The notes beneath the pieces are model-generated. The model was given only the letters and a program-made list of their open reading frames with translations. It did not search any database and was not told the origin of the DNA. Below, piece after piece: positions 1 to 64,000 of a stretch of DNA of 64,000 nt. This DNA comes from Myxococcota bacterium (GTDB lineage: Bacteria; Myxococcota_C; UBA6777). Location of the stretch: NCBI GenBank assembly GCA_023150835.1, contig JAKLKB010000041.1, positions 810-64,809 on the forward strand. Reading direction: 5' to 3'. Within the stretch, counting starts at the first letter, position 1. The number at the start of each line of letters is the position of its first letter. Both the position numbers and the translations under genes were made by a program.

Positions 1-2
1 GC

Positions 3-1439
3 CACCCGACGTACGAACGCGAGCGCCGCAAGATCGAGCGCCAACTTCAAGCGATCCAAGGAGAGGTCGTTTCAGCGACCGTCGACGATCGGCTGCGGAT
101 GATGCGGCGGTGGCTCGAACGCTATGCGACGCAAGGACGGCTGTATCCGACACTTTGGCAGCGCTTTTATCTTTGCTTGTTGCGTTTCGTCCTTGATGCG
201 GATGCCCGCACTCCCCAATACATCCCCTCCGACACAGGGACACTTTGGCACCAACTCGATCACCTCGGACAGATCTTTGATGTCCACGAATGCCGAAAAC
301 TGCTGTCGATCGCCGAACGTGCGCGCTTAACCAAAACGGCGCTCAATCGCATCCGTGGTGCAAGCAACGAACTCACCCAACTCAAGCGCCAAGCATGGGG
401 CGCTTGCTTTGGTGAAGATCTGATCCGCCTGTTGGTGTACGAACGCCTGCTCCAAGAACTCAACGTCCTGATCCTCGGCCCGACCGGCGCAGGAAAAGAA
501 TTGATCGCCCAAGTCCTGCTCGCTGCGGTGGGCGGCGAATGGGACGAGCGCAAACGCGGACAGTTGTGTTGGCACTCACACCGCACAGAAGCCCTCAACC
601 TTGCGGAGTTTCCACGCGACCTGATGGCGGCACAGATCGTCGGCTACAAGCGCGGCGCGTTTACAGGAGCCAACCAAGACTTTCGCGGTGTCATGGCTCG
701 TTGCCACCAAGGGGCTGTTTTTCTCGACGAGATCGGCGAACTCCCCGAAGAAGGCCAAGTCGTTTTATTGCGCGCTCTTGAAACCCGAAGAATCCGCCCT
801 CTCGGAGCCGAATCCACCGAATACGCCGATGCCCGCGTGATCACCGCAACGCACAACGAACTCGACGATATCCAACGCGCTCCACACTTTCGACGTGATC
901 TGTATTTTCGGCTTGCTGGTTCGATCATCCGCGTTCCACCCCTACGCCAACGACGCGAAGATATCTTGCCGATCGCGCTTGGTTTCCTCGATGAATGGGG
1001 ACTTCGTACCCAAGCCAGCATCTACCTCGAAGACCCACGCCACTTGATCACCCAATGGCTCGAAAGCGACGAGATCCGAAAACATCCTTGGCCCGGCAAT
1101 GTCCGCGAACTCAAACGCGCCATCGCACAGCTTTTGCTTGGACGCAGCGATACCCCCCTCCACGCCCCGCCAAGTACCTCTCCATCCCCACTCTTCTCTA
1201 GCACAAGCTCCCCCACTTCCGCCTCCTCCACAGCCCCTCCCTACCCCAAAGAGATCTTGCTCGCCGAATGGACAATGGACCAAGTCAAAGAATGGTATCT
1301 CCAACACGCCCTCCAACACTACCAAGGCAACCAAAACGAAACCGCACGACGCCTCAAAATCCATCGCACCACCATCTACCACACCCTCCGAAGATCCGTG
1401 CGTCCGACCCCTTCTAACCGCAAACCCAGCGCATCCTAA
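3..1439 (+). CDS. Sigma54-dependent transcriptional activator (AAA+ enhancer-binding protein with Fis-type HTH); probably 5'-truncated by the window edge
   Basis: Walker A GPTGAGKE, intact GAFTGA loop, Walker B VFLDEIGE, RRDLYFRL, WPGNVREL, C-terminal HTH (GNQNETARRLKIHRTTIY). The frame of ORF 99..1439 stays open back to position 3. Confidence 0.93.
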   Translation, partial: HPTYERERRKIERQLQAIQGEVVSATVDDRLRMMRRWLERYATQGRLYPTLWQRFYLCLLRFVLDADARTPQYIPSDTGTLWHQLDHLGQIFDVHECRKLLSIAERARLTKTALNRIRGASNELTQLKRQAWGACFGEDLIRLLVYERLLQELNVLILGPTGAGKELIAQVLLAAVGGEWDERKRGQLCWHSHRTEALNLAEFPRDLMAAQIVGYKRGAFTGANQDFRGVMARCHQGAVFLDEIGELPEEGQVVLLRALETRRIRPLGAESTEYADARVITATHNELDDIQRAPHFRRDLYFRLAGSIIRVPPLRQRREDILPIALGFLDEWGLRTQASIYLEDPRHLITQWLESDEIRKHPWPGNVRELKRAIAQLLLGRSDTPLHAPPSTSPSPLFSSTSSPTSASSTAPPYPKEILLAEWTMDQVKEWYLQHALQHYQGNQNETARRLKIHRTTIYHTLRRSVRPTPSNRKPSAS

Positions 1440-1471
1440 ATGTGCGGTGACTTCGTGAGGAGACGCGAAAC

Positions 1472-1972
1472 TTGAGCCAACCAACACCGCCCGAAGACTT
1501 CCTCCACGACTTCCCTCAATTTGTGGGAAAGCTGCTTGAGGCCACCACCGCCACCCACCCACCGTCTCCCCAAAAAGAGATGCCCCCTCCCCTTGCCAAC
1601 CTCTGGCTCGCCGCAAGCGCAAGCCTCGGTCTCACCGTACTCACCCGCGTCGTCAACGACTCTCCCCAACTCCACGCCATCCTCGAACAATACACCGATC
1701 ACCCCATCCATCCGACCCGCCACGAACATCACGCCTCCAAACTCTCCCTCGGAAGCACCCTGCACAACCTTTCCTCTGGACTTGCCATCGACGCAGACAG
1801 CCTCGCTCAACAACAGCAATACCTCTTCCTTCTCGAACGCCTCGAAGAAGACTTCCGCCTGCTCCAACAAGAACGCCACACCCTCGCCCTCACCCCCGAA
1901 GAGATCGCCACCGAGATCGAAGAACTTTTCACCACCACCCTCTATTCCCTCACCCGCCTGCAACGCCCCTAG
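1472..1972 (+). CDS. Hypothetical helical protein (166 aa)
   Basis: GAGGAG upstream of a TTG start; follows the activator gene by 32 bp; protein-like composition; no recognisable motif. Confidence 0.6.
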   Translation: MSQPTPPEDFLHDFPQFVGKLLEATTATHPPSPQKEMPPPLANLWLAASASLGLTVLTRVVNDSPQLHAILEQYTDHPIHPTRHEHHASKLSLGSTLHNLSSGLAIDADSLAQQQQYLFLLERLEEDFRLLQQERHTLALTPEEIATEIEELFTTTLYSLTRLQRP

Positions 1973-2004
1973 AGTATCCGCGTATTCCTTCGCTTCGGCG
2001 GGCG

Positions 2005-3690
2005 CTACGGCACCAACAAAGCCGACCCAACGGGCGGATAAGCAGGATACGAACCGTCGCGTGCCACAAGCTGCGGATTGGTCTTTAAGATCGCCTGAAC
2101 GGACACCCCGCGCATATAAGCGATCATCTCTAACGTCTCGCCTTGTCGAACGATGTGCATGCGTCCGCCCGCAGCGGTGGGTTCGCCGTCTTCAGTTTCC
2201 CATGCTGGGGGAGGCATGGCCTCGCGTCCTGCGTGACGCATCACAGGCAGGGGCGCATCGTGAAAAGGTGAGTTGGAGTGTTGTCGAACATACTGGTAAG
2301 ACTCGCTGGGAGCGGCTTGTGCGGCCCATCCTGCCCGTCCCACCGCACCGTGAACCGTTTGGTCTGGATCGAGGTCCACGTTGTCAAGCTCGGCTTGGCC
2401 GATGTTGTTGAGCGCGTTGCGCTGGTGATGAAACCAATTGGCTTGTCCAGCCTGCTTTCCAACAACCCCCGCCATCGTTGAATCCGCATCAAGCTGCACG
2501 CCCTCTAGCTCGGCTTGACCGAGACTATTGAACTGGTTGCGTTGCTGATGATGCCAACTGCCCTTGGCTCCGGCACTTCCGACCACCACATCCACCGTCG
2601 ACTCGCCTTCCAACTGGATTCCGCTCTCTGCCCGTTCAAGGGTGTTGAACTGATTGCGTTGTTGATGATGCCAACTGCCCTTGGCTCCGGCACTTCCGAC
2701 CACCACATCCACCGTCGACTCGATCTCCAACTGCACTCCGTCTAGCTCGACCTGACCGAGGCTATTAAACTGATTGCGTTGTTGGTGATGCCAACTGCCC
2801 TTGGCTCCGGCACTTCCAAGCACCACGTCCACCGTCGACTCGATCTCCAACTGCACGCCCTCCAGCTCGACTTGGCCGAGGCTATTGAACTGATTGCGCT
2901 GTTGATGATGCCAACTGCCCTTGGCTCCTGCGCGTCCGACCACGGCATCTCGGGTGGATTCGGAGTCGAATTGGAGATCTTGGGCAAGCTCCGAACGGCC
3001 CAAGCTGTTGAGCGCGTTGGGTTGGTGATGTTGCCAACCTCCTTTGCCGACCATCGCAGCCATCGTGCTTTCGGGATCGAATAATTCTTGTGGTGAGATG
3101 TTGCCTTCACCGTCCCGATTCAAGGGGGTGACACGCGGCTTGGGTTGATTCGGCGCACGAAGCCTCGGCTTTTTCGGCCCTTCAAAAACATCCCCTGCTA
3201 CGCCTTCGACAACGGGCGCAGCAGGGGCCTCTTCGGGCTTTTTTTTCAAACGAAGTCCCACAGCGGTTTTTTGCCACCATTTCGCGAAACGAGAACCTAC
3301 ACGCGAAAAAAAGCTTGGAGGGTCTGCGCTTGGGTGAGCCTGTTGTTTTTGTGCTTCTTCGGCCAATCGCTGTTTCTCGGCATGGAGTGCGGCTTCGTTT
3401 AGCACAGCCACCGAGGAACTCGGTGCAGCGGAAGGCACAACAGGCCGTCCGCCCACAGATGCCGCAGCGGCCTGTTGTAGCTTGGCTTGGTTTTCTGGGT
3501 TGTTGAGCGCGACAGAAGGCGGTGAGTTCGAGGGTTTTGCGTCGTTCGGCTTTTCCTCGACCACACCATGCAAGACCGCCTTGGCATGACGGATGTACGA
3601 CATCGACATCTTGTCTTGCATCTCTTCAAGCGGAACTTGGGCGCGCTCTTTCTTTTTTGCGGGGGATTTGGGATCTTGTTCTTTTGCCAT
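2005..3690 (-). CDS. Repeat protein with C-terminal LysM domain
   Basis: C-terminal HIVRQGETLEMIAYMRGVSVQAILKTNPQL fits LysM; six ~40-aa internal repeats; no signal peptide. Confidence 0.8.
   Translation of the reverse strand: MAKEQDPKSPAKKKERAQVPLEEMQDKMSMSYIRHAKAVLHGVVEEKPNDAKPSNSPPSVALNNPENQAKLQQAAAASVGGRPVVPSAAPSSSVAVLNEAALHAEKQRLAEEAQKQQAHPSADPPSFFSRVGSRFAKWWQKTAVGLRLKKKPEEAPAAPVVEGVAGDVFEGPKKPRLRAPNQPKPRVTPLNRDGEGNISPQELFDPESTMAAMVGKGGWQHHQPNALNSLGRSELAQDLQFDSESTRDAVVGRAGAKGSWHHQQRNQFNSLGQVELEGVQLEIESTVDVVLGSAGAKGSWHHQQRNQFNSLGQVELDGVQLEIESTVDVVVGSAGAKGSWHHQQRNQFNTLERAESGIQLEGESTVDVVVGSAGAKGSWHHQQRNQFNSLGQAELEGVQLDADSTMAGVVGKQAGQANWFHHQRNALNNIGQAELDNVDLDPDQTVHGAVGRAGWAAQAAPSESYQYVRQHSNSPFHDAPLPVMRHAGREAMPPPAWETEDGEPTAAGGRMHIVRQGETLEMIAYMRGVSVQAILKTNPQLVARDGSYPAYPPVGSALLVP
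2325..3084 (-). repeat. Coding tandem repeat, ~120 bp (40 aa) x6
   Basis: Unit GSWHHQQRNQFNSLGQxELxGVQLxxESTVDVVxGSAGAK, visible in both DNA and protein. Confidence 0.9.
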
Positions 3691-3721
3691 CTTCGCGATG
3701 CCTACAACCTACTCACCGAAC

Positions 3722-5506
3722 TTACAGATCGATCTTCACATCTTCGGAAAAGGGCTTGGATGGGCGCACGACAGGAGGGGCCTTGCGCGTTGGAGTGACA
3801 CGCCGAACGGGAGGGGCTTTTCGCTTCCACGCTTTCTTTCGGCGGATGGACGGGGCCTGTGGGCGCGTCCGCAAAACAGGTACACGAAGCGATGGAGCCA
3901 CGTTTCCACGCACGATCACGGAAAGTTTTTCAAGCGCGAATGTGCGCTCGACGTTGGTGCTGTTCATCGGAAAAAGCACTTCGATCCTTTTGGTGTGGTA
4001 GCCTTTGCGTTTGAGCGTCAACAAAAGCTGCTCCCCGGGTTTTCTTTGTAGCGGACAAGGCGTCAAACACAGGTAGTTTCGACGCTCCCACACTTCGACT
4101 GCGACGGGATCGGATTTGATCAAGACACGCGCATCGTTGCTGTTCTCGCTGGAGCCTGTGGTGACGGGGGGAGGCAACAACAGCTTGGGATCTTCTTTCC
4201 AAAGGCCCGACATCACAACGCCCGCCAAGATCACCATCCCCACGCCCAACGCCACCACAAGTCCCCACAAGAACGGCGAGCGATGCGTTGGAGGTGTGGC
4301 GTTTTGTTTGTGCCCGGGCAGCGCCAACGTCCCGACAGGAGAGGCTTTGAGGGCTGCTGTCACAGGAAGAGACGAGCGCCCGCTTGCGCTTTGTGCGTAG
4401 CTATCGTGAAGCGATTGGCCGCTTGGAAGTCCCGAAGGTAGGCTATCCCGCAAGTTTTCTGCCACGGTCATATCGGGGGTGGGCTGTTGATAGCCATAAC
4501 GTTCCAACTGGGTGCGAAAAGCCACCTCAAAATCTGCCCAAAAAGCCGAGATATGGGCGTAACGATCTGCAGGGGTTTTTTCGAGCACTTTTTGGAAGAC
4601 AGCTTCCATCTGCGGAACCCACGATTGATGCGGGCAGGATTGGGCGAGAGGAGGGGGCGGATCGAGCAGGTGTTGGCGCAATAGCGCGGCGAAAGAGTCG
4701 CCTCGAAAAGGTGGTCGGCCCGTCAAAAGCTCGTAGGCAAGGACGCCCAACGAGTAGATATCAGCGCGTGCATCGACGTGGCGCGTGTTGCCTTCGGCTT
4801 GTTCGGGGGACATATAGGTCGGCGACCCCATACAGGCACCTGATTGCGTAAGAGAGCCATCTTCGGCCATCGCAGCGATCCCAAAGTCCAGCAGCTTGAC
4901 GATATCGCCTTGAGGGCCCGGCATCAAAAAGACGTTGCCCGGCTTGAGGTCACGGTGGATGATGCCCTTGCTGTGGATATAATCGAGCGACGAACACAAC
5001 TGATACATCGCCGACATCACCCACTCCCCTGTGATCGGCTCATGCTTCTTGATCACACGTTGCAGCGTGCGCCCCTCCAGATATTCCATCACAAGATAAT
5101 AAAAATTGTAGCCTTCCAAGAAGCCGAACTCTTGGACACGAACGACGTTGGGGTGGTTCAACTGGCCCATTGCGCGGGCTTCTCGACGAAAACGCTCGAC
5201 CGCTTCTTCGTGACCTTGGAGATTCAGATTCATCACCTTGACGGCCAAAGAATGTTGCGTATCGAGATGTACCGCCCGATACACCGCCCCGAAACCACCC
5301 TGACCGATCTTTTGCACAAGCTGCAAACGCTGGATCATCTGCCCAAGCAGCGGATCTTGCGCTTGCGGCAGACCTTGCGGGGGGGCTGGCCCCCAAGCCT
5401 GCGAAGGAGCCACCATCGCCGAAGGACCGCTCGCCCCACCACCATACGAGGAAGACGCCCCACCAAACGATGACCGCCAGTCTGCTCCGTGAGAATGGTG
5501 ACTCAT
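3722..5506 (-). CDS. Hanks-type Ser/Thr protein kinase with TM helix and PEGA-like domain
   Basis: IGQGGFGAVY, AVKVM, HRDLKPGN, DFG, GSPTYMSPEQ, DIYSLG; TM FLWGLVVALGVGMVILAGVV; PEGA-like IKSDP...TPC...KRKGY. Confidence 0.95.
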   Translation of the reverse strand: MSHHSHGADWRSSFGGASSSYGGGASGPSAMVAPSQAWGPAPPQGLPQAQDPLLGQMIQRLQLVQKIGQGGFGAVYRAVHLDTQHSLAVKVMNLNLQGHEEAVERFRREARAMGQLNHPNVVRVQEFGFLEGYNFYYLVMEYLEGRTLQRVIKKHEPITGEWVMSAMYQLCSSLDYIHSKGIIHRDLKPGNVFLMPGPQGDIVKLLDFGIAAMAEDGSLTQSGACMGSPTYMSPEQAEGNTRHVDARADIYSLGVLAYELLTGRPPFRGDSFAALLRQHLLDPPPPLAQSCPHQSWVPQMEAVFQKVLEKTPADRYAHISAFWADFEVAFRTQLERYGYQQPTPDMTVAENLRDSLPSGLPSGQSLHDSYAQSASGRSSLPVTAALKASPVGTLALPGHKQNATPPTHRSPFLWGLVVALGVGMVILAGVVMSGLWKEDPKLLLPPPVTTGSSENSNDARVLIKSDPVAVEVWERRNYLCLTPCPLQRKPGEQLLLTLKRKGYHTKRIEVLFPMNSTNVERTFALEKLSVIVRGNVAPSLRVPVLRTRPQAPSIRRKKAWKRKAPPVRRVTPTRKAPPVVRPSKPFSEDVKIDL

Positions 5507-5671
5507 GTTCTATTCCGGCAGCCACGCCGCCTTTTGCGGCATCAACCAGACTGCCTCTCCTTTCGTTGTGGAGCGTTTTGCGGATCAGCCCATCCAGCCC
5601 CATCGCTGCGACCTTGAGCCATCCACCACCAAACCGCGCTTTTCGTCCGAAAAAGCGCACACATAAACGCG

Positions 5672-5700
5672 AGAGTAGTCTTGTCGGCAATCCCTGTCAA
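5672..5700 (-). promoter_or_regulatory. Putative sigma70 promoter for the kinase-LysM pair
   Basis: Minus strand reads TTGACA-17 nt-TACTCT. Confidence 0.55.
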
Positions 5701-5832
5701 GCCAACCGCTCGCTCGAAACGCGATGACTGCAAAAACGACCGTCTCTTCCGCGCTCCCTGTCAAGCCATCCGCTCGCTCGAAACGCGATGACTGCAAAAA
5801 CGACCGTCTCTTCCGCGCTCCCTGTCAAGCCA
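5691..5832. repeat. 64-bp tandem duplication (2.2 copies) in divergent intergenic region
   Basis: tccctgtcaagcca starts at 5691, 5755 and 5819; the intervening sequence is nearly identical. Confidence 0.92.
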
Positions 5833-5952
5833 ACGGGCCGCCCACACAAGGCACACACCCTCGGACACTTTTAGCAAAGACTTGCGCTTGCGCTTTGCCT
5901 CGGGCATCCTACCCCGTACTCTACGACCGCTGGCCCTCACGGAATCACGGAG

Positions 5953-6903
5953 ATGTCCATGTCCTCTTGTTTTTCCCAAATCCTCCGCTCCATCGCACTC
6001 AGCGCGATCCTTCTACTCCCCTTCGGAACGCTCCGCGCCCAGCAACGCTATGACGCTTATCGTGAGGAAGTCCAAAAACTCTTCCAACAAGGCAAAGAAC
6101 TCGCCGCAAAACGCGATTACAAGCGCAGTCTCGTCAAACTCAAAGCGGCCTTTCGGCTCCTGCGCGATATGGAGGCAGAAGCTCGTACCGACGAACAGAC
6201 CGCCAAGATCAAAAAAAGCCGAATCAGTTTCCTGTATTTTATCGGTCGCGTCCATGAACTCGACGGCAATCTGCGCGATGCTGTCGAGTATTACAGCCGT
6301 TGCATCCAACAAGATCCCAACAGCACCGCCGCACAAGCTGCACAACGCGCTCTCCACGCACTCACCCCCCGCGTTCAAGCCACCCTTCGCATCGAAAGTA
6401 TCCCCTCTCGGGTCTCGCTTCAACTCACCGATCCACGCGGAAACACCTACACCCGCCAAACCCCCACGACCTTTCAACTCCTACCCGGAAAACACAAGAT
6501 TACCCTCCAAAAAAAAGGCTTCACCCCCGAAAAACGCACCCTCGATCTCGACCCCAACGCCGATCAGCGCGTCTCGATCCGCCTTCTGCCCCTCCTCAAA
6601 AAAACCACCCCGCCCACACAACCTCCCCCGCCCACCCGCAACGCATGGGGCATCGTCGGATGGGTCGGCATCGGCATCGGAGCCGCCGCCGTCATCACCG
6701 CGACTTCGTTGTTGGTCGTCGTCAACGGCCAAGTGACCAGTATCGAACAAAAGCTCGGACAGCCCGGCGTTTCCACACTGCAACTCCACAACGACCTCTC
6801 CACCGCCCAAAGCATGGAGATCGGCGCAATCGCTTCCTTTGGTGTCGCCGCTGCCGCTCTTGGACTCGGGATCACTGGACTGATCATCGCCTCCCAAAAA
6901 TAA
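5953..6903 (+). CDS. Secreted/membrane TPR + PEGA domain protein
   Basis: Signal peptide (..LRA-QQ), TPR-like helices (LYFIGRVHELDGNLRDAVEYYSR), PEGA-like IESIP...PGKHKITLQKKGF, hydrophobic C-terminal helices. Confidence 0.85.
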   Translation: MSMSSCFSQILRSIALSAILLLPFGTLRAQQRYDAYREEVQKLFQQGKELAAKRDYKRSLVKLKAAFRLLRDMEAEARTDEQTAKIKKSRISFLYFIGRVHELDGNLRDAVEYYSRCIQQDPNSTAAQAAQRALHALTPRVQATLRIESIPSRVSLQLTDPRGNTYTRQTPTTFQLLPGKHKITLQKKGFTPEKRTLDLDPNADQRVSIRLLPLLKKTTPPTQPPPPTRNAWGIVGWVGIGIGAAAVITATSLLVVVNGQVTSIEQKLGQPGVSTLQLHNDLSTAQSMEIGAIASFGVAAAALGLGITGLIIASQK

Positions 6904-6916
6904 GAAACCAAACATC

Positions 6917-8482
6917 TCAAAAGACTGGACACGACCACACACGAATCGCCTGAGCCGCAGCAGCGGCCAAACGCAAGCTGTCTGCTGACCAAGCCAACCC
7001 AAGCACGTTTTCGGATGCTGTCCCCGATATCCCGCTAAATACGATGTTTTGGCGTGCCCATGTTTTTGTGTCCCACACAAACACGCGGTTGCTTGTCGTC
7101 GAAGCCGCCAACCAAGCACCATTCGGACTAAACGCCACACGACGCACCGTCCCCACACCCTCCAACATCAACGTGCGATCCGTCTCGACATTGTCCAGAT
7201 CTTTCACCACCAACTTGTCTGCACCCATCGCCAACCACCGCCCTTGCGGGTGGATATCCAGCCCCCACACGATCCCCATCTTGTCCTTCACCAACGTGTG
7301 CTTGATCGTGTTGATATCGCCTCCGATCGGCCAACGGAAGACTGCCCCGCTATCCGATCCCGAGTACAGTTCTTTGCGCGTGGAATGATACACCAGCGAG
7401 TAGACTCGGCTCAAATGTCCCTTCAATGAACCGAGATAGCCTCCGTTGTACACACCCCATGCACGGATCACTTCGTCGTCGCCGCCTGTAAAAAGCGTAT
7501 CTTCTTGTCCAAAAATCGCAACCTGTACGTTGCCTTCATGCGCAGTCTTGTTCGGCGTGCTCGGATCGATCAGTTCGCGGATCTCTTTGCCCGTTTCGGC
7601 CTCCCACAACTTGACACGTGCGTTGTAATCTCCCGTTGCAAGGATCTTTTGATCTCGATGTAAAGCCAACGCAGCGATCGGTTGTTGCTGGGATCCACCT
7701 CTCGCGGGATTCATCACAAACAACGGCTTTGCCTCCAAAGATGCACCCCACGCAACGACACCGTCCGTACTCGACGAATACAGCACGCCTTTGAAAGAAA
7801 AAAGCATCTGCAACACCAAAAATCCCCGATGTGCGGCCTCGATACTCTTTAAGTTTCCTTCGCCACCCGGCAAACAACAAGGTTCATCCGTACGACCATT
7901 GCAATTGCTGTCCACGTTGTCATCACAACGCTCCGCTGTGGGCCGCTGATCTCCTTGGCATACCAGCCAACGCCCCGTCTCATGGCAGTTTTGTGTCCCT
8001 TCGACGCAGGCTCCCACCCCCTTCAACGTCGATGGCCCGCTATAACAAGACCGCGTGCTTCCCGCATCGCAAGCCTCTTCGGTTGGATCAAACTCGGGCA
8101 TCGGCTCCGCTTCGGGTACAGGCTCCGCTTCGGGCAATGATTCCCCTGCATCGGCCTGTTCTTCGGTCGATGCGATAATCTCCAAATCCCCTTCTTGCGT
8201 CCCCACAACGCACGTCCCTGATCGACACACCCGACCACTCTGACAATCCGCATCGCGTGCGCACTGCCGACACAACGCACCCACGCAAAAAGGCCGATCC
8301 TTCGAGCAATCCGATTCTTCTTTGCACTCCAAACGCACGCGCCCTGTGCAAGACAACCCCGACCACCACAACAAACCCAACAAGCCTCCACACAGCGCGT
8401 ACCACAAGCTCCTCGAATGCCCTACCCCTCGATACGTCGCCTTTTCTGATCTTTGCCCAGATACCCGCATTCTCAACACCAT
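6917..8482 (-). CDS. Cys-rich lipoprotein with C-terminal WD40 beta-propeller (start uncertain; ORF open to 8698)
   Basis: Lipobox-like GLSC; Cys-rich C-x4-DC modules; DSNCNGRTDE; WD repeats (ATGDYNARVKLWE, TGGDDEVIRAWG, LKGHLSRVYSL, VFVWD). Confidence 0.85.
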   Translation of the reverse strand: MVLRMRVSGQRSEKATYRGVGHSRSLWYALCGGLLGLLWWSGLSCTGRVRLECKEESDCSKDRPFCVGALCRQCARDADCQSGRVCRSGTCVVGTQEGDLEIIASTEEQADAGESLPEAEPVPEAEPMPEFDPTEEACDAGSTRSCYSGPSTLKGVGACVEGTQNCHETGRWLVCQGDQRPTAERCDDNVDSNCNGRTDEPCCLPGGEGNLKSIEAAHRGFLVLQMLFSFKGVLYSSSTDGVVAWGASLEAKPLFVMNPARGGSQQQPIAALALHRDQKILATGDYNARVKLWEAETGKEIRELIDPSTPNKTAHEGNVQVAIFGQEDTLFTGGDDEVIRAWGVYNGGYLGSLKGHLSRVYSLVYHSTRKELYSGSDSGAVFRWPIGGDINTIKHTLVKDKMGIVWGLDIHPQGRWLAMGADKLVVKDLDNVETDRTLMLEGVGTVRRVAFSPNGAWLAASTTSNRVFVWDTKTWARQNIVFSGISGTASENVLGLAWSADSLRLAAAAAQAIRVWSCPVF

Positions 8483-8806
8483 CGGCTCACCCAACATCAC
8501 TTGCAAACACGCCCAAGCAGCCCTCATCGGCTTGCAAATACGCCCAATTAGCCCTTCGCAAGACGAACCTTTCCACGCACCACAAAGCCCCCACCGCTCT
8601 TCTGTGTGTAGCATCCACGCTCGCACACCACAAGCAGAGTCTCCGCAAAAGCATACTCGCAACACTTCGTTACGCTCGCCCCTAACAACGCGACACACTT
8701 GTCACAAATGGATGCCAACACTCGATTTTTTTTCGCGTCCTGTGATACCTTGTCAAGGTCTGTCTCGTGAGGCCTCGCTCTTCACTGACCATGAGGAAAC
8801 CACACC

Positions 8807-11800
8807 ATGCGATATCTTGTTTTCCGTTGGCCGCTTATCGGTCTGTTTCTGCTTGGCAGTCTGCTTGTCTTCGGCGAAGGCTGCGGAACATCTGTCATGA
8901 CCTGCCTCACCGACGAAGAATGCGGAGAAGGCTCCTTTTGCAATGCCAGCGCAGGAAGCTGTCAGAAAGAATGTACCAGCAGCGCCGATTGTCCAACCGA
9001 CAAGACCTGTTTCTTGCGGCGCGGAAAGTGCCTTGGCGGAGACACCTGTGCCAACAAACCCGCCCGTCAAGCCTGCGTCAACGGTCACGTCCACACCATC
9101 GACGGTTGCGAATTTGTGGGCGATCGTCAGGCCGATTGCGGTCTCCAAGGCTGCCTCGATGGCAAGTGCTTACAAGTCCCTGTCGGTTGCGGCGACGGGA
9201 TCTGCGATCCGACGCAAGAACACTGCCTCAACTGCCCCTTCGATTGTGCTTGTCCAAGCGGTGAACTGTGCGACACCACCACCTCCGCTTGCCTGACCTC
9301 CGCCAACTGCGGCGATGGAACCTGCGATCCCAACGAAAAAGAAACTTGCGCCACTTGCCCCATCGATTGCGCCTGCCCCGCAGGTCAGCGCTGTGATCGT
9401 AACCAACAGATCTGCGCCGCCTTTCCAAGCTGTGGCAACGGCTCCTGCGAACCCAACGAATCCGAAGATTGCAGCAACTGCCCCTTCGATTGTGCCTGTC
9501 CTCTCGGACAACGCTGCATCAACAACGCCTGCGCTCCCACCAACCCTTGCGGAGATGGCCAATGCTCCGCACAACAAGGCGAAAACTGCGATACCTGCCC
9601 CAAAGACTGCGCTTGTCCTGCCGATCAGTCCTGTAAAGCCGGCGTCTGCAAGATCGATCAAACCAACACCGTGCGCTGCGGTGACCAAAAGTGCGACAAA
9701 TCCGAGTCTTCCGCTTCTTGTTGTTCCGATTGTGGCTGCCCAAGCGGATACAAGTGCGAAAACAACGCTTGCCAGCCCGCACAAACCGCCCGATGTGGCA
9801 ACGGTCGTTGTGAAGCCAGCGAAAATGCCCAAAACTGCTGTACGGACTGCGGCTGTCCAAGCGGCAACTTTTGCAACAACAACCGCTGTTGCTCTTGTAT
9901 CGCCAACGAAGATCGCCGCTGCAACGGCGCACAGATCCAAGTCTGCAACGCAGACTGCACCGGTTGGACAACCGAACAAAATTGCTCAAGCACCCAGACC
10001 TGCAAAAAAACCACTTCTGGCAACTTGGCCTGCGTCGATATCTGCACAAGCGATTGCACCACCGAAGGACAAAAGCGCTGTAACGGCGGATACGCCATCC
10101 AAACCTGCTCCCGTAGTAGCCAAGGCTGTCTCGTGTGGACCACCACACTTGGCTGCAAAACCAACGAATACTGCGAATCTGGCGCAACGACCTGCAAAAC
10201 CTCTGCTTGCACCAACCATAGCTGCCCCACCCTTGAAGCCACACGCTGCGACGTTCGCACCGTGCAAGAATGCCAAAATGATACAAGTGGTTGCCGTGTC
10301 TGGAAAACCACCAACTATTGCGCCCCCCCGCAAACGTGTTCCGATGGAAAATGTATCTACGACTGCGGCACTTCTCCTTGCAGCCTCGGTGCGCCCTACT
10401 GCTCGAACAACAACGTCGTCCAATGCGAAACCGACTCCAACGGCTGCCGCAAGCTCACCACCAAACAAACCTGTTCAGGCGGAAAGATCTGTAAAAATCC
10501 CACCACAGGCGTGGCTTATTGCGAGTGCAGCCACAAATGCACCACCGAAGGCGAAAAACAATGCAATACCAACATGCCCCAAGAATGTCGTAAAAATGCC
10601 TCGGGCTGCCGCGAATGGGTCAACCTCAACTATTGCGTCCCGCCCTACACCTGCTCCAAAGGGGCCTGTATCTACGGATGTAGCCACACTTGCGAACTCG
10701 GGCCGATCTACTGCTCCAACAACAACGTCTCCCAATGTGAAGCCGATACCAACGGCTGTCGCCGCGTCGTGACGAAACAAGCCTGCGTCGGTGGAAAAGT
10801 CTGCAAAAGCCCCACCACAGGCGTCGCTTATTGTGAGTGCAGCCACAAATGCACCACCGAAGGCGAAAAACAATGCAGCACCAACCAAACCCAAGAGTGC
10901 CGCAAAAACGCCGAAGGCTGCCGTGAATGGGTCAACGGTACGTACTGCACCCCCCCCAATACTTGCTCCAAAGGCGCTTGCGTCTACAACTGCACCCACA
11001 CCTGCGAACTCGGCCCTGTGTATTGCTCGAACGGAAACGTTGTCCAATGCGAGGCCGACAGCAACGGCTGCCGCCGCGTCGTGACGAAACAAACTTGTTC
11101 GGGTGGAAAAGTCTGCAAAAGCCCCACCACAGGCGTGGCTTATTGCGAGTGCAGTCACAAATGCCCGACCGAAGGCGAAAAACAATGCAGCACCAACCAA
11201 ACCCAAGAATGTCGCAAAAACGCCGACGGCTGCCGTGAATGGGTCAATGGCACATACTGCACCCCTCCCAATACTTGTTCAGGCGGCGTATGCGTCTACA
11301 ACTGCAACCACACTTGCAGCCTTGGCCCCATACAATGCTCGAACAACAACGTCGTCCAATGCGAGGCCGACAGCAACGGCTGCCGTCGCATGGTCACCAA
11401 AGACACCTGTGGCTCCCGTCAAACCTGCAAAAGCCCCACCACAGGCGTGGCTTATTGCGAGTGTAGTCACGGATGCTCTAGCGCTGGAGCCAAACAGTGC
11501 AGCACCAATCAAGCCCAAGAATGCAAAACGGACGGCGATGGCTGCCGCTATTGGGCCAATACGACCTACTGCACCCCTCCCAATATCTGCTCAGGCGGAA
11601 ACTGCGTCTACAACTGCAACCACACTTGCAATGCCGGCCCTGTATACTGCTCGAACAACAACGTCGTCCAATGCGAGGCCGACAGCAATGGCTGCCGCCG
11701 CGTGGTCACCAAAGACACCTGCGGCTCCCGTCAAACCTGCAAAAGCCCCACCACAGGCGTGGCTTATTGTGAGTGTAGTCACGGATGCTCTAGCGCTGGA

Positions 11801-12391
11801 GCCAAACAGTGCAGCACCAACCAAACCCAAGAATGTAAAACGGATGGCGATGGCTGCCGTTATTGGGCCAACGGTACCTACTGCACGCCCCCCTATACCT
11901 GTTCGGGCGGAAACTGCGTCTATAGCTGCAACCATACCTGTTCTCCCGCTGGAGCCAAACAATGCAGCACCAACCAAACCCAAGAATGCCGCACCGACGG
12001 CAACGGCTGCCGCTCTTGGGTCAACGGTACCTACTGCACGCCCCCCTATACCTGTTCGGGCGGAAACTGCGTCTATAGCTGCAACCATCAATGCAGCAGC
12101 GGTACAAAGCAGTGCAGCGGAAACACTCCCCAAGAATGCCGCACCGACGGCAACGGCTGTCGTTATTGGGCCAACCTTACGGCGTGCGGAACAGGTTACA
12201 CCTGTTCGGGCGGAAACTGTGTGTCGAGTTGCAATCACGCTTGCTCATACAACGGGCAAAAACAATGCGCAGGTTCGATACCCGCCTACATCCAAGAATG
12301 CAGAACCAACTCAAGCGGATGCCGCTACTGGTACACCACCACCACCTGCCCACCACCCCAGCGCTGCGTCAATCTCGGATGCACCTATTGA
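8807..12391 (+). CDS. Very Cys-rich repetitive lipoprotein (1194 aa)
   Basis: GAGG RBS; signal peptide with GEGC; N-terminal CGDGxC..E.C..CP.DC repeats; C-terminal ~50-aa Cys modules. Confidence 0.9.
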   Translation: MRYLVFRWPLIGLFLLGSLLVFGEGCGTSVMTCLTDEECGEGSFCNASAGSCQKECTSSADCPTDKTCFLRRGKCLGGDTCANKPARQACVNGHVHTIDGCEFVGDRQADCGLQGCLDGKCLQVPVGCGDGICDPTQEHCLNCPFDCACPSGELCDTTTSACLTSANCGDGTCDPNEKETCATCPIDCACPAGQRCDRNQQICAAFPSCGNGSCEPNESEDCSNCPFDCACPLGQRCINNACAPTNPCGDGQCSAQQGENCDTCPKDCACPADQSCKAGVCKIDQTNTVRCGDQKCDKSESSASCCSDCGCPSGYKCENNACQPAQTARCGNGRCEASENAQNCCTDCGCPSGNFCNNNRCCSCIANEDRRCNGAQIQVCNADCTGWTTEQNCSSTQTCKKTTSGNLACVDICTSDCTTEGQKRCNGGYAIQTCSRSSQGCLVWTTTLGCKTNEYCESGATTCKTSACTNHSCPTLEATRCDVRTVQECQNDTSGCRVWKTTNYCAPPQTCSDGKCIYDCGTSPCSLGAPYCSNNNVVQCETDSNGCRKLTTKQTCSGGKICKNPTTGVAYCECSHKCTTEGEKQCNTNMPQECRKNASGCREWVNLNYCVPPYTCSKGACIYGCSHTCELGPIYCSNNNVSQCEADTNGCRRVVTKQACVGGKVCKSPTTGVAYCECSHKCTTEGEKQCSTNQTQECRKNAEGCREWVNGTYCTPPNTCSKGACVYNCTHTCELGPVYCSNGNVVQCEADSNGCRRVVTKQTCSGGKVCKSPTTGVAYCECSHKCPTEGEKQCSTNQTQECRKNADGCREWVNGTYCTPPNTCSGGVCVYNCNHTCSLGPIQCSNNNVVQCEADSNGCRRMVTKDTCGSRQTCKSPTTGVAYCECSHGCSSAGAKQCSTNQAQECKTDGDGCRYWANTTYCTPPNICSGGNCVYNCNHTCNAGPVYCSNNNVVQCEADSNGCRRVVTKDTCGSRQTCKSPTTGVAYCECSHGCSSAGAKQCSTNQTQECKTDGDGCRYWANGTYCTPPYTCSGGNCVYSCNHTCSPAGAKQCSTNQTQECRTDGNGCRSWVNGTYCTPPYTCSGGNCVYSCNHQCSSGTKQCSGNTPQECRTDGNGCRYWANLTACGTGYTCSGGNCVSSCNHACSYNGQKQCAGSIPAYIQECRTNSSGCRYWYTTTTCPPPQRCVNLGCTY
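10380..12240 (+). repeat. Coding tandem repeat with ~312-bp (104-aa) period built from two alternating Cys modules
   Basis: Repeated cccaccacaggcgtggcttattg (PTTGVAYCEC) near 10500, 10811, 11123, 11435 and 11747. Confidence 0.88.
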
Positions 12392-12406
12392 TCGAACAAC
12401 GGCTTA

Positions 12407-12602
12407 GCGGGTGTCCTACTCGGCCTTGTCTTTGCGCTTGGCGGCTCGATCCAGTAGCTCAAGGATATCTTCGGTGATATCCAAGGCGGGATCGAGATAC
12501 AACGGCGGGTGTCCTACTCGGCCTTGTCTTTGCGCTTGGCGGCTCGATCCAGTAGCTCAAGGATATCTTCGGTGATATCCAAGGCGGGATCGAGATACAA
12601 CG
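12407..12602. repeat. Exact 98-bp tandem duplication of the 3' end of the Skp-like gene
   Basis: gcgggtgtcctact...gagatacaacg at 12407-12504 and 12505-12602. Confidence 0.95.
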
Positions 12603-12918
12603 TACGATCTTTGTGCAACACAGCCTTTGCACCGCGCTGGATCGCGATCGTTGAAGCAAAGAAAGCGGCTTTTTCGAGGACTTCGTGACGGAGCAGTTGG
12701 CGCTGTTCTTCGAGTTCTTGCATGACGAGACGCAAAGCCGCTTCGATCTCTTCCAAAGCGGCGGTGTAGAGGGTGCCTTGGAGGGTTGCGATCTCTTGGC
12801 GTCGTTGCTCGGCAGCTTCTTTGTGTTTTTTCCAGCGCTTCTCCAAAGCCTCCGAAGCAAGGCGCGCTGCAAGGCTCTCCCCCAAGATCCTCGATACATC
12901 GACAAACAAGATATCCAT
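12514..12918 (-). CDS. OmpH/Skp-like protein without signal peptide
   Basis: ILFVDVSRIL start, central coiled coil and IAIQRGAKAVL...LYLDPALDITEDILELL end match the Skp pattern. Confidence 0.7.
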   Translation of the reverse strand: MDILFVDVSRILGESLAARLASEALEKRWKKHKEAAEQRRQEIATLQGTLYTAALEEIEAALRLVMQELEEQRQLLRHEVLEKAAFFASTIAIQRGAKAVLHKDRTLYLDPALDITEDILELLDRAAKRKDKAE

Positions 12919-12929
12919 CGCCCTCTCCG

Positions 12930-14636
12930 CTAAAGCTGCCAGATCACCCGCATCTCGCTGTAATACCGTTGATGTTCATCTTCGAGTCCTTGGGTCACAG
13001 CCAACGAACACTGCGCATCAAAGACGATCACATAGATCACTTCTGTGCTGCTTGAAACTTCGGTGGGCAGGCGTTTTTCAAGACGAGCAAAAGCCCGAAA
13101 ACCGGGTTCTAATTTTCCGCGATACACCAAGCGGTCGGTCTTCGGCGCACGTCGTGAAAGCTCGATCGGCTCGCCAAACGGCGTCATCCTCAACGCATGC
13201 AAGCGTTTGTAGCCGACAACTCGATCATTTTTGATGTACACAAAGATCACAGGGAAAAAGATCTGCATCCCTTTGACGATGCCGATCTGTTCGCGAGCTT
13301 CGTGATGACCGAAGATCTTGTAGGTCGACAACGCCGCTTGCATCTCTTTTTGGCGATCTTCGAGCCGCTTGCGTTCGGTGAGCAGTTGGGTGCGTTGCGC
13401 CTCGCCTGTTTGAAGCTGTTGTTTGAGTTGCGTAGCTTGAGCGTCGCTGCGGACTTTGTGGATCTCGTAGCGTTCGACCAAAAGACGCAGGCGCTTTTGA
13501 TCTTCTCGCAGCGCAGCGATCTCTTTGTTGCGTTGTGCGGCAAGGGCTTCTGCTTGAAAACGAGCGCGTTGCGTTTCTTCAAAGCGGCTTTGCAAGGTCT
13601 TTTGTTGCTGTTGTTGCTTTTCTTCTTCACGCTGCGCGACAGAGACCTGTGTGCGAAGCGATTCATTCTGACGCTGAAGCACAGCCACCTGCTCACGCAA
13701 AGCCGCAAGCTCTTGTTGCAAACGTTGCAGCGCCCGCATCGAGGCTTGTTGTGATTTGTCGTGCTGAGACAGCCGATCTTCGAGCAAGATCGACTTGGCA
13801 AGGCGCGCTTCAAGCGCTTTGATCTGCGCTCGCAAACGCACGTTTTCTTGTTCCAATACGCCCTGCGCAAGGGCCATCTTGCGTTGACGATCTTGTTCTT
13901 TGGCTTGTTGGGTGCGTAGCGCTTGGAGTTCGCTTTGTGCGACTTGTAGCGCCGCTTCTTTGCTTGCCAACTGCTCCTTCAAACGCGCCACTTGAACAGC
14001 CATCTCTCGGGCTTCCATGGTCGCGATGCGAAAGCGTGCGTCAGCGGCACGAAGCTGATCTTCAAGGCGTTTGCGTTCTTCATCGGCACGCGAGAGTTTT
14101 GCGGCGAGTGCTCTCGCTTCTTCGCGTTCCTTGCGGTGCATCTCTTCAAGAACGCGATGCTGTTCTTGCAGACGCGCAAGCTGTTGTTTGGTTTGACGGA
14201 GTTCCCGCTCCAACCGAGCGCGCAGACGTTCGAGGCGTTGCTTGTCCTGCCCCAACGCATCGCGCTGCTTTTGCGTCACCTGTAAGTCCCGCTCCATCGC
14301 GTCGATCTTGCTTTGCGTAGCTTCTCGCAAACGTTGCATCTCGGCTTGTTGCGATCGCAAACGCTCCATCGTCTGCTGTAGGCGCGACACCAACACTTGT
14401 AAGCTCCGCATATCCGCATCGATCTGTGTTCGATCTTTGGTGAGGCGACTGGCTTTTTGATGTTGTTGATCGCGCTGTTGGCGCAAAGCACGGATCTGTT
14501 GTTGCGCGCTCGATATCTGCCGCTGGTGCGCCTTTTGGGCCGCGTCGTCTTTTTTTCGCAAGTTGATCGAAAAAGCAAACAGCAAGATCAAGATGATATC
14601 CACCAACGGCAACAAATCGAGTCTGGATCGACGCAT
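12930..14636 (-). CDS. ExbD/TolR-type N-terminal TM fused to ~400-aa coiled coil and C-terminal alpha/beta domain
   Basis: LDLLPLVDIILILLFAF resembles the ExbD TM motif (conserved Asp), followed by a Q/E/R/L-rich heptad region. Confidence 0.8.
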   Translation of the reverse strand: MRRSRLDLLPLVDIILILLFAFSINLRKKDDAAQKAHQRQISSAQQQIRALRQQRDQQHQKASRLTKDRTQIDADMRSLQVLVSRLQQTMERLRSQQAEMQRLREATQSKIDAMERDLQVTQKQRDALGQDKQRLERLRARLERELRQTKQQLARLQEQHRVLEEMHRKEREEARALAAKLSRADEERKRLEDQLRAADARFRIATMEAREMAVQVARLKEQLASKEAALQVAQSELQALRTQQAKEQDRQRKMALAQGVLEQENVRLRAQIKALEARLAKSILLEDRLSQHDKSQQASMRALQRLQQELAALREQVAVLQRQNESLRTQVSVAQREEEKQQQQQKTLQSRFEETQRARFQAEALAAQRNKEIAALREDQKRLRLLVERYEIHKVRSDAQATQLKQQLQTGEAQRTQLLTERKRLEDRQKEMQAALSTYKIFGHHEAREQIGIVKGMQIFFPVIFVYIKNDRVVGYKRLHALRMTPFGEPIELSRRAPKTDRLVYRGKLEPGFRAFARLEKRLPTEVSSSTEVIYVIVFDAQCSLAVTQGLEDEHQRYYSEMRVIWQL

Positions 14637-14638
14637 GG

Positions 14639-15424
14639 TTATCCTCTCGATCCGCTCGATGCATCGGGCGATACAGCAGGCGTCGTTTCGCTCGATGGCT
14701 TCGACGATACAGAGGACGTCGTTTCGCTCGATGGCTTCGACGATACAGAGGACGTCGTTTCGCTCGATGGCTTCGGCGATACAGCAGGCGTCGTTTCGAC
14801 CGATGGCTTCGGCGATACAGCGGACGTGACTTTGCTCGGTGGCTTCGGCGATACAGCAGATATCAAAGGAACAGGATCAGCGTCTTCGTCGGTAGCATGG
14901 GGTCGTGTGATCACATGAACCAACCGCGACACCACCTCACGATTTTGAAGGAGTTCCAAGACGTTATAAAACGATTCTTCGGCGGGGTTTTCGATCCACC
15001 AACGACCGAACAACGCTCCGATCAAGCCCATAATCGTGGTGTTCAGCGCAAACCCCAGCGTTCGTGTATCGAAGTCAAAAAATAGCGCGGCCAGCAGCAA
15101 ACTGACGACTGTTCCGAGCAGACCGATCTGCGGCATCATCTCGATATACGCAGCCACCCGTTGTCGGGCGGATTGCGCACTTGCACGCCAACGCGAGATC
15201 ATATCGTGACGAGAGAGCGCATCACTGGCCTTCCAACCGCTTGCTTGCAGATAGGCCAAGGGCTCAAGATACGCTTCTTCGGGCGCTTTTTGATAACTGC
15301 GACGCAAGATCTCTTCTTGTTCTCGCAGTTCGCGTCGGATACCCCGAGCCTTCAAAAACAAGAAGCCGATCCACAGCAACCAAAACACACTCAACACGAC
15401 GGTGACAAAGTCTTCGACCCACAT
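14639..15424 (-). CDS. MotA/TolQ/ExbB proton-channel family protein with repetitive C-terminal tail
   Basis: PQIGLLGTV and ALNTTIMGL motifs; three TM helices. Confidence 0.88.
   Translation of the reverse strand: MWVEDFVTVVLSVFWLLWIGFLFLKARGIRRELREQEEILRRSYQKAPEEAYLEPLAYLQASGWKASDALSRHDMISRWRASAQSARQRVAAYIEMMPQIGLLGTVVSLLLAALFFDFDTRTLGFALNTTIMGLIGALFGRWWIENPAEESFYNVLELLQNREVVSRLVHVITRPHATDEDADPVPLISAVSPKPPSKVTSAVSPKPSVETTPAVSPKPSSETTSSVSSKPSSETTSSVSSKPSSETTPAVSPDASSGSRG
14653..14858 (-). repeat. 36-bp coding tandem repeat (12 aa, AVSPKPSSETTP-like), ~6 copies
   Basis: cgatacag(c/a)..gtcgtttcgctcgatggctt recurs every 36 bp. Confidence 0.85.
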
Positions 15425-15487
15425 CCGAACGCGCCCTTTCTATTGCTCGCACCTCGCCCATTCCCCAAGCACCACCTATCGAACGCC

Positions 15488-16018
15488 TTAAAATTCGTTG
15501 GCGACACTAAACGGAATGTTTTTTTGGGAGAGCGCTCGTTTGACATCCTGTACCCATTGGGCCTTGGCATCGCCCTGAACGCGCAACACCAGATCGCGAT
15601 CTTCGCGCTGCGCCTTTTCTCCCGCCTCCACCAACTGCGCCACCGTCAATGTTTCTGTTTCGATCTGCCCTTGCGCGGACACTTTGTGGATCGAACGGCT
15701 GCGCAACAGCACTTCGTAGCGAAGGCGTACACGCACCACAGGAGGCGTGGGAGTTGCCGCTTTTGCGCTTGTCCCGCCTTGGGGCGATGCCACCGAAGCG
15801 CCCGTCCCACCTTGCTTTGAGGCTCCTGACGATCCAGTCGATGCGGTCTGATCTTGGCGAACGTCGAGCGCGGGAGATCGGCGATCTGAAACAGAGGACA
15901 TCTGCTGCGGATGTGTGGGCTTTTTCGGAGAAAACACCATCGTAAAATAACCGCCCACACCAACCACCAGCACCGAGATCCCACCGACCAACGTCGTCAT
16001 CATCTTACTATCCGCCAT
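15488..16018 (-). CDS. Membrane-anchored protein with ExbD-like periplasmic domain
   Basis: N-terminal TM without Asp, disordered linker, LVLRVQGDAKAQWVQDVKRALSQKNI like the ExbD C-terminus; immediately upstream of the ExbB-like gene. Confidence 0.6.
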   Translation of the reverse strand: MADSKMMTTLVGGISVLVVGVGGYFTMVFSPKKPTHPQQMSSVSDRRSPALDVRQDQTASTGSSGASKQGGTGASVASPQGGTSAKAATPTPPVVRVRLRYEVLLRSRSIHKVSAQGQIETETLTVAQLVEAGEKAQREDRDLVLRVQGDAKAQWVQDVKRALSQKNIPFSVANEF

Positions 16019-16091
16019 CGCCTACTCCTCTCTCTCAAAACGCGCCTCTCTTGTGTATCGGGCGCGTGCCTTTGTTGGATCCGTTCTGTGG

Positions 16092-17534
16092 CTACTTGGT
16101 TGGCGTAAAAAGGTCGTTCATAAACGCCGTCAACAGGCGCTCCGTCAAGGCGGAAGGCATGGCGTCGAGCACTTCGTTCACTTCGGCCAGACGTTCGGGG
16201 AGTCCGGCTTTTTGAATGCCCGCCATCCCAAGCATCCCTTGTAAGACTTCTTCGGTGATCTGATCGGGTGTGATCTGACCGAACATCTCTTTGACTTGGG
16301 CCACAAGTTCGCTTTCGGGTTGCTGTTTGGCAAGCTCTACGGCTGCGGCGAGATCCACAAGGAAGCCGTCGGCTTGCCCCCGATGCGAAGGACTCACCAA
16401 GAGATGCAAACAAGCGCGGTGGCCTTGATAACCGAGCTGGGGCTGCACGTACCAGCCTTTGAACTTCATCTCGTCGATGACATGGAAGATATTGACGGTG
16501 CGCGAGTCAACCGCGATCAACGGCATCTGCGGGATCACGGGCAGACAAAGATCCGGGATCGCTTGGATCCCTTGCACCAGTTTTTTCTGTTCCTCCAAGA
16601 TCTCCCGAGCATAACGCATATAACCATCGTCACCGATAAAGTTCATCACAGCCCATGCTGCCGCCATCGGTCCCCCAGACTTGGAGCTTTGCACCGCCGT
16701 ATTGACGATGGTGTAGCCCGTCCACGAAGCGCACGCAAAGATCTGATACTTGCGCAAAGATTTGTTGCGGTGCAAGACCACGGATGCGCCTTTGGGAGCA
16801 AAAGCATATTTGTGCAGATCCATCGATATCGACGTCACACCGGGGATACGGAAGTCAAACAACGGGATCTCTTCGCCAAGACGCCGATAATACTGCAACA
16901 AGAAGCCACCGATACAGCCGTCGACATGAAACAACAGATCGTGTTCTTGTGCGATCTTGGCGATCTCTTCGATGGGATCGACGACTCCCCATGCGTAGCA
17001 AGTGGCCGAAGCCACGATCAACGCAGTACGTGGCGTGATCGCAGCGCGGATGGCCTCCACCTCTGCGCGCTTGGTGTCTCGATCGATCGGGGTTTGGACG
17101 ATCTTGACACCGAGATAATGGGCAGCTTTGTAAAAAGCCGCGTGGGCCGAGATCGGCAAGATCATCTCGGGCTGTCCGACCTCGGGGTGCAGATCGAAAA
17201 AGCGGTCACGGGCGGTCTTGAGCGCCAACAGGATGCTTTCTGTTCCTCCGCTCGTAAAGTTGCCCACCACCTCTTGGTCGCCGTGTAGATGGTCCCGCGC
17301 CATCGAGATGATCTGATTTTCCAAGATCGCAAGGCTCGGAAAAGAAGTCGGATCAAGGCCATTTTCGGACAGGTACATCATAAAGGCTTTTTTGGCGACC
17401 TCTTCGACTTCGCGGCCAGCATCATACACATAGCCCCATGCGCGGCCTTCTCGCCACTTGAGATCGTGTTGACGAAAAGACTCTAACTGGGCGAATAATT
17501 CTTCTTGCGAACGAGCGTGCTGTGGGATCTTCAT
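16092..17534 (-). CDS. PLP-dependent group II decarboxylase family, sphingosine-1-phosphate lyase-like
   Basis: TSGGTESILLA, SAHAAFYKAAHY, HVDGCIGGF, DFRIPGVTSISMDLHKY (PLP Lys), APKGASV. Confidence 0.88.
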   Translation of the reverse strand: MKIPQHARSQEELFAQLESFRQHDLKWREGRAWGYVYDAGREVEEVAKKAFMMYLSENGLDPTSFPSLAILENQIISMARDHLHGDQEVVGNFTSGGTESILLALKTARDRFFDLHPEVGQPEMILPISAHAAFYKAAHYLGVKIVQTPIDRDTKRAEVEAIRAAITPRTALIVASATCYAWGVVDPIEEIAKIAQEHDLLFHVDGCIGGFLLQYYRRLGEEIPLFDFRIPGVTSISMDLHKYAFAPKGASVVLHRNKSLRKYQIFACASWTGYTIVNTAVQSSKSGGPMAAAWAVMNFIGDDGYMRYAREILEEQKKLVQGIQAIPDLCLPVIPQMPLIAVDSRTVNIFHVIDEMKFKGWYVQPQLGYQGHRACLHLLVSPSHRGQADGFLVDLAAAVELAKQQPESELVAQVKEMFGQITPDQITEEVLQGMLGMAGIQKAGLPERLAEVNEVLDAMPSALTERLLTAFMNDLFTPTK

Positions 17535-17573
17535 CAAAAGCCTCGCGTGAAAAGGTAGATGGATTTGAGTGGA

Positions 17574-18800
17574 TTAGAGTACAAAGACTTGGATCTGTTC
17601 GTTGATCTCGTCGATGCGGTCGCTGAGCGTTTGGGTGATGCGCAACAACAGCTTGATCCCGAGTGAGGGTTCTTCGTGAAGCAGCTTCAAGAAGGGTTCG
17701 CGATCGATCACCACAAGGCGCGAGGCTTCGACGGCACGCACACTTGCGGAGCGGGGCTTTTTGCTCAAAAGCGCCATCTCTCCGACGTGATCGCCTTGGT
17801 TCAAGATCGCGATCTCGACTTCTCCGCGTGTCACCACCAGTTGCCCTTCGAGGGTGATGTACATGCAGTCGCTATCGCTGCCTTGTTCGATCAAAAGATC
17901 CCCCGCCTCGCAATGTTCGATGCGTGCGAGGCTCATCACTTTCATACGCTCGGAAAGATCAAGATCTTGGAACAGAGGAACTTGTTTGATGATCTGGAGG
18001 CGAAGTGTCACTTCTTCGCCCCATGCTTGGGCTTCTCCGCTGACTTGCTCCGCGACGCGCAAAAGCACCGTTGTGATATTGTCCGAACCATCGCGCAAAC
18101 GGGCCAGATGGATCATCTCACCCGCGATCCCTTCGAGGGTAGCACGACTCATCAGATCGTTCAGTTCATTTGGTTCAAACACCGATCCGCTTAGACCATC
18201 CGAGCAAAGCAAGTACGTATCACCCGGCATCAGATCAAAGATCAAACCATCCACGCGCACTTCGCGTTGCAAGCCGATGGCGCGTGTGAGGATATTGGAG
18301 CGCGGATCGGTCATGGCTTTTTCTGGACTGAGAACCCCCGAAAAGACAAGCTCTGCAACCAAAGTGTGATCGTTGGTCAGCTTAAACACGCGATCTTGGC
18401 GACGAACATACAGGCGACTATCGCCGACGTGTCCGACGGCTGCGACGTTATCGGCCACGACCATAAAGGTCAACGTCGTCCCCATCCGCGCACAAGCAGG
18501 ATGGGCTTGGCCGTGATCGAACACCACCTGACAAGCCTTCGCCACCGCATTGCGCACCAAAACCGTCAATTGTTCCCGATCTGCGGGACTTCCCGTAAAT
18601 CCCTTCAAGAACGCTTTTGACTCACGCAACACTTGTTGTACTGTTTCAGCTGCCATCTGCGAAGCCACTTCGCCAGCGGCGTGTCCTCCCATCCCATCGC
18701 ACACAAGATACAAGCCCAAATCTTCATCGACGATGTAATAATCTTCGTTGTGTTCTCGCACCAAACCCACATCGCTTTTGCCCAAGGATAGGACTTGCAT
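17574..18800 (-). CDS. PP2C/PPM Ser/Thr phosphatase fused to a cNMP-binding domain
   Basis: SDVGLVREHNED, CDGMGGH, GTT, HVGDSR, LCSDGL, DNIT; cNMP cassette GEMALLSKKPRSASV; GAAGGAG RBS before ATG 18800. Confidence 0.93.
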   Translation of the reverse strand: MQVLSLGKSDVGLVREHNEDYYIVDEDLGLYLVCDGMGGHAAGEVASQMAAETVQQVLRESKAFLKGFTGSPADREQLTVLVRNAVAKACQVVFDHGQAHPACARMGTTLTFMVVADNVAAVGHVGDSRLYVRRQDRVFKLTNDHTLVAELVFSGVLSPEKAMTDPRSNILTRAIGLQREVRVDGLIFDLMPGDTYLLCSDGLSGSVFEPNELNDLMSRATLEGIAGEMIHLARLRDGSDNITTVLLRVAEQVSGEAQAWGEEVTLRLQIIKQVPLFQDLDLSERMKVMSLARIEHCEAGDLLIEQGSDSDCMYITLEGQLVVTRGEVEIAILNQGDHVGEMALLSKKPRSASVRAVEASRLVVIDREPFLKLLHEEPSLGIKLLLRITQTLSDRIDEINEQIQVFVL

Positions 18801-18958
18801 CGCTCTCGCTCCTTCGTGCCTTTTGCCAAGTTGTACCGCCTCGAAAACTTTATCGCCGCCTAGCCTAGCCGATCTGGGAACGAGCATCAAGAACGCTGTG
18901 CGCAAACAAAACCTACCGATATGGGTCATCTCTCGCTCGGAAAGGGCTTACGCAGTAG

Positions 18959-19088
18959 GCAAAACCCCCCATGTTCGCGGCACTTCAAGCGGAGTCGCCA
19001 TTGGTTTGAGCAACGTCGGCTCACACCGTCCATACGGGTCAAGGGAGCCGCACGAAGGCAGTGGAGCGTGGGGTGACACCCCACAAAA
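18959..19088 (+). repeat. Dispersed ~130-bp intergenic repeat (MITE/REP-like), copy 1
   Basis: Blocks aaaacccc-atgttcgc, tcaagcggag, acggg(g)tcaaggg and gtgggg..cccca shared with copies at 32616, 52431 and 53940. Confidence 0.75.
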
Positions 19089-19135
19089 CAAGAAGTGCCG
19101 ATCCGAAGTCGGATCAAGAAAGAAGCCGAAGAGGA

Positions 19136-22135
19136 TTAGGGGGCGAGGCAGCGGGCTTTGTAGGTCACGGTGATGGTGGAGCCGACTTGGGGGGTCGAAG
19201 AGATAGAGAAAGAGATGCTGTTGGCGTTGGCGTTGAAGGTCCATCCTGACGCGCCTTGTGCAACGGTTTGGCCATCCACCTTGACTTGGAGGGTGGCAGG
19301 ATCAGCGGGACGTGACAAGAAAAATTCGCTGCGCAGACCAAAGGTGACAGCCCCGAGTTGGTTGAGGGTATTGGCCCAGTTTTGGTCACAGATCGAGGCT
19401 TGCACCCCCTTCATCAAAGAGGCGATCTCCCAATAACGCGGAGCGGCCTTGACTTTGGTTCCCGAGGGGGGAGTACAGCCATCGGGCATCTGCCCAACGA
19501 CCGACGAGGCGCGCACATCGTCTCCACGAATTCCTTTGAGGGATCGGAAAAAATTAACATAGAACTGGACCGCTTCGGGCGAAGAGTCTGTCTCATCGGA
19601 CACATAGATGATCGACAGAGCGGCTTCGCTGCGATAAAAACCCTTGTTGCATCCGCCGAGTCGGTCGGGTTGAAGCGCATAATACGAGGCGGTCAAGCCT
19701 TGTTCGGTCCCTGAACCTTGCAGACCGACTTTGACGTTATCTGCAAATTTTTGCGGTCCGTTGGGGGTTTGTGGAGTGACAACGGTCGGTGTTCCGCGAA
19801 AACAACCTGTGGCAGGGATGGCAGGGCGGCTGTCGCGTTTGCAAAGCCCGTCGCTTCCGAGTTTGTACTTGCTACCGGGGACGCCACAATCTGCATCGGT
19901 TGTGGTGACGGCGATGTGATAGTCGACTTGGAGACGTGAGGCCCATTGGAAGAAAGAGGAAAGGTTGGCGGAGAGGTTGTTTTGGTTGTCGAGCATCGAG
20001 TTGGAGTCGTCGATCACAAAAAGGATATCGACTTTGGGAGTGCCGATCTGCTTGAAGGTATCGGTCTGTTCGTCGGTATCAACCCCGCGTGCGCTGAGCG
20101 GCACGATATAAGGGGACTGCCCGGGGGCGGAGTTGATCACTTCAAGAGTCCGTTGATCGGGGCCCAAAGCGCTCGGAACATAGGCCAGTTTCACGGTGGC
20201 GCTTTGCCCGTACAACAACGTCAGCGGAAGGTTGGGGGCTTGGCGCAAACGGAACTCTGTATCGTTGGTCTTTCCGTCGATTTGGAGCGCCGAGACGGTG
20301 AGAGGATCTTGGCAGGTATTGAGGATCTCCAGAGCGTAATCCAAGCCTCGGCAGCCTTGTTGTGTCGCGCCCATATCCAAGGGGGAAGGCAAGACTTCGA
20401 TGCAAGCTTTGCCACTTGCACCGAGCAAGTTGACGTTCAATTGGGGGTTGACTTTGTCGCTAGAGAGCAAGGCCAAGGTGCCTTGGCTTTGTGCGGCCCC
20501 GCGAGGCGTGTACGAAAGATCCAGAACCAGCCGTTGTGCGGGTGGGATCACTTCGCCTTGGGGGTTGAGTGTGGTTTGGATCGAAAAGACTTGCGACGGA
20601 TTGACGGTGAGGTTGGCTTGAAACAACGTGCAATCTTCGTAGCCGATGTTTTCGATTTGGACCTTGCCTGCGCGAGAAGCGCCTGTTGGGACGAAACCAA
20701 AGTTTAAGGTCGAAGGGATGGCGCGAAGCTCACAAGGGCTGCTTGACGCATTGCGCGAAAGCAAGGGGATCTCCATCACAGGCCGCAGCGGATCATCGGT
20801 CTCAAGCAACAGCTTTCCTTGATCGGCGTTATCGTCGGCTTTGGTGAAGCGGATCTTGAGGGTCAAGATCTTGCTTGGCGCGAGGGTGGCGGGAGTAGAG
20901 GGAGGTTCCACAAAGTCGAACTCGCGGCTGGTGGTGGCCGAAAACGAGGCTTTTTTGAGCGTGCAGTCTTTGTTGCCTTGGTTGCTCAGGGTGAGGGTCT
21001 TTTCTTCGCTGCGTAGAAAAAGAAGCTGCGTTGGCAAGGCACTAAGGATACACCCCGAGGGTTGAACTTCGAGCGCGACGATGGCCTTGGGTGTGTCGGG
21101 GTCGTTGCTTTCGACTTCCACGGCCCCCCCTGCGGGCTTGGGTTCAACGGCGTTGTAAGTGACGGTGATCTCTTGTGTGTTGGCGGGGGCAAGCGTCAAA
21201 GGCAGCGTCGGTAGGCTGTCTAGGCCAAACTCTTTGGGGGTGCTTGCCGAAAGCTTGATCGCCGAGACCAACAAGGGCTGAGCTCCTGCGTTTCGGATCA
21301 CAAAGGTGCGTTTTCCTTGGCTTCCTGCGGGGACATCATCAAAGAGCAAACGCACAGGCTCAAGCAAAATGCGCGGCGCATCGCGTTCTCCGACCACCCG
21401 CACCACAAGAGGCTGTGTGCTTGCGTCGTGAACAAAAGACAGGGCAGCTTCGGATTGGTGGCCTTTTGGAGTATAAGAGACATCGATCTTGGCGGACTCA
21501 CCGGGTTTAAGCAATGCAGGATACGTCAGAGCCTTGACGATCGCAAAAGCGGCTTCGGCGTTGCCTTCCCATGCCCCCGAACGCACCTGAACGTCGGCTT
21601 GTCCTTGGTTGGTCAGGGTCAAGGTCAGGGTCTTGCTGGTGTTTGGGGCGAATTTGCCAAAGTCAAGCGGATTTGGACTGGCTTGCAACACACCGCTGAC
21701 GAGACTCGAACGGATCGGTACACGTGTATCCCCCGTGTCTGCGACGTTTCGGCCCGTGTGGACGATGCTCAAATAGCCACTCGCTACTCCCGCAACTTTG
21801 GGCGTATAACGGATCTTGACACGCAGGCTCTGTTGGGGTTCTAACGCACGCGGTAGCCCCAAAGCTTCGACCCCCACAAGAGAAAAAGCCTCTCCTTGTT
21901 CGAGCGGTTTTAAGGTTAGGCTGCTCAAAGACAAAGCCACCTGCCCGATATTGCGTAACAACACTTCACGATCGCTGCTTTGCCCGATCGGAAGAGCCGG
22001 AAAGATCACGTTTTCGGGTTGTACCTCCAGTTCGGCATACGTCCCCGTCCCTGTGTTGTCGCACTCGCAAGCCGCCAATCCCATCGAAAACAACAGCACC
22101 AAACAAACACCCACCATCCACACACGTTGCCGCAT
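19136..22135 (-). CDS. Lipoprotein with ~6 ASH/choice-of-anchor-D Ig-like repeats and C-terminal vWA domain
   Basis: Lipobox LAAC; repeats of P..L.FG...LxNxG; vWA MIDAS-like VDILFVIDDSNSM, IAVTTTD, IIYVSDETD. Confidence 0.88.
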   Translation of the reverse strand: MRQRVWMVGVCLVLLFSMGLAACECDNTGTGTYAELEVQPENVIFPALPIGQSSDREVLLRNIGQVALSLSSLTLKPLEQGEAFSLVGVEALGLPRALEPQQSLRVKIRYTPKVAGVASGYLSIVHTGRNVADTGDTRVPIRSSLVSGVLQASPNPLDFGKFAPNTSKTLTLTLTNQGQADVQVRSGAWEGNAEAAFAIVKALTYPALLKPGESAKIDVSYTPKGHQSEAALSFVHDASTQPLVVRVVGERDAPRILLEPVRLLFDDVPAGSQGKRTFVIRNAGAQPLLVSAIKLSASTPKEFGLDSLPTLPLTLAPANTQEITVTYNAVEPKPAGGAVEVESNDPDTPKAIVALEVQPSGCILSALPTQLLFLRSEEKTLTLSNQGNKDCTLKKASFSATTSREFDFVEPPSTPATLAPSKILTLKIRFTKADDNADQGKLLLETDDPLRPVMEIPLLSRNASSSPCELRAIPSTLNFGFVPTGASRAGKVQIENIGYEDCTLFQANLTVNPSQVFSIQTTLNPQGEVIPPAQRLVLDLSYTPRGAAQSQGTLALLSSDKVNPQLNVNLLGASGKACIEVLPSPLDMGATQQGCRGLDYALEILNTCQDPLTVSALQIDGKTNDTEFRLRQAPNLPLTLLYGQSATVKLAYVPSALGPDQRTLEVINSAPGQSPYIVPLSARGVDTDEQTDTFKQIGTPKVDILFVIDDSNSMLDNQNNLSANLSSFFQWASRLQVDYHIAVTTTDADCGVPGSKYKLGSDGLCKRDSRPAIPATGCFRGTPTVVTPQTPNGPQKFADNVKVGLQGSGTEQGLTASYYALQPDRLGGCNKGFYRSEAALSIIYVSDETDSSPEAVQFYVNFFRSLKGIRGDDVRASSVVGQMPDGCTPPSGTKVKAAPRYWEIASLMKGVQASICDQNWANTLNQLGAVTFGLRSEFFLSRPADPATLQVKVDGQTVAQGASGWTFNANANSISFSISSTPQVGSTITVTYKARCLAP

Positions 22136-22184
22136 TCAAACCTCCCATGCTTTCCAAGAGCGTTCCTCGCTCCGCCGCTCGACT

Positions 22185-22739
22185 TTATCTCGACACAGAG
22201 GGTTCCGACAACGCACCCGAAAACGCCCGAAACAACATCCATGCACTCAAACTCATCCCGCTCCACATGGCTCCCGAGACGATCGCTTGGTCGATCTCTT
22301 GCGCGCTGCAAACCACGCTTTCGATCTCTTCGCCTTCTTCGGGCGATGGCGCGGCAACCTGTGTGGCCTCACGCGCCCAATACACCAGACTCCGCTCGTC
22401 CAACAACCCCACGCAAGGGGAGACGCTTCCTAACGCGATCCACTCCTGCGCGCAATAGCCTGTTTCTTCGCGCAACTCCAACATTGCTCTTTCTTCGGGC
22501 GAAGCCGTCGCATCGCACGCTCCCCCCGGAAACTCCAACCCCCAACCGCCCCACAAATAGCGGTACTGGCGCACCAACACAAAACGACCATCGCTGCGCT
22601 GTGGAACCACCAACACTGATCCCGGCGTCCGCGCATAATAGTAACGCCCCCTTCGCCCTGTTGGTGTCTCGTACTCTTCTTCGATCGAAGACCAATACGG
22701 ATTCTCATGCAAGATCTGTTGAGAGACTCGTTTCCACAT
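22185..22739 (-). CDS. NUDIX hydrolase (ADP-ribose pyrophosphatase-like)
   Basis: LVRQYRY, LEFPGG...ELREETGY; Nudix box partly divergent. Confidence 0.88.
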   Translation of the reverse strand: MWKRVSQQILHENPYWSSIEEEYETPTGRRGRYYYARTPGSVLVVPQRSDGRFVLVRQYRYLWGGWGLEFPGGACDATASPEERAMLELREETGYCAQEWIALGSVSPCVGLLDERSLVYWAREATQVAAPSPEEGEEIESVVCSAQEIDQAIVSGAMWSGMSLSAWMLFRAFSGALSEPSVSR

Positions 22740-22751
22740 TGTTTTGCGGCC

Positions 22752-24071
22752 TTACGAACGGCTTTTTCCTGTGCGTTGTGTGTCGGACTGTGCTGTGCGT
22801 TGTGCGTCGGACTGTGTGTTGGGCAAGATCCAGCGGCTGTCTCGTTGGCTGGAAAAATCATCCAACGGATCAATTAATTCGGGAAAATGGCCGAGACGTT
22901 GCGCCAACAAACTTTGCAAGGCACGTTCGAGATCCGGGATCTGCTGACGCAAAGAAGTGTAATCTTCGACAGGAAGGTGCAGCAACAGTCCCCCCAAAGG
23001 CATCGAGACCGTCACTTGCGCAGGCAAGCCCATCAACAGAGAATACTCCCCCACGATATCTCCTTCCCCCAAGGTATCCACCCCACGATAACCCTCTTGG
23101 GTGCTGCGAGCGTGTGCTTCGCCATGCAAGATCACAAACAACCCCGGGGATGGATCGCCTTCGCGAAACAAGATCTCTGCGGGTTGTGCAACGCGAAGTC
23201 GGAACAAGTGATGAAACGTGTCATGCTCATCGATCTGAAATGCAGAAAGCCCGACTTTTAACAAGTTTTCGAGATAACGCTTTCGGATGATCTCTTGGAG
23301 TTGCTCTAAGATCGCGGGCTGTTTCTCCGCCAAAAACAAGAGATCTTCGGAGGCGATACGCCAAGCCATACTTTCGCAAGTGACGTACACGGTGGCACGG
23401 TGCGGGATATCCGTCAACAAGGACATCTCTCCAACATAGGTGGGCGCTTCGACCGTAGCCAACTCAACAAACTGACTGTCCGAGCGCTCTTGTTCAACGA
23501 CAGCCGTTCCGTGTGACAACAAGTAAAAAGCTCGCTCGCGTTGGCCTTGTCGGATCAATTCCGTCCCTGCATGGAGGCTCAATGGTTCGATATGCTTTGC
23601 AAAGGTCACAAAGTCCGCAAATTGGAGTTCGTGGAAGATCGGAACATTCGGAAGTTCATGTTCAGGAAGACGCGGAACCATCGAGATATCGACGCCTGTT
23701 GCATAGGCCATCCGAACCAGCGCATAACGCTCGCTTGGCAAGCGCGCTTCGAGATCTTGAACCAAAGCTCGGCGACGCACTGGCATGACGGGAAAAAGAA
23801 CGGGTTCTTGTTCACGATCTGCTTTGCGACAAAAACGTGCGGCCAATCGTTCGAGGGCTTCGTCTTGGGCTTTGCCTTGCAAATAAAGACGCGCCATCGC
23901 CAAGCCGCTAAAAAAATCTCCCACCCGCGCAGAGGCCCGTACAGACGCAAGGATCATATCTTGCGCAGCACGCAACCAACCATCCGCGATCAACGCACGC
24001 GCCAACGCAAAACGCGATTGGATGGACGTGGGATCTTTCAAAACCCCCAACAGTGTCTCGCGCAAGTTCAT
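22752..24071 (-). CDS. Protein with two cNMP-binding domains (paralog 2)
   Basis: LIRQGQ...FYLLSHG...GEMSLL and LFREGD...FVILHG...GEYSLL; N-terminal helical region. Confidence 0.88.
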   Translation of the reverse strand: MNLRETLLGVLKDPTSIQSRFALARALIADGWLRAAQDMILASVRASARVGDFFSGLAMARLYLQGKAQDEALERLAARFCRKADREQEPVLFPVMPVRRRALVQDLEARLPSERYALVRMAYATGVDISMVPRLPEHELPNVPIFHELQFADFVTFAKHIEPLSLHAGTELIRQGQRERAFYLLSHGTAVVEQERSDSQFVELATVEAPTYVGEMSLLTDIPHRATVYVTCESMAWRIASEDLLFLAEKQPAILEQLQEIIRKRYLENLLKVGLSAFQIDEHDTFHHLFRLRVAQPAEILFREGDPSPGLFVILHGEAHARSTQEGYRGVDTLGEGDIVGEYSLLMGLPAQVTVSMPLGGLLLHLPVEDYTSLRQQIPDLERALQSLLAQRLGHFPELIDPLDDFSSQRDSRWILPNTQSDAQRTAQSDTQRTGKSRS

Positions 24072-24180
24072 CCGCCCCCCTGCCCATCAAAAGCTCGCAC
24101 TATCAACGCAATGCCCCTTACATCAGAACTTTTCGCGCACACGATATCCGCACGCCCTGCCCTCTCAAAAACTCTCCGTC

Positions 24181-25515
24181 TCAAGATCGACCCTCCAATT
24201 TGGGTGGCCGCTTACCTGCTCCCACGGGAGTATCCGCATCGACTTCCCACCGTTCGGAAGGCAAGGCATCGGTATCTTCGGCAGGAATCAACCAAGACGC
24301 ATCAAGATGCTCATAGCTCAGCGGGATCGGGTTCACGATGTCGCGCAGGGCCTGCGTGCGCAACGTCATCAACTCGCGCAATGTGCTTTCCAAAGAAGGC
24401 TCCTCATTGCGCAACTGACGGTACGCATCGACCGGCAAGTGCAACACAATGCCCCCATCAGGCATCCAGATCCCCGCATTGGTCGGCTCGTTGTTGAGCA
24501 ACGAAAACTCCCCGAAAGTATCGCCCTCCCCCAATGTCGCCAGATGAACACGCCGACCATCGGGCGTTTGCATCAAGACCACAGCTTCTCCGTGTAGGAC
24601 CACAAACAAGCCGGGTGGAGGTGAACCTTGGGCAAACACTTGTTCGTCGACTTCGATCACCCGCACGCGAAAAGCCCGCAACAACCGCTCTTTGAAAGAA
24701 ATCGCCGAGAATACAGGACTCAAGCGCATCAAGTTCTCGATCTGCCGTTGCCGAACGATCACACGGATCTGCTCAAGGATCTCAGGATGCCTTCGCCCCA
24801 ACAAAGCCAACTGCTCCGCGCTGATCGACCACGCGATCACGTGGCTGCGCGCAAACACCGAAGCCCGATGCGAAACGGTCGTCAAAAGCCCCATCTCTCC
24901 GACGTACGACGGTGCTTCCACCAACGCAAGGACAAAGCTTTGCCCGTTACTCCGCTCTTGTCGCACTTCCACCACCCCATGCGACAGCAGATAAAATTGC
25001 TGCTCTTTCTCTCCTTGGCGCAGCAACAACTCTCCCGCAGACAACTTGCGCGGAACCAAGGACAACGCCATCTGGATAAATTCGCTATACGTCAGATCGC
25101 CAAACAGCGGAACATAGGGCATCGGTGTACCTTCTGGATAACCGATACCTGCGAGATCCGTCCCGATCTTTCGCGCAAAACGCACCTGTTCTTCCAACTC
25201 CAACGGCAGCGCGATCACTCGCGGCGAAGGCTGCGGCGGTGGTGGCACAAACCCTGCGACCCGTTGATCCACCGCAAAACGACGCGCCAAAAAAGACAAC
25301 ATCTCTTCGTGCAGATGTTCAGGAAGATGCAAGCGACACAACGCAAGCGCACTAAAAAACTCACCCCGCGAGGCCGCTGCATCGACCGCCGCACAAGCGA
25401 CTTCTTCCGCCCAGACCTTGTATCCCAACGCCGCCAACTCGTTCGACAACAGCAACCGCGACTTCACCGATCCCGGCTGCCTTGCCAACGTCAGAATCGC
25501 TTCTTGCAAGCTCAT
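24181..25515 (-). CDS. Protein with two cNMP-binding domains (paralog 1)
   Basis: LLRQGE...FYLLSHG...GEMGLL and VFAQGS...FVVLHG...GEFSLL; colinear with the downstream paralog. Confidence 0.88.
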   Translation of the reverse strand: MSLQEAILTLARQPGSVKSRLLLSNELAALGYKVWAEEVACAAVDAAASRGEFFSALALCRLHLPEHLHEEMLSFLARRFAVDQRVAGFVPPPPQPSPRVIALPLELEEQVRFARKIGTDLAGIGYPEGTPMPYVPLFGDLTYSEFIQMALSLVPRKLSAGELLLRQGEKEQQFYLLSHGVVEVRQERSNGQSFVLALVEAPSYVGEMGLLTTVSHRASVFARSHVIAWSISAEQLALLGRRHPEILEQIRVIVRQRQIENLMRLSPVFSAISFKERLLRAFRVRVIEVDEQVFAQGSPPPGLFVVLHGEAVVLMQTPDGRRVHLATLGEGDTFGEFSLLNNEPTNAGIWMPDGGIVLHLPVDAYRQLRNEEPSLESTLRELMTLRTQALRDIVNPIPLSYEHLDASWLIPAEDTDALPSERWEVDADTPVGAGKRPPKLEGRS

Positions 25516-25712
25516 CGATCACACTCCAACCACACCCAACCAACACAAACCCCGCTAGGCTACTTCTGTTCCGACCCAAACACAACAAGCCTCACCCGCT
25601 TTCCCACCCTCCGCCTCGTCCATTTTCCCCCCTCCTCTCACAAAGACCCCATACGATACACCGACGCCCCCGATTATGCGCACGTTTCGCAGCCACGTAT
25701 GCACTCATGATC

Positions 25713-27029
25713 TCACAAAGGTCCGACACGATGCGCCGATGTCCCCGAGGCTTCGCCAAAACCTTCGCGGGTAAAACAACACTGACCGCGAACAAAGGTC
25801 GCGATCGGCCAACCGCACAAGTTTTGCCCATCCCACGGGCTGATCCGCGACTTGGAAAAGAAGCCCATCGGCTCGACAGGACGAGGCGTATCCAGATCGA
25901 ACAACACCATATCGGCGGCCTCACCTGCAAGCAGGCGCGGCTCTTTCCATCCCATGATACGGGCAGGTCCGCTTGTCCATAGCCCCAACAACCGCTCGAT
26001 CGTCAGCAAACGCGGCACAACCAAGGCCGTGTAAAGAACGGCCCAAGCGGTCTCCAATCCTGCGATCCCTGCGGGTGCTTGCACGAGGTCTTGTTCTTTT
26101 TCCGCCAGCGTCCAAGGCAGATGATCCGTCGTGATGCAATCGATCTTTCCGTCGATCAAAGCCTGCCGCAGGGCCTTTGCGTCGCTCGGTGGGCGCAACG
26201 GCGGAAAGACTTTGTAGCGCGGATCAAACGAAGCCATCGACTCTTCCGACAGCAACAAATGATGCGGGGTTGTTCCGACTGAGATCGGCGCACCTTGTGC
26301 CCGCAACCACGCCAACAATTCAACGCTTTCGCTGGTTGTCACGTGTCCAAAATGGACTCTCGCACCCGTCATCCGAGCGATATCGGCGTCTCGGTACAAG
26401 GCCAGCCGCTCAGCGATCGCTGGCTGACCCGGCAAACCAAGCCGCTCGCTTACACGCCCCTCGTGCATGACTCCTGCTTGGCAGAGGTTGCGATCAAGCC
26501 CGCCTCCTTGTACCAAAAGGCCCAACTCTTCAGCATATTCACACGCACGACGGAAAAGATGACCGTCCCGCACCGCCATCACACCGTCCGTCGCCAACAC
26601 CACGCCTGCCTGTTGCAACGCTGCAAGATCCGCGATCTGCTCTCCATTCAGACCGCAACTCAACGCACCCGCAACGCGCACGCGCACTCCCCCCAAAGTC
26701 TCCGCACGCGCCTGTAGATGCGCCACTTGCGCAGCATCATCCAACACAGGCTCCGTATCGGGCATCACCACCACCGTCCCAAATCCCCCTGCTGCCGCCG
26801 CTTTCATCCCAGCAGCCAGACCCTCGCGCACCTCTTGGCCGGGATCACAAAAGTGTGCCTGTAGGTCAATCAACGCAGGAGCCAACAACGCCCCTTTCGC
26901 CTCCCACACCCGATCCACCTCGCCACCCACGCCTACGCCCTCGATCACACCCTCGCGCCAATACAGATCTGCAACCTCCGTCCCCTCGGTCCATCCTGCA
27001 ATTCGTGCATCCTTGATCACTTGTCTCAT
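25713..27029 (-). CDS. pyrC: Dihydroorotase family protein, probably the non-catalytic PyrC' type
   Basis: AAAGGFGTVVVMPDTEP, TPHHL, KVFPPLR, TDHLP, GIAGLETA; overlaps the pyrB stop; HxH reads QAH. Confidence 0.9.
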   Translation of the reverse strand: MRQVIKDARIAGWTEGTEVADLYWREGVIEGVGVGGEVDRVWEAKGALLAPALIDLQAHFCDPGQEVREGLAAGMKAAAAGGFGTVVVMPDTEPVLDDAAQVAHLQARAETLGGVRVRVAGALSCGLNGEQIADLAALQQAGVVLATDGVMAVRDGHLFRRACEYAEELGLLVQGGGLDRNLCQAGVMHEGRVSERLGLPGQPAIAERLALYRDADIARMTGARVHFGHVTTSESVELLAWLRAQGAPISVGTTPHHLLLSEESMASFDPRYKVFPPLRPPSDAKALRQALIDGKIDCITTDHLPWTLAEKEQDLVQAPAGIAGLETAWAVLYTALVVPRLLTIERLLGLWTSGPARIMGWKEPRLLAGEAADMVLFDLDTPRPVEPMGFFSKSRISPWDGQNLCGWPIATFVRGQCCFTREGFGEASGTSAHRVGPL

Positions 27030-27976
27030 CGCGCTCTCCCCACCAACAAACTGTACAACACCGCCATCCGCACAGGAACACCATTCGCCACTTGCTGCTC
27101 GATCACACTGCGCGGGCTATCCGCCAACACCCCTTCGATCTCCACATCCCGATTCATCGGCCCCGGGTGCATCACCAAAGCATCGGGATGAGCGTGTTCC
27201 ATTACCTTTGCGGTCAACTGATACCGCGCTTGGTACTCTGACAACGAAGGAAACAATCCACTCTGCATTCGCTCTCGCTGCATCCGCAACGCCATCACGG
27301 CGTGCGCTCCTTCGACCGCTTCTTCCAAGCGAAAACAGCGCTGAACCCCCGGCCAATGCCCCAGTTCTGTCGGCAAGAGCGTACGCGGACCACACAACAC
27401 CACTTCCGCCCCAAGCTTCGTCCACAAGCCGATATTCGACCGCGCCACCCGCGAGTGCATCACGTCTCCAACGATCACCAAGCGCTTTCCTCGAAAACCA
27501 TCAAATCCCCGAAAACCTTGGCGAAAAGTATATCCATCCAACAGCGCTTGCGTCGGATGAGCCCGACGCCCATCTCCTGCATTCACGATCGCAGCGTCCG
27601 TCCAACGACTCAATTGATGCGGCGTCCCTGCAACGCCATGACGCACCACATACAGATCCGCTTGCATCGCATCGATCGCCTTGAGCGTGTCCTTCAAAGA
27701 TTCGCCTTTCGATAGGCTCGAACCACCCGCCGCAAAGTTCAACACCTCTGCACTTTGCGCTTTGGCCGCACGCTCAAAACTCAACCGCGTCCTTGTGCTG
27801 TTTTCAAAAAACAACGTCACGATCGTCAATCCCTGCAACGCAGGCACTTTCTTTACTTTTCGCTGCATCACCTCCACCATCGCGTCCGTGGTTCGCCACA
27901 ACGACTCGATCTCCGAGGCTGACCAATCCTCCAGATCCAACAGGTGACGATGACGTATCTGCACCGCTTCCATCAT
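27026..27976 (-). CDS. pyrB: Aspartate carbamoyltransferase catalytic subunit
   Basis: FFENSTRTRLSF, KGESLKDT, NAGDG..HPTQALLD, HSRVARS, LRMQRER, MHPGPMNR. Confidence 0.98.
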   Translation of the reverse strand: MMEAVQIRHRHLLDLEDWSASEIESLWRTTDAMVEVMQRKVKKVPALQGLTIVTLFFENSTRTRLSFERAAKAQSAEVLNFAAGGSSLSKGESLKDTLKAIDAMQADLYVVRHGVAGTPHQLSRWTDAAIVNAGDGRRAHPTQALLDGYTFRQGFRGFDGFRGKRLVIVGDVMHSRVARSNIGLWTKLGAEVVLCGPRTLLPTELGHWPGVQRCFRLEEAVEGAHAVMALRMQRERMQSGLFPSLSEYQARYQLTAKVMEHAHPDALVMHPGPMNRDVEIEGVLADSPRSVIEQQVANGVPVRMAVLYSLLVGRAR

Positions 27977-28521
27977 GATCCACGCTCCAACAAATCCACG
28001 CCTTCTTGCCCATCCGTCGAATGAAATCGCACCTTGATCACTTCGCTGCGACTGGTCTGGATCGCTCTCCCCACATAATCCGCTTGAATCGGTAGCTCTC
28101 GATGCCCCCGATCCACCAACACTGCCAAACGGATCAACGATGGACGCCCTAGATCCATCAAAGCATCCAGCGCCGCACGCGCTGTTCGCCCCGTATACAG
28201 GACGTCATCACACAACACCAACTCCCGATCATGGATATCCACAGGAACCTCCGTTCGACGCACGATCGGCTGCACACCGATCTCCGTCAAATCATCCCGA
28301 TACAACGTGATATCCAACTTGCCAACAGGTAGCTCGACTCCCTCATAGTGCTTGATCAGCTTCGACAAATGCTCCGCCATCGGGATCCCTCGCGTATGAA
28401 TCCCCACCAACACCACTCCCTCCAACCGATCGCTCCGCTCGATGATCTCGTGCGCCATCCGATTCACCGCACGATTGATCTCCCCTTCATCCATCAGCCT
28501 CTTCTTCCAACGCAGTTCCAT
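27973..28521 (-). CDS. pyrR: Pyrimidine operon regulator / uracil phosphoribosyltransferase
   Basis: RMAHEIIER, GIHTRG, LDITLYRDD, DDVLYTGRT, DRGHRELPI; GGAGGG RBS before ATG 28521. Confidence 0.97.
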   Translation of the reverse strand: MELRWKKRLMDEGEINRAVNRMAHEIIERSDRLEGVVLVGIHTRGIPMAEHLSKLIKHYEGVELPVGKLDITLYRDDLTEIGVQPIVRRTEVPVDIHDRELVLCDDVLYTGRTARAALDALMDLGRPSLIRLAVLVDRGHRELPIQADYVGRAIQTSRSEVIKVRFHSTDGQEGVDLLERGS

Positions 28522-28649
28522 CAACTTCCCTCCAACATCGCCGATCTCTTCGCGATCTGATCCCTCCAACACCTCACATCATCATAAAAACAAAAACAAA
28601 AACAAAAACTTATCGCGATATCACCAGCCTCCCAAGCGATCCGCCGCAG

Positions 28650-28677
28650 AGTCTACCGAGCAGGATCTGAATGTCAA
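28650..28677 (-). promoter_or_regulatory. Putative sigma70 promoter of pyrRBC
   Basis: Minus strand reads TTGACA-16 nt-TAGACT. Confidence 0.6.
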
Positions 28678-28919
28678 TCTTCTTCTAGGGCAGTATCATT
28701 ATGAGTCACTTGAGACAAGTGAGACGAACGCACGTATCACGTCCAGATGAAAACCTAAGTCATTGAAAAAAAATGTCTTTTTGTTTTTGAATCGCTCATC
28801 CAAACAGAAATCGTGCGCTTGATCACACTCTGCGATCGCAGGATCGGCGGTGGCTTGTTTGCACAAGCAAAGATTGCTTCTTCATCGAATTTATTTAGAA
28901 AAAATAAAAAATTCCATTC

Positions 28920-28934
28920 TGGTACAATTCATGC
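28920..28934 (+). promoter_or_regulatory. Putative sigma54 (-24/-12) promoter
   Basis: TGGTAC-AATTC-ATGC gives exact GG-N10-GC spacing; preceded by an AT-rich tract and palindromes. Confidence 0.6.
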
Positions 28935-28945
28935 CCTATCGCCAA

Positions 28946-29467
28946 ACGCCAGCAACGAAGCGGCCACATCAGCAACGACAAAACATACAAAGCAACACAC
29001 CCAAACAACAACGGTTTGCGCAACGGTACAACAACAAGACTTCACAACCAAAGTACCCGCACCAAGAAAAACATCTGAGACTCCTCAGCACCACAACAAG
29101 CCTTCACACCCGTATGTTTCGTCGTGCACCATATCGAAGCGACCCGCATCCACAACAGCATTTCACAAACCAAACACAACAGTGAAAACATCCGTGTCGC
29201 CTTCGTCTCCGCCCATAACAAAGCTCTCTGTTCTCAAACAGCCTGATCTTCTTCTTTGATCTTGACCTCCAGATGGATCAACAAAATTTGAGAACACAAC
29301 CCAACATCCTCGACATCGGTTTCGGCAGTGCAAACTCAGCGAGAAAAACAACGCCGATCCAGATCACCCACAAACATCCCCATCCGATCGCTCCAAGTAG
29401 GGTTCTTTCTACAACAATCTCATTTTAAGAAAATTCCTTTCTCAAAGAGAAAGTGTCTCTTTCTTAA
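28946..29467 (+). ncRNA. Candidate CA-rich regulatory RNA (boundaries inferred)
   Basis: Lies between the sigma54-like promoter and a hairpin; no credible ORF; many ACAAC/AACAA motifs. Confidence 0.4.
29425..29467. terminator. AT-rich inverted repeat, possible bidirectional terminator
   Basis: ttaagaaa...ctttctc-aaa-gagaaag...tttcttaa; 45 bp past the stop of the convergent HD gene. Confidence 0.4.
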
Positions 29468-29512
29468 ACATTCTCACAATGATATTTATCATGTAGAGAC
29501 GCCTTTCTGCGC

Positions 29513-31039
29513 TCATTTTAAGACAAACGTGTCTTCGACCCGAAGGAAGAGGCGATCCCATTGTTGGAGAAGGGTTTGGTGAGCGCGTTGGAGGGCGGAA
29601 GTCGTGTCATGCTGACCTTGTTCGATCTGCCAAACGCCAACTTCGCGAAGGATCATTTTGATCCATCGACCTTGGGGGGGTTCTGTGGCACCTTTTTCTG
29701 CAGCGATTTGAGCGGCGAGAGAACGGATCGCGTGTCCGTGTAGCAGGTAGGGGAAGAGTAGCGGTGCTTCTTTGGGATCGGGATGGGGGAAGCGGAGCTG
29801 ATGAGCGTGATCGCTCACCCAAAAAGCGATCGGTTGATCGAGGGGAGGCCAAACGCTTTCGAGAGGAACAAGGAGAGCATTCAGCCACACGCTATTGGAA
29901 AGCGTCGTTCGTGCGCACATTGCGAGGTGTTGCAAGCGGCGCAGATGCTGGCGGGCCTGTTCTTGGGTTTGGAGCAGAGCGTGCTGTTGCGCCCACAAAA
30001 GATGCTCTTGTAAGACGGTGAGTGTGGATGTTGTGCTTGCCGAAGCAAGTTCTTCGTGAGAAGAGGTATGATCGGCGGGTGGGATCAGAGGCTTTGACAA
30101 AAAGATCTGGATCTCGTGGGGGGCGAGAAGGGGTTCGAGGCGTTGATCCCACCGCGCAAATTCCTGCTTGGCAAGCGCATAAAACTGACGCATCAGCCGA
30201 TCGTCGTTGTGGCCGGGTGCATGAGCCTGACGATCCGCGATCGCAAAAAGCGCCAGATCGGTGAGCATCTCAGCCCGCCGTTCGAGTTTGCGCAACAAGC
30301 CAAGCAGCTTCGGGGAAGGGGGTTCGACACGAAGATCAGCCTCGCGGATCTCCAAAACCTCGTCATGAAGCAGCACCAAGCGTTGGATATCATGACGAAG
30401 CGCATCCGCCACCCCGAGGCGCGTCAGCGCATGGTGTGCGATCTCTGCGGAAACCTTGGGATGACCGACAAAACGGATCCCGCCGTCAGGTTTGTATTGG
30501 TGACCAAGGATCGGGACTGTTTTCCCTGCATCGTGGAAAAACGCAAGCAGCACAAGACGCAAGCGCGTGATCCGAGGGGTCTCCATCTCTTCAAAGAGAG
30601 TTTGTAGGCAGCGGATGACCGAGAGCGTGTGTTCCCAAACACTTTCGTGGTGATAAAGATTCGCAGATTGCTCCAGATCCCATCCCACCGATGTCGGCGG
30701 CAGAGGAAACAAAAACGACAACAGCCGCGTTTTTCGCAGCCATCGCAAGCCGCTCTCGACACAAGGCGACGCAAAAAGCTCCGCGATCGCCGACCACCAT
30801 TGCGATCCGTGCGATACGTGTTCTTGATCCATCTGCTCGACGACTTCGGAAAATGCGTCAAGGACAAATTGCTCCAATCTTGCGTTGTGTTGTGCAGCAG
30901 CGTGGATCGCAACGATCATCGACCACGGCTCTTGCGCGATCCGCTCCCGCCATCCCTCTTTGACAGCGATCAACGATCTACTGTCTTTGTCCTCACTCCA
31001 GCCCCACCAAAGAGACCTTTCCGCGTTGTGTTTGTGCAT
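29513..31039 (-). CDS. HD-domain protein related to the C-terminal part of CCA-adding enzyme/poly(A) polymerase (start uncertain; ORF open to 31258)
   Basis: YHHESVWEHTL, FFHDAGK, FVGHPKVSAEIA, LVLLHD, ADRQAH; tail LLHGHAI..PPQGRWIKMILREV. Confidence 0.8.
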   Translation of the reverse strand: MHKHNAERSLWWGWSEDKDSRSLIAVKEGWRERIAQEPWSMIVAIHAAAQHNARLEQFVLDAFSEVVEQMDQEHVSHGSQWWSAIAELFASPCVESGLRWLRKTRLLSFLFPLPPTSVGWDLEQSANLYHHESVWEHTLSVIRCLQTLFEEMETPRITRLRLVLLAFFHDAGKTVPILGHQYKPDGGIRFVGHPKVSAEIAHHALTRLGVADALRHDIQRLVLLHDEVLEIREADLRVEPPSPKLLGLLRKLERRAEMLTDLALFAIADRQAHAPGHNDDRLMRQFYALAKQEFARWDQRLEPLLAPHEIQIFLSKPLIPPADHTSSHEELASASTTSTLTVLQEHLLWAQQHALLQTQEQARQHLRRLQHLAMCARTTLSNSVWLNALLVPLESVWPPLDQPIAFWVSDHAHQLRFPHPDPKEAPLLFPYLLHGHAIRSLAAQIAAEKGATEPPQGRWIKMILREVGVWQIEQGQHDTTSALQRAHQTLLQQWDRLFLRVEDTFVLK

Positions 31040-31592
31040 CTTGTGTCCTGCTGTACTTGCAAAGGATGACAACCGACGGGCCTGATCGATCCCGCCTGTT
31101 CTTTTTTGCACACACTCCACCCCGCCGCCAAGCCCACAACCCCCTCCAGCCTCTTGCCATCGGCCACGCTGGGCCCCAAAAAAACGAAAGCCTTCTCCCA
31201 TCAAAACAGGAGAAGGCTTGCAGCAAGAAAAAGGAGGAGAGCACGCACGAGCAACCACCGCTCACCGCACCACAAGGAGGCCCTCGTGCGGCTCTAAGGA
31301 CATTTGGGTCTATTGATGCCTGACAGCTTACCCCACGAAAGCCGCCGAAGCGAGACTCCTTATGCCCACATCCACGAGCAGGTCTACCCCATAAAAATCC
31401 ATTCGATGGCGTTCGTATCAAGCAAGCATTTGATCTCGATCAAGAGAAAACAAAAAAGGCTTGTTCAACAAGCCCTTTTCTTCCGCAAACAGCATCTCGT
31501 GCTACCCATTCAGCACAACACGAGATGCCGATCAATCCGAAGGATCAGATCTCTGGCGACCTTTTTATCGCCAGAGATCCGCGAAGCGACAT

Positions 31593-32342
31593 TTAGCGGC
31601 AGGCGTTAGCATAGCGGATTTGGCGTTTTTGCCAGCGTGTACGCCAACGTTCATAGCGTGCGCGCATCCATTGGAGGTTAGCAGCGAGTTGATGGCGTTG
31701 GGCCGTATTCAGAGTCCGATGCGCCTTCAACACCGCATCTGTACGAGTGCGTGCGATCTGCTTGAAGCGTTCGGCCCATGCGTCGATCAAAGCGTCGACT
31801 TCTTTTTTGTTGGGATGATCTTTGCGCAGAAGTTCAAGCCCTTGATCTTGGAGCTTTCGGAGCGCGTCGCGATCTTTGTAAAAGTCTTTTTGCACATCAA
31901 AGTAGATCGCCCGCAGTTCGGCGCGTTGCGAAGGATCGAGATGCACTCCTCGGAAAGCTACGGCCATCGGATTGAAGAAGCGCGCCAACAACAGCAAACA
32001 GCCGCCAAACAGCAAGACAAAGAACAAGAATCGAAGCCAGCGCCCACGACGGCAACGGTGCTTTTTCCCGTATCCTCCGCAAGGACCGCGAGAGCAACAG
32101 CCACCCTCACCTGAGAAGCCTTCTTGTTGCTGTTGCGAAGAAGAAGGCAAAGAGGGCGACTGTTGTGGAGGGGGCGGCATGATCACCACAGGCGGCACAA
32201 CGATCACGGTGGCAGGACCCGCATTTTGTTGTGTAACGTGTGCGATCTGGGCGGGTAGAGCGAGAGCTCCTTGCTCGGTGACGATCGGTTGCCCAACAGC
32301 CGGGGAGTGGATGGTATGGGGGGTATATGAATTCTGGCTCAT
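31593..32342 (-). CDS. Spy/CpxP-like (LTxxQ) protein with TM anchor
   Basis: LDPSQRAEL...EVDALID...LKAHRTLNTAQRHQL; AGGAG RBS. Confidence 0.75.
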   Translation of the reverse strand: MSQNSYTPHTIHSPAVGQPIVTEQGALALPAQIAHVTQQNAGPATVIVVPPVVIMPPPPQQSPSLPSSSQQQQEGFSGEGGCCSRGPCGGYGKKHRCRRGRWLRFLFFVLLFGGCLLLLARFFNPMAVAFRGVHLDPSQRAELRAIYFDVQKDFYKDRDALRKLQDQGLELLRKDHPNKKEVDALIDAWAERFKQIARTRTDAVLKAHRTLNTAQRHQLAANLQWMRARYERWRTRWQKRQIRYANACR

Positions 32343-32615
32343 GGCACGTCTCCTTCCTCATCGCGAGGAGTTGAGGGATACGATGGATCAAAAGACCACG
32401 AAAACACCCATCTGATGGGCGCGACCGCGTGTGCGCGCTCTCGTCGTCTTTCGTGAGCCAAAGCTACTCGGGGCTTGTTAGAAAAGTTTGTCGCAACCAA
32501 GCCTCATTTGTAAAAAAAGTTTGCGCAGCGAAGATCGAAATGACTGTTTGACGCAAACCCCGCATTCACGGCATTCACAGCAACACTGTTGTTGATTTCA
32601 GCATCCATTATCGGG

Positions 32616-32744
32616 AAAAACCCCCGTGTTCGCAGTATTCCAAGCGTCACCGTTGTTTGGGTGAAAAACGCCTGTTCGCCCCGCCAATACGGGGTCAAGG
32701 GAGCCGTGCTAAGGCAGTGGGGTGTGGGGCAATGCCCCACAAAA
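32616..32744 (+). repeat. Dispersed ~130-bp repeat, copy 2
   Basis: aaaaacccccgtgttcgc...tgaaaaac...ccgccaatacggggtcaaggg...ggggtgtggggcaatgccccac. Confidence 0.78.
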
Positions 32745-32871
32745 TCCAACCCACAAGTCGATCCTGTACGCAAAAAAACGCGGGCAGACCCACCTACGGC
32801 GAGAGAATTGACATCGCAAGATGGGTGGGTGATCTTGGGACGGACTCTTCACCGAGCAGAGGCAACAAGCG

Positions 32872-35800
32872 ATGGCAGAAACGCAGCAAGCGCTCGAACG
32901 ATTTTCCAAATCCGACTATTTGTTGGCCCGAGGGCAAGGCTCTTTTACGCGGCTGTTTCGGGCTTTTATGGATACGAGCATCGGCTTTTTCATCCGATTG
33001 TGCGTCTTTGGCGCGCTTTTTTGGATGGGGTGGACTGCCGCAAACCTCGAACCCAACGGCGATCTCTCCTTCTATTTGTTGCCTTTTATTTTGTTTTCTA
33101 TCCCTGTGTTGTTGCTTTCATCGGGCCGTTCGATGGTCGAAGCAGTACTCAACCGTGTGTTGACCTTGGCCCTCGTGGGCGTCTGGGTTTGGAGCGCACT
33201 TTGGTACTTCAAGTACCCCCAATTTGGCTATAGCGCAGTCTCCCTACTGACGGGCTTGATCTTGCTGTGTGTGCCGATCTGGCTGGCGTGGTTGCGCAAG
33301 CGCCAAGAAAGTTTTCACGCAGACAAGGCGATCTTGTTGGTCGCGTGGATTATCGGTCTTGTGATGTTGTTCGGGCTGTTGGGGCTTTTGGTGTATTATA
33401 TCGGCATCCAAAAGGCCAGTCCCGAAGCCTCTAGCTCGATCCTTGTGGCTGTGGGAACGTTCTTGTTCTTTCTGACGATCACCATCGTTCGGCTCTTTTG
33501 GATGGATGATGCCCGCAACCGCCGCGCCATGCGCATCGATCACGTCCCCCGAGGGGATGCGCTTTTGTTGCTCGAATGGTTCATCCCCCAATCGATGTAC
33601 CTTGTGATCATGATCCCTTGCCTGATCTTCGCAGAGGCCCTGTTGTTCGACACGGTGTATCGTTTTACCCGACGCCCCCAAGAAGAAACCATCCGTCGGA
33701 TGTTGCAGATGCCCACCGTCCCCAACGCAAAGCATCTTGCGCCCCAAACCAAAGCGACCAAAGACACGCTCGAAGCCCCCCCGCCCACGACGCCGCCACG
33801 CAGCCAAGCCCCGCTTAAAGCACGTTTTGGGGAATGGGTGTTGTTTGGCAGCAAGCCTTATGTGTACCCAAAGATCCGTGGCGTCGAGATCCCCGCACCC
33901 TTTTGGTTCAAATACCTTGGGCGTCTACTGCTCGGTTTGATCTTGGCCTTTTTGATCACCCAACAGCGCAATATCTGGATGCTTTTTCGATACACTTACG
34001 AATCTGCGTTGGAACTCAAACGCGCAGGCATGGAGCGCTCTCATTTTCACGAGTCTCCCGCACAACATCTGCATAAGATCCAAATGGATATGCGCGCCTT
34101 GTTGACTTATTACGGCAGCATCTGGCGGCGCATCTTTTTATACGCCACCAGCGCTCCCTTTTCGTGGCTGGGTTGGCGCTTGATCCTTGAACCCGGCCAA
34201 TCCTTTTGGTTGTTGCTCGCAAAGCTCCGACGCTTGCTTGCGCGGCGTTGGGAAAGTGGTCTGTTCTCTTCCGCGATCTTACTTGCCGCGATTACCGGCT
34301 TTTTTACTTCGCTTCAGCCTTGGCTTGCGGGTGCGTTCTATCGCAGTTTTCTTCCCACCTTTTTAAGCGGCCTCTTCATCTTCGTAATGCACCAATTCAT
34401 CGGCCTTCGCCCACCTCGCCTCCAAAACAACTGGCTTTGGCTGATGCTTCCTACGCACATCTTGCTCGCGCTACTTTTCTTTTTTCTAGCGATGGGCGTC
34501 GGAAATATGGAACATACCAGCCAACAATTCATCTGGTTTTTGTGCCAAGTGACAGCCCTTGCGTTTCCTGCGGTGTACCTGTTTGGAGGGGCGCGCCATG
34601 AAGGCCCTGCCGATCATGACGACGAAGCGGACGCCCCTGATACACGAAGAGAAGCCCGCCAGTTTTTGCTTGCGCAGCTCGCTTCGATCCCTTACCGCGA
34701 TTGGGTGGTGTCTGCTCTCACTTACCGTTTGCACTCTGTCCGAAGTGAGATCCTGACCTTGATCCTCGTCTTGCCTTCTTACTTGATCGGCTTTGTCTTT
34801 TGGCTACGAGGCGTTGTCACCACCGTCGAGGCGCGTCGCCGATGGACGATGGCCACCTTAGGCCGCGCAAGTGCCGCGTGGATCGCGCTGTTCTCCGTCA
34901 GCATCATTGTCGCCATCACCTATGAAGCCCTACAAACACACCAAGTCCCCACCGCAGAAGCCTTTGTATTGCTGCTGTTGTTGTTGCCTGCCTTCCTTTC
35001 ATGGGGTGCGGATACGCTCGTGGGACGGTGGATGCTCCGACGGCATGGGGCCTTGAACCTCTTTCAACAACAGCGACGTGATCAGATCGCCGCTGCAAGC
35101 ATCGTGGCGATCTCGTTTGCGGTCGTTGTTGCACTGCACTTGTTGCGCGGTCTCGAAGCCTCGTGGGCCGCGATCGGGGGGATGCTTTTGTATGTCCCCT
35201 TGGTCTTACCGTGGTTTACGTTGCTTGCTGTTTGGGAACGCCGCCGCGAACGCCTGCTGCACAGCCCCATTGAAACTGCATCCCACGACGACCTCCCTCC
35301 CGCACTTTACGAATCCCCCACCGCTCCTCGCAATATCGGAGACAGCCTACTGAACCGCTTTCAACTCCTCCTCCAAGAACTCGAACAGTGGCTCCAAGCC
35401 AAAACCTACCAAGTCGCCGCTGCACTCGGAAGAACCGATCAAGCCACACGCGAAGGTATGATCGACGTACTTGTCCAGTTGTTGGATGAATCCCAAAAAG
35501 CCCTTGTCAGCGGGCGTTGGTATCTCGAAGAAGAACGTGAACTCGATCGCGTCTACCAAGAATGGCTGGTCCACAGCAAAGAAGCCCACGATCACACCCA
35601 AGCCGCACGCGAACTCGCCGATTATTTCGCCCGAATACTCGACCTTTTTGGCTCGCTGATCTACGACTTGAGCCTCCCCGCCCGAAACAAATACCTCGAT
35701 CAAAGCCCCACCCGTGAACATGTCCTCGCTGCCCTCGAACGCACCCTGCTGCTCCCACACAGCCTGCACGAAGACATACCCGATACGCTTGATGCTTTGC

Positions 35801-37419
35801 GCGCCTTGATGATCCATCTGATCGAACGCGCTCCTGTCCCTCCCAAAGATGACCACGAACGCATCCGTATCTTTCGGATCATCGGCCTGATCGATGGAAA
35901 AGACAGCATCGCGTGGATGCGCGATTATCTCAAAACCAACGATGGGAAACGCCTCAAAAAAGAACTCTTGTCGGCCTGCCGTGGACAGGCTCGCCTCGCC
36001 GACTTGTTGTTTGAAGAACGCCAAAAAACCGATGAGGACGATCTGCGCCAAGCCATCGAACAAAGCCTCCTTCCGCTACGGCTTCCAACCCCTATCGCGC
36101 TCGCGTATCGGCGCTTTTTGGACGCCCAAACCCAAGAACAGCGCTTGCGTGAAACCCTCCAAACGCCCCTCCCCTCCGAAGAAGATCTCTGGGCACGCAA
36201 TGTCCGCCATGATCCCGATCGCCTCCACCTCGAACGCCGTCGCCTCGAATCCCTTCAACGTCGGGAACGCAGCCACCTCGCTATGTGGGAAGCCATGCGC
36301 GATCTCTACCACAGCACCTGTGGCTTTTTGCTCTCCGCCCTCAAAGAAAGCGCTGGCCCACGCTTGCCCGCTCTGCTCAACTTGGGATGGGAAAACAGCC
36401 AAGAACTCGATCAAACCCGTCAAGCCTTCGAAGAACAAGCGTGGGATGGCTTTGTCGAACGCCTTTTGTCTTCTCTCTTTTTGCGCTTTCACAACCCCCA
36501 AGACGCCGCCGCCTTCGACCCTCACACTCCCCCTCGCGCCCCTCGCGAGATCACTCGCCTTGCCCGACTCCTTGACAAAAAACACCTCTTGCTGATCGAA
36601 ATTGGCCTCGATCAACTCCCCCTCGTCTGGCGACGCCCCCTCCACAACCGACTCGCACAAGTCCTCTGGATGGGTGAAACTCCCAACGTCCAATTCTTCC
36701 CCCTCGACAACCCTCCCCCTCTACCCAACGATGCCGTCACTCTTTTGCGCGGCGTCCGTTGGGATCTTCACAATACTTTCCAGCCCCTTGACAGCTACTC
36801 TTACCGTTGGGGACTCGAATGGCTCGAAAAACTCGCTCATGCCGATGCCTTGCTCAAACCCGACGCCGAAACCTTGACCCCTTCAACCCCCGAACAACCC
36901 CAGCCTCCTCTTCCTGCACTCCCGCGCATCCGACGCCTCGCCCGAGTCTTTAGCCAGATCCCCGCACCTCACGCTCCCGAAGACCGCCACGTCGCCATCG
37001 CTATCTTCGATCGGATCTGGTCTCGCCTCCGTCTCCTTGAAGCCCTCCACATCGAACAACGCCAAGCCGTCCGAGGAAACGACCTGCTCAATTTCGACGC
37101 TGCCTGCACCCTCCTCGAAAACTTCTTACAAAAACACAAACAGCGCCAAATCCAGCACCTCCTCGATCTTCTCGAAGCCAACCTCCTCCCCTCCCTTCAC
37201 TTCGCTTACCTCCAGCGCGAGGACGACAACCTCGCTTGGTACCGCAAAGACACGCCCCGCGAAACCCTCGTCACCCTCAAAACCCACCCCCTCCATTCCG
37301 CCGAAGAACAACACCACAACCAACACATCCCCACCCCCGACGAACCCTTCCAAGAATACCACCCCTTCACCATCGACCAGCTCCCCGCCCTCCCCACTTC
37401 TTCTCCCCTCCTCGACTGA
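32872..37419 (+). CDS. Large polytopic membrane protein with helical C-terminal half (1515 aa), function unknown
   Basis: Long uninterrupted ORF; many hydrophobic segments in the first ~790 aa, then an L/E/R-rich helical region. Confidence 0.85.
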   Translation: MAETQQALERFSKSDYLLARGQGSFTRLFRAFMDTSIGFFIRLCVFGALFWMGWTAANLEPNGDLSFYLLPFILFSIPVLLLSSGRSMVEAVLNRVLTLALVGVWVWSALWYFKYPQFGYSAVSLLTGLILLCVPIWLAWLRKRQESFHADKAILLVAWIIGLVMLFGLLGLLVYYIGIQKASPEASSSILVAVGTFLFFLTITIVRLFWMDDARNRRAMRIDHVPRGDALLLLEWFIPQSMYLVIMIPCLIFAEALLFDTVYRFTRRPQEETIRRMLQMPTVPNAKHLAPQTKATKDTLEAPPPTTPPRSQAPLKARFGEWVLFGSKPYVYPKIRGVEIPAPFWFKYLGRLLLGLILAFLITQQRNIWMLFRYTYESALELKRAGMERSHFHESPAQHLHKIQMDMRALLTYYGSIWRRIFLYATSAPFSWLGWRLILEPGQSFWLLLAKLRRLLARRWESGLFSSAILLAAITGFFTSLQPWLAGAFYRSFLPTFLSGLFIFVMHQFIGLRPPRLQNNWLWLMLPTHILLALLFFFLAMGVGNMEHTSQQFIWFLCQVTALAFPAVYLFGGARHEGPADHDDEADAPDTRREARQFLLAQLASIPYRDWVVSALTYRLHSVRSEILTLILVLPSYLIGFVFWLRGVVTTVEARRRWTMATLGRASAAWIALFSVSIIVAITYEALQTHQVPTAEAFVLLLLLLPAFLSWGADTLVGRWMLRRHGALNLFQQQRRDQIAAASIVAISFAVVVALHLLRGLEASWAAIGGMLLYVPLVLPWFTLLAVWERRRERLLHSPIETASHDDLPPALYESPTAPRNIGDSLLNRFQLLLQELEQWLQAKTYQVAAALGRTDQATREGMIDVLVQLLDESQKALVSGRWYLEEERELDRVYQEWLVHSKEAHDHTQAARELADYFARILDLFGSLIYDLSLPARNKYLDQSPTREHVLAALERTLLLPHSLHEDIPDTLDALRALMIHLIERAPVPPKDDHERIRIFRIIGLIDGKDSIAWMRDYLKTNDGKRLKKELLSACRGQARLADLLFEERQKTDEDDLRQAIEQSLLPLRLPTPIALAYRRFLDAQTQEQRLRETLQTPLPSEEDLWARNVRHDPDRLHLERRRLESLQRRERSHLAMWEAMRDLYHSTCGFLLSALKESAGPRLPALLNLGWENSQELDQTRQAFEEQAWDGFVERLLSSLFLRFHNPQDAAAFDPHTPPRAPREITRLARLLDKKHLLLIEIGLDQLPLVWRRPLHNRLAQVLWMGETPNVQFFPLDNPPPLPNDAVTLLRGVRWDLHNTFQPLDSYSYRWGLEWLEKLAHADALLKPDAETLTPSTPEQPQPPLPALPRIRRLARVFSQIPAPHAPEDRHVAIAIFDRIWSRLRLLEALHIEQRQAVRGNDLLNFDAACTLLENFLQKHKQRQIQHLLDLLEANLLPSLHFAYLQREDDNLAWYRKDTPRETLVTLKTHPLHSAEEQHHNQHIPTPDEPFQEYHPFTIDQLPALPTSSPLLD

Positions 37420-37473
37420 GACGAAAAACCCCCTCAAAAACAAACACCTCCCTCCACCTCGCGGCTGGCAAGA

Positions 37474-38907
37474 TCACCGACCCCGAAACAAACACCTCCC
37501 TCCGCCTCGACACACACACGCATAACAACTTGTCTGGTAAGTCGGAAAACATTTGCGCCCCGAAAAGCCCGCAGCATCCGCAGCACTGCGCGCACAAACA
37601 AAGTATGTCCCTTCTCGGGCATAACTCTTGGGCTGCGACAACATACAACGGCAAAAATAGTGGCTCAGTCCTTCCTCTCGCTTGGGAACCACGCTTGGGT
37701 CCATCGAAAATGTTTGTGGAAACAATGCCGGTAGATTCGGAGAGATCTTCTGGGCAACAAAGTTTGCTGAAAAATGGAAGCCATGCAACACATTGAGGAC
37801 AGCACTCCCTGCCTTCGTGGAAGACGAGATCACAAGATGCCCCCCGTAGGTCGGGACGATCCACACCCATCCATCCTTGCCGAACTTGTCTTTCCCAAAC
37901 ATCATCACAAGCACGTTGGCGTTGTTGAAATTGTACCATGCCGTCGTCGGCGTGTTGCCTGTGATCTTGCTGTACATTCCTTGGTAGTAGGTGGTGATGC
38001 GCTGAAGATCTTGTTGCGGAAAAGCCGAGCGTTTGATCGCGTGTGCAAGCATCACGTCACCTGAATCATGCGTGTACACCGACAAGTTCGCATTTTGCTG
38101 AGGCTGTTCTTGGCGAAACGCCCGAAACGAGGACGGGTAATAAAGCGTATAAAAGCCCAGTTCGATATGAGAGTGCGTCCCCTCCGCTCTCGTCGGCGTC
38201 GGACTCGGCGGCGTCGGACTCGTCGGCGGAAATGCAACAGGAGGCGTCGGACTCGGCTGTGGCGTGGGGACCGATGGAGTGGGGCTTGGTTGCGGAAACG
38301 CGCTAGGCTGGGCCGCTGCTGTGGAGAAGATGGCTGGAAGATTCGGCGAGTTGGGTTGGTTTGCAGCAACCGTAAGAAACACAAAGCGATGCAGCAACTG
38401 CAGGGCTGGACTTCCGGGGCGATTGGTTCCTGACAACACCAGATTTCCCCCATGTGTCGGGACGATCCACACCCATGTTTCTTTGTTCGATTGGTTTTTT
38501 CCAAAGGTCATCACATAAACATTGGCGCGATTGAAGACATAAAACCCCGTTGCAGGCGCATTTCCAGCACTTTTGCTGTACAGCGCTTGGTAGTGCGCAA
38601 CCACCCGTTGAAAGTCTTCTTCGGGAGAGGCCGTGCGTTTGATCGCATGAACGATCATCATGCTCCCTGATTTGTGCATATACGATGCTTCCACCATGTT
38701 CTTTTGCGGTTGTTCTAGGCGCGAAAAGAAAAATTCAGACGGATAAGAAAGCGTGTAAAAGCCCGCTTCGGAGTGAGACTGCGCATGAACCCACCCTCCC
38801 GCAAAACACATCCCAAGCACCACAAACAAACAGCCGCTCCAACGCACACAAACCCAAAGAAACAGATCCCAAATGTTTTTTCGCTGTTTCATGATCCTCG
38901 ATCCCAT
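37474..38907 (-). CDS. Secreted protein with an internally duplicated ~150-aa domain and Cys-rich tail
   Basis: GGAGG RBS; signal peptide ..VHA; two copies of SHxExGFYTLxYPS...AIKR...WVWIVPTxGG; Pro/Thr linker. Confidence 0.8.
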   Translation of the reverse strand: MGSRIMKQRKNIWDLFLWVCVRWSGCLFVVLGMCFAGGWVHAQSHSEAGFYTLSYPSEFFFSRLEQPQKNMVEASYMHKSGSMMIVHAIKRTASPEEDFQRVVAHYQALYSKSAGNAPATGFYVFNRANVYVMTFGKNQSNKETWVWIVPTHGGNLVLSGTNRPGSPALQLLHRFVFLTVAANQPNSPNLPAIFSTAAAQPSAFPQPSPTPSVPTPQPSPTPPVAFPPTSPTPPSPTPTRAEGTHSHIELGFYTLYYPSSFRAFRQEQPQQNANLSVYTHDSGDVMLAHAIKRSAFPQQDLQRITTYYQGMYSKITGNTPTTAWYNFNNANVLVMMFGKDKFGKDGWVWIVPTYGGHLVISSSTKAGSAVLNVLHGFHFSANFVAQKISPNLPALFPQTFSMDPSVVPKREEGLSHYFCRCMLSQPKSYAREGTYFVCARSAADAAGFSGRKCFPTYQTSCYACVCRGGGRCLFRGR

Positions 38908-39198
38908 CGTTGCAAAACCTCCCGTATGTAGGATGTTTGGGTGCTGCCTCAGCGACACCTTTTCTCTCGCCTCGTTTGAAGATGTGGGGGTTTTTGGTTA
39001 TGGCCTATTCGCCCGATCCCGTCAACTCCTGCCTTCTCTTCCATGTTCAGCCCATCCCTTGTGCGTTTGGAAACAACACACCGCTTAAACTCATCTTTTG
39101 CGTCACATCGATCTGCCAGAGATATCACGTTCTTGCTGCCGCATCGTCACACAAAACATGGCTTTTAAGGCGCGCCAAGCCCACGCCTTCGTCGCTGA

Positions 39199-39930
39199 CA
39201 AACGCGCTTCGATAGGCAAGACTCGAATCCCCAATCTCTTCGTCAGATGGCGGGCCTTGATGCGCGATGGTTGCGCGACCTCGCCAAACTGCCTCCCCAT
39301 GAACGAAAGCACCGCGCCAGCACTCTGCTCGCTCCCGTCCTACGCCGCCCGATGATCGCCGCCTACCTGCGATCACCCGTTCAACTCGTCGCTCTCGGCA
39401 TCAACTTCGAACAACGTGATCGACTCCTTCACACCGAAGACACCGACATGATCTCTTTTTTCATCGAACACGCAGGACGTGTCGCCGCCACTCATATCGA
39501 GACCAACTGGTTTGCTTGGTTGTTTATCGCGGGACATTATAACCACGAACGCCCAGATGCTGTACCGCCCTATCTACGGAAAGATCGATACGAACGCTCC
39601 TTCAAAGCCCCCACCCGCGTTCGCTTTCACAACGCCAATCTTTTCGATATCCTCGCTCGTGCCGAGAAACAGACTTGGTCTCATTACACCCTCTGCGATG
39701 CACCCGATTGGCTCAACCCCCACCTCCAACGCCGACTACTCGACGAGATCCATCGCACCAGCCGCGATGGAGGCATCGTCCTCGTCCGATCTGTCGAAGA
39801 TCAAACGATGGTCGAAAAGCTCCAAGATCACAAACGCTTTCAACTGATCAAAGATCGCTCTGCCATCGCTTCCCTTGAAGATCGCTCCCGTCAATACCGC
39901 CGCGTTCACTTTTACCGCATCGTGCATTAG
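39199..39930 (+). pseudogene. btaA: 5'-truncated BtaA (DUF3419; betaine lipid synthesis)
   Basis: TNWFAW, PPYLR, LCDAPDWL, VLVRS, DRSRQY match the BtaA C-half; in-frame TGA at 39196-39198; directly upstream of btaB. Confidence 0.7.
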
Positions 39931-39974
39931 AGTGATCGACCCATCTACGCACTCGAACCAAAGGATATCGCTCC

Positions 39975-40625
39975 ATGCACACACCTCAAGCTTCTCAGAC
40001 TCCCATCGACGCTGCACGCCAAGCCCATCGGCATTTTTTGAACCGATACTACGGCATCTCGCGGCATTTCTACGATCTGACTCGAAAAGCCTTTCTGTTT
40101 GGAAGAGACAGCCTTCTGACCGAACTTGCGCTCGACACCACATGGCGCTCTCTTGTCGAGATCGGCGTCGGAACAGGCCGAAACCTCCGCGTCTTGCATC
40201 ATCTCCGACCCGATGCAAAGTTCGGTGGCATCGACGCTTCCGACCAGATGCTACAACACGCACGCACCCGTTGCCCTTGGGCGACCTTTGCTCACGGATT
40301 CGCCGAAGATGTCGATTACCTCGCTGCCTTTGGCCAAGCCCCCGATCGGATCCTCTTCTCGTACTGCCTTTCGATGTTTCAAGATCCGCGCACCGCGCTC
40401 GAACATGCACGCCAACAGCTCGCTCCCTTCGGCAAGATCGCGATCGTGGACTTTGCGGATCTCGGCGGCCTTCCTCGGATCGCTCAAGAATCGCTGCGTC
40501 GGTGGCTCAGCCTGTTTCATGTCACCCCCCTCCAAACCTCCCTATTCGACGGCCTCCCTCACACCTTACGCTTTGGACCCACGCGCTACTATCTCTGCGC
40601 CACCCTCCCACGTGACGACCACTAA
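39975..40625 (+). CDS. btaB: SAM-dependent N-methyltransferase BtaB
   Basis: RHFYDLTRKAFLFGRD, EIGVGTGRNL, DRILFSYCLSM, WLSLFHVTP. Confidence 0.88.
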   Translation: MHTPQASQTPIDAARQAHRHFLNRYYGISRHFYDLTRKAFLFGRDSLLTELALDTTWRSLVEIGVGTGRNLRVLHHLRPDAKFGGIDASDQMLQHARTRCPWATFAHGFAEDVDYLAAFGQAPDRILFSYCLSMFQDPRTALEHARQQLAPFGKIAIVDFADLGGLPRIAQESLRRWLSLFHVTPLQTSLFDGLPHTLRFGPTRYYLCATLPRDDH

Positions 40626-40629
40626 TCTT

Positions 40630-40753
40630 TATACGAGATCCGCAAGGTGTGTGATCGGAAACAGGGTGGGGCAGCCCTGTGTGGCAGCCCAAGAGTCAGG
40701 CGGTTCGCAAACCGCACCTACATCTTATGATCACACACCCTGCGGATCTCATA
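40630..40753. repeat. ~124-bp REPIN/MITE-like element with terminal inverted repeats, copy 1
   Basis: tacgagatccgcaaggtgtgtgatc ... gatcacacaccctgcggatctc enclosing two REP-like palindromes. Confidence 0.85.
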
Positions 40754-40962
40754 GTGATCCTCGGAAAAGGCACTTCGATGTGCTTTTTGGGAGAAGTGAT
40801 CCTCGAAAAAGGCACTTCAATGTGCTTTTTGGGAGAAGTGATCCTCGAAAAAGGCACTTCAATGTGCTTTTTGGGAGAAGTGATCCTCGGAAAAGGCACT
40901 TCAATGTGCTTTTTGGGAGAAGTGATCCTCGAAAAAGGCACTTCAATGTGCTTTTGGGGAGA
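40753..40962. repeat. 5 x 42-bp tandem hairpin array
   Basis: agtgatcctcg(a/g)aaaaggcacttc(a/g)atgtgctttt(t/g)gggaga at 40753, 40795, 40837, 40879 and 40921. Confidence 0.95.
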
Positions 40963-40966
40963 GTTG

Positions 40967-41090
40967 TACGAGATCCGCAAGGTGTGTGATCGGAAACAGG
41001 GTGGGGCAGCCCTGTGTGGCAGCCCAAGTATCGGGCGGTTCGCGAACCGCCCCTACGTTATGCGATCACACACCCCGCAGATCTCGTATA
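40967..41090. repeat. ~124-bp REPIN/MITE-like element, copy 2
   Basis: Direct repeat of copy 1; contains gggcggttcgcgaaccgcccctac (a GTAG-type REP on the minus strand). Confidence 0.85.
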
Positions 41091-41320
41091 AACCCACAAC
41101 GCTGCTTGAACGATCGAGGACACGGGGTTTTTGTTCACAAGCCATTTGGCGAACCACCCATCCTCTCGATCACCACCTGCTTTTCTGCCTATGCCGCTTG
41201 AAAAATCGCACACGAGAAAACAAAGCGTGGTATACAGGCCCCGAATATCTTCCCGTTCGCGGCCCTTCGGCTTTTGGAGCATAACGATACGCCGCAGCGA
41301 TACAGGTAGGAGCGGCGCAG

Positions 41321-43504
41321 ATGCCAAGTTATCTCATCCGAACACACCGTGGTTTAGAAGCGGTCGTCAGCGAAGAAGTCCGTCGATTGGGCGGAGAGGT
41401 CCAAAAAGAACTCGCAGGAACCCTGATCATCGAAGCCGACGAAGAGGCGTTGTACCGTATCGCCTTGGAGATGCGAACCGCGCAACGCCTGTATCTTCGG
41501 CTGCATAGCTTTCGCTGGAAACACGAAGACGACCTCTATCTCGAAGCCCAAAAAGTCGACTGGGGCCTTCATCTCAAAGCCAGTGGTCGGCTGCGCTGCG
41601 AAGCATATCTCCACGAAAGTGCGATGCAAAACAGTCACTTCGCAGCTTTACGGCTCAAAGACGCGATCGTCGATCAATTTTCCGACGATCAAGGCCGTCG
41701 CCCCGACGTCGACCGCGACAATCCCGATATCCTTGTCGTCTTGCAAGCACGCCATCAAGAAGCCGAGATCCTTCTGGATCTTGGAGGTGGGCCGTTGCGC
41801 TCATTTCCAAGCTGGCAAGGGCAGCTTCACAAAGGACAAAGCTGGCAGCACGCCGCAGCGATGCTCTCACAGGCAGGATGGGCCGATATCTATCCTCACG
41901 GTGGAGCGGGGATCTTCTTGATCGAAGAAGCGTGGCCGCTTGCCGCAGAAGCCCTGCTCGAAGCGATCCACCTCACCCCCGGACTTTTGCGCGGAGAGAT
42001 GGGGCTGCCCCGATGGTTGGGATGCAACAAGCCCCGTTGGCGCAAAGCATGGGAAGAGGCCGAAGAACGGCATAAACAAGCCCTCGAATCGTGGGAACAC
42101 ACGATCCATGCCTATGGCACATCTCACGCGGGTGTTCGGGGCTTACGCGACTTTTTGCGCGATCTCCGTCTGTCCCCCTTTCTTCGGCCTCGCTTCCTCG
42201 AATGGCCCGATCTTTCGTCGATTCTCGAACCTCACACCGATGCCTCCATCCCGGGCTACTTCTGCGCAGAGTTCCCTGCCTACGAAGAACTCCATCTCGC
42301 ACAAGCCGTCCATCGGTACGCTTCTTTGGGCCAAGCCCTCAAACGCCACCTTCCCGGATGGAACGCCACGATCTACACCCCCCAACCTGATCTCGGCCAT
42401 CGTCTGAGCCTTCGCGCCCACAAAACACGACGCCACGCATGGCAAGAGGCCGAATACACCGCCCTTTCCATCACCATCCCCGCCCACACCGACGACGCGC
42501 AAAGCCAAGATCCCGCACCCACCTACGTTTGGCAACACCACGAAGGCGCACAGATGTTTGCCAACCGCTTGCGCAAAAATCTCGACGGCCTCAAAGGCTG
42601 GCGCAAACAGCAAGAGGTCACCTGTTATCGGGCTTATGACGCTGAGATGAACGAATACAACGCAGCCATCGACGTGTATGAAGATCACGCCATCATCCAA
42701 GAATACCAAGCCCCCTCCACCATAGACGCCCGCCGCGCCGAACAACGCCTGCACGATATCTTGCTCGTTGCTCCCGATATCCTCGATATCCCACGCGAAC
42801 ACATCTATTTCAAACAGCGCCGCAAACAAAAAGGCACAAACCAATACGAAAAACAGGCCGAAGAACAAGACTTTACCGAAGTCCGCGAAGGCGATCTGCG
42901 CTTTCTGGTCAACCTCACCGATTATCTCGATACCGGCTTGTTTTTGGATCACCGCACCGTCCGACGCTGGCTCCACAAAGAAGCCCAAGACAAGGACTTT
43001 TTGAATCTGTTTTGCTACACAGGCACCGCAACGGTCCATGCAGCCGCAGGCGGCGCACGCAGCACGTGCAGCGTCGACCTCTCCAAAACCTACCTGTTTT
43101 GGGCGCGTGAAAATATGAAGCACAATGGCTTTACACGCTCGAATCACCGCTACATCCAAGCCGACTGCTTGGTCTGGCTCGAACATACCGAAGAAACCTA
43201 CGATCTGATCTTCCTTGATCCACCGACCTTTTCGAACTCAAAGCGCATGGAACAAACCCTCGACGTCCAACGCGACCACATCGCACTGCTTCAACACGCG
43301 CTGCGTTTGTTGCGTCCCGACGGACTCTTGCTGTTTTCCACCAACAAACTCGATTTCCAACTCGACACCGACGCGCTTCAAGCCCTTGATACCACCGTCG
43401 AAGATGTCACCAAAGCCTCCATCCCACGAGACTTTCAGAGATCACCCAAGATCCACCGATGTTGGCGCATCCGACACGCCCACTCTTCGACACGTCGCAA
43501 ATAG
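41321..43504 (+). CDS. rlmKL: 23S rRNA methyltransferase RlmKL-like (RlmK half intact, RlmL half degenerate)
   Basis: THUMP (NSHFAALRLKDAIVDQF), MFANRLRKN, YRAYDAE, DYLDTGLFLDHR, LNLFCYTG, DPPTFSNSKRM. Confidence 0.93.
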   Translation: MPSYLIRTHRGLEAVVSEEVRRLGGEVQKELAGTLIIEADEEALYRIALEMRTAQRLYLRLHSFRWKHEDDLYLEAQKVDWGLHLKASGRLRCEAYLHESAMQNSHFAALRLKDAIVDQFSDDQGRRPDVDRDNPDILVVLQARHQEAEILLDLGGGPLRSFPSWQGQLHKGQSWQHAAAMLSQAGWADIYPHGGAGIFLIEEAWPLAAEALLEAIHLTPGLLRGEMGLPRWLGCNKPRWRKAWEEAEERHKQALESWEHTIHAYGTSHAGVRGLRDFLRDLRLSPFLRPRFLEWPDLSSILEPHTDASIPGYFCAEFPAYEELHLAQAVHRYASLGQALKRHLPGWNATIYTPQPDLGHRLSLRAHKTRRHAWQEAEYTALSITIPAHTDDAQSQDPAPTYVWQHHEGAQMFANRLRKNLDGLKGWRKQQEVTCYRAYDAEMNEYNAAIDVYEDHAIIQEYQAPSTIDARRAEQRLHDILLVAPDILDIPREHIYFKQRRKQKGTNQYEKQAEEQDFTEVREGDLRFLVNLTDYLDTGLFLDHRTVRRWLHKEAQDKDFLNLFCYTGTATVHAAAGGARSTCSVDLSKTYLFWARENMKHNGFTRSNHRYIQADCLVWLEHTEETYDLIFLDPPTFSNSKRMEQTLDVQRDHIALLQHALRLLRPDGLLLFSTNKLDFQLDTDALQALDTTVEDVTKASIPRDFQRSPKIHRCWRIRHAHSSTRRK

Positions 43505-43561
43505 CCTGATTTTTGTCGTCTTGTCCTGTTGTGTAGGATGGAGACGATAGAAGCGGATGCC

Positions 43562-44053
43562 CTAACTCTCCCATGATTCGCCAACTTGAGCTAAGGCATT
43601 TCGCAAAAAGGACTCTTCGAGATACAAACCTGCGCGGAGAATTTCTCGAAAAATGGGCGCAGCTTGCGGCACAACTCCTATCTTTTTAGCCAAGAGGATC
43701 AACCCGATCGTCCCAAGAACAGGCACGCCAAGAGCCTTGGCGCATTGCCTTGCTTTTGCATCGTCGAGTACGGCGATCCAACCCGCGTGTTCCAACACAA
43801 GGCTCAAGACAGAGGATTCGCCCACACCAAGCCCCCATTCAAGGATGGTTGTCGGGATGTTTGTCGAAGCACGTTGCCCCCATCCCGCAAAAACAGCTCG
43901 AAAGGCAGGATCGTTCGGTGGGCCTTGCAATATCTCCGATGCAACAGCATCGGGAAGCCAACACTCCGACGCCAACAACAGCGCAAGATCAAGCCTTCCG
44001 ATCTTTGCGAGAATGATCGTTGGTGACGCATCGAACACCAAAATGCGGCTCAA
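43562..44053 (-). CDS. DUF3368 / PIN-like putative toxin
   Basis: VFDASPTI, PDAVASEI, LGVGESSVL, LDDAKARQCAKALG..VLGTIGLILLAK. Confidence 0.88.
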   Translation of the reverse strand: MSRILVFDASPTIILAKIGRLDLALLLASECWLPDAVASEILQGPPNDPAFRAVFAGWGQRASTNIPTTILEWGLGVGESSVLSLVLEHAGWIAVLDDAKARQCAKALGVPVLGTIGLILLAKKIGVVPQAAPIFREILRAGLYLEESFLRNALAQVGESWES

Positions 44054-44298
44054 AGACAGAGTTCCTTCGCGATGTCTTCTTCGTTGACTTGGAAAGGCGA
44101 TACCTGAAAACGCCTCAACGCCTCAAGAAAAGCACTCCGAGAGAGTCCTGCGATCTCCGCAGCCCGTTCTTGCGAGATATTCTTCATCTCATACCATTTG
44201 ACCGCAGCAGCCAAGCGCAATTCTTGACGGAAGCCTTCGGGATCTTCGCGCAGCGTTCCTAGCACGCTTTCAGGGAAATCAATTGTGATGTGTACCAT
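44050..44298 (-). CDS. UPF0175 family putative antitoxin
   Basis: ELRLAAAVKWYE..ISQERAAEIAGLSRSAFLEAL; overlaps the DUF3368 start by 4 nt. Confidence 0.9.
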   Translation of the reverse strand: MVHITIDFPESVLGTLREDPEGFRQELRLAAAVKWYEMKNISQERAAEIAGLSRSAFLEALRRFQVSPFQVNEEDIAKELCL

Positions 44299-44565
44299 TT
44301 ATTTATCCTCCAAATCTGCTCCACCAAGAAGCCGATCGATGCGCTACCGCGCTTGGGTTGCTGTGGTGGTGCTCCTCTTTGCTCATTGCCCGCATACGGA
44401 CCGATTTATCTCATTTCTCTAGGTCCTTGTCCAACCTATCCCGCTCGGTGGCGGGGTGTGGGGTGGAATCCCGCAACAACAAAGATCCCCTCACAAAAAG
44501 ATCGGGATTGTGGAAGAGTTGAAGGAGCGATGTGGCGGGGGAAGGCCGGGCGAAGGGGCTCTCGA

Positions 44566-45201
44566 TCAAGCGTGGAGATGTTCGCGGCGAAAGATGGAAT
44601 GGAGGGGGACGACTTGTGGATGGTTTTGGTCGAGGTCACAAAGATGTTCGTAGTGTTCCCACGCAAGGCTCCAATCTTTGCGTTGGAGGGCATAACGGCA
44701 CCACATCCGATAAAAGGCGATGGCTTCGGTGGTATGGAAGTTTTGTTGATCTGGCGAAAGCAGTTGTAGATGCCGTTTTTTGCCAAAGATCATCTCGAAT
44801 TCTTCGAACTGTTCGCGGCGCAGCAACATCTCACCATAAGCACAAACACCGAACAAATAATGCGGAAACAACTCGTATGTCTTGATCACCCAATAACGTT
44901 GAGAAGCGATGTCTCCGATGGCACCGTAGGCATGGGCCGTTGCATTGTAGATCTGAGGGACGTGAGGAAACTGTTCTCGCAAGGCTTCGAGACGGGGCAA
45001 GGCCGCTTCAGGATCAGACGAAACGCTCGACAGGACCGAGACGATCGCTTCGCGGGTTTCCAAAGGAAGCTGTTCAAATTCGTGATCGGGAGCGTCGTCA
45101 GAGATACGTGGGGACAGAAAAGCACGCGGACGACGCGCAACAGACGGGGCAAGGGTTCGAGTTCTTGTTCTTTTCTGGGCTCTTTTCGACAACATCGCCA
45201 A
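44566..45201 (-). CDS. Hypothetical TPR-like helical protein
   Basis: AAGGAG RBS; helical pairs (EQFPHVPQIYNATAHAY, ELFPHYLFG...YGEMLL). Confidence 0.65.
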   Translation of the reverse strand: MAMLSKRAQKRTRTRTLAPSVARRPRAFLSPRISDDAPDHEFEQLPLETREAIVSVLSSVSSDPEAALPRLEALREQFPHVPQIYNATAHAYGAIGDIASQRYWVIKTYELFPHYLFGVCAYGEMLLRREQFEEFEMIFGKKRHLQLLSPDQQNFHTTEAIAFYRMWCRYALQRKDWSLAWEHYEHLCDLDQNHPQVVPLHSIFRREHLHA

Positions 45202-45705
45202 CCCTCCTTGTGTTAGACGGACGATCTACTTGGCACCAAATACCTGACTCCTTTACGTTTCCATCGACACGGTGTGTTGTCGCAAACCCAAACACCCCCT
45301 ACAGCGGGGCTTGGTGCGACCACACAAACGCCAAACAGGAACAGAAGCAACGACAAGCAAGTGTCGTTTGAGGAACAAAAAACCATCGGACCATAAGTTA
45401 AGAACGCGGCAAGACCCAAAACGTTTCACTTCTGAAACAAGAAAACCATTGTCGCCCCTTTGCAGAGGCCGTACCACCCAGCGCAAAGGCATCTCTTGAG
45501 CCTAGAGCAAGAAGACTCCCCTCCCCGATGCCCAGCCCAGAGGTATGGCACAGATCCAAATCGATGGCAAGTTTTCTTTTCAAAGGTGTGACATCTCTGT
45601 CTGATCCGTCGTATGTGCCTGCCAAGATGTCGCACATCAAAAACGCCAACCGCCGAGAAGAACGAAACGAAACAAGCTGAGTCTAAGCAATCCATGCGGA
45701 CTTGC

Positions 45706-45733
45706 TTGACAGGTCGAGGCTTCTCTCTTTAAT
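45706..45733 (+). promoter_or_regulatory. Putative sigma70 promoter of the TRAP operon
   Basis: TTGACA-16 nt-TTTAAT. Confidence 0.55.
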
Positions 45734-45793
45734 GTGGGAGGCCGATGAGGAAGGCTTGTTGTGCGCTTGAGGCGGTTGGAGACGAGGGATCGG

Positions 45794-46726
45794 ATGAAAC
45801 GAAGTGGTGTGTTGTTGTGGGTGGTTGGGTTGGGTTGGATGATGACGGGCTGTACGTCTTTTTTGGTCAACTCGACCAAGCCCGTGATGGCGACGATGAT
45901 CATCAAGCCCGCATTTAAGACCTTTTTGCAAGAAGAAGATCTGGATCTGGCGAAAAGCGCGATTGGAGGGCAGATCAAACTGGCCGAGATCATGCGCGAA
46001 AATATGCCCGAAGATCCGGACTTGGCGTTGCTGTTGTGCCAAGGCTTCGCCAGCTACGGACAATTGTTCGAGGCGGATCGCGATCTGCTGAAGTTCAAGG
46101 GCGACGAAAAATCGGACAAAGAAGCCAAAGCGATGACGAGTCGGATCCGACGGTATGCCATACGTGGCCGCGCTTTTTGTTTGGAGATCCTCGAAAAGCG
46201 CTTCAAAGGCTTTACAGACGCAGCCCTCAAAGGCAGCGCGGATTTCAACAAGCTGCTCGAACAAGCGCGTCTGGAGGATGTGCCGTTTTTGTTTTGGCTT
46301 GGCTATGCGTGGGGATACGCTGTGATCAATGGCTTGACAGAGCCCGAGTTGGTGGCCCAAATCCCCCAAATCAAGGCCGTCATGGAGCGCGTCGTTCAAT
46401 TAAAAGAAGATTATTTTCATGGAGCGGGGCATCTGTTTTTGGGGACGCTGTACGCGCAATCCAAGATGTTTGGGGGCGATTTGACCAAAGCCGAGACGCA
46501 CTTTGACAAGGCCGAACAGTTTTCTCAAAAAAAGATGCTATTGTTGTACTACTTTAAGGCTCGGTTTTTTTCGGGGCAGAAGAACGATACGGCTGGTTGC
46601 AAAAAGATGATCAAAGATATCCAATCCACCGACTTGTCCATCGCCCCAGACCTCAAGTTGGTGAATCAGCTTGCCAAAAAGCAGGCCGAAGTCGCACAAA
46701 AACACATCGACGAGTTTTGCCCCTAA
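45794..46726 (+). CDS. tatT: TRAP transporter T-component lipoprotein (TatT/TP0956 family)
   Basis: Lipobox MTGC; EEDLDLAKSA, DVPFLFWLGYAWG, YFHGAGHLFLG..GGDLTKAETHF; first gene before dctP. Confidence 0.88.
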   Translation: MKRSGVLLWVVGLGWMMTGCTSFLVNSTKPVMATMIIKPAFKTFLQEEDLDLAKSAIGGQIKLAEIMRENMPEDPDLALLLCQGFASYGQLFEADRDLLKFKGDEKSDKEAKAMTSRIRRYAIRGRAFCLEILEKRFKGFTDAALKGSADFNKLLEQARLEDVPFLFWLGYAWGYAVINGLTEPELVAQIPQIKAVMERVVQLKEDYFHGAGHLFLGTLYAQSKMFGGDLTKAETHFDKAEQFSQKKMLLLYYFKARFFSGQKNDTAGCKKMIKDIQSTDLSIAPDLKLVNQLAKKQAEVAQKHIDEFCP

Positions 46727-46769
46727 CATCAAGTAAAAACAGATCAAAGATCGAGGAGGTTTTGAGTCC

Positions 46770-47768
46770 ATGAAGAAAGTTCTGTGTTTGTTGGGCCTTG
46801 TGGCGTGGATGTGGGGAGCGCAAAGCGCACACGCCAAGAAATACACGTTTCGGATCGCAACACTCGCCCCGGGAGATTCGAGTTGGGGCCGCGTGTTTAT
46901 CAAGATGCGGCGAGATCTTTTGCGCGAAAGCAAGGGCCAAATCCATATCAAGTTCTATCCCGATGGGCGGATGGGGGATGAAAAGCTGGTGGTCAACAAG
47001 ATGAAGCTCGGCCAGCTACATGGGGCATCGATCACCTCGATCGGCTTGGCGCAGATCGTCCCTTCCGTGCTTTTGCTGCAACAACCCGCTCTGTTTCGTA
47101 GCTACAAAGAACTCGATTATGTGCGCGAAAAGATGGATGCGGAGCTGCGCGCCCAGTTTGTCGAGAAAGGCTTTGTGCTGCTCGGTTGGGGAGATATGGG
47201 CTATGTGTACCTGTATTCCAAGCAACCGATCGACAGCGTGGAAAAGCTTAAAAGCACCAAGATCTGGGGATGGACCGACGATCCGATTACCAAACAATTC
47301 AGCGAAAGCTCGGGGATCACGCCACATATGCTCGGGATCTTGGATGTGCGATCTTCCCTTCAGACGGGCGCCATCGATACCGTGATCGGAACGCCTTTGT
47401 CGATCATCGCGATGCAATGGCACTCTTATCTCAAGTATCGCGTCAAATACCGCTTTGCGATCGGCGTCGGCGCAACGGTGATCACCAAAAAGAGTTTTGA
47501 TCGCCTGCCAAAAGAACTCCAAGACATCGTGTTACGTGTCTCCCAAAAACACCACACCAACTTGATCCAAGTGATCCGCCGCGACAACAACCGCGCCCTC
47601 AAAGTCCTCACCAAGCGCGGCTTGGAACACATCACCGTCCCCGCCGCCGAGAAAAAGCTGATCCGCCAGCTTTCTCGAAAAACGTGGGATTACTTCACAG
47701 ACAAACTGTTCTCCAAAGCCGATCTCGACAAAGTCAAAGGCTTGCTCAAAGAGTTTCGCAAAAAATAA
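46770..47768 (+). CDS. dctP: TRAP substrate-binding protein
   Basis: IATLAPGDSSW, GDEKLVVNKMKLGQLHG, LQTGAIDT; GGAGG RBS. Confidence 0.93.
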   Translation: MKKVLCLLGLVAWMWGAQSAHAKKYTFRIATLAPGDSSWGRVFIKMRRDLLRESKGQIHIKFYPDGRMGDEKLVVNKMKLGQLHGASITSIGLAQIVPSVLLLQQPALFRSYKELDYVREKMDAELRAQFVEKGFVLLGWGDMGYVYLYSKQPIDSVEKLKSTKIWGWTDDPITKQFSESSGITPHMLGILDVRSSLQTGAIDTVIGTPLSIIAMQWHSYLKYRVKYRFAIGVGATVITKKSFDRLPKELQDIVLRVSQKHHTNLIQVIRRDNNRALKVLTKRGLEHITVPAAEKKLIRQLSRKTWDYFTDKLFSKADLDKVKGLLKEFRKK

Positions 47769-47849
47769 CAGCCCTTCTGGATATCCCCCACAGACCTCGG
47801 TATCCACACACCCCAGCACCCACACTCTACGACAAAAGCGGCAAAAACG

Positions 47850-48503
47850 ATGAAAACATGGTTACAGCGATGGAGTCAGGCGGACGCGATCGTGCAAAAG
47901 ATCGAGCGAAGCATCCTTGTATGGGGGATGTTGACGATCTTGTTGACGGGCGTCATGGACATTGGTTTGCGTTTGGCATTGGGCTGGGGTCTGGGTTTTG
48001 CGGACACACTCGCTCGCCAGATCACCGTATGGCTCGGGTTGTTTGGTGCAGCGTTGGCAACAAGCCACGTTGAACACATCAATATCGACGCATTTAGTCG
48101 GATATTGCGACGACGCGGACTCCAGATCAACCAGATCGCGGTCGGCTTGGCCTGTGTTTTCATGAGTGGGGCGCTAACCTATTACGCGATCAAGCTGGTG
48201 CAGTTTTATCGAGGCAACACCAGCAGCGTCGTCACACTCGGATACATCGACATCGCGACATGGTGGTTGCTGTTGGCGTTCCCGATCAGCTTTGGTGTGA
48301 TGACGTCGCGTTATCTGTTGCACACGCTCGAATACCTGTATGCCTTACGCGGCGATCCGTTGCCTTGGTCTTACGTCACAACACGGATGGAAGAAGAACT
48401 TTCTCGGCGCGAAGGCACGGAGGTATCGCCTTCAACGCAAGCCGCATCCGCTTCGGCTTCTTCTTCGGCCTCAGCCCACCGCGCAGAGGGAGGTGACGCA
48501 TGA
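47850..48503 (+). CDS. dctQ: TRAP small permease
   Basis: Four TMs; WLGLFGAALATSHVEHINID. Confidence 0.9.
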   Translation: MKTWLQRWSQADAIVQKIERSILVWGMLTILLTGVMDIGLRLALGWGLGFADTLARQITVWLGLFGAALATSHVEHINIDAFSRILRRRGLQINQIAVGLACVFMSGALTYYAIKLVQFYRGNTSSVVTLGYIDIATWWLLLAFPISFGVMTSRYLLHTLEYLYALRGDPLPWSYVTTRMEEELSRREGTEVSPSTQAASASASSSASAHRAEGGDA

Positions 48504-50335
48504 TCGCTTTGTATCTCTTGCTGTTGGTGTTGGCGCTGTTTGGCTTGCCGCTGTATATGGTGATCGGCGGTTTTGCGATGTTGATGGGGATTCAACTCGG
48601 CCAAGATCCAGCGACCTTTTTTACCCAAGGATACGGGATGTTGGCGGATTCACCAACACTGGTCAGCATCCCGTTGTTCACCTTTGCGGGCTACTTGATG
48701 GCCGAAAGCAAGACGGGTGAGCGGCTGGTGCGATTGTTCGATGCGTTGCTCGGCTGGCTGCCGGGGGGACTGACGATCCAGATCGTGGTGGTCTGTTCGT
48801 TCTTTACGATCTTTACGGGTGCATCGGGTGTAACGATCATCGCGCTTGGGATGTTATTGTATCCTGTATTGCTCAAGTCGCATTATCCCGAAGAATACGC
48901 CTTGGGGCTGTTGACCGCGTCGGGCTCGCTCGGCCTGCTGTTGCCGCCCAGTTTGCCGCTGATCATCTACGGCGTGATCGCCAAAACCGATATCCGTGCG
49001 CTGTTTTGGGCGGGGATCCTCCCCGGGATCTTGATGATGGCGGTGTTGGTGTTTCACGGGATCTGGGTCAACGTCCACCATACCCCCGGAAAACAAGGCG
49101 GAATGATCGCTTATTTCAAAGCTGTAGGCGAAGGCTTGTTGTTGCTTGTGTTGGTGGTGGGCGTGGGAGGGTTGGCCTTTAGCTTTGTTCCGATCCGATG
49201 GTTAATGGGCGGTGTGGCTGGGGTGACAGTGCTTTTTTTCGCATGGAGTATCTTTCTGCCCAAGCATCCGCTGTTTGAAAAATACACCTTGCTTGGTGCG
49301 CTGCGCGAGTCCAAGTGGGAAGCTGCATTGCCCCTATTGATCGGCTTTTTGCTACTCAATCAAGTCGTGGGGATCCCTGAGATCGCCTTGTTGACGACCG
49401 CTTACATCTTTGTGGTCGAGGTTTGGATCTATCGGGATCTTGGGATCGTGCGCGATATCCCCCGTGTGAGCTTCCTTTCGCTCAAACTGGTGGGTTCGAT
49501 CATCTTGATCCTGATGAGCGCGCTCGCCCTGAGCAACTTGTTGATCCTCCAAGAAGTCCCCGACAAACTCTTTGAAGCCATTAAGCCCGTCATTACGAAC
49601 AAATGGATGTTCTTGTTGGCCCTCAACCTTTTTCTGTTGTTGGTCGGGTGCTTGTTGGATATCTTTTCTGCGATCCTTGTGGTGGTTCCGTTGGTCGTGC
49701 CGCTGGCCAATCGCTTTGGCGTGGACCCCGTTCATCTCGGCATCGTGTTTCTCGCCAATCTCGAACTCGGCTACATGACGCCCCCCGTCGGAATCAACTT
49801 GTTTATCTCCAGCATGACCTTCAAAAAGCCCGTCCTTGCGCTCTATCGGATATCGCTTCCGTTCTTGGGGCTGTTGGGCATCGCCTTGGTGCTGATCACC
49901 TACATCCCCGCGCTCAGCTTGTGGTTGCCTCAAGTCACAGGAGCCACACAACGCGCCCTCCCGAACCTCGATCAAAACCAACCCTCCCAACGCCGCAACG
50001 AGATGATGGATCTGCTCAAAGATGACGACGACAAAGACGGAAAGAAAGACGGAAAGAAAGACGGAAAGAAGGGCAAAGCCAAAGACGACACAAGCGATAT
50101 CGACGACGAAGAAGACAGCCCCGCTTCGCCCAAAAAACGAGGCCCAATACCACCTGCCCCCACCCCCGCAAACGACGGTGGCATCGCCCCTGACACTACG
50201 CCCGCAAACGGCGGTGGCATCGCCCCTGAGACCGCTCCGTCCGATGCGGCTTCACCCAAAGAAAAAGCCTCCCCACGTAAGCCTCCACCCACCCGTAAAA
50301 AAGCCAAAAGTAACGAGGACGACGAAGAACCTTGA
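48500..50335 (+). CDS. dctM: TRAP large permease with disordered C-terminal tail
   Basis: IPLFTFAGYLM, FTGASGVTIIALG, SGSLGLLLPPSLPLIIYG, ELGYMTPPVGINLF. Confidence 0.94.
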   Translation: MIALYLLLLVLALFGLPLYMVIGGFAMLMGIQLGQDPATFFTQGYGMLADSPTLVSIPLFTFAGYLMAESKTGERLVRLFDALLGWLPGGLTIQIVVVCSFFTIFTGASGVTIIALGMLLYPVLLKSHYPEEYALGLLTASGSLGLLLPPSLPLIIYGVIAKTDIRALFWAGILPGILMMAVLVFHGIWVNVHHTPGKQGGMIAYFKAVGEGLLLLVLVVGVGGLAFSFVPIRWLMGGVAGVTVLFFAWSIFLPKHPLFEKYTLLGALRESKWEAALPLLIGFLLLNQVVGIPEIALLTTAYIFVVEVWIYRDLGIVRDIPRVSFLSLKLVGSIILILMSALALSNLLILQEVPDKLFEAIKPVITNKWMFLLALNLFLLLVGCLLDIFSAILVVVPLVVPLANRFGVDPVHLGIVFLANLELGYMTPPVGINLFISSMTFKKPVLALYRISLPFLGLLGIALVLITYIPALSLWLPQVTGATQRALPNLDQNQPSQRRNEMMDLLKDDDDKDGKKDGKKDGKKGKAKDDTSDIDDEEDSPASPKKRGPIPPAPTPANDGGIAPDTTPANGGGIAPETAPSDAASPKEKASPRKPPPTRKKAKSNEDDEEP

Positions 50336-52368
50336 TCCCTTTCGTCCCAAAGCAATTTGGATACCGAACCAAGGCAGGTTTTCGTATGGAATGGCTCTCC
50401 CTTGCGCAACTCCTCCCGGACTTCCCCAAAACCTCGCTGCATGGGCATATCCACCTGCGCGTCGATCAGCTTGCTCCGCTGTCCCTCGAAGGATGGGCAT
50501 TTCTCGCGATCCAGCCTACCCATGAAACACAAGCCAAACGCTGGATGGCCGAACACTCCGACGCTTTCCAGCTCTTCTTTCGTATGCTCTATGGCGAAGA
50601 GATGCCCCACACAGAACTGGAGGCGGATCGGCTGTATCTCTGCCTTGAGATGCAGCGCCGCCGCCTCCACCAGTCTTATCAAGCGGTATTACAAGCCCTC
50701 GCACAACTGGCCCCTTGCCTTGAAGCCTCGGCCTTTTTCCTCAAAGAAGAACACTCTCCCACACTCGACTTTTTCCACACCACAAACGGCCAGATCTTCG
50801 GTACACGCCACACCTGCGCAAGTGATTGCGAAGACGATATCCTCCGCACTTACGATGCGATCGTCGAGCAAGCCCCCGACGATCAAGCCCTACGCGAATT
50901 CGTCTCTTTGCGCCGCCTGCGGGTCGTCTCCGACTTTATCGACCAACTCTTTGCACAACACAGCGAGGGCCTCTCCCTCACCTCTCCTGTTCCCCCTGCC
51001 CTCGAAGTCAAGCTGTATGTGATCGCCGAAGGACTTGAGCGCGCCGCAGCCCATACCCCCGATGCAATCGACGTGTGGCACCAATGGGCGCGTTTTGCAG
51101 TCTGGTTCGGTGATCCCACCACCATCGAACAAGCCTTTGAATCCGTCTATCGGCTCGATCCTTCGGACCCTTGGGTTCACTTCGATCATGCCGTCTACCT
51201 CTGGCAACAAGGCCGCCTCCAAGAAGCCATGTCCCACCACCATCACTTCCTCGCCGCCGAGCCCCAAGACCCCCTTGGCCTGCTGTTTGCCGGCTTCCTC
51301 TACACCAAAGAAGCCATGCACGAAGACGCTTATTCGATCTGGCAAGAACTCGATCAACAAGTCGACAGCCTACTTTCCGACCTCTCCCGTTGGAAAGATC
51401 TCCAACGACCCGAATACGCCGCCGATCTACTGGCCCTCTGGCTCCAACACGCTCACCACTTCCTCAAGCCACAAACCCACGCAAAAGCCTATCTACAGGC
51501 CGCCTTGCTGTTGCAAACATGGCAGCCTTGGGAATCTCTCTCCGCTACCCACCGCGAGATCGTCGCCCTCTGGCTGCAACAAGCCCGAATCCTCGACCCC
51601 TGCGATCCGCAGATCGCCCTCCACAGCGCACGCACTCTCCGAAAACAAGGCCAGATCGAACAAGCCCACCACACCTTGCAACAGGCCCACCAACAACATC
51701 CCCTTGATACGGATATCCTCTTTCTCCTCGCACAGATCTGCACACAACAAGAGCGCCACCAAGACGCTGCGCGTTATCTGCGCCGCTTGCTCACACAAAC
51801 CAAACAGCGCGACGATGCCAACACCGATCTCTACAAAGCCCAACTTGCCGCCGTTTTGGAAAGCGAGGCACAGCGCTTCTGGATCGAAGAAGAGTACGAA
51901 GCCGCCGAGTCCGTTTATGACCAGATGCTCGCCATCTACGAAGACTCCTTTATCCCCCCCGGGCTTGAAACCCCTTGGCTTCAAAAAGCCCGATTGCGCC
52001 TGCGCGAAGACAAAAAAGGTCTCGCCCTCGCTTGCGCTCGAAAAGCCCTTTCCATCCACCCCGCTTCCGTTTCTGCCAACGCTCTCGCAGCCTATCTTCT
52101 CGCCCACCTCGATCGCTTTTCCGAAGCCCTGCCCCTTGCCCAACGCGCCGTCTCACAAGGCCCTCACGATCCCTTTGCCCTTTACGCGCTCGCCTGTGTC
52201 TTTGCCATGACGGGCCGCCGAAAAGACGCCCTCCCCCTCCTTGAGCGCGCCCTCGTCGCCAACCCCTCCCTCCGCCAAGAAGCCGCCCAAGAAGCCTTGC
52301 TCCAACGCCTCCACGCGCTCTCCCTCTTTTGGCGGCTGCTCGACGAACCCGAACATCCTTCTTCTTGA
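50332..52368 (+). CDS. Tetratricopeptide-repeat protein (start may be ATG 50386)
   Basis: Multiple TPRs; terminal ALYALACVFAMTGRRKDALPLLERAL. Confidence 0.85.
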   Translation: MIPFVPKQFGYRTKAGFRMEWLSLAQLLPDFPKTSLHGHIHLRVDQLAPLSLEGWAFLAIQPTHETQAKRWMAEHSDAFQLFFRMLYGEEMPHTELEADRLYLCLEMQRRRLHQSYQAVLQALAQLAPCLEASAFFLKEEHSPTLDFFHTTNGQIFGTRHTCASDCEDDILRTYDAIVEQAPDDQALREFVSLRRLRVVSDFIDQLFAQHSEGLSLTSPVPPALEVKLYVIAEGLERAAAHTPDAIDVWHQWARFAVWFGDPTTIEQAFESVYRLDPSDPWVHFDHAVYLWQQGRLQEAMSHHHHFLAAEPQDPLGLLFAGFLYTKEAMHEDAYSIWQELDQQVDSLLSDLSRWKDLQRPEYAADLLALWLQHAHHFLKPQTHAKAYLQAALLLQTWQPWESLSATHREIVALWLQQARILDPCDPQIALHSARTLRKQGQIEQAHHTLQQAHQQHPLDTDILFLLAQICTQQERHQDAARYLRRLLTQTKQRDDANTDLYKAQLAAVLESEAQRFWIEEEYEAAESVYDQMLAIYEDSFIPPGLETPWLQKARLRLREDKKGLALACARKALSIHPASVSANALAAYLLAHLDRFSEALPLAQRAVSQGPHDPFALYALACVFAMTGRRKDALPLLERALVANPSLRQEAAQEALLQRLHALSLFWRLLDEPEHPSS

Positions 52369-52430
52369 TCGGCCACACCCGACGACCCGACCTCTTTCGA
52401 TCTCCCAACATCAGGATTTTGTATGAGGCA

Positions 52431-52558
52431 GCAAAACCCCCATGTTCGCGATGCCTCATGCGGAGCCGTCGCCCGTCTGAAAAACCTGCCATCACCCCGC
52501 CAACACGGGGTCAAGGGGCGACAGTCCCTTGTGGGGTATGGGGCAACGCCCCATCAAA
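52431..52558 (+). repeat. Dispersed ~130-bp repeat, copy 3 (terminal hairpin repeated again at ~52605-52626)
   Basis: gcaaaacccccatgttcgcg...tgaaaaac...ccgccaacacggggtcaagggg...ggggtatggggcaacgcccca. Confidence 0.8.
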
Positions 52559-52664
52559 CAAACCCCAAACCGTCACGAACGACACCACACGCAGTCAAAA
52601 AGGTCTGGGGCAACGCCCCATCAAACCAACCCCCACCCGTTATCCCCCTACCGAATCGGAGGTT

Positions 52665-53663
52665 ATGATGAAGAAACGTTTTGCGATTACCGGTGCCAGC
52701 GGGCTTTTGGGTGCCAATCTCGCGATCGCTCTGCTCCAACAAGGGCACACCGTCGTCGCGACTCGCCGTGGAAAAAGTCGTACCGATCATCTCTCCGCCT
52801 ACCCGATCCAATGGATCGATGCCGCCCTCGATCAGCCTGATGCCCTTCAATCGGCGTTTTCTGGCTGCGATGGTGTGTTTCATTGTGCCGCCGCTGTCAG
52901 TGTCCAATTCAAGATCGAGCCGTGGATCTACGCAGCCAACGTCGAAGGAACACGCAACGTCCTCCAAGCCGCCCAAGCTGCCGATGTCCCACGACTGATA
53001 CATTGCTCCACCACCAGCGCACTCGGACTCTCCACCGACGGCCTCCCAAGCGATGAAACCGTGCCGTTCAACTTCGCGGCCTACGGCCTCGACGACGCTT
53101 ATGTCCAAACCAAACGCCAAGCCCAAGACCTCGTCCTCCAAGCCGCCTCCGATGGAATGGACGCCCTCGTCGTCAATCCCGCATTTATGATCGGTCCCTA
53201 CGATGCCAAACCTTCCTCGGGCTCGCTCGTTCGCAGCCTGCTGCTGGGCAAGATCCCCGCCTACACCCTCGGAACCAACAACTTTGTCGATGTTCGAGAC
53301 GTCGCACGCGGGATGTTGCAAGCCTACGAACGCGGAAAAGCCGGTGAGATGTACATCTTGAGCGGCGAGAATATGACTTACAAAGGCTTCATGGATCGCG
53401 TCAGCCAAGTGACAGGATGCCCCAAAGTCCGCTTCCGTGTCCCCGCATGGACCGCCCGAATCGCAGGTTGGTGTGGCGATCAATGGAGCGCCTTGACGAG
53501 CCGAGACACCGAACTCAACAGTGCCACCGTCCGCTGGAGCCTCAACGACCGCTACCTCTTCCGCTGTGACAAAGCCATCCGCGACTTGCATTACACGATA
53601 TCGCCCCTTGATTCCGCCATCGCCGACTGCGCCGCATGGTTCCAAGAACACCGTATGCTCTAA
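52665..53663 (+). CDS. NAD-dependent epimerase/dehydratase (extended SDR, HpnA/DFR-like)
   Basis: ITGASGLLG, VFHCAA, NVEGT, YVQTK, FVDVRDVA; GGAGG RBS before ATG 52665. Confidence 0.93.
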   Translation: MMKKRFAITGASGLLGANLAIALLQQGHTVVATRRGKSRTDHLSAYPIQWIDAALDQPDALQSAFSGCDGVFHCAAAVSVQFKIEPWIYAANVEGTRNVLQAAQAADVPRLIHCSTTSALGLSTDGLPSDETVPFNFAAYGLDDAYVQTKRQAQDLVLQAASDGMDALVVNPAFMIGPYDAKPSSGSLVRSLLLGKIPAYTLGTNNFVDVRDVARGMLQAYERGKAGEMYILSGENMTYKGFMDRVSQVTGCPKVRFRVPAWTARIAGWCGDQWSALTSRDTELNSATVRWSLNDRYLFRCDKAIRDLHYTISPLDSAIADCAAWFQEHRML

Positions 53664-53764
53664 CTCTCCTCACTCTTCCCATTTCCTGTAGGGCGCTGCC
53701 CCATACGCGCCTTGTTAAGGTGGAAACACCGAATAGTCTAGCCTGATCGCCGTTTCTTTTTCTA

Positions 53765-53915
53765 CCCCCCCCTCAATCCCCCCGTGAACGGGGGGAAGTT
53801 GGAACGGGCAGCGTCTGCGTCTCGTGCATACAGCGTGCGTCACGAAAAAACAAAATCCCCGATGCTTCCGACTTTCGCTCCCTCCCCTGTTCACGGGGGA
53901 GGGCGGGGTGGGGGG
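53765..53915. repeat. Inverted pair of GC-rich REP-like palindromes
   Basis: ccccccgtgaacgggggg and ccctcccctgttcacgggggagggcggggtggggg facing each other. Confidence 0.75.
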
Positions 53916-53939
53916 CTTTCCTCCGCTTCACCTAACGCC

Positions 53940-54064
53940 TATGGGGCGCTGCCCCACACCCCGCAAGGGAGCTTTGCCCCCTTGACCCCGTGTTGGCGAA
54001 AAGATCATCGTTTTTCAAACAAGCAACGGCTCCGCTTGAAGCCTCACAAACATGGCTTTTTTTG
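53940..54064 (-). repeat. Dispersed ~130-bp repeat, copy 4 (reverse orientation)
   Basis: Reverse complement: aaaagccatgtttg...ttcaagcggagccg...tgaaaaac...cgccaacacggggtcaagggggc...ggggtgtggggcagcgcccca. Confidence 0.8.
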
Positions 54065-54582
54065 TGAGCTGCGTCACTCTTTTTTGAAACGTGAAATTTT
54101 GATCTTGTGGAGTGCCGAACACCCCGTTGATCTGCGATCACAGTTTTTTGATCGATTTTGGAACCTTCTTTTTTGTTTGCTTACTATTGCAGCATATCGG
54201 CGCTTGTGCGCAGGCGTCAAATCCTTCAAAAAACAGCCTTCTATCTAAGACAAATCAAGATCTTATGTTTGATCATTTTTATTTTCAATTAATATAAGAC
54301 TTATACGATATCCGAGCGATGTGTTCCCGTAGGATAGTGTGTAGACGCCCGATTGTTGGGCAGCCACAGGGGTCACTTGGACCAACTCATGCCATTCGTT
54401 TGCGATCATCCTTCCTACAATATCCGTCAAAAGCGTATCCATAAGCGTCGATGCGGTTTGTTGTAAACGCCCTGTGATTGGGCAGCCACAGGCTGCGAAC
54501 ACGTCTTTTTTTGGCCACTACGTAAGTCCTATTCCTAAAAAGATCGAATTACTTTCTTCTTTTTAGGAAAGAGAGAAAAAAC

Positions 54583-55911
54583 ATGAAAAAAGAAAATCAA
54601 CATCAGTGTCTTCGTTTGGGTGTGATCGAGCGTGGAAAACTTGTGGAGGAGCGGGTATTTAAAAAAGGAGAAGAGATTACGCTTGGGCGCTCTAGCCAAA
54701 ATACATGGGTGATCGAGGACGAACAATTTCCCGCCAAGCACCGACTTTTTCAATGGAAAGACGGAAGCTACACACTCCACTTGCCTAACCCTTCACGAGC
54801 CAAGATTTCTTCCTCCGAGGGAATTCAAGAATTAGGGACATCTTCGATCGAGAACTCCGTTGGGACGCCTGAGTCCGAGGCGTTTGTGCTTTGCACAGAG
54901 ATGCGGGGCAAGATCCAGATCGGTAAAACGACGCTGCTGTTTCAATTTGTTCCTGCTCCTGTCGAGGCCAAAGAAGCCCCGCTTCCTGTGCAACTTCGCG
55001 GATGGCGCTTGAAGTCGGACTGGATCTATGCCTCTGCGATGTTGCTGTCTTTGGTCGGCCACAGCGGCGCGATCACTTATATTTCTTTGCATGGTCCTTC
55101 GCCCGCAGAACTCTCGGAGTCCTCGCGCTTTCAGCCCAAGCACACCGAAGCACCGGTTTTGTTGGTGGTTCCCCCCGCCCCAACCAAACCGAGCATCCCA
55201 AGCATCGTTCCAAACAAGCCCACGCCGCGCCCAACGAACCGCCCAAGACCAAGCAACACCAAACCTCATCCGTCCCGAAACATCCAAGACAAAAAAACAC
55301 AACAAGATAAGATATCAAAACACGTCTCGGAATTTGTCTCGGGCAACAACTCTTCCGTTCATCAGATGCTCGCCCCCCAACAAGGCGATCCTTTTCTTCG
55401 GCGCTTCGATCAACTCAAACAGACGACAGCAAGCCAAGATCACGGTCGCCTGCTCGGAACACGCGGAGAGGGCGTCAAAACGGACATTGAAACCAACCGC
55501 CACAATGGACTCCCTTACACGGTTCCGAGCGGCCCTTCTGCACCCAAAAACGCGAACAGCGGGCGAACAGCCGCAGAGATCAAGTGCCCCCGATTCACCG
55601 TAGAACCTATCCCATCGGTTCCAATCCAAATCAACGAAGCGAGTCTCCAGCGTTTTCTACAACGCCGCAAAAAAGCGATTGTCCACTGTTACGAAAAGGA
55701 TTTGCGCCACGATCCAGATCAAAAAGGACGGATCGAAATCCGCTTGACGCTCAAAACAAACGGGACCATCCACACCGAGATCGAACGCAACGAACTGTCC
55801 AAATCGACGGCAGCATGCATCCAAAAAACACTCAGCCGCCAACGTATGCTCCCCTCCCCCAAAGAAGAAGTCGAAGTCGTCGTCCCCTTCTTGTTCGAGC
55901 CACAACGCTGA
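54583..55911 (+). CDS. GltG/AgmX/PglI-like protein (FHA-like domain, TM, Pro-rich linker, TonB-C-like domain)
   Basis: LRLGVIERGKLVEERVF..ITLGRS..RGKIQIGKTTLLFQFV; C-terminal AIVHCYEKDLRHDPDQKGRI...ACI...VPFLF. Confidence 0.85.
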   Translation: MKKENQHQCLRLGVIERGKLVEERVFKKGEEITLGRSSQNTWVIEDEQFPAKHRLFQWKDGSYTLHLPNPSRAKISSSEGIQELGTSSIENSVGTPESEAFVLCTEMRGKIQIGKTTLLFQFVPAPVEAKEAPLPVQLRGWRLKSDWIYASAMLLSLVGHSGAITYISLHGPSPAELSESSRFQPKHTEAPVLLVVPPAPTKPSIPSIVPNKPTPRPTNRPRPSNTKPHPSRNIQDKKTQQDKISKHVSEFVSGNNSSVHQMLAPQQGDPFLRRFDQLKQTTASQDHGRLLGTRGEGVKTDIETNRHNGLPYTVPSGPSAPKNANSGRTAAEIKCPRFTVEPIPSVPIQINEASLQRFLQRRKKAIVHCYEKDLRHDPDQKGRIEIRLTLKTNGTIHTEIERNELSKSTAACIQKTLSRQRMLPSPKEEVEVVVPFLFEPQR

Positions 55912-56113
55912 TCTCCTGCGAAAGCGCTTGGTTTTCGATGGAGTGTTTGAAAAGCCCCGTCCTGAGATGCGATCAGGTAGGGGCTTTTAAGCTTTGGGAG
56001 GTTGTTGCGAGGTTGGGAAGGGACGCCAAGGCTGAAGACGGCGGGTGGGAGCGGGTTTATTGCGAGGTCGGGAAGAGGCGACATAGGCCGAAAAAGACGG
56101 GCGGGAGCGGGTT

Positions 56114-58669
56114 TTAGGCTTTGGGATGTTCGCGGCGGAGCCAAGAGAGGGCGAGCATGACAAAGAAGGCCAACAAGAGAGAAGACAAGACACCAGAGCC
56201 ATCGCTCGCAGAGCAAAGACAGCCCGAAGCGCGCCCACCACCGCCCGTTTTTCCATCAGGAGCATTGCTACCTTCGGTGTTCACCGAAGAATCAGGGTTT
56301 CCGTTGTTGCCATCGGGATTTCCGTTGCTACCGTCGGGATTTCCGTTGCTACCGTCGGGGAGATCTCCACCGTCGGGGTTAACCACACCGTCGGGGAGGG
56401 TGGTTCCGTTTTTGGAGATGCAATCGCCTTGGGGACGACGGCAGACCTCGTTGGGGCCGCAACGAACGGAGTCACAAGGATCATCGACACATTGCCCCCC
56501 CGCGCAAGTTTGCCCGCCACGACAAGCCACCAACGCACAAGGATCCGCCACGCACTGTCCAGCGTTACACACCTGATCGACCGCACAACGCACACGGAAA
56601 CAAGGGTCGTTTTGACACTGGCCATCACGGCAGCTTTGATCGGGTGGGCAAGATTTGTTGGCACAGGTAGGAAGGCACTGGCCATCGCGGCAGAACTCGC
56701 CTGCGTTACAGGTCACGGCATCGCATGGATTGTTAACGCACTGACCACGCCGGCAGATTTGACTACTTGGGCAGGCTTTGCTCGGTTGGTAGCAATCGTC
56801 AGGGGCGCAAAGACCCTTTTCACAGAGATAACCGCTTGGGCAAGAAACATTGGCACAAGGGGCTTGGCAGATCCCGTTGCGGCAGACTTCACCTGCGGCG
56901 CAAGTGAGCTTGTCACAGGCAAGGACACCCACGCAGACTTTTTGGCCGTTCATGTCTTGGCAGGTTTGACCGCCCGGGCATTCGGTGGTGCAGGTGCGCA
57001 AGCAAGCCCCGCCAACGCACAAGGAGTTGCTTCCGCAATTGCTGTCGCCTTCGTCGATTTTTCCATCGCAATCGTTGTCGATCCCATCGCAGATCTCGAG
57101 GGTTGGGAACGGTGCAGAACAGACAACCCAGTCCCCACGACTACAAGAAGTCGTGCCTTCGCCGCACTCGGTTTGGCATTTTTTGGTGATCGGCTTATTG
57201 GTTCCCGGGATGTTGTCGATCAATCCGTCGCAATCGTCGTCGATGCCGTTGCAGATCTCGACGCCTGCGCCATCATAGTTCACGAGCAATTCCGTCACAG
57301 CGGGCGTCACTTGAGCATCAAACGTTTTGAGCGTCACTTTGATCTCGATCCAAGGGTGATCCACAACAGCGGGTTTTGCGCCGTTTTGAACAGGAGCGCT
57401 CCAATTGGCGGTCGCAAGGGCGGCTTGTGTTGGGGCTGTGCGTGCAGTGACTTCGACGGAAGTTCCGGGGGGTGCGATCTCTTGCCAAGAGATGGTCTTC
57501 CAGCGGGAGGGGCATTGTGTGCCATGAACGCCCGTCCAATGGCCACTTGCAACGCGAGCGATGCTTTGGAATTGAAAGCCCGTCATATCCGAATAAGTGT
57601 AGGGGCCTTGGCCGTGTGTGGGGTACTTGCCTGCGAGTTGGCCTGTGCGAGCGTTGATCTTGGAGGCGGTGGCATCGCCTTGTGCGACAGCCCACACAAA
57701 ACCATCCGCGTCAACGGCCATCCCAACGCAGCCTTGACCGACCTGTGTGTTGTTGCCGACCACTTGGCCGTTTGAATCGACTTTGACGATGAGAGGCGTG
57801 TTGGAACAAGCGACCCAAGCATTGCCATCACCGTCGACTGCGACACCACGAGCATTTTGACAACCACTCCCGAGGGGGATGCAGCCCATACTTCGGCCAT
57901 CGTTGAGAAAACGGTACACACAGCCGCTGCCATAATTCGCAACCCAGACCTGACCAAGGCGATCGGTCGCGATCCCGTATCCATCATCCGCAGAGAAGAT
58001 CCCCAAGACAGTGCCATCAGAGCGGATCTTGGTGAGCTTTCCTTGGCATCGGTTGACGGCCCAGATATTCCCAAAAACATCGGTTGCAAGGCCATAAGGG
58101 CATCCCACAGAGATCTCCTGAAGTTTGTTTCCCGTGACCCCGTCAAGTTTTGTGACCGTGTCAACGTCGTGGTTGCCGACCCAGACGTTGTTTTGAAAGT
58201 CGATGGTGATGGCGCGTGGGCGCTTTCCCGTTTGGACGACTTTTTTGATCTGGCCTTGCGCGCTGATCCAGACGACTTTGTTGGTATTGCGAAGTCCGAC
58301 CCAGACATCTTGGTTAACGTCGACGGTGGTTCGGGAGGGATCGCCATCTGGGAAGACAGAATCCAACGAAACCGTCCAGTTTTTTTGACCGGTTTTGGTG
58401 GACAATTGGGTGACGTTGTTGGAGACCGAGTTAGGGATGTAGATATAAGGCGTGCTGATGTTGCGGGGTGGGTTTTTGATCAGTTGGATCTGGCCCTGAA
58501 CTTCGGTCCACGTGACGTCTTTGGAATTTTTTGTGGAAGCCCAGTCGGGTGTGTCTGTCCACTTTTTCTGGCCTGCCCACGCAGAAGACAGACCTCCAAG
58601 AAGGCAAAACACCAGCCCCATCCAAGTCACTCGAAAGTGACCCCGCAGGGTGCCTCTTTGATATGCCAT
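56114..58669 (-). CDS. MYXO-CTERM surface protein: Vgb-like beta-propeller, Asp/Cys-rich MopE-like motifs, Cys-rich stalk
   Basis: DPSRTTVD, PRAITID..NVWV, PYTYSDMTG; EICNGIDDDCDGLID and EICDGIDNDCDGKIDE; C-terminal GCLCS...LLLAFFVMLALSWLRR. Confidence 0.9.
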   Translation of the reverse strand: MAYQRGTLRGHFRVTWMGLVFCLLGGLSSAWAGQKKWTDTPDWASTKNSKDVTWTEVQGQIQLIKNPPRNISTPYIYIPNSVSNNVTQLSTKTGQKNWTVSLDSVFPDGDPSRTTVDVNQDVWVGLRNTNKVVWISAQGQIKKVVQTGKRPRAITIDFQNNVWVGNHDVDTVTKLDGVTGNKLQEISVGCPYGLATDVFGNIWAVNRCQGKLTKIRSDGTVLGIFSADDGYGIATDRLGQVWVANYGSGCVYRFLNDGRSMGCIPLGSGCQNARGVAVDGDGNAWVACSNTPLIVKVDSNGQVVGNNTQVGQGCVGMAVDADGFVWAVAQGDATASKINARTGQLAGKYPTHGQGPYTYSDMTGFQFQSIARVASGHWTGVHGTQCPSRWKTISWQEIAPPGTSVEVTARTAPTQAALATANWSAPVQNGAKPAVVDHPWIEIKVTLKTFDAQVTPAVTELLVNYDGAGVEICNGIDDDCDGLIDNIPGTNKPITKKCQTECGEGTTSCSRGDWVVCSAPFPTLEICDGIDNDCDGKIDEGDSNCGSNSLCVGGACLRTCTTECPGGQTCQDMNGQKVCVGVLACDKLTCAAGEVCRNGICQAPCANVSCPSGYLCEKGLCAPDDCYQPSKACPSSQICRRGQCVNNPCDAVTCNAGEFCRDGQCLPTCANKSCPPDQSCRDGQCQNDPCFRVRCAVDQVCNAGQCVADPCALVACRGGQTCAGGQCVDDPCDSVRCGPNEVCRRPQGDCISKNGTTLPDGVVNPDGGDLPDGSNGNPDGSNGNPDGNNGNPDSSVNTEGSNAPDGKTGGGGRASGCLCSASDGSGVLSSLLLAFFVMLALSWLRREHPKA

Positions 58670-58951
58670 AGCTCGACTCCTTTTTGTGCGATGTATGCGG
58701 TCTCTTCGCTTGATGCGGTTCGGAAAAGCTGTGTTCGACGCATAAAGTGAAGAAAAATCATGCAGATGTTCGGGTTGAGGCTACTTTGTTGAGGAGACGG
58801 TTGTCAAGCCGCACCACAACAAAACAGCCACGATCGTTCTCAGACCCCAGCACCTAGAAGTTTATCTCGGTTTGTTGTGGAGAGAGGATGCAGGCAAAGC
58901 CGCAGACCGCATTCGCGGAGGGATACGAGAGAAGCCACCTCCGCAGCCATC

Positions 58952-59896
58952 TCAACGGGGGCGGACAGGGCATTCGGGAGCAAATTCACAAAAGCGACAT
59001 TTCCATGCGTCTTGGTGGGAAACACCGAGGGGAGAGCGTTCGCCATGCCAAAAGGGAAGGCTGTTTTGGAGGTGCTTCTCGAACCAGTCGGCATCAAAGG
59101 AGAAGGAATCGATGCCAAGGAGACTGTGATCTTGTTGCCATTCGTAAGAGATGCACATCTGCGGATCGAGCGGGAGAGCCTGAGCAAAAGCATCCAAGGC
59201 GTACTGGAGCATCTCGAACGGTTTGGGCGAAGGCAAGGTATGTTCGGACAATTGGGCGACAAAAGAGGGAGAAGCCTCCACATCTACAGGGAGGGAGATC
59301 GCGTCAAATACTGCGTAATGATCGGGCTTTTGAGCAAGCTGAGACCACAAACGATGGTAAAGCATCATCTGCAACTGAGTGGTTCGCTTTTGGGCTAGAG
59401 TCGGCAGGGACGGCTTTTTACGGGTTTTGGTGTCCGACAAGACCAGTCTGTGATCCTCGTTGGATTGGACTTGATCGATCACACCCACCACCCAAAGATC
59501 GCCGAGATTCCCGAATACAGGGATCTCTCGACAAATGCCTTGCTGTTGAAGTTGTACCAAAGCGGCCCAAGCATTGAAAAAATGCAAAAGCCAGATATCG
59601 GCCCGTGTTTCGGGGCGGACGCGCACGATCTCCGTGATCTCTTCGTGGAGGGCTTGGTGGCGCTCTTTGCCTTGCTTCATCTCGGAAGTTTCTTGTTTTC
59701 CCCGCGCAAGAGACAACGCAAGGCGCTGTTCACACCAAAGCTGATCGCTGAGATCCGTGACGCGCAAACCATAACGGCGAAACTGTTGGAGCGGAGAAGG
59801 CGGAACAACCGCCAAAATGGACGGAGAAGAAGACATCGATTCAAGCCTTTGCTTTAGGTATGTTGGCCACATCGCCCTATCTGTGGGTGAAAACAA
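58952..59896 (-). CDS. Exonuclease V (EXO5)-like PD-(D/E)xK nuclease with 4-Cys Fe-S staple (start uncertain)
   Basis: VTDL...WCEQ, G...H, REIPVFG, VGVIDQV, DTKTR, QMMLY, FWHGER..GV...WKCRFCEFAPEC. Confidence 0.85.
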   Translation of the reverse strand: MFSPTDRAMWPTYLKQRLESMSSSPSILAVVPPSPLQQFRRYGLRVTDLSDQLWCEQRLALSLARGKQETSEMKQGKERHQALHEEITEIVRVRPETRADIWLLHFFNAWAALVQLQQQGICREIPVFGNLGDLWVVGVIDQVQSNEDHRLVLSDTKTRKKPSLPTLAQKRTTQLQMMLYHRLWSQLAQKPDHYAVFDAISLPVDVEASPSFVAQLSEHTLPSPKPFEMLQYALDAFAQALPLDPQMCISYEWQQDHSLLGIDSFSFDADWFEKHLQNSLPFWHGERSPLGVSHQDAWKCRFCEFAPECPVRPR

Positions 59897-59990
59897 TCGT
59901 TGTATAAAACATGGGCATTTGCTTTAGGTATGTTGGCCACATCGCCCCATCTGTGGGTGAAAACAATCGTTGTATAAAACATGGGCATTT
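59851..59990. repeat. 70-bp tandem duplication at the 5' end of the EXO5-like gene
   Basis: gctttaggtatg...atgggcattt at 59851 and 59921, one mismatch. Confidence 0.95.
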
Positions 59991-59993
59991 GCA

Positions 59994-62846
59994 TTAGATC
60001 TGCTGGCCCCGTGCGCCCCATGCGTAGCGGATGGAAAAGCGAGGTTCAAGGCGAAGCGCGGGGGGGCCTTCGACAAGAGCCGCGTTGGGGTCGCTGGTAT
60101 TGGCGCGATACGCACCTTTAAAAAACGTCATCCGAAAGCCGATCACAAACTCCAAACCACCGACGACGGTAAAAGCGATCTTGTTGTCCCAGTTGAGTTC
60201 GTGCAAGGCAAATGTCGCTTGGTTGGAGCGCCCTCCCACGATGAAGGTCAGGAGATAGTTGGCCGTCGACTCATAATTGATCGGCGTGTCGGCGACTTTG
60301 AATAGCGGGATGGTCGTCAGTTCCAAATCGACGGAAGCTCCGATGGTATGGTCGAGGTTGACAAGGGGTTGTTTGCCTTGTTGAAGCACCAATTCAAGCG
60401 CCCATTGCTTGCGCCATGCAAAGCCGATCTTGAGTGTCAGCGGATCAAGCAGCTTAAAGCTCAAGCCCGCTTTGGCGCGGGTTTCAAAGTGCCGAAAAAG
60501 CTCGTTGTTGTCGGTGAGGAATTCTTTTTCCGTCAGGTTCGGTTTACTGCCGCGTGTAAACTCGGTCTCAAGCTGCAATTCGACGAATGGACTGGTGTGA
60601 TACCACTTGGTGTCGTTGGGAAAAAGCGCGCTAAAATAACGGAAGTGGTATTCGGTGCGCAGTTGGATGCGGTCGGTGTTTTCTTGGAAGATCTGTGGAA
60701 ACTGGTTGGTATTTTCTTTGTACTGGGTGTTGGTATCGGCCTCGTATTCGAGGCTGACTTTGGTGATCCACAGATGGATGCGGGTGTCGAGTTGGAATTC
60801 GAGCTTGAGGCTGCCACTGATCTGGAGCTTTTGAAAAAATCCCCCGTTAAACGTGTCTTTTTGGTTGTACACCGTCGAACTGTTGATCGGGCCGATAAAG
60901 ATCGAGGTAAAGTTGAGGTTGTTTTCATTGCGAAAAGACCAAGCGACTTCGTCTTCGAGCATGACGATGCGGTGCTTGTAGGGGATCTCGACATTTCCGT
61001 CTTTGTCGAGCTTTTTGACGGCGCGTTTGCCCAAAAAAGTTTTGCGGTACGGGATAAACAGGCTTTTGTCGAAGTGTTCGTCGATCATAAAGCGCAAACG
61101 CAAGGGCCAACCACCCGGTCCGATGGGGATGGAGAGTTTGTGTTTTCCTTTTTTGGGTTGTTCGATCCAACCTTCGGCCCCTTCGGCAATAAAGCGAATG
61201 GTACTCACCGAATAGAGGGCGTCTTCGGCGATCGGGCGTCCGTTGATCTTGCCGTCCGCGATCCCGGCAAACAGCAGTTTGATGCGTTTGTCTTTGGGGT
61301 CGTTGTATTTTTCGGCGATCTCTTTCAGTTGGGAGCCTTTGAGACGCAGCGTCACGATCGGCTCGTTGAAGGGCATGGCGCGAAAAAGATCGTCGCGTGT
61401 GATGTAGCCTTTGATCGGAAAGGACAGCTCTTTGACAGCCTTTTGGTTGATCAAGGCCACTTCGGTTTTGGTGAGATAGCGCATGGTGTCGAGTAGGTAC
61501 GTCATGAATTGTTCGTGGGTCATGCCGTCCGCCTCGACCACACGGCCTTTTCCAAGAGGGGTTCCCCACCGGTCGCAGTATTTTTTTTCCCAAGCCAACA
61601 GTTGATCACGCAGGCTTTGATCGAACTTTTCGGGTTCCAACGGAAACCATTTGATCTGGAAGTAAGTTTGAACGACTTTGCCTTCGCTGTTGCGGCGCAA
61701 CTTGATCCGTGCGCTGCCTAGGTGGGTTCCGTAGCGATAGCCGCCCATGACTTGGATGTTGCCCGTTTTTGGATCCGCAACGGTGATACTCATCGGGACA
61801 CCATCAGCCCGTAGTTCGTTCGAGATCATCAAGTCGATGCCTTGGACTTCTTTGAGATACTCTCGAACCACTGTGCCGCTTGAGTTGCGTCCTTCGAGGT
61901 GCGAGAGAGCGATCACAAAGTCGACTTTTTCTTCTTCCCGCAGCTTTTTAACGATCTCTTGGCCGACTTCTTTGGGATCTTTGAAAGAGATACCTTTGAC
62001 GCGGTGTTGAGAGACTTGTTTTTCCATCTCGTTGGGGACGACATGAAACACGCCGATCTTGAAGCCTGCACGCTCAAGGATAAAATAAGGGCTTTTCTTT
62101 TTTCCGTCATGGTTGGTGTACTTGGCGATGGGATGTTCAGGATCTTTGGCAACAAGGTTGGCAACAGAAAAGCGCAAGCCCTGCTTGTGCGCATGTTTGA
62201 GAAAGGGGCGCAAGCGCTTGGTTGAGACGGAAAACTCGTGGTTTCCGACCCCGATCAGATCGTAGCGAAATCGCTTCATGACCTCGACAAGAAAACGAGA
62301 CCCCTCTTTCTTTTTTGTGTCTTCGAGCAAAAAGCGCGAAGCAAGCGAAGTGGCGAGGTTGTCGCCCGTATTGAAGAGCAAGGCATCGGGTTCGCCGCGT
62401 TCGAGAGCCATCTTGCGGTGTTGCTCGACCAAATGCAGAAGGTTGGAAAAGTCCTTGTCTACGGGTTCATAGTTAAAATCTTTGACATTGGGGCGATTGC
62501 AACGAAACTCACGGACTTGGCCGTAGAGATCGTTGGTAAAGAGGATCGTGAGGGCTGTTTTCACACCCGGGACGTACTTGGGTTTGGGGCTGTTGGGGGC
62601 AGGCGTTGTGGTGGGTTGAGAGGTCGCAGAAGCAGTGGGTTGGGAGGTTGAAGAAGGATCGGGCTGAGAGACCGAAGGTTCGCTGGATGGGGAGTTTGAA
62701 GGCGTGGTCGGTTGAGAGGTCGATGGTTCGTTGTTTTTGGGGGGCGGATTGTCGGGGGTTTGAGCATAAGAAACCAAAAAAGGGGCAGAGAAAAAGAAGC
62801 AAGCAAGCGAGAGCGAGAAAGCGAGAGAAGTCCGTTGGTGCAACAT
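59994..62846 (-). CDS. Secreted 5'-nucleotidase-like metallophosphoesterase fused to a probable outer-membrane beta-barrel
   Basis: ILFTNDLYG, NTGDN, GVGNHEF, IALSHL; 5'-NT C-domain (GYITRDDLFRAMPFNE..LKGSQL); C-terminal amphipathic beta-strands ending FSIRYAW. Confidence 0.8.
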   Translation of the reverse strand: MLHQRTSLAFSLSLACFFFSAPFLVSYAQTPDNPPPKNNEPSTSQPTTPSNSPSSEPSVSQPDPSSTSQPTASATSQPTTTPAPNSPKPKYVPGVKTALTILFTNDLYGQVREFRCNRPNVKDFNYEPVDKDFSNLLHLVEQHRKMALERGEPDALLFNTGDNLATSLASRFLLEDTKKKEGSRFLVEVMKRFRYDLIGVGNHEFSVSTKRLRPFLKHAHKQGLRFSVANLVAKDPEHPIAKYTNHDGKKKSPYFILERAGFKIGVFHVVPNEMEKQVSQHRVKGISFKDPKEVGQEIVKKLREEEKVDFVIALSHLEGRNSSGTVVREYLKEVQGIDLMISNELRADGVPMSITVADPKTGNIQVMGGYRYGTHLGSARIKLRRNSEGKVVQTYFQIKWFPLEPEKFDQSLRDQLLAWEKKYCDRWGTPLGKGRVVEADGMTHEQFMTYLLDTMRYLTKTEVALINQKAVKELSFPIKGYITRDDLFRAMPFNEPIVTLRLKGSQLKEIAEKYNDPKDKRIKLLFAGIADGKINGRPIAEDALYSVSTIRFIAEGAEGWIEQPKKGKHKLSIPIGPGGWPLRLRFMIDEHFDKSLFIPYRKTFLGKRAVKKLDKDGNVEIPYKHRIVMLEDEVAWSFRNENNLNFTSIFIGPINSSTVYNQKDTFNGGFFQKLQISGSLKLEFQLDTRIHLWITKVSLEYEADTNTQYKENTNQFPQIFQENTDRIQLRTEYHFRYFSALFPNDTKWYHTSPFVELQLETEFTRGSKPNLTEKEFLTDNNELFRHFETRAKAGLSFKLLDPLTLKIGFAWRKQWALELVLQQGKQPLVNLDHTIGASVDLELTTIPLFKVADTPINYESTANYLLTFIVGGRSNQATFALHELNWDNKIAFTVVGGLEFVIGFRMTFFKGAYRANTSDPNAALVEGPPALRLEPRFSIRYAWGARGQQI

Positions 62847-62908
62847 CGCGATCCCTTTCTTTGGAGAGAAAAACAAGCATCGTTGGAGTGATTCAAAGTT
62901 GTTGAATT

Positions 62909-64000
62909 CTAATCGACCGCAGGTCTAGCCTTTGGCGGAGACAAAGACGGAGGTGGAATAGGCGAAACAGCGCGATTCGGGGTATTCTGCCTTTCTTGAT
63001 TTTTGGAGGGATACCGCGAAGTAGAGCGCAAAACAGGCCGTTGCTTCGAGGTCTGTGATGGGAGCGAAGTTCTCGCATTGTGGGGCGGGACAGTTCGCGG
63101 CGGGCTACGTTTGGCAGGAGGGAAAAAGTAGCGCCACAAGCGCAGCGTGACGGGTAGATTTTTCTTTTTGCGGCGGACGATCGGTTGGCCGGGCTTGGCT
63201 TGGCTGGCGACAGCAGGTTTGCGGAACCATGAGAGAATCTTGGTGCCTCCTCCGAAAAGCATCCCCACCACCATCCCGACGATGAATAGGGACTTTCCAG
63301 CGATGCGCAACACACGTTTGGCCCACACATCACGACGTGCGTTGGCGGCTTGAAGCTTTCGATCGATCACTCCCTTGGCTGCGACCGAAGCGCTCTTCAT
63401 CATCATCCCAAAGATCTCTTTGACCACGATCTCGACGATCTCGCTGGCGAGGGTCGGATCAGGCCCAAGAACACCTCCACCCACACCACCGCCGCCCGCT
63501 GGAGCGCCACGCATCCATCCCATCGTCTTTTTCAACGCTTCTTTGGTCACGCTTTTTCGTAAGAAATCCACCATCTCCTCTTGGATCTTTTTTCGGGCCT
63601 GTTGGAGTGCCGAGGGTGGGGGCTGCTCAGGATCGTTTCGGGTTTTCTTGAGGTCGTCCCAAAAATCTTCGAGGGTCTCGTGGCGATCCAGCGGGTCGTC
63701 TTCGAGAGCCTCACCCAGAACCTCTTGTAAGCCTGACCACTCATACGCCTTAAACCTCGGATCTTCGGGTGCGAAGCACAGAGGCTTGCTGAAATACTGT
63801 TGTGTCAAGATCTCATAAAAGATGGCTGCAAGCAGATAGATATCCGAACGCACACTGGGCGGCTCACCGCGCAACAGTTCAGGCGGTGTGTAGCGCGTAA
63901 TCGGTGGCTTGGTGGTCGGTTCTGCGGTCGAAGGCGTTTTCGAGGCATCGCCTTTTTGCGACGGATCGGCTGTTTCGTCGGGCTGGTTTGTTTGCCCTTG
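62909..64000 (-). CDS. Ser/Thr kinase-like protein, C-terminal part (5' end beyond the window)
   Basis: Frame open to 64000; RYTPPELLRGE..RSDIYLLAAIFYEILT..ALEDDPLDR (subdomains VIII-XI); TM near the C-terminus. Confidence 0.75.
   Translation of the reverse strand, partial: QGQTNQPDETADPSQKGDASKTPSTAEPTTKPPITRYTPPELLRGEPPSVRSDIYLLAAIFYEILTQQYFSKPLCFAPEDPRFKAYEWSGLQEVLGEALEDDPLDRHETLEDFWDDLKKTRNDPEQPPPSALQQARKKIQEEMVDFLRKSVTKEALKKTMGWMRGAPAGGGGVGGGVLGPDPTLASEIVEIVVKEIFGMMMKSASVAAKGVIDRKLQAANARRDVWAKRVLRIAGKSLFIVGMVVGMLFGGGTKILSWFRKPAVASQAKPGQPIVRRKKKNLPVTLRLWRYFFPPAKRSPPRTVPPHNARTSLPSQTSKQRPVLRSTSRYPSKNQERQNTPNRAVSPIPPPSLSPPKARPAVD

Follow-up and report, generated by a model that had tools for sequence, protein, structure and literature searches.

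Four open reading frames lie next to each other on the minus strand of the analyzed window, a 64,000-nucleotide stretch from the genome of an uncultured sludge bacterium. They run in one direction with gaps of 63, 2, and 11 bp, as a sequence-only reading of the window had described, and a purine-rich stretch precedes the start of each. The first gene encodes an anchor protein of 176 aa (15488-16018) and is followed by the genes for the A subunit, a MotA/ExbB/TolQ-like channel protein of 261 aa (14639-15424), the B subunit of 568 aa (12930-14636), and a leaderless Skp/OmpH-like protein of 134 aa (12514-12918). B starts 2 bp past the end of A, which is the usual exbB-exbD order. A perfect 98-bp tandem duplication (12407-12602) takes in the last 29 codons of the Skp-like gene. 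The 12 neighboring proteins that were scanned with Pfam include a decarboxylase, a PP2C phosphatase, and Ig-repeat proteins. RNA-library contigs from two studies span the genes of the module and their junctions; they hint only weakly at expression, since the adjoining genes are equally covered and DNA can occur in RNA libraries.

The A subunit is composed of a minimal three-helix channel core (residues 1-185, 14870-15424, minus strand) and a disordered, low-complexity tail of Ser, Pro, and Thr (14639-14869, minus strand). According to hydropathy and an AF2 model (pLDDT 85.3), helix 1 is followed by a cytoplasmic helical part and a hairpin of helices 2 and 3, which is the layout of solved A subunits. 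The Pfam MotA_ExbB profile (PF01618) scores the protein at 18.0 bits (E 0.0026), under the cut-off of 22.9, and seven close relatives likewise stay under it with 15.3-21.1 bits. Distant members of the A family and the A subunit of the metagenome contig L041 pass the cut-off with 23.0-71.4 bits, and the A-family profile reaches such passing proteins (e.g., P0033, P0030, and P0032 with 71.4, 43.0, and 42.5 bits). An hhalign comparison of the A family with six canonical ExbB/TolQ proteins of the same genome yields 98.0% (E 1.9e-13) over 156 columns, and the six closest sequences alone yield 95.5% (E 1.4e-8). The channel motifs that had been noticed earlier are present as MPQIGLLGTV, which contains GLLGTV, and ALNTT; all 29 aligned relatives keep G101, G104, T105, A126, and T130 without exception. 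At the positions of the pore threonines T105 and T130, the canonical ExbB/TolQ set has the likewise invariant T164 and T197. In a Foldseek search with the A model, ranks 1 to 11 are all MotA, TolQ, or PomA chains at E-values of 5e-3 to 2e-2, all above 1e-3. VIA-align places the model at Z 9.0-9.5 to ExbB, TolQ, and ZorA over 163-178 of 185 residues, with designed helical bundles reaching up to Z 10.7. Profile methods, on which its membership rests, identify A as a true, very divergent MotA/ExbB/TolQ homolog, and the proposed relationship to the ion-motor channel family is thereby upheld.

At its N-terminus B has five residues, MRRSR, as a basic tail, followed by a membrane helix that resembles ExbD/TolR and carries Asp13 (residues 1-24, 14565-14636, minus strand; N-terminal sequence MRRSRLDLLPLVDIILILL). 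Asp13 is invariant in all six aligned sequences, the distant contig L041 included, as are S4 and L8. An hhalign comparison with the ExbD helix of this genome covers 18 columns (E 3.8e-4, probability 36%). The alignment identifies the opening segment as a TolR/ExbD-type helix with an invariant Asp, just as the sequence-only reading had assigned it. The same reading saw a very long coiled coil in place of a compact domain, which is right as to the coil and overlooks a conserved domain of about 135 residues behind it. The coil, delimited by composition (~residues 25-433, 13338-14564, minus strand), spans 409 residues with no Pro, three Gly, and a net charge of +25; it is rich in Q, R, A, L, and E and shows long runs in one heptad frame by a home-made, uncalibrated score. 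Its length varies from 112 to 491 aa among relatives, a more than fourfold spread that argues against a fixed ruler. Matches of B to the SMC, JetC, and LmuB families in PADLOC and NCBIfam are coiled-coil noise.

The domain behind the coil (~residues 434-568, 12933-13337, minus strand) ends with the residues VIWQL and has a mean column identity of 76% across five aligned sequences, in which 49 of 139 columns are invariant. Mixed strands and helices are predicted for it, and its AF2 model is poor (pLDDT 50.7). Pfam, a PDB sequence search, and the ESM Atlas yielded no match, and hhalign against ExbD gives a probability of 6% with the match in the wrong region.

The divergence of A leaves room for a reading without a working motor, in which A would be a degenerate relic that conducts no ions and only docks a structural coiled-coil protein, such as a spacer or scaffold of the envelope, to the membrane. 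The score of A under the Pfam cut-off, its much reduced cytoplasmic part (a core of 185 aa compared to 236-284 aa for single-domain ExbB/TolQ of the same genome), and the lack of a known output partner would all agree with it. However, the residues that carry ions in known motors never vary (T105 and T130 in 29/29, Asp13 in 6/6), even though the sequences are only 18-30% identical overall, and a relic is on these grounds very improbable.

The anchor protein has a Gly-rich N-terminal helix at about residues 10-28 that contains neither Asp nor His, as judged from hydropathy. Five aligned orthologs show that the helix leads into ~65 aa of disordered S/G/T/P/Q linker, behind which lies a conserved ~80-aa domain that ends in FSVANEF. 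The earlier description of an ExbD-like globular domain on an Asp-less anchor stands for the helix. It finds no support for the domain, which has no match in Pfam, aligns to the ExbD proteins of the same genome with a probability of 0.2% in hhalign, and reaches ExbD/TolR clusters of the ESM Atlas at only 0.81-0.82, which is chance level. ExbD/TolR (PF02472) does not match B or the anchor at E ≤ 1, and the 11 places that a genome scan with this family returns at E ≤ 0.01 all lie outside the operon. Neither B nor the anchor belongs to a Pfam, NCBIfam, or PADLOC family, and their end domains show no mutual similarity. A resemblance in pattern to the ExbD fold, seen by eye, is a lead only.

The fourth protein matches Pfam OmpH (PF03938) with 47.2 bits (cut-off 32.4) over profile positions 2-141 of 141, the full length of the profile, which bears out the claim of a Skp-like protein. 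It differs from Skp in the absence of a signal peptide: sequence and hydropathy reveal no hydrophobic segment and no in-frame start upstream, and the protein begins where mature Skp begins. The two other OmpH copies of the genome (L043 and L044) carry signal peptides ending in AHA. Genes for Skp are usually flanked by outer-membrane assembly genes, which do not adjoin the gene here. It occurs in three of the six genomes of a small phylum, all of genus g1, and is absent from genus g2 and L041. The Skp-like gene is an accessory of one genus and stands outside of the conserved core.

The A family is very rare, with 29 matches among 1.84 billion representatives. Anchor, A, and the B end domain occur as one copy each in the same five of the six genomes, and the remaining one (G004, 94% complete) lacks all three. 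In the four other A-bearing genomes the genes for anchor, A, and B adjoin each other every time; the surrounding genes differ between the two genera, which share only these three genes there. The metagenome contig L041 keeps the order anchor-A-B with gaps of 9 and 1 bp, and its A subunit is one of the remote members of the family (25% identity in the 29-sequence alignment). The gene neighborhood therefore confirms co-occurrence and narrows the supposed four-gene unit to three genes, which are inherited together. Relatives on plasmids or phages were not found. PADLOC and the literature yielded no described system that matches the module, and neither an outer-membrane partner nor a TonB box or a peptidoglycan-binding domain turned up in the conserved module.

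Among the closest known systems are ExbB-ExbD-TonB and TolQ-TolR-TolA. A is an ExbB/TolQ homolog with three helices and the two pore threonines. B, encoded directly past A, keeps the TolR/ExbD-type helix and its Asp, and the product of a third gene consists of helix, linker, and domain like TonB or TolA. The earlier statement that TonB, TolA, and OmpA domains are missing holds for all four proteins in Pfam at E ≤ 1. It is true at the level of domain homology only, since the anchor (helix, flexible linker, end domain, and motor genes adjoining) has the layout of a TonB/TolA transducer; B with its helix, coil, and ~135-aa domain shares this layout. TolA domains II and III consist of a long basic helical part and a small end domain, and the corresponding parts of B resemble them. 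The differences are the short A core under the Pfam cut-off, the placement of the long helical reach on the Asp-bearing axle, which in Tol belongs to the separate TolA, and the absence of detectable ExbD, TonB_C, or TolA domains and of linked Pal, TolB, or receptor genes among the 12 neighbors.

These likenesses could mean that the module is an ordinary Ton-like system. The anchor would then be a TonB-like transducer to the outer membrane and B an ExbD with a helical spacer, whose end domain acts near the anchor linker, and the output would be import via an outer-membrane transporter or outer-membrane tethering. The common gene order tonB-exbB-exbD is matched by anchor-A-B, and the disordered or Pro-rich linker between the anchor helix and its small end domain takes the form of a Pro/Ala/Glu run in L041, as in TonB. 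In addition, PMC12204202 defines three-part proteins beside motor genes as candidate transducers, a definition that the anchor suits. On the other hand, the anchor helices carry no His and no SHLS-type motif, and the anchor does not match TonB_C or TolA at E ≤ 1 in Pfam. The 12 neighboring proteins contain no TonB-dependent receptor family, the two genera share only anchor, A, and B at this locus, and the genome already holds 11 canonical ExbB and 11 ExbD matches elsewhere. The basic C-terminal flank of the anchor helix moreover favors a cytoplasmic C-terminus. An ordinary Ton-like system is accordingly considered unlikely.

The charges that flank the membrane helices bear on the orientation of the module. 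In A they fit the ExbB topology, with an acidic N-terminal flank and a basic stretch past helix 1. In the five related genomes the flank past the B helix holds three to five K/R compared to two to three in the N-terminal tail, the B coil has a net charge of +25 to +69, and the C-terminal flank of the anchor holds up to six K/R and is in every case more basic than the N-terminal one. Together with the leaderless Skp-like protein, these features would also fit domains that reside in the cytoplasm. They support an inward-facing machine, in which B coil, anchor end domain, A tail, and Skp-like protein would all be cytoplasmic and the coil would serve as lever or sensor in the manner of the Zorya ZorA tail, placed on the other subunit. 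The lack of a signal peptide in the Skp-like protein, unlike in its two paralogs, and the ZorA chains at Z 9.1-9.8 in VIA-align point the same way.

Several observations oppose such an arrangement. Apart from the ExbB-type topology of A, to our knowledge the B-type helix is N-in within the ring in every solved motor, and the cell is unlikely to export a tail of five residues of which three are Arg or Lys. In L041 an acidic flank past the B helix (0 K/R, 4 D/E) contrasts with a basic N-terminal tail, a pattern that suits an N-in, C-out orientation, and the coil carries a net negative charge (8 K/R vs 19 D/E). The Skp-like gene is missing from genus g2 and L041. Zorya ZorAB likewise joins a MotAB-like motor to a coiled-coil tail of great length, but this tail is cytoplasmic and borne by the A subunit, whereas the coil here is on B and the A tail is disordered. 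PADLOC reports no Zorya and no family for the anchor, A, or the Skp-like protein, Pfam finds no peptidoglycan-binding domain, and nuclease, helicase, or ZorC/D/E-like effector genes are absent among the 12 neighbors. The inward-facing machine is therefore judged improbable. The role in defence that had been entertained is likewise not borne out: PADLOC gives no real match, relatives were not found on plasmids or phages, and none of the 12 neighbors shows a Pfam family that is typical of defence effectors.

A distinct motor class had been inferred from a proposed envelope-spanning shaft on B, but B subunits with a long periplasmic part have precedents and are no new principle. GldLM and PorLM are motors of the 5:2 type in which the B-type subunit, GldM or PorM, carries a long periplasmic shaft toward the outer membrane. 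Unlike the stalk of B, the shaft of GldM consists of globular domains instead of a coiled coil. No GldL/GldM family matches the module proteins in Pfam or NCBIfam, and no T9SS family was found among the 12 neighboring proteins. The second precedent is found in the TPH-vWA proteins, in which, as described in PMC12204202, a B-type helix is fused straight to an output domain. Their axle is predicted to lie inside a TolQ-like pentamer, which would make the axle itself the transducer (PMC12204202). The output there is a vWA domain instead of a coil of 112-491 aa with a ~135-aa domain, and the proteins described are mostly heterologous gene pairs from Proteobacteria and Verrucomicrobia; the module here differs from them with its one B and Asp-less anchor in a small Myxococcota-labelled lineage.

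The module is read, with moderate confidence, as a divergent Ton/Tol-type motor whose stalk is borne by the axle itself. Anchor, A, and B would make up an ion-driven motor that is of one kind with ExbBD, TolQR, and MotAB but very divergent, in which a pentamer of A encloses two B helices and ion flow at the Asp/Thr site drives the rotation of A against B. The N-terminus of B is presumed to be cytoplasmic, so that the two B chains would emerge into the periplasm and run in parallel as a coiled-coil stalk. With ~0.15 nm per residue this stalk may reach ~17 to 73 nm, depending on the species, and would keep the conserved C-terminal domain far from the membrane. A stalk of ~60 nm would exceed the usual width of the periplasm, which counts against this part of the reading, as does its variable length. 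The anchor is a candidate for a second tethered partner that either packs against the outer face of the A ring or contacts the end domain of B. In genus g1 the leaderless Skp-like protein would be an extra component that might act in the cytoplasm as a holdase on the long B chain prior to its export. B would thereby unite a TolR-type helix with a TolA-like reach, and the motor may pass force or rotation to a partner in the cell wall, the outer membrane, or the cell surface.

Four co-oriented minus-strand genes make up the set: an anchor protein (15488-16018, 176 aa), the MotA/ExbB/TolQ-like channel subunit A (14639-15424, 261 aa), the putative axle subunit B with its Asp helix (12930-14636, 568 aa), and a Skp-like protein (12514-12918, 134 aa). 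ORF analysis bears out this arrangement as the sequence-only reading had described it, with intergenic gaps of 63, 2, and 11 bp, and the motifs quoted there are found as well (MPQIGLLGTV and ALNTT in A, LLPLVDIILILL in B). A purine-rich stretch lies 5′ of every start, and a scan for sigma-70-like promoters returns 0 sites with a model that says little for this lineage. Taken as a whole, the observation is largely real and goes beyond chance.

A is a genuine, strongly reduced member of the MotA/ExbB/TolQ superfamily, as follows from profile comparison, invariant residues, and a model search. Against Pfam MotA_ExbB it scores 18.0 bits and is missed by routine annotation because this lies below the cut-off of 22.9; the whole-genome scan with MotA_ExbB matches 11 other places, the A gene not among them. 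The close relatives scanned reach 15 to 21 bits on PF01618, each time over the same profile region, and most of the distant family members (~180 aa) rise above the cut-off, with a maximum of 71.4 bits. When compared by hhalign with six canonical ExbB/TolQ proteins of the same genome, the 29-sequence alignment of the A family matches at 98.0% (E 1.9e-13, 156 columns), and the six closest sequences alone match at 95.5% (E 1.4e-8). The ion-site residues are conserved: all 29 sequences carry G101, G104, T105, A126, and T130, and T105 and T130 align with invariant threonines of the canonical set. That the assembly is a non-conducting scaffold, in which this site would carry no ions, is accordingly rated as very improbable. 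The AF2 model of A has a pLDDT of 85.3, and its Foldseek ranks 1 to 11 are all MotA, TolQ, and PomA chains, each at E > 1e-3. VIA-align gives Z scores of 9.0 to 9.5 to ExbB, TolQ, and ZorA over 163 to 178 of 185 residues. Because of these Foldseek values, and because designed helical bundles reach Z 10.7, the fold evidence is consistent with membership and by itself not decisive. The sole match among PDB sequences is MotA 6ykm at E 0.19, which is too weak on its own.

The protein comprises a core of ~185 residues and a low-complexity tail that ranges among relatives from none to ~470 residues, the longest being found in the 656-aa relative P0008. In the window the tail is a Ser/Pro/Lys/Thr/Glu low-complexity repeat (14639-14869, minus strand), over which the RNA-library contigs of all four runs end at 14710 and restart at 14792. 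The A gene of the related genome G003 (L017, 7800-8680) appears in two pieces owing to bases read as N or X and is not a split gene.

B harbors a single, N-terminal hydrophobic segment. Its first 24 residues align with the ExbD membrane helix of the same genome over 18 columns (hhalign, E 3.8e-4, probability 36%), and S4, L8, and Asp13 do not vary among six sequences whose distant pairs are otherwise 25 to 30% identical. A cleaved signal peptide is an unlikely identity for this helix, since it contains the invariant Asp, lacks a small-x-small site, and is followed directly by R-K-K. After the helix comes a coil of 409 residues with 0 Pro and 3 Gly, composed mainly of Q, R, A, L, and E, in which a home-made, uncalibrated heptad score finds long runs in one frame. 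The sequence-only reading had placed this coil where a compact periplasmic domain would be expected, which is wrong: a conserved domain of ~135 residues, which it had missed, comes after the coil, with 49 of 139 columns invariant in five sequences. This end domain shows no similarity to ExbD by hhalign, its profile yields only chance rows against PDB sequences (E 2), and in the ESM Atlas its best score is 0.83, to unnamed clusters. The AF2 model from five sequences is poor (pLDDT 50.7), and the Foldseek search with it, at E > 1 throughout, is meaningless. Searched in full, B matches no Pfam, NCBIfam, or PADLOC family apart from the coiled-coil noise of SMC, JetC, and LmuB. Word-based similarity searches, which cover proteins of near-equal length, return five proteins with A, P0001 only with B (82% identity), and also P0007 with the end domain.

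In the anchor, a Gly-rich helix that contains neither Asp nor His is followed by a disordered linker and then by a conserved end domain, ~80 residues long. An Asp-less anchor carried by a separate gene is thereby confirmed. The ExbD-like globular domain that had been assigned to it is unsupported: there is no Pfam hit, hhalign against ExbD is negative, and what is left is a pattern seen by eye and chance-level ESM Atlas scores (≤ 0.83). The profile of the anchor finds only chance matches in the PDB (E 0.3), and hhalign gives no match between the anchor and the end domain of B. Neither of the two end domains has a fold that can be recognized. In a Ton-like system, the anchor would act as the transducer. 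It shares a TonB-like layout, but motif and domain tests for TonB and TolA are negative, and this alternative is held to be rather unlikely.

The genome that contains the window is a 7.56-Mb assembly (93% complete), and its GTDB phylum holds six species genomes only. A, the B end domain, and the anchor occur as one copy each in the same five genomes, and all three are absent from the sixth, G004 (94% complete). The query alignments were made from those same genomes, and it is the single copy, the joint absence, and the adjacency that are informative. The order anchor-A-B is conserved in all four other genomes, while the flanking genes are unlike between the two genera; therefore, the three genes are the unit. 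The distant metagenome contig L041, which was found in a contig scan with a distant subgroup, shows the same order with gaps of 9 and 1 bp. It encodes an anchor of 153 aa with a Pro-rich linker, an A of 181 aa just above the Pfam cut-off at 23.0 bits, and a B of 271 aa in which the Asp helix leads into a coil of ~112 aa and an end domain. The alignment of its end domains with those of the window's family is colinear but weak (E 0.018 and 0.0015). The genes thus co-occur elsewhere, and adjacency by chance is rejected, given an order kept in two genera with different neighbors and on L041. The first metagenome scan gave no match, a contig scan of genomes returned only the four already known, and no relatives were found among plasmids and phages. 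The second metagenome scan, which gave L041, also picked up L042; this hit is false, as it falls within a 445-aa protein that has no similar neighboring genes. Across 1.84 billion representatives, the six-member A-family profile finds 29 proteins at E ≤ 1e-3 (11 at ≤ 1e-30), which makes the family extremely rare; gene context covers 5 of these 29.

The Skp-like fourth gene is accessory. It lies 3′ of B in genus g1 alone, the genus of the window (with this query in three of six genomes), so that the proposed four-gene unit reduces to a core of anchor, A, and B with neighbors that differ between genera. The genome holds three genes of the OmpH/Skp family, of which the copies at L043 and L044 have signal peptides ending in AHA and the operon copy has none; the latter begins exactly at the mature N-terminus position of the other two. 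The Skp-like stop codon and the last 29 codons fall within a perfect 98-bp tandem duplication (12407-12504 and 12505-12602, 100% identical), which leaves a 29-codon copy of the gene end just downstream. The RNA-library contigs break in this region (12407-12602), and the repeat may have arisen by recent duplication or be an artefact of assembly.

Upstream of the module, on the minus strand, lie a PLP-dependent decarboxylase (16092-17537) and a PP2C phosphatase that carries a fused cNMP-binding domain (17574-18929), both of which are also found upstream in G001 and G002 and not in genus g2. They are followed by a 999-aa protein with ASH/HYDIN-type Ig-like domains (19136-22135) and a neighboring pair of proteins that have two cNMP-binding domains each (22752-24071 and 24181-25515), likewise on the minus strand. 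Convergent with the operon, the plus-strand gene at 8807-12391 encodes a Cys-rich protein of 1194 aa with many similar modules (CxxxxC-rich, with repeated "GVAYCECSH...C" units), whose sole Pfam row is a chance-like match of 30.7 bits. The 593-aa product of the minus-strand gene at 6917-8698 has a Cys-rich N-terminal part fused to WD40 repeats. On L041, a Gly/Ala-rich membrane protein of 148 aa (363-809) lies 5′ of the module, and a GreA/GreB-like protein, a dNK/thymidylate-kinase-like P-loop protein (both by Pfam), and a 559-aa protein lie 3′ of it (2929-7140); none of these neighbors is shared with the window.

A divergent 5:2-type motor with a stalk on the axle B is considered the most likely reading, at somewhat better than an even chance; it is supported for A and plausible for B. 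A ring of A subunits would enclose two B helices, with ions passing a site formed by Asp13, T105, and T130. On the periplasmic side, both B chains would run on together as a parallel coiled coil that holds the end domain at a distance from the membrane, so that one protein would combine a TolR-type helix with a TolA-like reach, and the anchor would be a second tethered partner. A complex prediction of four A and two B(1-50) chains, which is a 4:2 set and not the natural assembly, scores 0.21, below the mark of 0.32, and speaks neither for nor against this arrangement. The flanks of A resemble those of ExbB (acidic before helix 1, basic after), and L041 B, with two K/R before the helix and zero K/R and four D/E after it, points to an N-in, C-out orientation. 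In the five related genomes, B has three to five K/R after the helix and a coil net charge of +25 to +69, and the C-flank of the anchor is always more basic than its other side. Because of these charges and the start position of the Skp-like protein, a cytoplasmic orientation stays alive, in which the set would be an inward-facing machine and the Skp-like protein cytoplasmic, which would be unusual in itself. Topology seldom differs between homologues, and a five-residue tail with three basic residues is poor for export. For these reasons this orientation is weighed below the canonical topology, and the inward-facing machine is judged quite improbable.

Across the six B proteins, of which that of G003 has 328 aa in all, the coil measures 409, 409, 409, 491, 169, and 112 residues, and at ~0.15 nm per residue the stalk would extend over ~17 to 73 nm. 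With such a range between species, a fixed ruler is ruled out. The stalk predicted for the window's genome would exceed the usual width of the periplasm. A bolder reading is possible, if doubtful, namely a new class of 5:2 motor whose rotating or anchored axle is itself a basic coiled-coil shaft of 17 to 73 nm, with a domain of new fold at its tip; the shaft would be to the B subunit what the ZorA tail of Zorya is to the A subunit. If this is true, the shaft of long-stalk species would be longer than the periplasm, which leaves it four options: to double back, to run along the wall, to pass through the outer membrane, or, contrary to all precedent, to extend into the cytoplasm and meet the leaderless Skp-like protein there. 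In each of these cases, work would be drawn from an ion motor in a manner so far undescribed. A role in defence is rejected, as there is no PADLOC hit, no plasmid or phage relative, and no effector among the 12 neighboring proteins scanned. GldM/PorM and ZorA serve here as functional analogies, and homology with them is not claimed.

Among the runs listed, the stretch is present in 20 from 8 studies, mostly labelled activated sludge or wastewater, and six of these rows may be the source of the assembly. The genes are covered, for the most part at ≥ 99% identity, by RNA-library contigs from one sample (X10, X11, and X14) and from another study (X17). X10 record 3 (12801-14710) and X14 record 20 span the junctions of the Skp-like gene with B and of B with A; X11 record 15 (14792-17830) spans those of A with the anchor and of the anchor with the decarboxylase. 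This gives a weak hint of expression, because neighboring genes are covered at similar depth, the contigs show no strand, and DNA is possible in RNA libraries.

The closest described idea is the TPH-vWA family, whose members combine a TolR-like Asp helix with a vWA domain in one chain and have a TolQ-like gene as partner; an axle acting as force transducer was recently proposed for these proteins from predictions (PMC12204202). In the passages covered of PMC12505986, a classification of non-flagellar relatives, the word "coiled" is absent. Full-text searching outside the supplements of PMC12204202, where related architectures may be listed, turned up no paper that combines ExbD, TolR, or MotB with a coiled coil that is long or periplasmic. 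Together with the empty PADLOC result, no match to an already characterised system is found.

Ion-driven 5:2 motors are the power source for flagella, nutrient import, envelope upkeep, gliding, type IX secretion, and phage defence, and something about mechanism has been learned from every new coupling of the same 5:2 core to an output. The present hosts are uncultured sludge bacteria, and the practical limits are considerable. In them, the core is cut to ~185 residues and the putative ion-binding axle has its own long stalk and end domain. The module would thus give workers on 5:2 motors, for whom its interest is moderate to good, a small, naturally occurring system in which to test whether an axle can be a force transducer.

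Follow-up and report, generated by a model that had tools for sequence, protein, structure and literature searches.

What, if anything, is encoded in the long gap between pyrR and a gene for an HD-domain protein in this genome? A first-pass annotation of the window (the whole analysed stretch of 64,000 nucleotides) had placed there a CA-rich sponge RNA resembling CrcZ. The gap itself is real, as that annotation had it: it covers 990 nt (28522-29512), from the pyrR start, an ATG at 28521 on the minus strand placed by alignment with the congeners G001 and G002, to the stop codon of the HD gene at 29513. The proposal of a myxobacterium-like host agrees with the source record, which names a Myxococcota bacterium. 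The host lineage is uncultured and occurs in activated-sludge, bioreactor and wastewater samples. Three species were compared: the window's genome (G000, 7.56 Mb, 93% complete) and the two congeners. The pyrR and HD neighbours are unchanged in all three:

27973..28521, minus strand: pyrR (NCBIfam PyrR equivalog, 240 bits; Pfam Pribosyltran)
28650..28677, minus strand: sigma70-like pyrR promoter (TTGACA at 28677-28672, a 16-nt spacer, TAGACT at 28655-28650)
29513..31258, minus strand: gene for an HD-domain protein of 581 aa (Pfam HD, 35.6 bits), convergent on the RNA described below, with its stop at 29513

The divergently transcribed pyrR lies outside the RNA and heads a pyrR-pyrB-pyrC operon, in which the next gene matches OTCace and the one after it Amidohydro_1 (Pfam). 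Its promoter hexamers show 10 of 12 consensus matches in a consensus scan, and the alignment keeps both blocks in all three genomes. The HD protein resembles the C-terminal part of CCA-adding enzymes just weakly and below threshold, and offers no informative link.

The gap almost certainly encodes a non-coding RNA on the plus strand. We consider it a real and new structured RNA of ~470 nt with a sigma54-type promoter. The RNA is highly abundant in wastewater metatranscriptomes, far above the neighbouring genes. In all four runs examined, from four studies, metatranscriptome contigs begin at 28959, 28960, 28963 or 28979 (at 28959-28963 in three runs) and reach 29354 with 0-1 mismatches to the window. 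The earlier prediction of a non-coding plus-strand transcript starting just past a -24/-12 box was thus borne out. The 5' end lies 11-25 nt downstream of this sigma54-type box, and the predicted start is at ~28945. Word depths of the RNA contigs are 505.8, 184.2, 14.8 and 742.8 (run X18 also gave 3.2), and those of flanking contigs in the same runs (pyrR, the upstream region and the HD gene) are 0-8. The RNA contigs have ~70 to 370 times the word depth of neighbour-gene contigs, with a ~70-fold or greater drop at both ends; as assembled contigs they are silent on strand, exact ends and expression level, and the strand is called from fold asymmetry, promoter and U-tract. No contig covers 28005-28610 or, in most runs, 29419 onward; contigs drop rare molecules, so this is not proof of silence.

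The 3' part of the locus is described by three features:

28945..29354, plus strand: body of the non-coding RNA in this assembly (RNA contigs; 92% identity to G001; fold z-scores of the homologues)
29354..29355, plus strand: junction at which a segment of ~80-85 nt is missing from the assembly; the segment begins TGAAACCAAAGCAGCCGCGAGGTCATGGGA, goes on to GGGC-T9 and then runs for 20-25 nt more
29424..29468, plus strand: hairpin (-12.6 kcal/mol, z -2.41), terminator-like on both strands

Past 29354 the RNA contigs run on into an ~80-nt segment ending GGGC-U9. Alignment places this segment in G001, G002 and a metagenome contig (L016). It carries the 3' end, and the final ~60 nt of the RNA, U-tract included, are thus not in the assembly after 29354. 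Contigs of runs X17 and X20 stop 50 and 56 nt beyond 29354, at or inside the T-run, where the X17 depth falls from 184 to 2.5. Loose ends occur at 29354 in all four runs, and an X17 contig joins the T-run to 29355. We flag this as a local defect or a deletion allele in the window's assembly. A GGGC-U8/9 tract is present in G001, G002 and L016, and the RNA contigs end there. The length of ~520 nt first proposed must be corrected, as the RNA measures ~470 nt in this species and in G001 (577 nt in G002) and its end is the GGGC-U9 tract of the missing segment.

No hairpin that beats shuffles was found in the final 70 nt of the RNA (z +0.27 and -0.28). In the predicted helix 11, ..UGGGC pairs with an arm located ~190 nt upstream, and there is no compact local terminator hairpin; a U-tract after a long-range helix is unusual for an intrinsic terminator. 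The closing hairpin previously reported at 29425-67 exists (z -2.4) but lies beyond the 3' end seen in the RNA contigs, whose depth at 29424..29468 is 0-2.5. This hairpin may serve the RNA and the convergent HD gene alike, as a bidirectional or back-up terminator.

Upstream of the RNA we identified a promoter and three further elements:

28920..28934, plus strand: sigma54-type -24/-12 promoter TGGTACAATTCATGC, with GG at 28921-22 and GC at 28933-34
28881..28919, no strand assigned: AT-rich tract between the candidate enhancer and the promoter, read from the sequence
28813..28828, no strand assigned: candidate enhancer (UAS) GTGCGCTTGATCACAC, an imperfect inverted repeat ~105 bp upstream of the -24 GG
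28706..28726, no strand assigned: upstream element TCACTTGAGACAAGTGAGAC, of which TGAGAC-R-AGTGAGAC is kept in all three genomes

The first-pass coordinates of the -24/-12 box (28920-34) were right. Its GG and GC are conserved in all three species with exact GG-N10-GC spacing (the aligned G002 version reads TGGCATACTTTGTGC), and the box here, with TGGTAC and ATGC, departs from the textbook consensus. Matches to TGG[CT]A[CT]-N5-NTGC number 89 on both strands of the 7.56-Mb genome, or 1.8e-4 expected per 30-nt window. The genome encodes rpoN and has 32 Sigma54_activat matches (19 at E <=1e-31). A consensus scan identified no sigma70-like site on the plus strand near the box. These sequence features make sigma54-dependent transcription of the RNA quite probable. 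There is no activator gene beside the RNA; the nearest Sigma54_activat (PF00158) match on the contig, C196:1259-1729 (window 450-920), is 28 kb off.

Within the candidate enhancer, GTGCG..GATCACAC is conserved in all three aligned genomes. A distance of ~105 bp upstream of the promoter is typical of sigma54 activator sites, and 28813..28828 is a candidate for such a site. G002 is less AT-rich than G000 and G001 in the tract at 28881..28919, a possible DNA bend or IHF-type site. The 28706..28726 element is palindromic in the window and takes the form of a direct GTGAGAC repeat in G002; a regulator of the RNA promoter, or else of pyrR, may bind there. All three palindromes noted earlier were confirmed (TCACTTGAGACAAGTGA at 28706-28722, TGCGATCGCA at 28831-28840 and GCTTGTTTGCACAAGC at 28853-28868), but just the first is partly conserved in the congeners, in the form of that direct repeat.

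The RNA had been called undescribed, and our searches agree. Rfam 15 (cmscan) gave no match at the gathering score over the whole window, and at E up to 1 the congener loci L002 and L003 gave three weak, unrelated matches outside or marginal to the RNA. No description was found in the literature searched. Identity to G001 is 92% over 28900-29360 versus 85% over the whole gap. Homologues were not identified outside the genus: BLAST with the gap and with the RNA as queries, against 41 and 6 genomes, returned weak low-complexity matches only, and a match in G003, which sits inside a 446-aa ORF, was rejected. A covariance model of the 3' domain (R1), run on the six genomes grouped with it at phylum level, matched G000, G001 and G002 alone. 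A pattern scan of genome contigs recovered the two congeners alone, and one of metagenome contigs recovered a single contig (L016), near-identical to G001. Phage and plasmid collections gave no match. Also lacking is any CA-rich or sigma54 element upstream of pyrR in G004 and G005, which belong to other genera of the same family. The genome contains no paralogue and no other CAACR-dense non-coding region with a sigma54 box; its two densest non-coding CAACR regions turned out to be 22-23-nt tandem arrays at the ends of contigs, unrelated to the RNA. The indels that separate the species have lengths not divisible by 3, and no ORF with a common start, stop and frame was found among the three congeners, as expected from the original reading of the gap as holding no credible ORF.

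How, then, is the RNA built? The predicted fold has these parts:

28948..28964, plus strand: P1, the 5'-terminal hairpin GCCAGCAACGAAGCGGC, with five of five pairs invariant in the three sequences (local fold -5.9 kcal/mol)
28972..29125, plus strand: 5' domain, a variable CA-rich loop closed by the long-range helix P2 (about 28972-28986 with 29112-29125)
29135..29205, plus strand: central domain, in which helix P3 (CGAAGCGAC at 29135-29143 with GTCGCCTTCG at 29196-29205) closes the second CA-rich loop
29211..29354, plus strand: 5' half of the 3' domain, including the hairpin 29245-29250/29275-29280 (helices 11-18, with 7 compensatory pairs)

The RNA is more than an unstructured CA tract: it is strongly folded and has conserved long-range helices. 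On the plus strand the full-length homologues fold far better than shuffles (G001 z -4.72, with none of 100 shuffles as good; G002 z -5.23), whereas the minus strand of G001 does not (z -0.15, 41 of 100 shuffles equally good). Over the 105 predicted pairs, 95.2% of cells in the three sequences pair. Compensatory double changes occur at 11 of these 105 pairs, versus 3.9 +/- 1.6 in shuffles (0 of 500 reach 11) and 0-4 with slid partners, in a structure derived from the same sequences as tested and from three species that are in effect two divergent lineages, so that the independent events behind the covariation, as behind motif conservation, are few.

P2 is a 14-nt inverted repeat with 93% complementarity (helix 2: 13 pairs, 97% of cells paired), and P3 corresponds to helix 8 (11 pairs, all cells paired). 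The central domain of G002 is longer by 67 nt, through inserts of 10 and 57 nt in the alignments. The hairpin 29245-29250/29275-29280 carries in its loop an invariant UGACCUCCAGA (29263-29273). The 3' strands of the helices that close the 3' domain fall in the missing segment; the R1 score is 246 bits for G001, 216 for G002 and just 115 for G000. Overall, a 5' hairpin, two long-range helices and a 200-nt multi-helix 3' domain form a scaffold that displays two large, G-poor, CA-rich loops.

The CA-rich sequence is itself only partly as first reported. The 16-nt motif has copies at 29031, 29093 and 29152, which form one family of three 22-nt repeats spaced 62 and 59 nt apart (the P2-closed loop holds the first two), but at the "weaker echoes" (near 29215, 29278, 29347 and 29411) no more than 10 of the 16 positions are identical, a level that unrelated CA-rich positions also attain. 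CA density had been set against the background, and here too the result is mixed. CAACA exceeds the dinucleotide-shuffle expectation, with 9 against 4.0 in the window (8 of 500 shuffles reach this), 9 against 3.4 in G001 (3 of 500) and 17 against 4.2 in G002 (0 of 500), but the A+C fraction of 0.676 ranks no higher than the top 2.75% among 475-nt windows of the genome, which are mostly coding. Windows dense in CAACR (at least 10 per 400 nt) number 360 genome-wide, nearly all within long ORFs. As for the AAnAAnAA motifs of CrcZ, (A-R-N)n>=3 stretches number 4-5 per RNA and show no enrichment, as 29, 168, 59 and 46 of 500 dinucleotide shuffles reach the same number.

Each RNA has 13-23 copies of CAACR, above the dinucleotide expectation (13 in G001 and 23 in G002, with 7 positions common to the two), a motif defined from the same sequences in which it was later tested. 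These copies are mostly in loops, with a mean unpaired probability of 0.77-0.78 versus 0.51 overall. As the loops diverge, copy number is maintained or increases, a pattern that multivalent binding would predict.

Which known systems does this resemble? The CrcZ gene adjoins its activator gene cbrB. CrcZ is described as an Hfq-titrating RNA of 407 nt that has six A-rich sites and an RpoN/CbrB promoter (PMC4063720). Our RNA is like CrcZ/CrcY in its similar length, RpoN-type promoter with a (here predicted) enhancer-binding activator, repeated single-stranded A/C motif, high abundance (for CrcZ, when induced) and proposed action in trans as an independent RNA. It differs in having no sequence or structure homology to them in Rfam, CAACR instead of (A-R-N)n as the enriched motif, no Hfq found, no adjacent activator gene and a large conserved multi-helix scaffold. 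It is not a member of the CrcZ family, and a CrcZ-like sponge function is plausible. Hfq, the partner of CrcZ, was not found: its model (PF17209) has no match in G000 and none above the Pfam cut-off in any of six family genomes, which are incomplete MAGs; two sub-threshold matches, in another genus, are inside frames of 319 and 504 aa. ProQ was likewise not found in the genomes searched, again incomplete MAGs.

For Pxr of Myxococcus, an enhancer region upstream of a predicted sigma54 promoter is described, and myxobacteria are said to lack hfq; this RNA folds into three stem loops, and its activator gene pxrR adjoins (PMC5684412). Our RNA shares with it a myxobacterial-type host in which no hfq was found and a predicted sigma54 promoter with an enhancer region, here a candidate, upstream, and differs in its length of 470-577 nt, in having no adjacent activator gene and in showing no Rfam-detectable similarity. 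Like CsrB, RsmY and RsmZ, it has a folded scaffold that shows many copies of a short motif in loops; unlike them, it has GGA just twice. CsrA is encoded in the genome, and a CsrA sponge was considered and rejected on this count; one of the two GGA sites is not conserved. A PyrR decoy or leader was also rejected: no PyrR-site match was found on the window (gathering score) or on L002/L003 (E up to 1), and the RNA runs away from pyrR. Ms1 of mycobacteria is an abundant housekeeping-type regulatory RNA. Our RNA shares a very high steady-state level and a stable fold with 6S RNA and probably with Ms1, but has no rod shape. The genome encodes a canonical 6S RNA at another site (C148:63886-64072, 57.5 bits).

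The reading we prefer is that of a signal-dependent decoy. Transcription would be driven by sigma54 together with one of ~19 enhancer-binding activators, which would bind the conserved GTGCG..GATCACAC ~105 bp upstream, so that the RNA would be made on a specific signal. Acting in trans, the RNA would then be a multivalent decoy whose CAACR copies, 13-23 in number and mostly single-stranded, titrate a factor that binds single-stranded RNA, most likely a protein. This would follow the logic of CrcZ and RsmZ with a different motif and partner, in a lineage in which neither Hfq nor ProQ was detected. The invariant 3' domain would give stability and termination and perhaps a second specific contact. 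We put the whole chain (non-coding RNA, sigma54 activation and CAACR decoy) at a probability of roughly 0.4; the titration step, judged by itself, falls somewhat short of even odds.

The helices and the 3' domain are the most conserved parts, and not the CA-rich loops, so that a particular structure, or a seed for base pairing such as UGACCUCCAGA, could instead carry the function. One form of this is a riboregulator whose C-rich seeds, chiefly the UGACCUCCAGA loop with its anti-Shine-Dalgarno-like CCUCC, pair with mRNA ribosome-binding sites while the CA loops serve as spacers. Such seeds work independently of a chaperone in sX13- and RsaE-type RNAs, which fits the failure to detect Hfq or ProQ here. 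All three species keep the loop unchanged, and its stem has a compensatory C-G to U-A change and a U-G to C-G change. However, the only perfect complement of the 10-nt loop core in the 7.56-Mb genome is the locus itself, an RNA of 470-577 nt with 13-23 motifs is far larger than typical seed-type sRNAs, and the CAACA enrichment is left unexplained. We regard the seed reading as unlikely on balance, if worth taking seriously.

A sponge acting on other RNAs, in which the CA-rich loops soak up G/U-rich sRNAs or mRNA leaders, is improbable. The many single-stranded CAACR sites would suit it, and the G/U-rich seed of GcvB pairs with C/A-rich elements and is itself sponged in this way. Yet 5' leaders at 1278 putative starts are not G/U-rich, and UGUUG (167) is not clearly commoner there than CAACA (134). 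A general UGUUG-GGAGG leader context to mimic or pair with is absent at the same starts.

Less probable still is a local role in cis, in which what counts is sigma54 transcription as such, running divergently from a pyrR promoter 270 bp off and convergently toward the HD gene, and not its product. The neighbours are the same in all three species, the upstream region is shared with the pyrR promoter, and the window's allele, which lacks the U-tract, would allow read-through antisense to the HD gene. Against this, the transcribed region is the better conserved (92% vs 85% to G001), has compensatory pairs and accumulates to a very high level, and other genera of the family have no such element upstream of pyrR.

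We give very little credence to a minus-strand transcript, either a G/U-rich 3' UTR of the HD gene or a long pyrR leader, even though contigs are blind to strand, both flanking genes are on the minus strand and the absolute folding energy is lower there. The minus-strand fold is no better than shuffles (z -0.15), and several G-U pairs of conserved plus-strand helices would become A-C mismatches. Moreover, a separate, conserved sigma70-like promoter of pyrR lies at 28650-28677, which on the minus strand is downstream of the region, and depth drops ~70-fold or more toward both the HD gene and pyrR. Such a transcript would have no terminator at its left end, and its start, at the right end, would fall in an A9 run where no promoter-like site is seen.

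A small-protein mRNA is the least credible reading: plus-strand ORFs of 20-80 codons occur in each species, but none is conserved in start, stop and frame (best translation local score 63 raw BLOSUM62, in short blocks only), the 51-codon ORF at 29273 loses its ATG in G002, which has AAG there and a 1-nt indel besides, and the two longest ORFs have no Pfam match.

A bolder version of the decoy reading may be considered. The RNA would be the antagonist arm of a global post-transcriptional system without Hfq or ProQ, titrating a CA-specific regulator, Rho or S1 via rut-like loops. We consider this rather unlikely; were it true, an environmental signal would reprogramme translation or termination genome-wide.

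The RNA couples a sigma54 promoter, a signal-dependent switch, to a scaffold that shows a repeated CA-rich motif. Even without a function, the locus provides a testable sigma54 promoter-RNA pair, a new RNA family with a supported secondary structure and a possible genus marker transcript in wastewater metatranscriptomes. Few non-coding RNAs that are large, structured and highly expressed lack a family assignment, and work on such RNAs has often uncovered new biology. If this RNA is a decoy, its partner would reveal how such bacteria run global post-transcriptional control.

The gap between pyrR and an HD-domain gene (28522-29512) carries an abundant, folded, non-coding + strand RNA, one end of which falls at a conserved sigma54-type box and the other at a U-tract. 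Every sequence feature described for the gap in the first-pass annotation was recovered where it had been placed.

Features of the gap and of the RNA (window positions; RNA helices from RNAalifold)
ATG at 28521 (placed by congener alignment), - strand: pyrR, heading pyrR-pyrB-pyrC (Pfam and NCBIfam)
28677-28650, - strand: sigma70-like pyrR promoter, TTGACA, 16 nt, TAGACT, both blocks conserved
28706-28726: GTGAGAC repeat between pyrR promoter and RNA, conserved
28813-28828: GTGCG..GATCACAC element between pyrR promoter and RNA, conserved
Between that element and the sigma54-type box: AT-rich tract
28920-28934, + strand: sigma54-type box TGGTACAATTCATGC
RNA 5' end, + strand: 5' hairpin
28972-86 with 29112-25, + strand: helix closing the CA-rich 5' domain
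29135-43 with 29196-205, + strand: helix closing the second CA-rich loop
RNA 3' end, + strand: 200-nt 3' domain of eight helices, the outermost abutting the U-tract
Stop at 29513, - strand: HD-domain gene (581 aa), flanking the gap on the other side

The leftmost 150 nt of the gap are explained by the pyrR promoter blocks. A 20-nt repeat occurs twice in the pyrR leader, at 28527-28546 and 28561-28580 (+ strand TCCCTCCAACA.C, mRNA G.UGUUGGAGGGA); the ribosome-binding site is formed by the second copy. No Rfam match to a PyrR box was found in this leader. Its DNA also includes a perfect (AAAAAC)4 tandem repeat (28586-28609; (GUUUUU)4 in the mRNA) that is partly kept in both congeners and shows perfect 12-nt complementarity to TTTTTGTTTTTG (28778-28789), 170-180 nt away across the pyrR promoter. 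The HD-domain gene is convergent to the RNA in all three species, and its product (29513-31258) resembles the C-terminal part of actinobacterial CCA-adding enzymes only weakly and far below threshold (43.7 bits; cut-off 438.8). Elsewhere in the window, genes at 17574-25515 form a - strand run; their products are a NUDIX protein, a 999-aa HYDIN/ASH-type Ig-like repeat protein and three proteins with a cNMP-binding domain (451, 439 and 444 aa), of which the 451-aa one also has a PP2C phosphatase domain. A 1515-aa ORF on the + strand (32872-37419) has no Pfam match at E <= 0.001. Two other contigs of the window's genome (G000) have long arrays of tandem 22-23-nt units (CTCTAAACAACACYRCCNCTCCT-like) near their ends (G000:C76:18294-18551 and G000:C52:58388-58838); they were rejected as CRISPR because spacers are absent.

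The stretch is present in 20 of 24 listed public runs; six are RNA libraries, from five studies. We examined four RNA runs from four studies over 27500-30500, all of them contig sets that give cover and junctions, and neither strand nor exact ends. One contig per run begins at 28959, 28960, 28963 or 28979 (the last with 13 nt of adapter ahead of its start), in line with the predicted + strand transcript from near 28946, the strand coming from fold, promoter and U-tract. All four reach 29354 with 0-1 mismatches to the window, at word depths of 184.2, 14.8, 742.8 and 505.8. The flanks served as a silent-stretch control: in the same runs, contigs on pyrR, the upstream region and the HD gene have depths of 0-8. 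A depth excess of at least 70-fold is more readily explained by RNA than by DNA contamination.

Past 29354, all four contigs diverge from the window and go on with TGAAACCAAAGCAGCCGCGAGGTCATGGGA, which opens a segment of ~80-85 nt that the window lacks. The segment is present at this junction in both congeners (G001 and G002) and in a metagenome contig (L016), and in the congeners it has GGGC followed by 8-9 T. The contig of run X17 ends after 50 nt of it and that of X20 after 56 nt, both at or within the T-run; that of X18 ends after 31 nt, and that of X15 reaches 81 nt beyond 29354, past the T-run; a second X17 contig (depth 2.5) connects the T-run to 29355. Thus, the transcribed strain in these samples carries the segment and otherwise matches the window. 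The window belongs to a 7.56-Mb draft genome (239 contigs, 93% complete), and its missing segment reflects either a strain allele with a true deletion or a mistake in the local assembly. If it is a deletion, the U-tract and three helix strands of the RNA would be lost.

The gap is alignable with G001 nearly end to end (85% identity; 92% over 28900-29360) and with G002 block-wise (about 75-88%); L016 is almost identical to G001. Most indels among species have lengths not divisible by three and, as the first-pass annotation had claimed in finding no credible ORF, no ORF keeps start, stop and frame across species on either strand. Thus, the alignments indicate that the region is non-coding.

Full-length RNA, taken from the predicted start (11-12 nt past the -12 GC) through the end of the U-tract, is 470 nt in G001 and 577 nt in G002, which has 67 additional nt in the second CA-rich loop. 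The + strand folds far better than dinucleotide shuffles (z -4.72 in G001 and -5.23 in G002; 0 of 100 shuffles as good in each). The - strand of G001 has lower absolute energy because it is G/U-rich, and is no better than its own shuffles (z -0.15; 41 of 100 as good). Taken with a promoter on the left side and a U-tract on the right side, this asymmetry identifies + as the functional strand, the contigs being strand-blind. RNAalifold on the three full-length sequences gave 105 pairs, with 95.2% of cells able to pair. Both-side changes occur in 11 pairs, compared with 3.9 +/- 1.6 in shuffles (0 of 500 reach 11) and 0-4 after shifting partners by 1-3 columns, a count from three sequences, two of them near-identical, that also supplied the structure. 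No significant hairpin forms in the last 70 nt taken by themselves, so what precedes the U-tract is a long-range helix, an uncommon arrangement for an intrinsic terminator.

In all three species the GG and GC doublets of the sigma54-type box are exactly the same distance apart (the G002 version is TGGCATACTTTGTGC), supporting the proposed promoter. The pattern TGG[CT]A[CT]-N5-NTGC has just 89 matches genome-wide. We identified rpoN and 32 Sigma54_activat matches, 19 of them strong. Transcription probably depends on sigma54 and on an activator that would bind ~105 bp upstream.

The 16-nt motif reported to recur across the RNA holds for its three main copies, which form one family of 16-22-nt repeats 62 and 59 nt apart; the supposed weaker echoes (<=10/16 identities) are on par with CA-rich background. 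The A+C richness of the region, in the top 2.75% of genome windows, is unremarkable alone, as most such windows are coding. Motif enrichment stood up against dinucleotide shuffles: CAACA occurs 9 times in G000 (4.0 expected; 8 of 500 shuffles reach this), 9 in G001 (3.4; 3 of 500) and 17 in G002 (4.2; 0 of 500). CAACR is found 13 times in G001 and 23 in G002, with a mean unpaired probability of 0.77-0.78, compared with 0.51 for the whole RNA. Seven motif columns coincide in G001 and G002, and the others are specific to one lineage; thus, motif number is held or increased as loop sequences drift.

No Rfam family matches the RNA, and we found no description of it in the literature searched. 6S RNA was rejected, as the canonical 6S gene sits elsewhere in the genome, and so was a leader, as no + strand gene lies downstream. 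The first-pass annotation had likened the RNA to CrcZ, an Hfq-titrating RNA of 407 nt with an RpoN/CbrB promoter and six A-rich sites (PMC4063720). Tracts of the Hfq type, (A-R-N)n>=3, show no enrichment, and Hfq is above cut-off in none of six genomes; the Pxr literature describes hfq as missing from myxobacteria (PMC5684412). ProQ was not found. CsrA is encoded and is a poor fit as partner, its GGA motif occurring just twice in the RNA. With Hfq and ProQ not found and the CsrA motif effectively absent, we tentatively favor (probability about 0.4) a decoy for some other factor recognizing CAACR in single-stranded RNA. The RNA would work in trans, with large G-poor loops that carry many copies of the motif projecting from a stable scaffold.

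The main rival, a regulator that base-pairs through the invariant loop UGACCUCCAGA, is less probable: the loop contains an anti-Shine-Dalgarno-like CCUCC, but has no perfect complement elsewhere in the genome, and pairing leaves the size and repeats of the RNA without explanation. Lower still in probability are a sponge that captures G/U-rich RNAs by RNA-RNA contact, an effect of transcription confined to the locus, transcription from the - strand (disfavored by the fold asymmetry) and an mRNA for a small protein (disfavored by the lack of a kept ORF).

The detected range is narrow, one genus and three species, where family, order and phylum each have just six genomes in the taxonomy used. No homologue was found by BLAST, covariance model of the 3' domain or synteny in the family's other three genomes (86-94% complete), nor a second copy in G000, nor a phage or plasmid relative in the collections searched. 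This range and a function that is so far putative temper the significance of the RNA, which the expression data and supported structure strengthen. It shares with CrcZ and RsmZ/CsrB the design of a stable scaffold presenting a repeated single-stranded motif in loops. Unlike the known sigma54 motif-displaying RNAs, to none of which it has detectable homology, it has another motif, a conserved scaffold that is much larger, and a host in which the usual RNA chaperones were not found. Thus, the RNA would belong to a known kind, regulatory RNAs that display a motif and are controlled by a signal through a sigma54 promoter, and its sequence, motif, scaffold and host setting are new.
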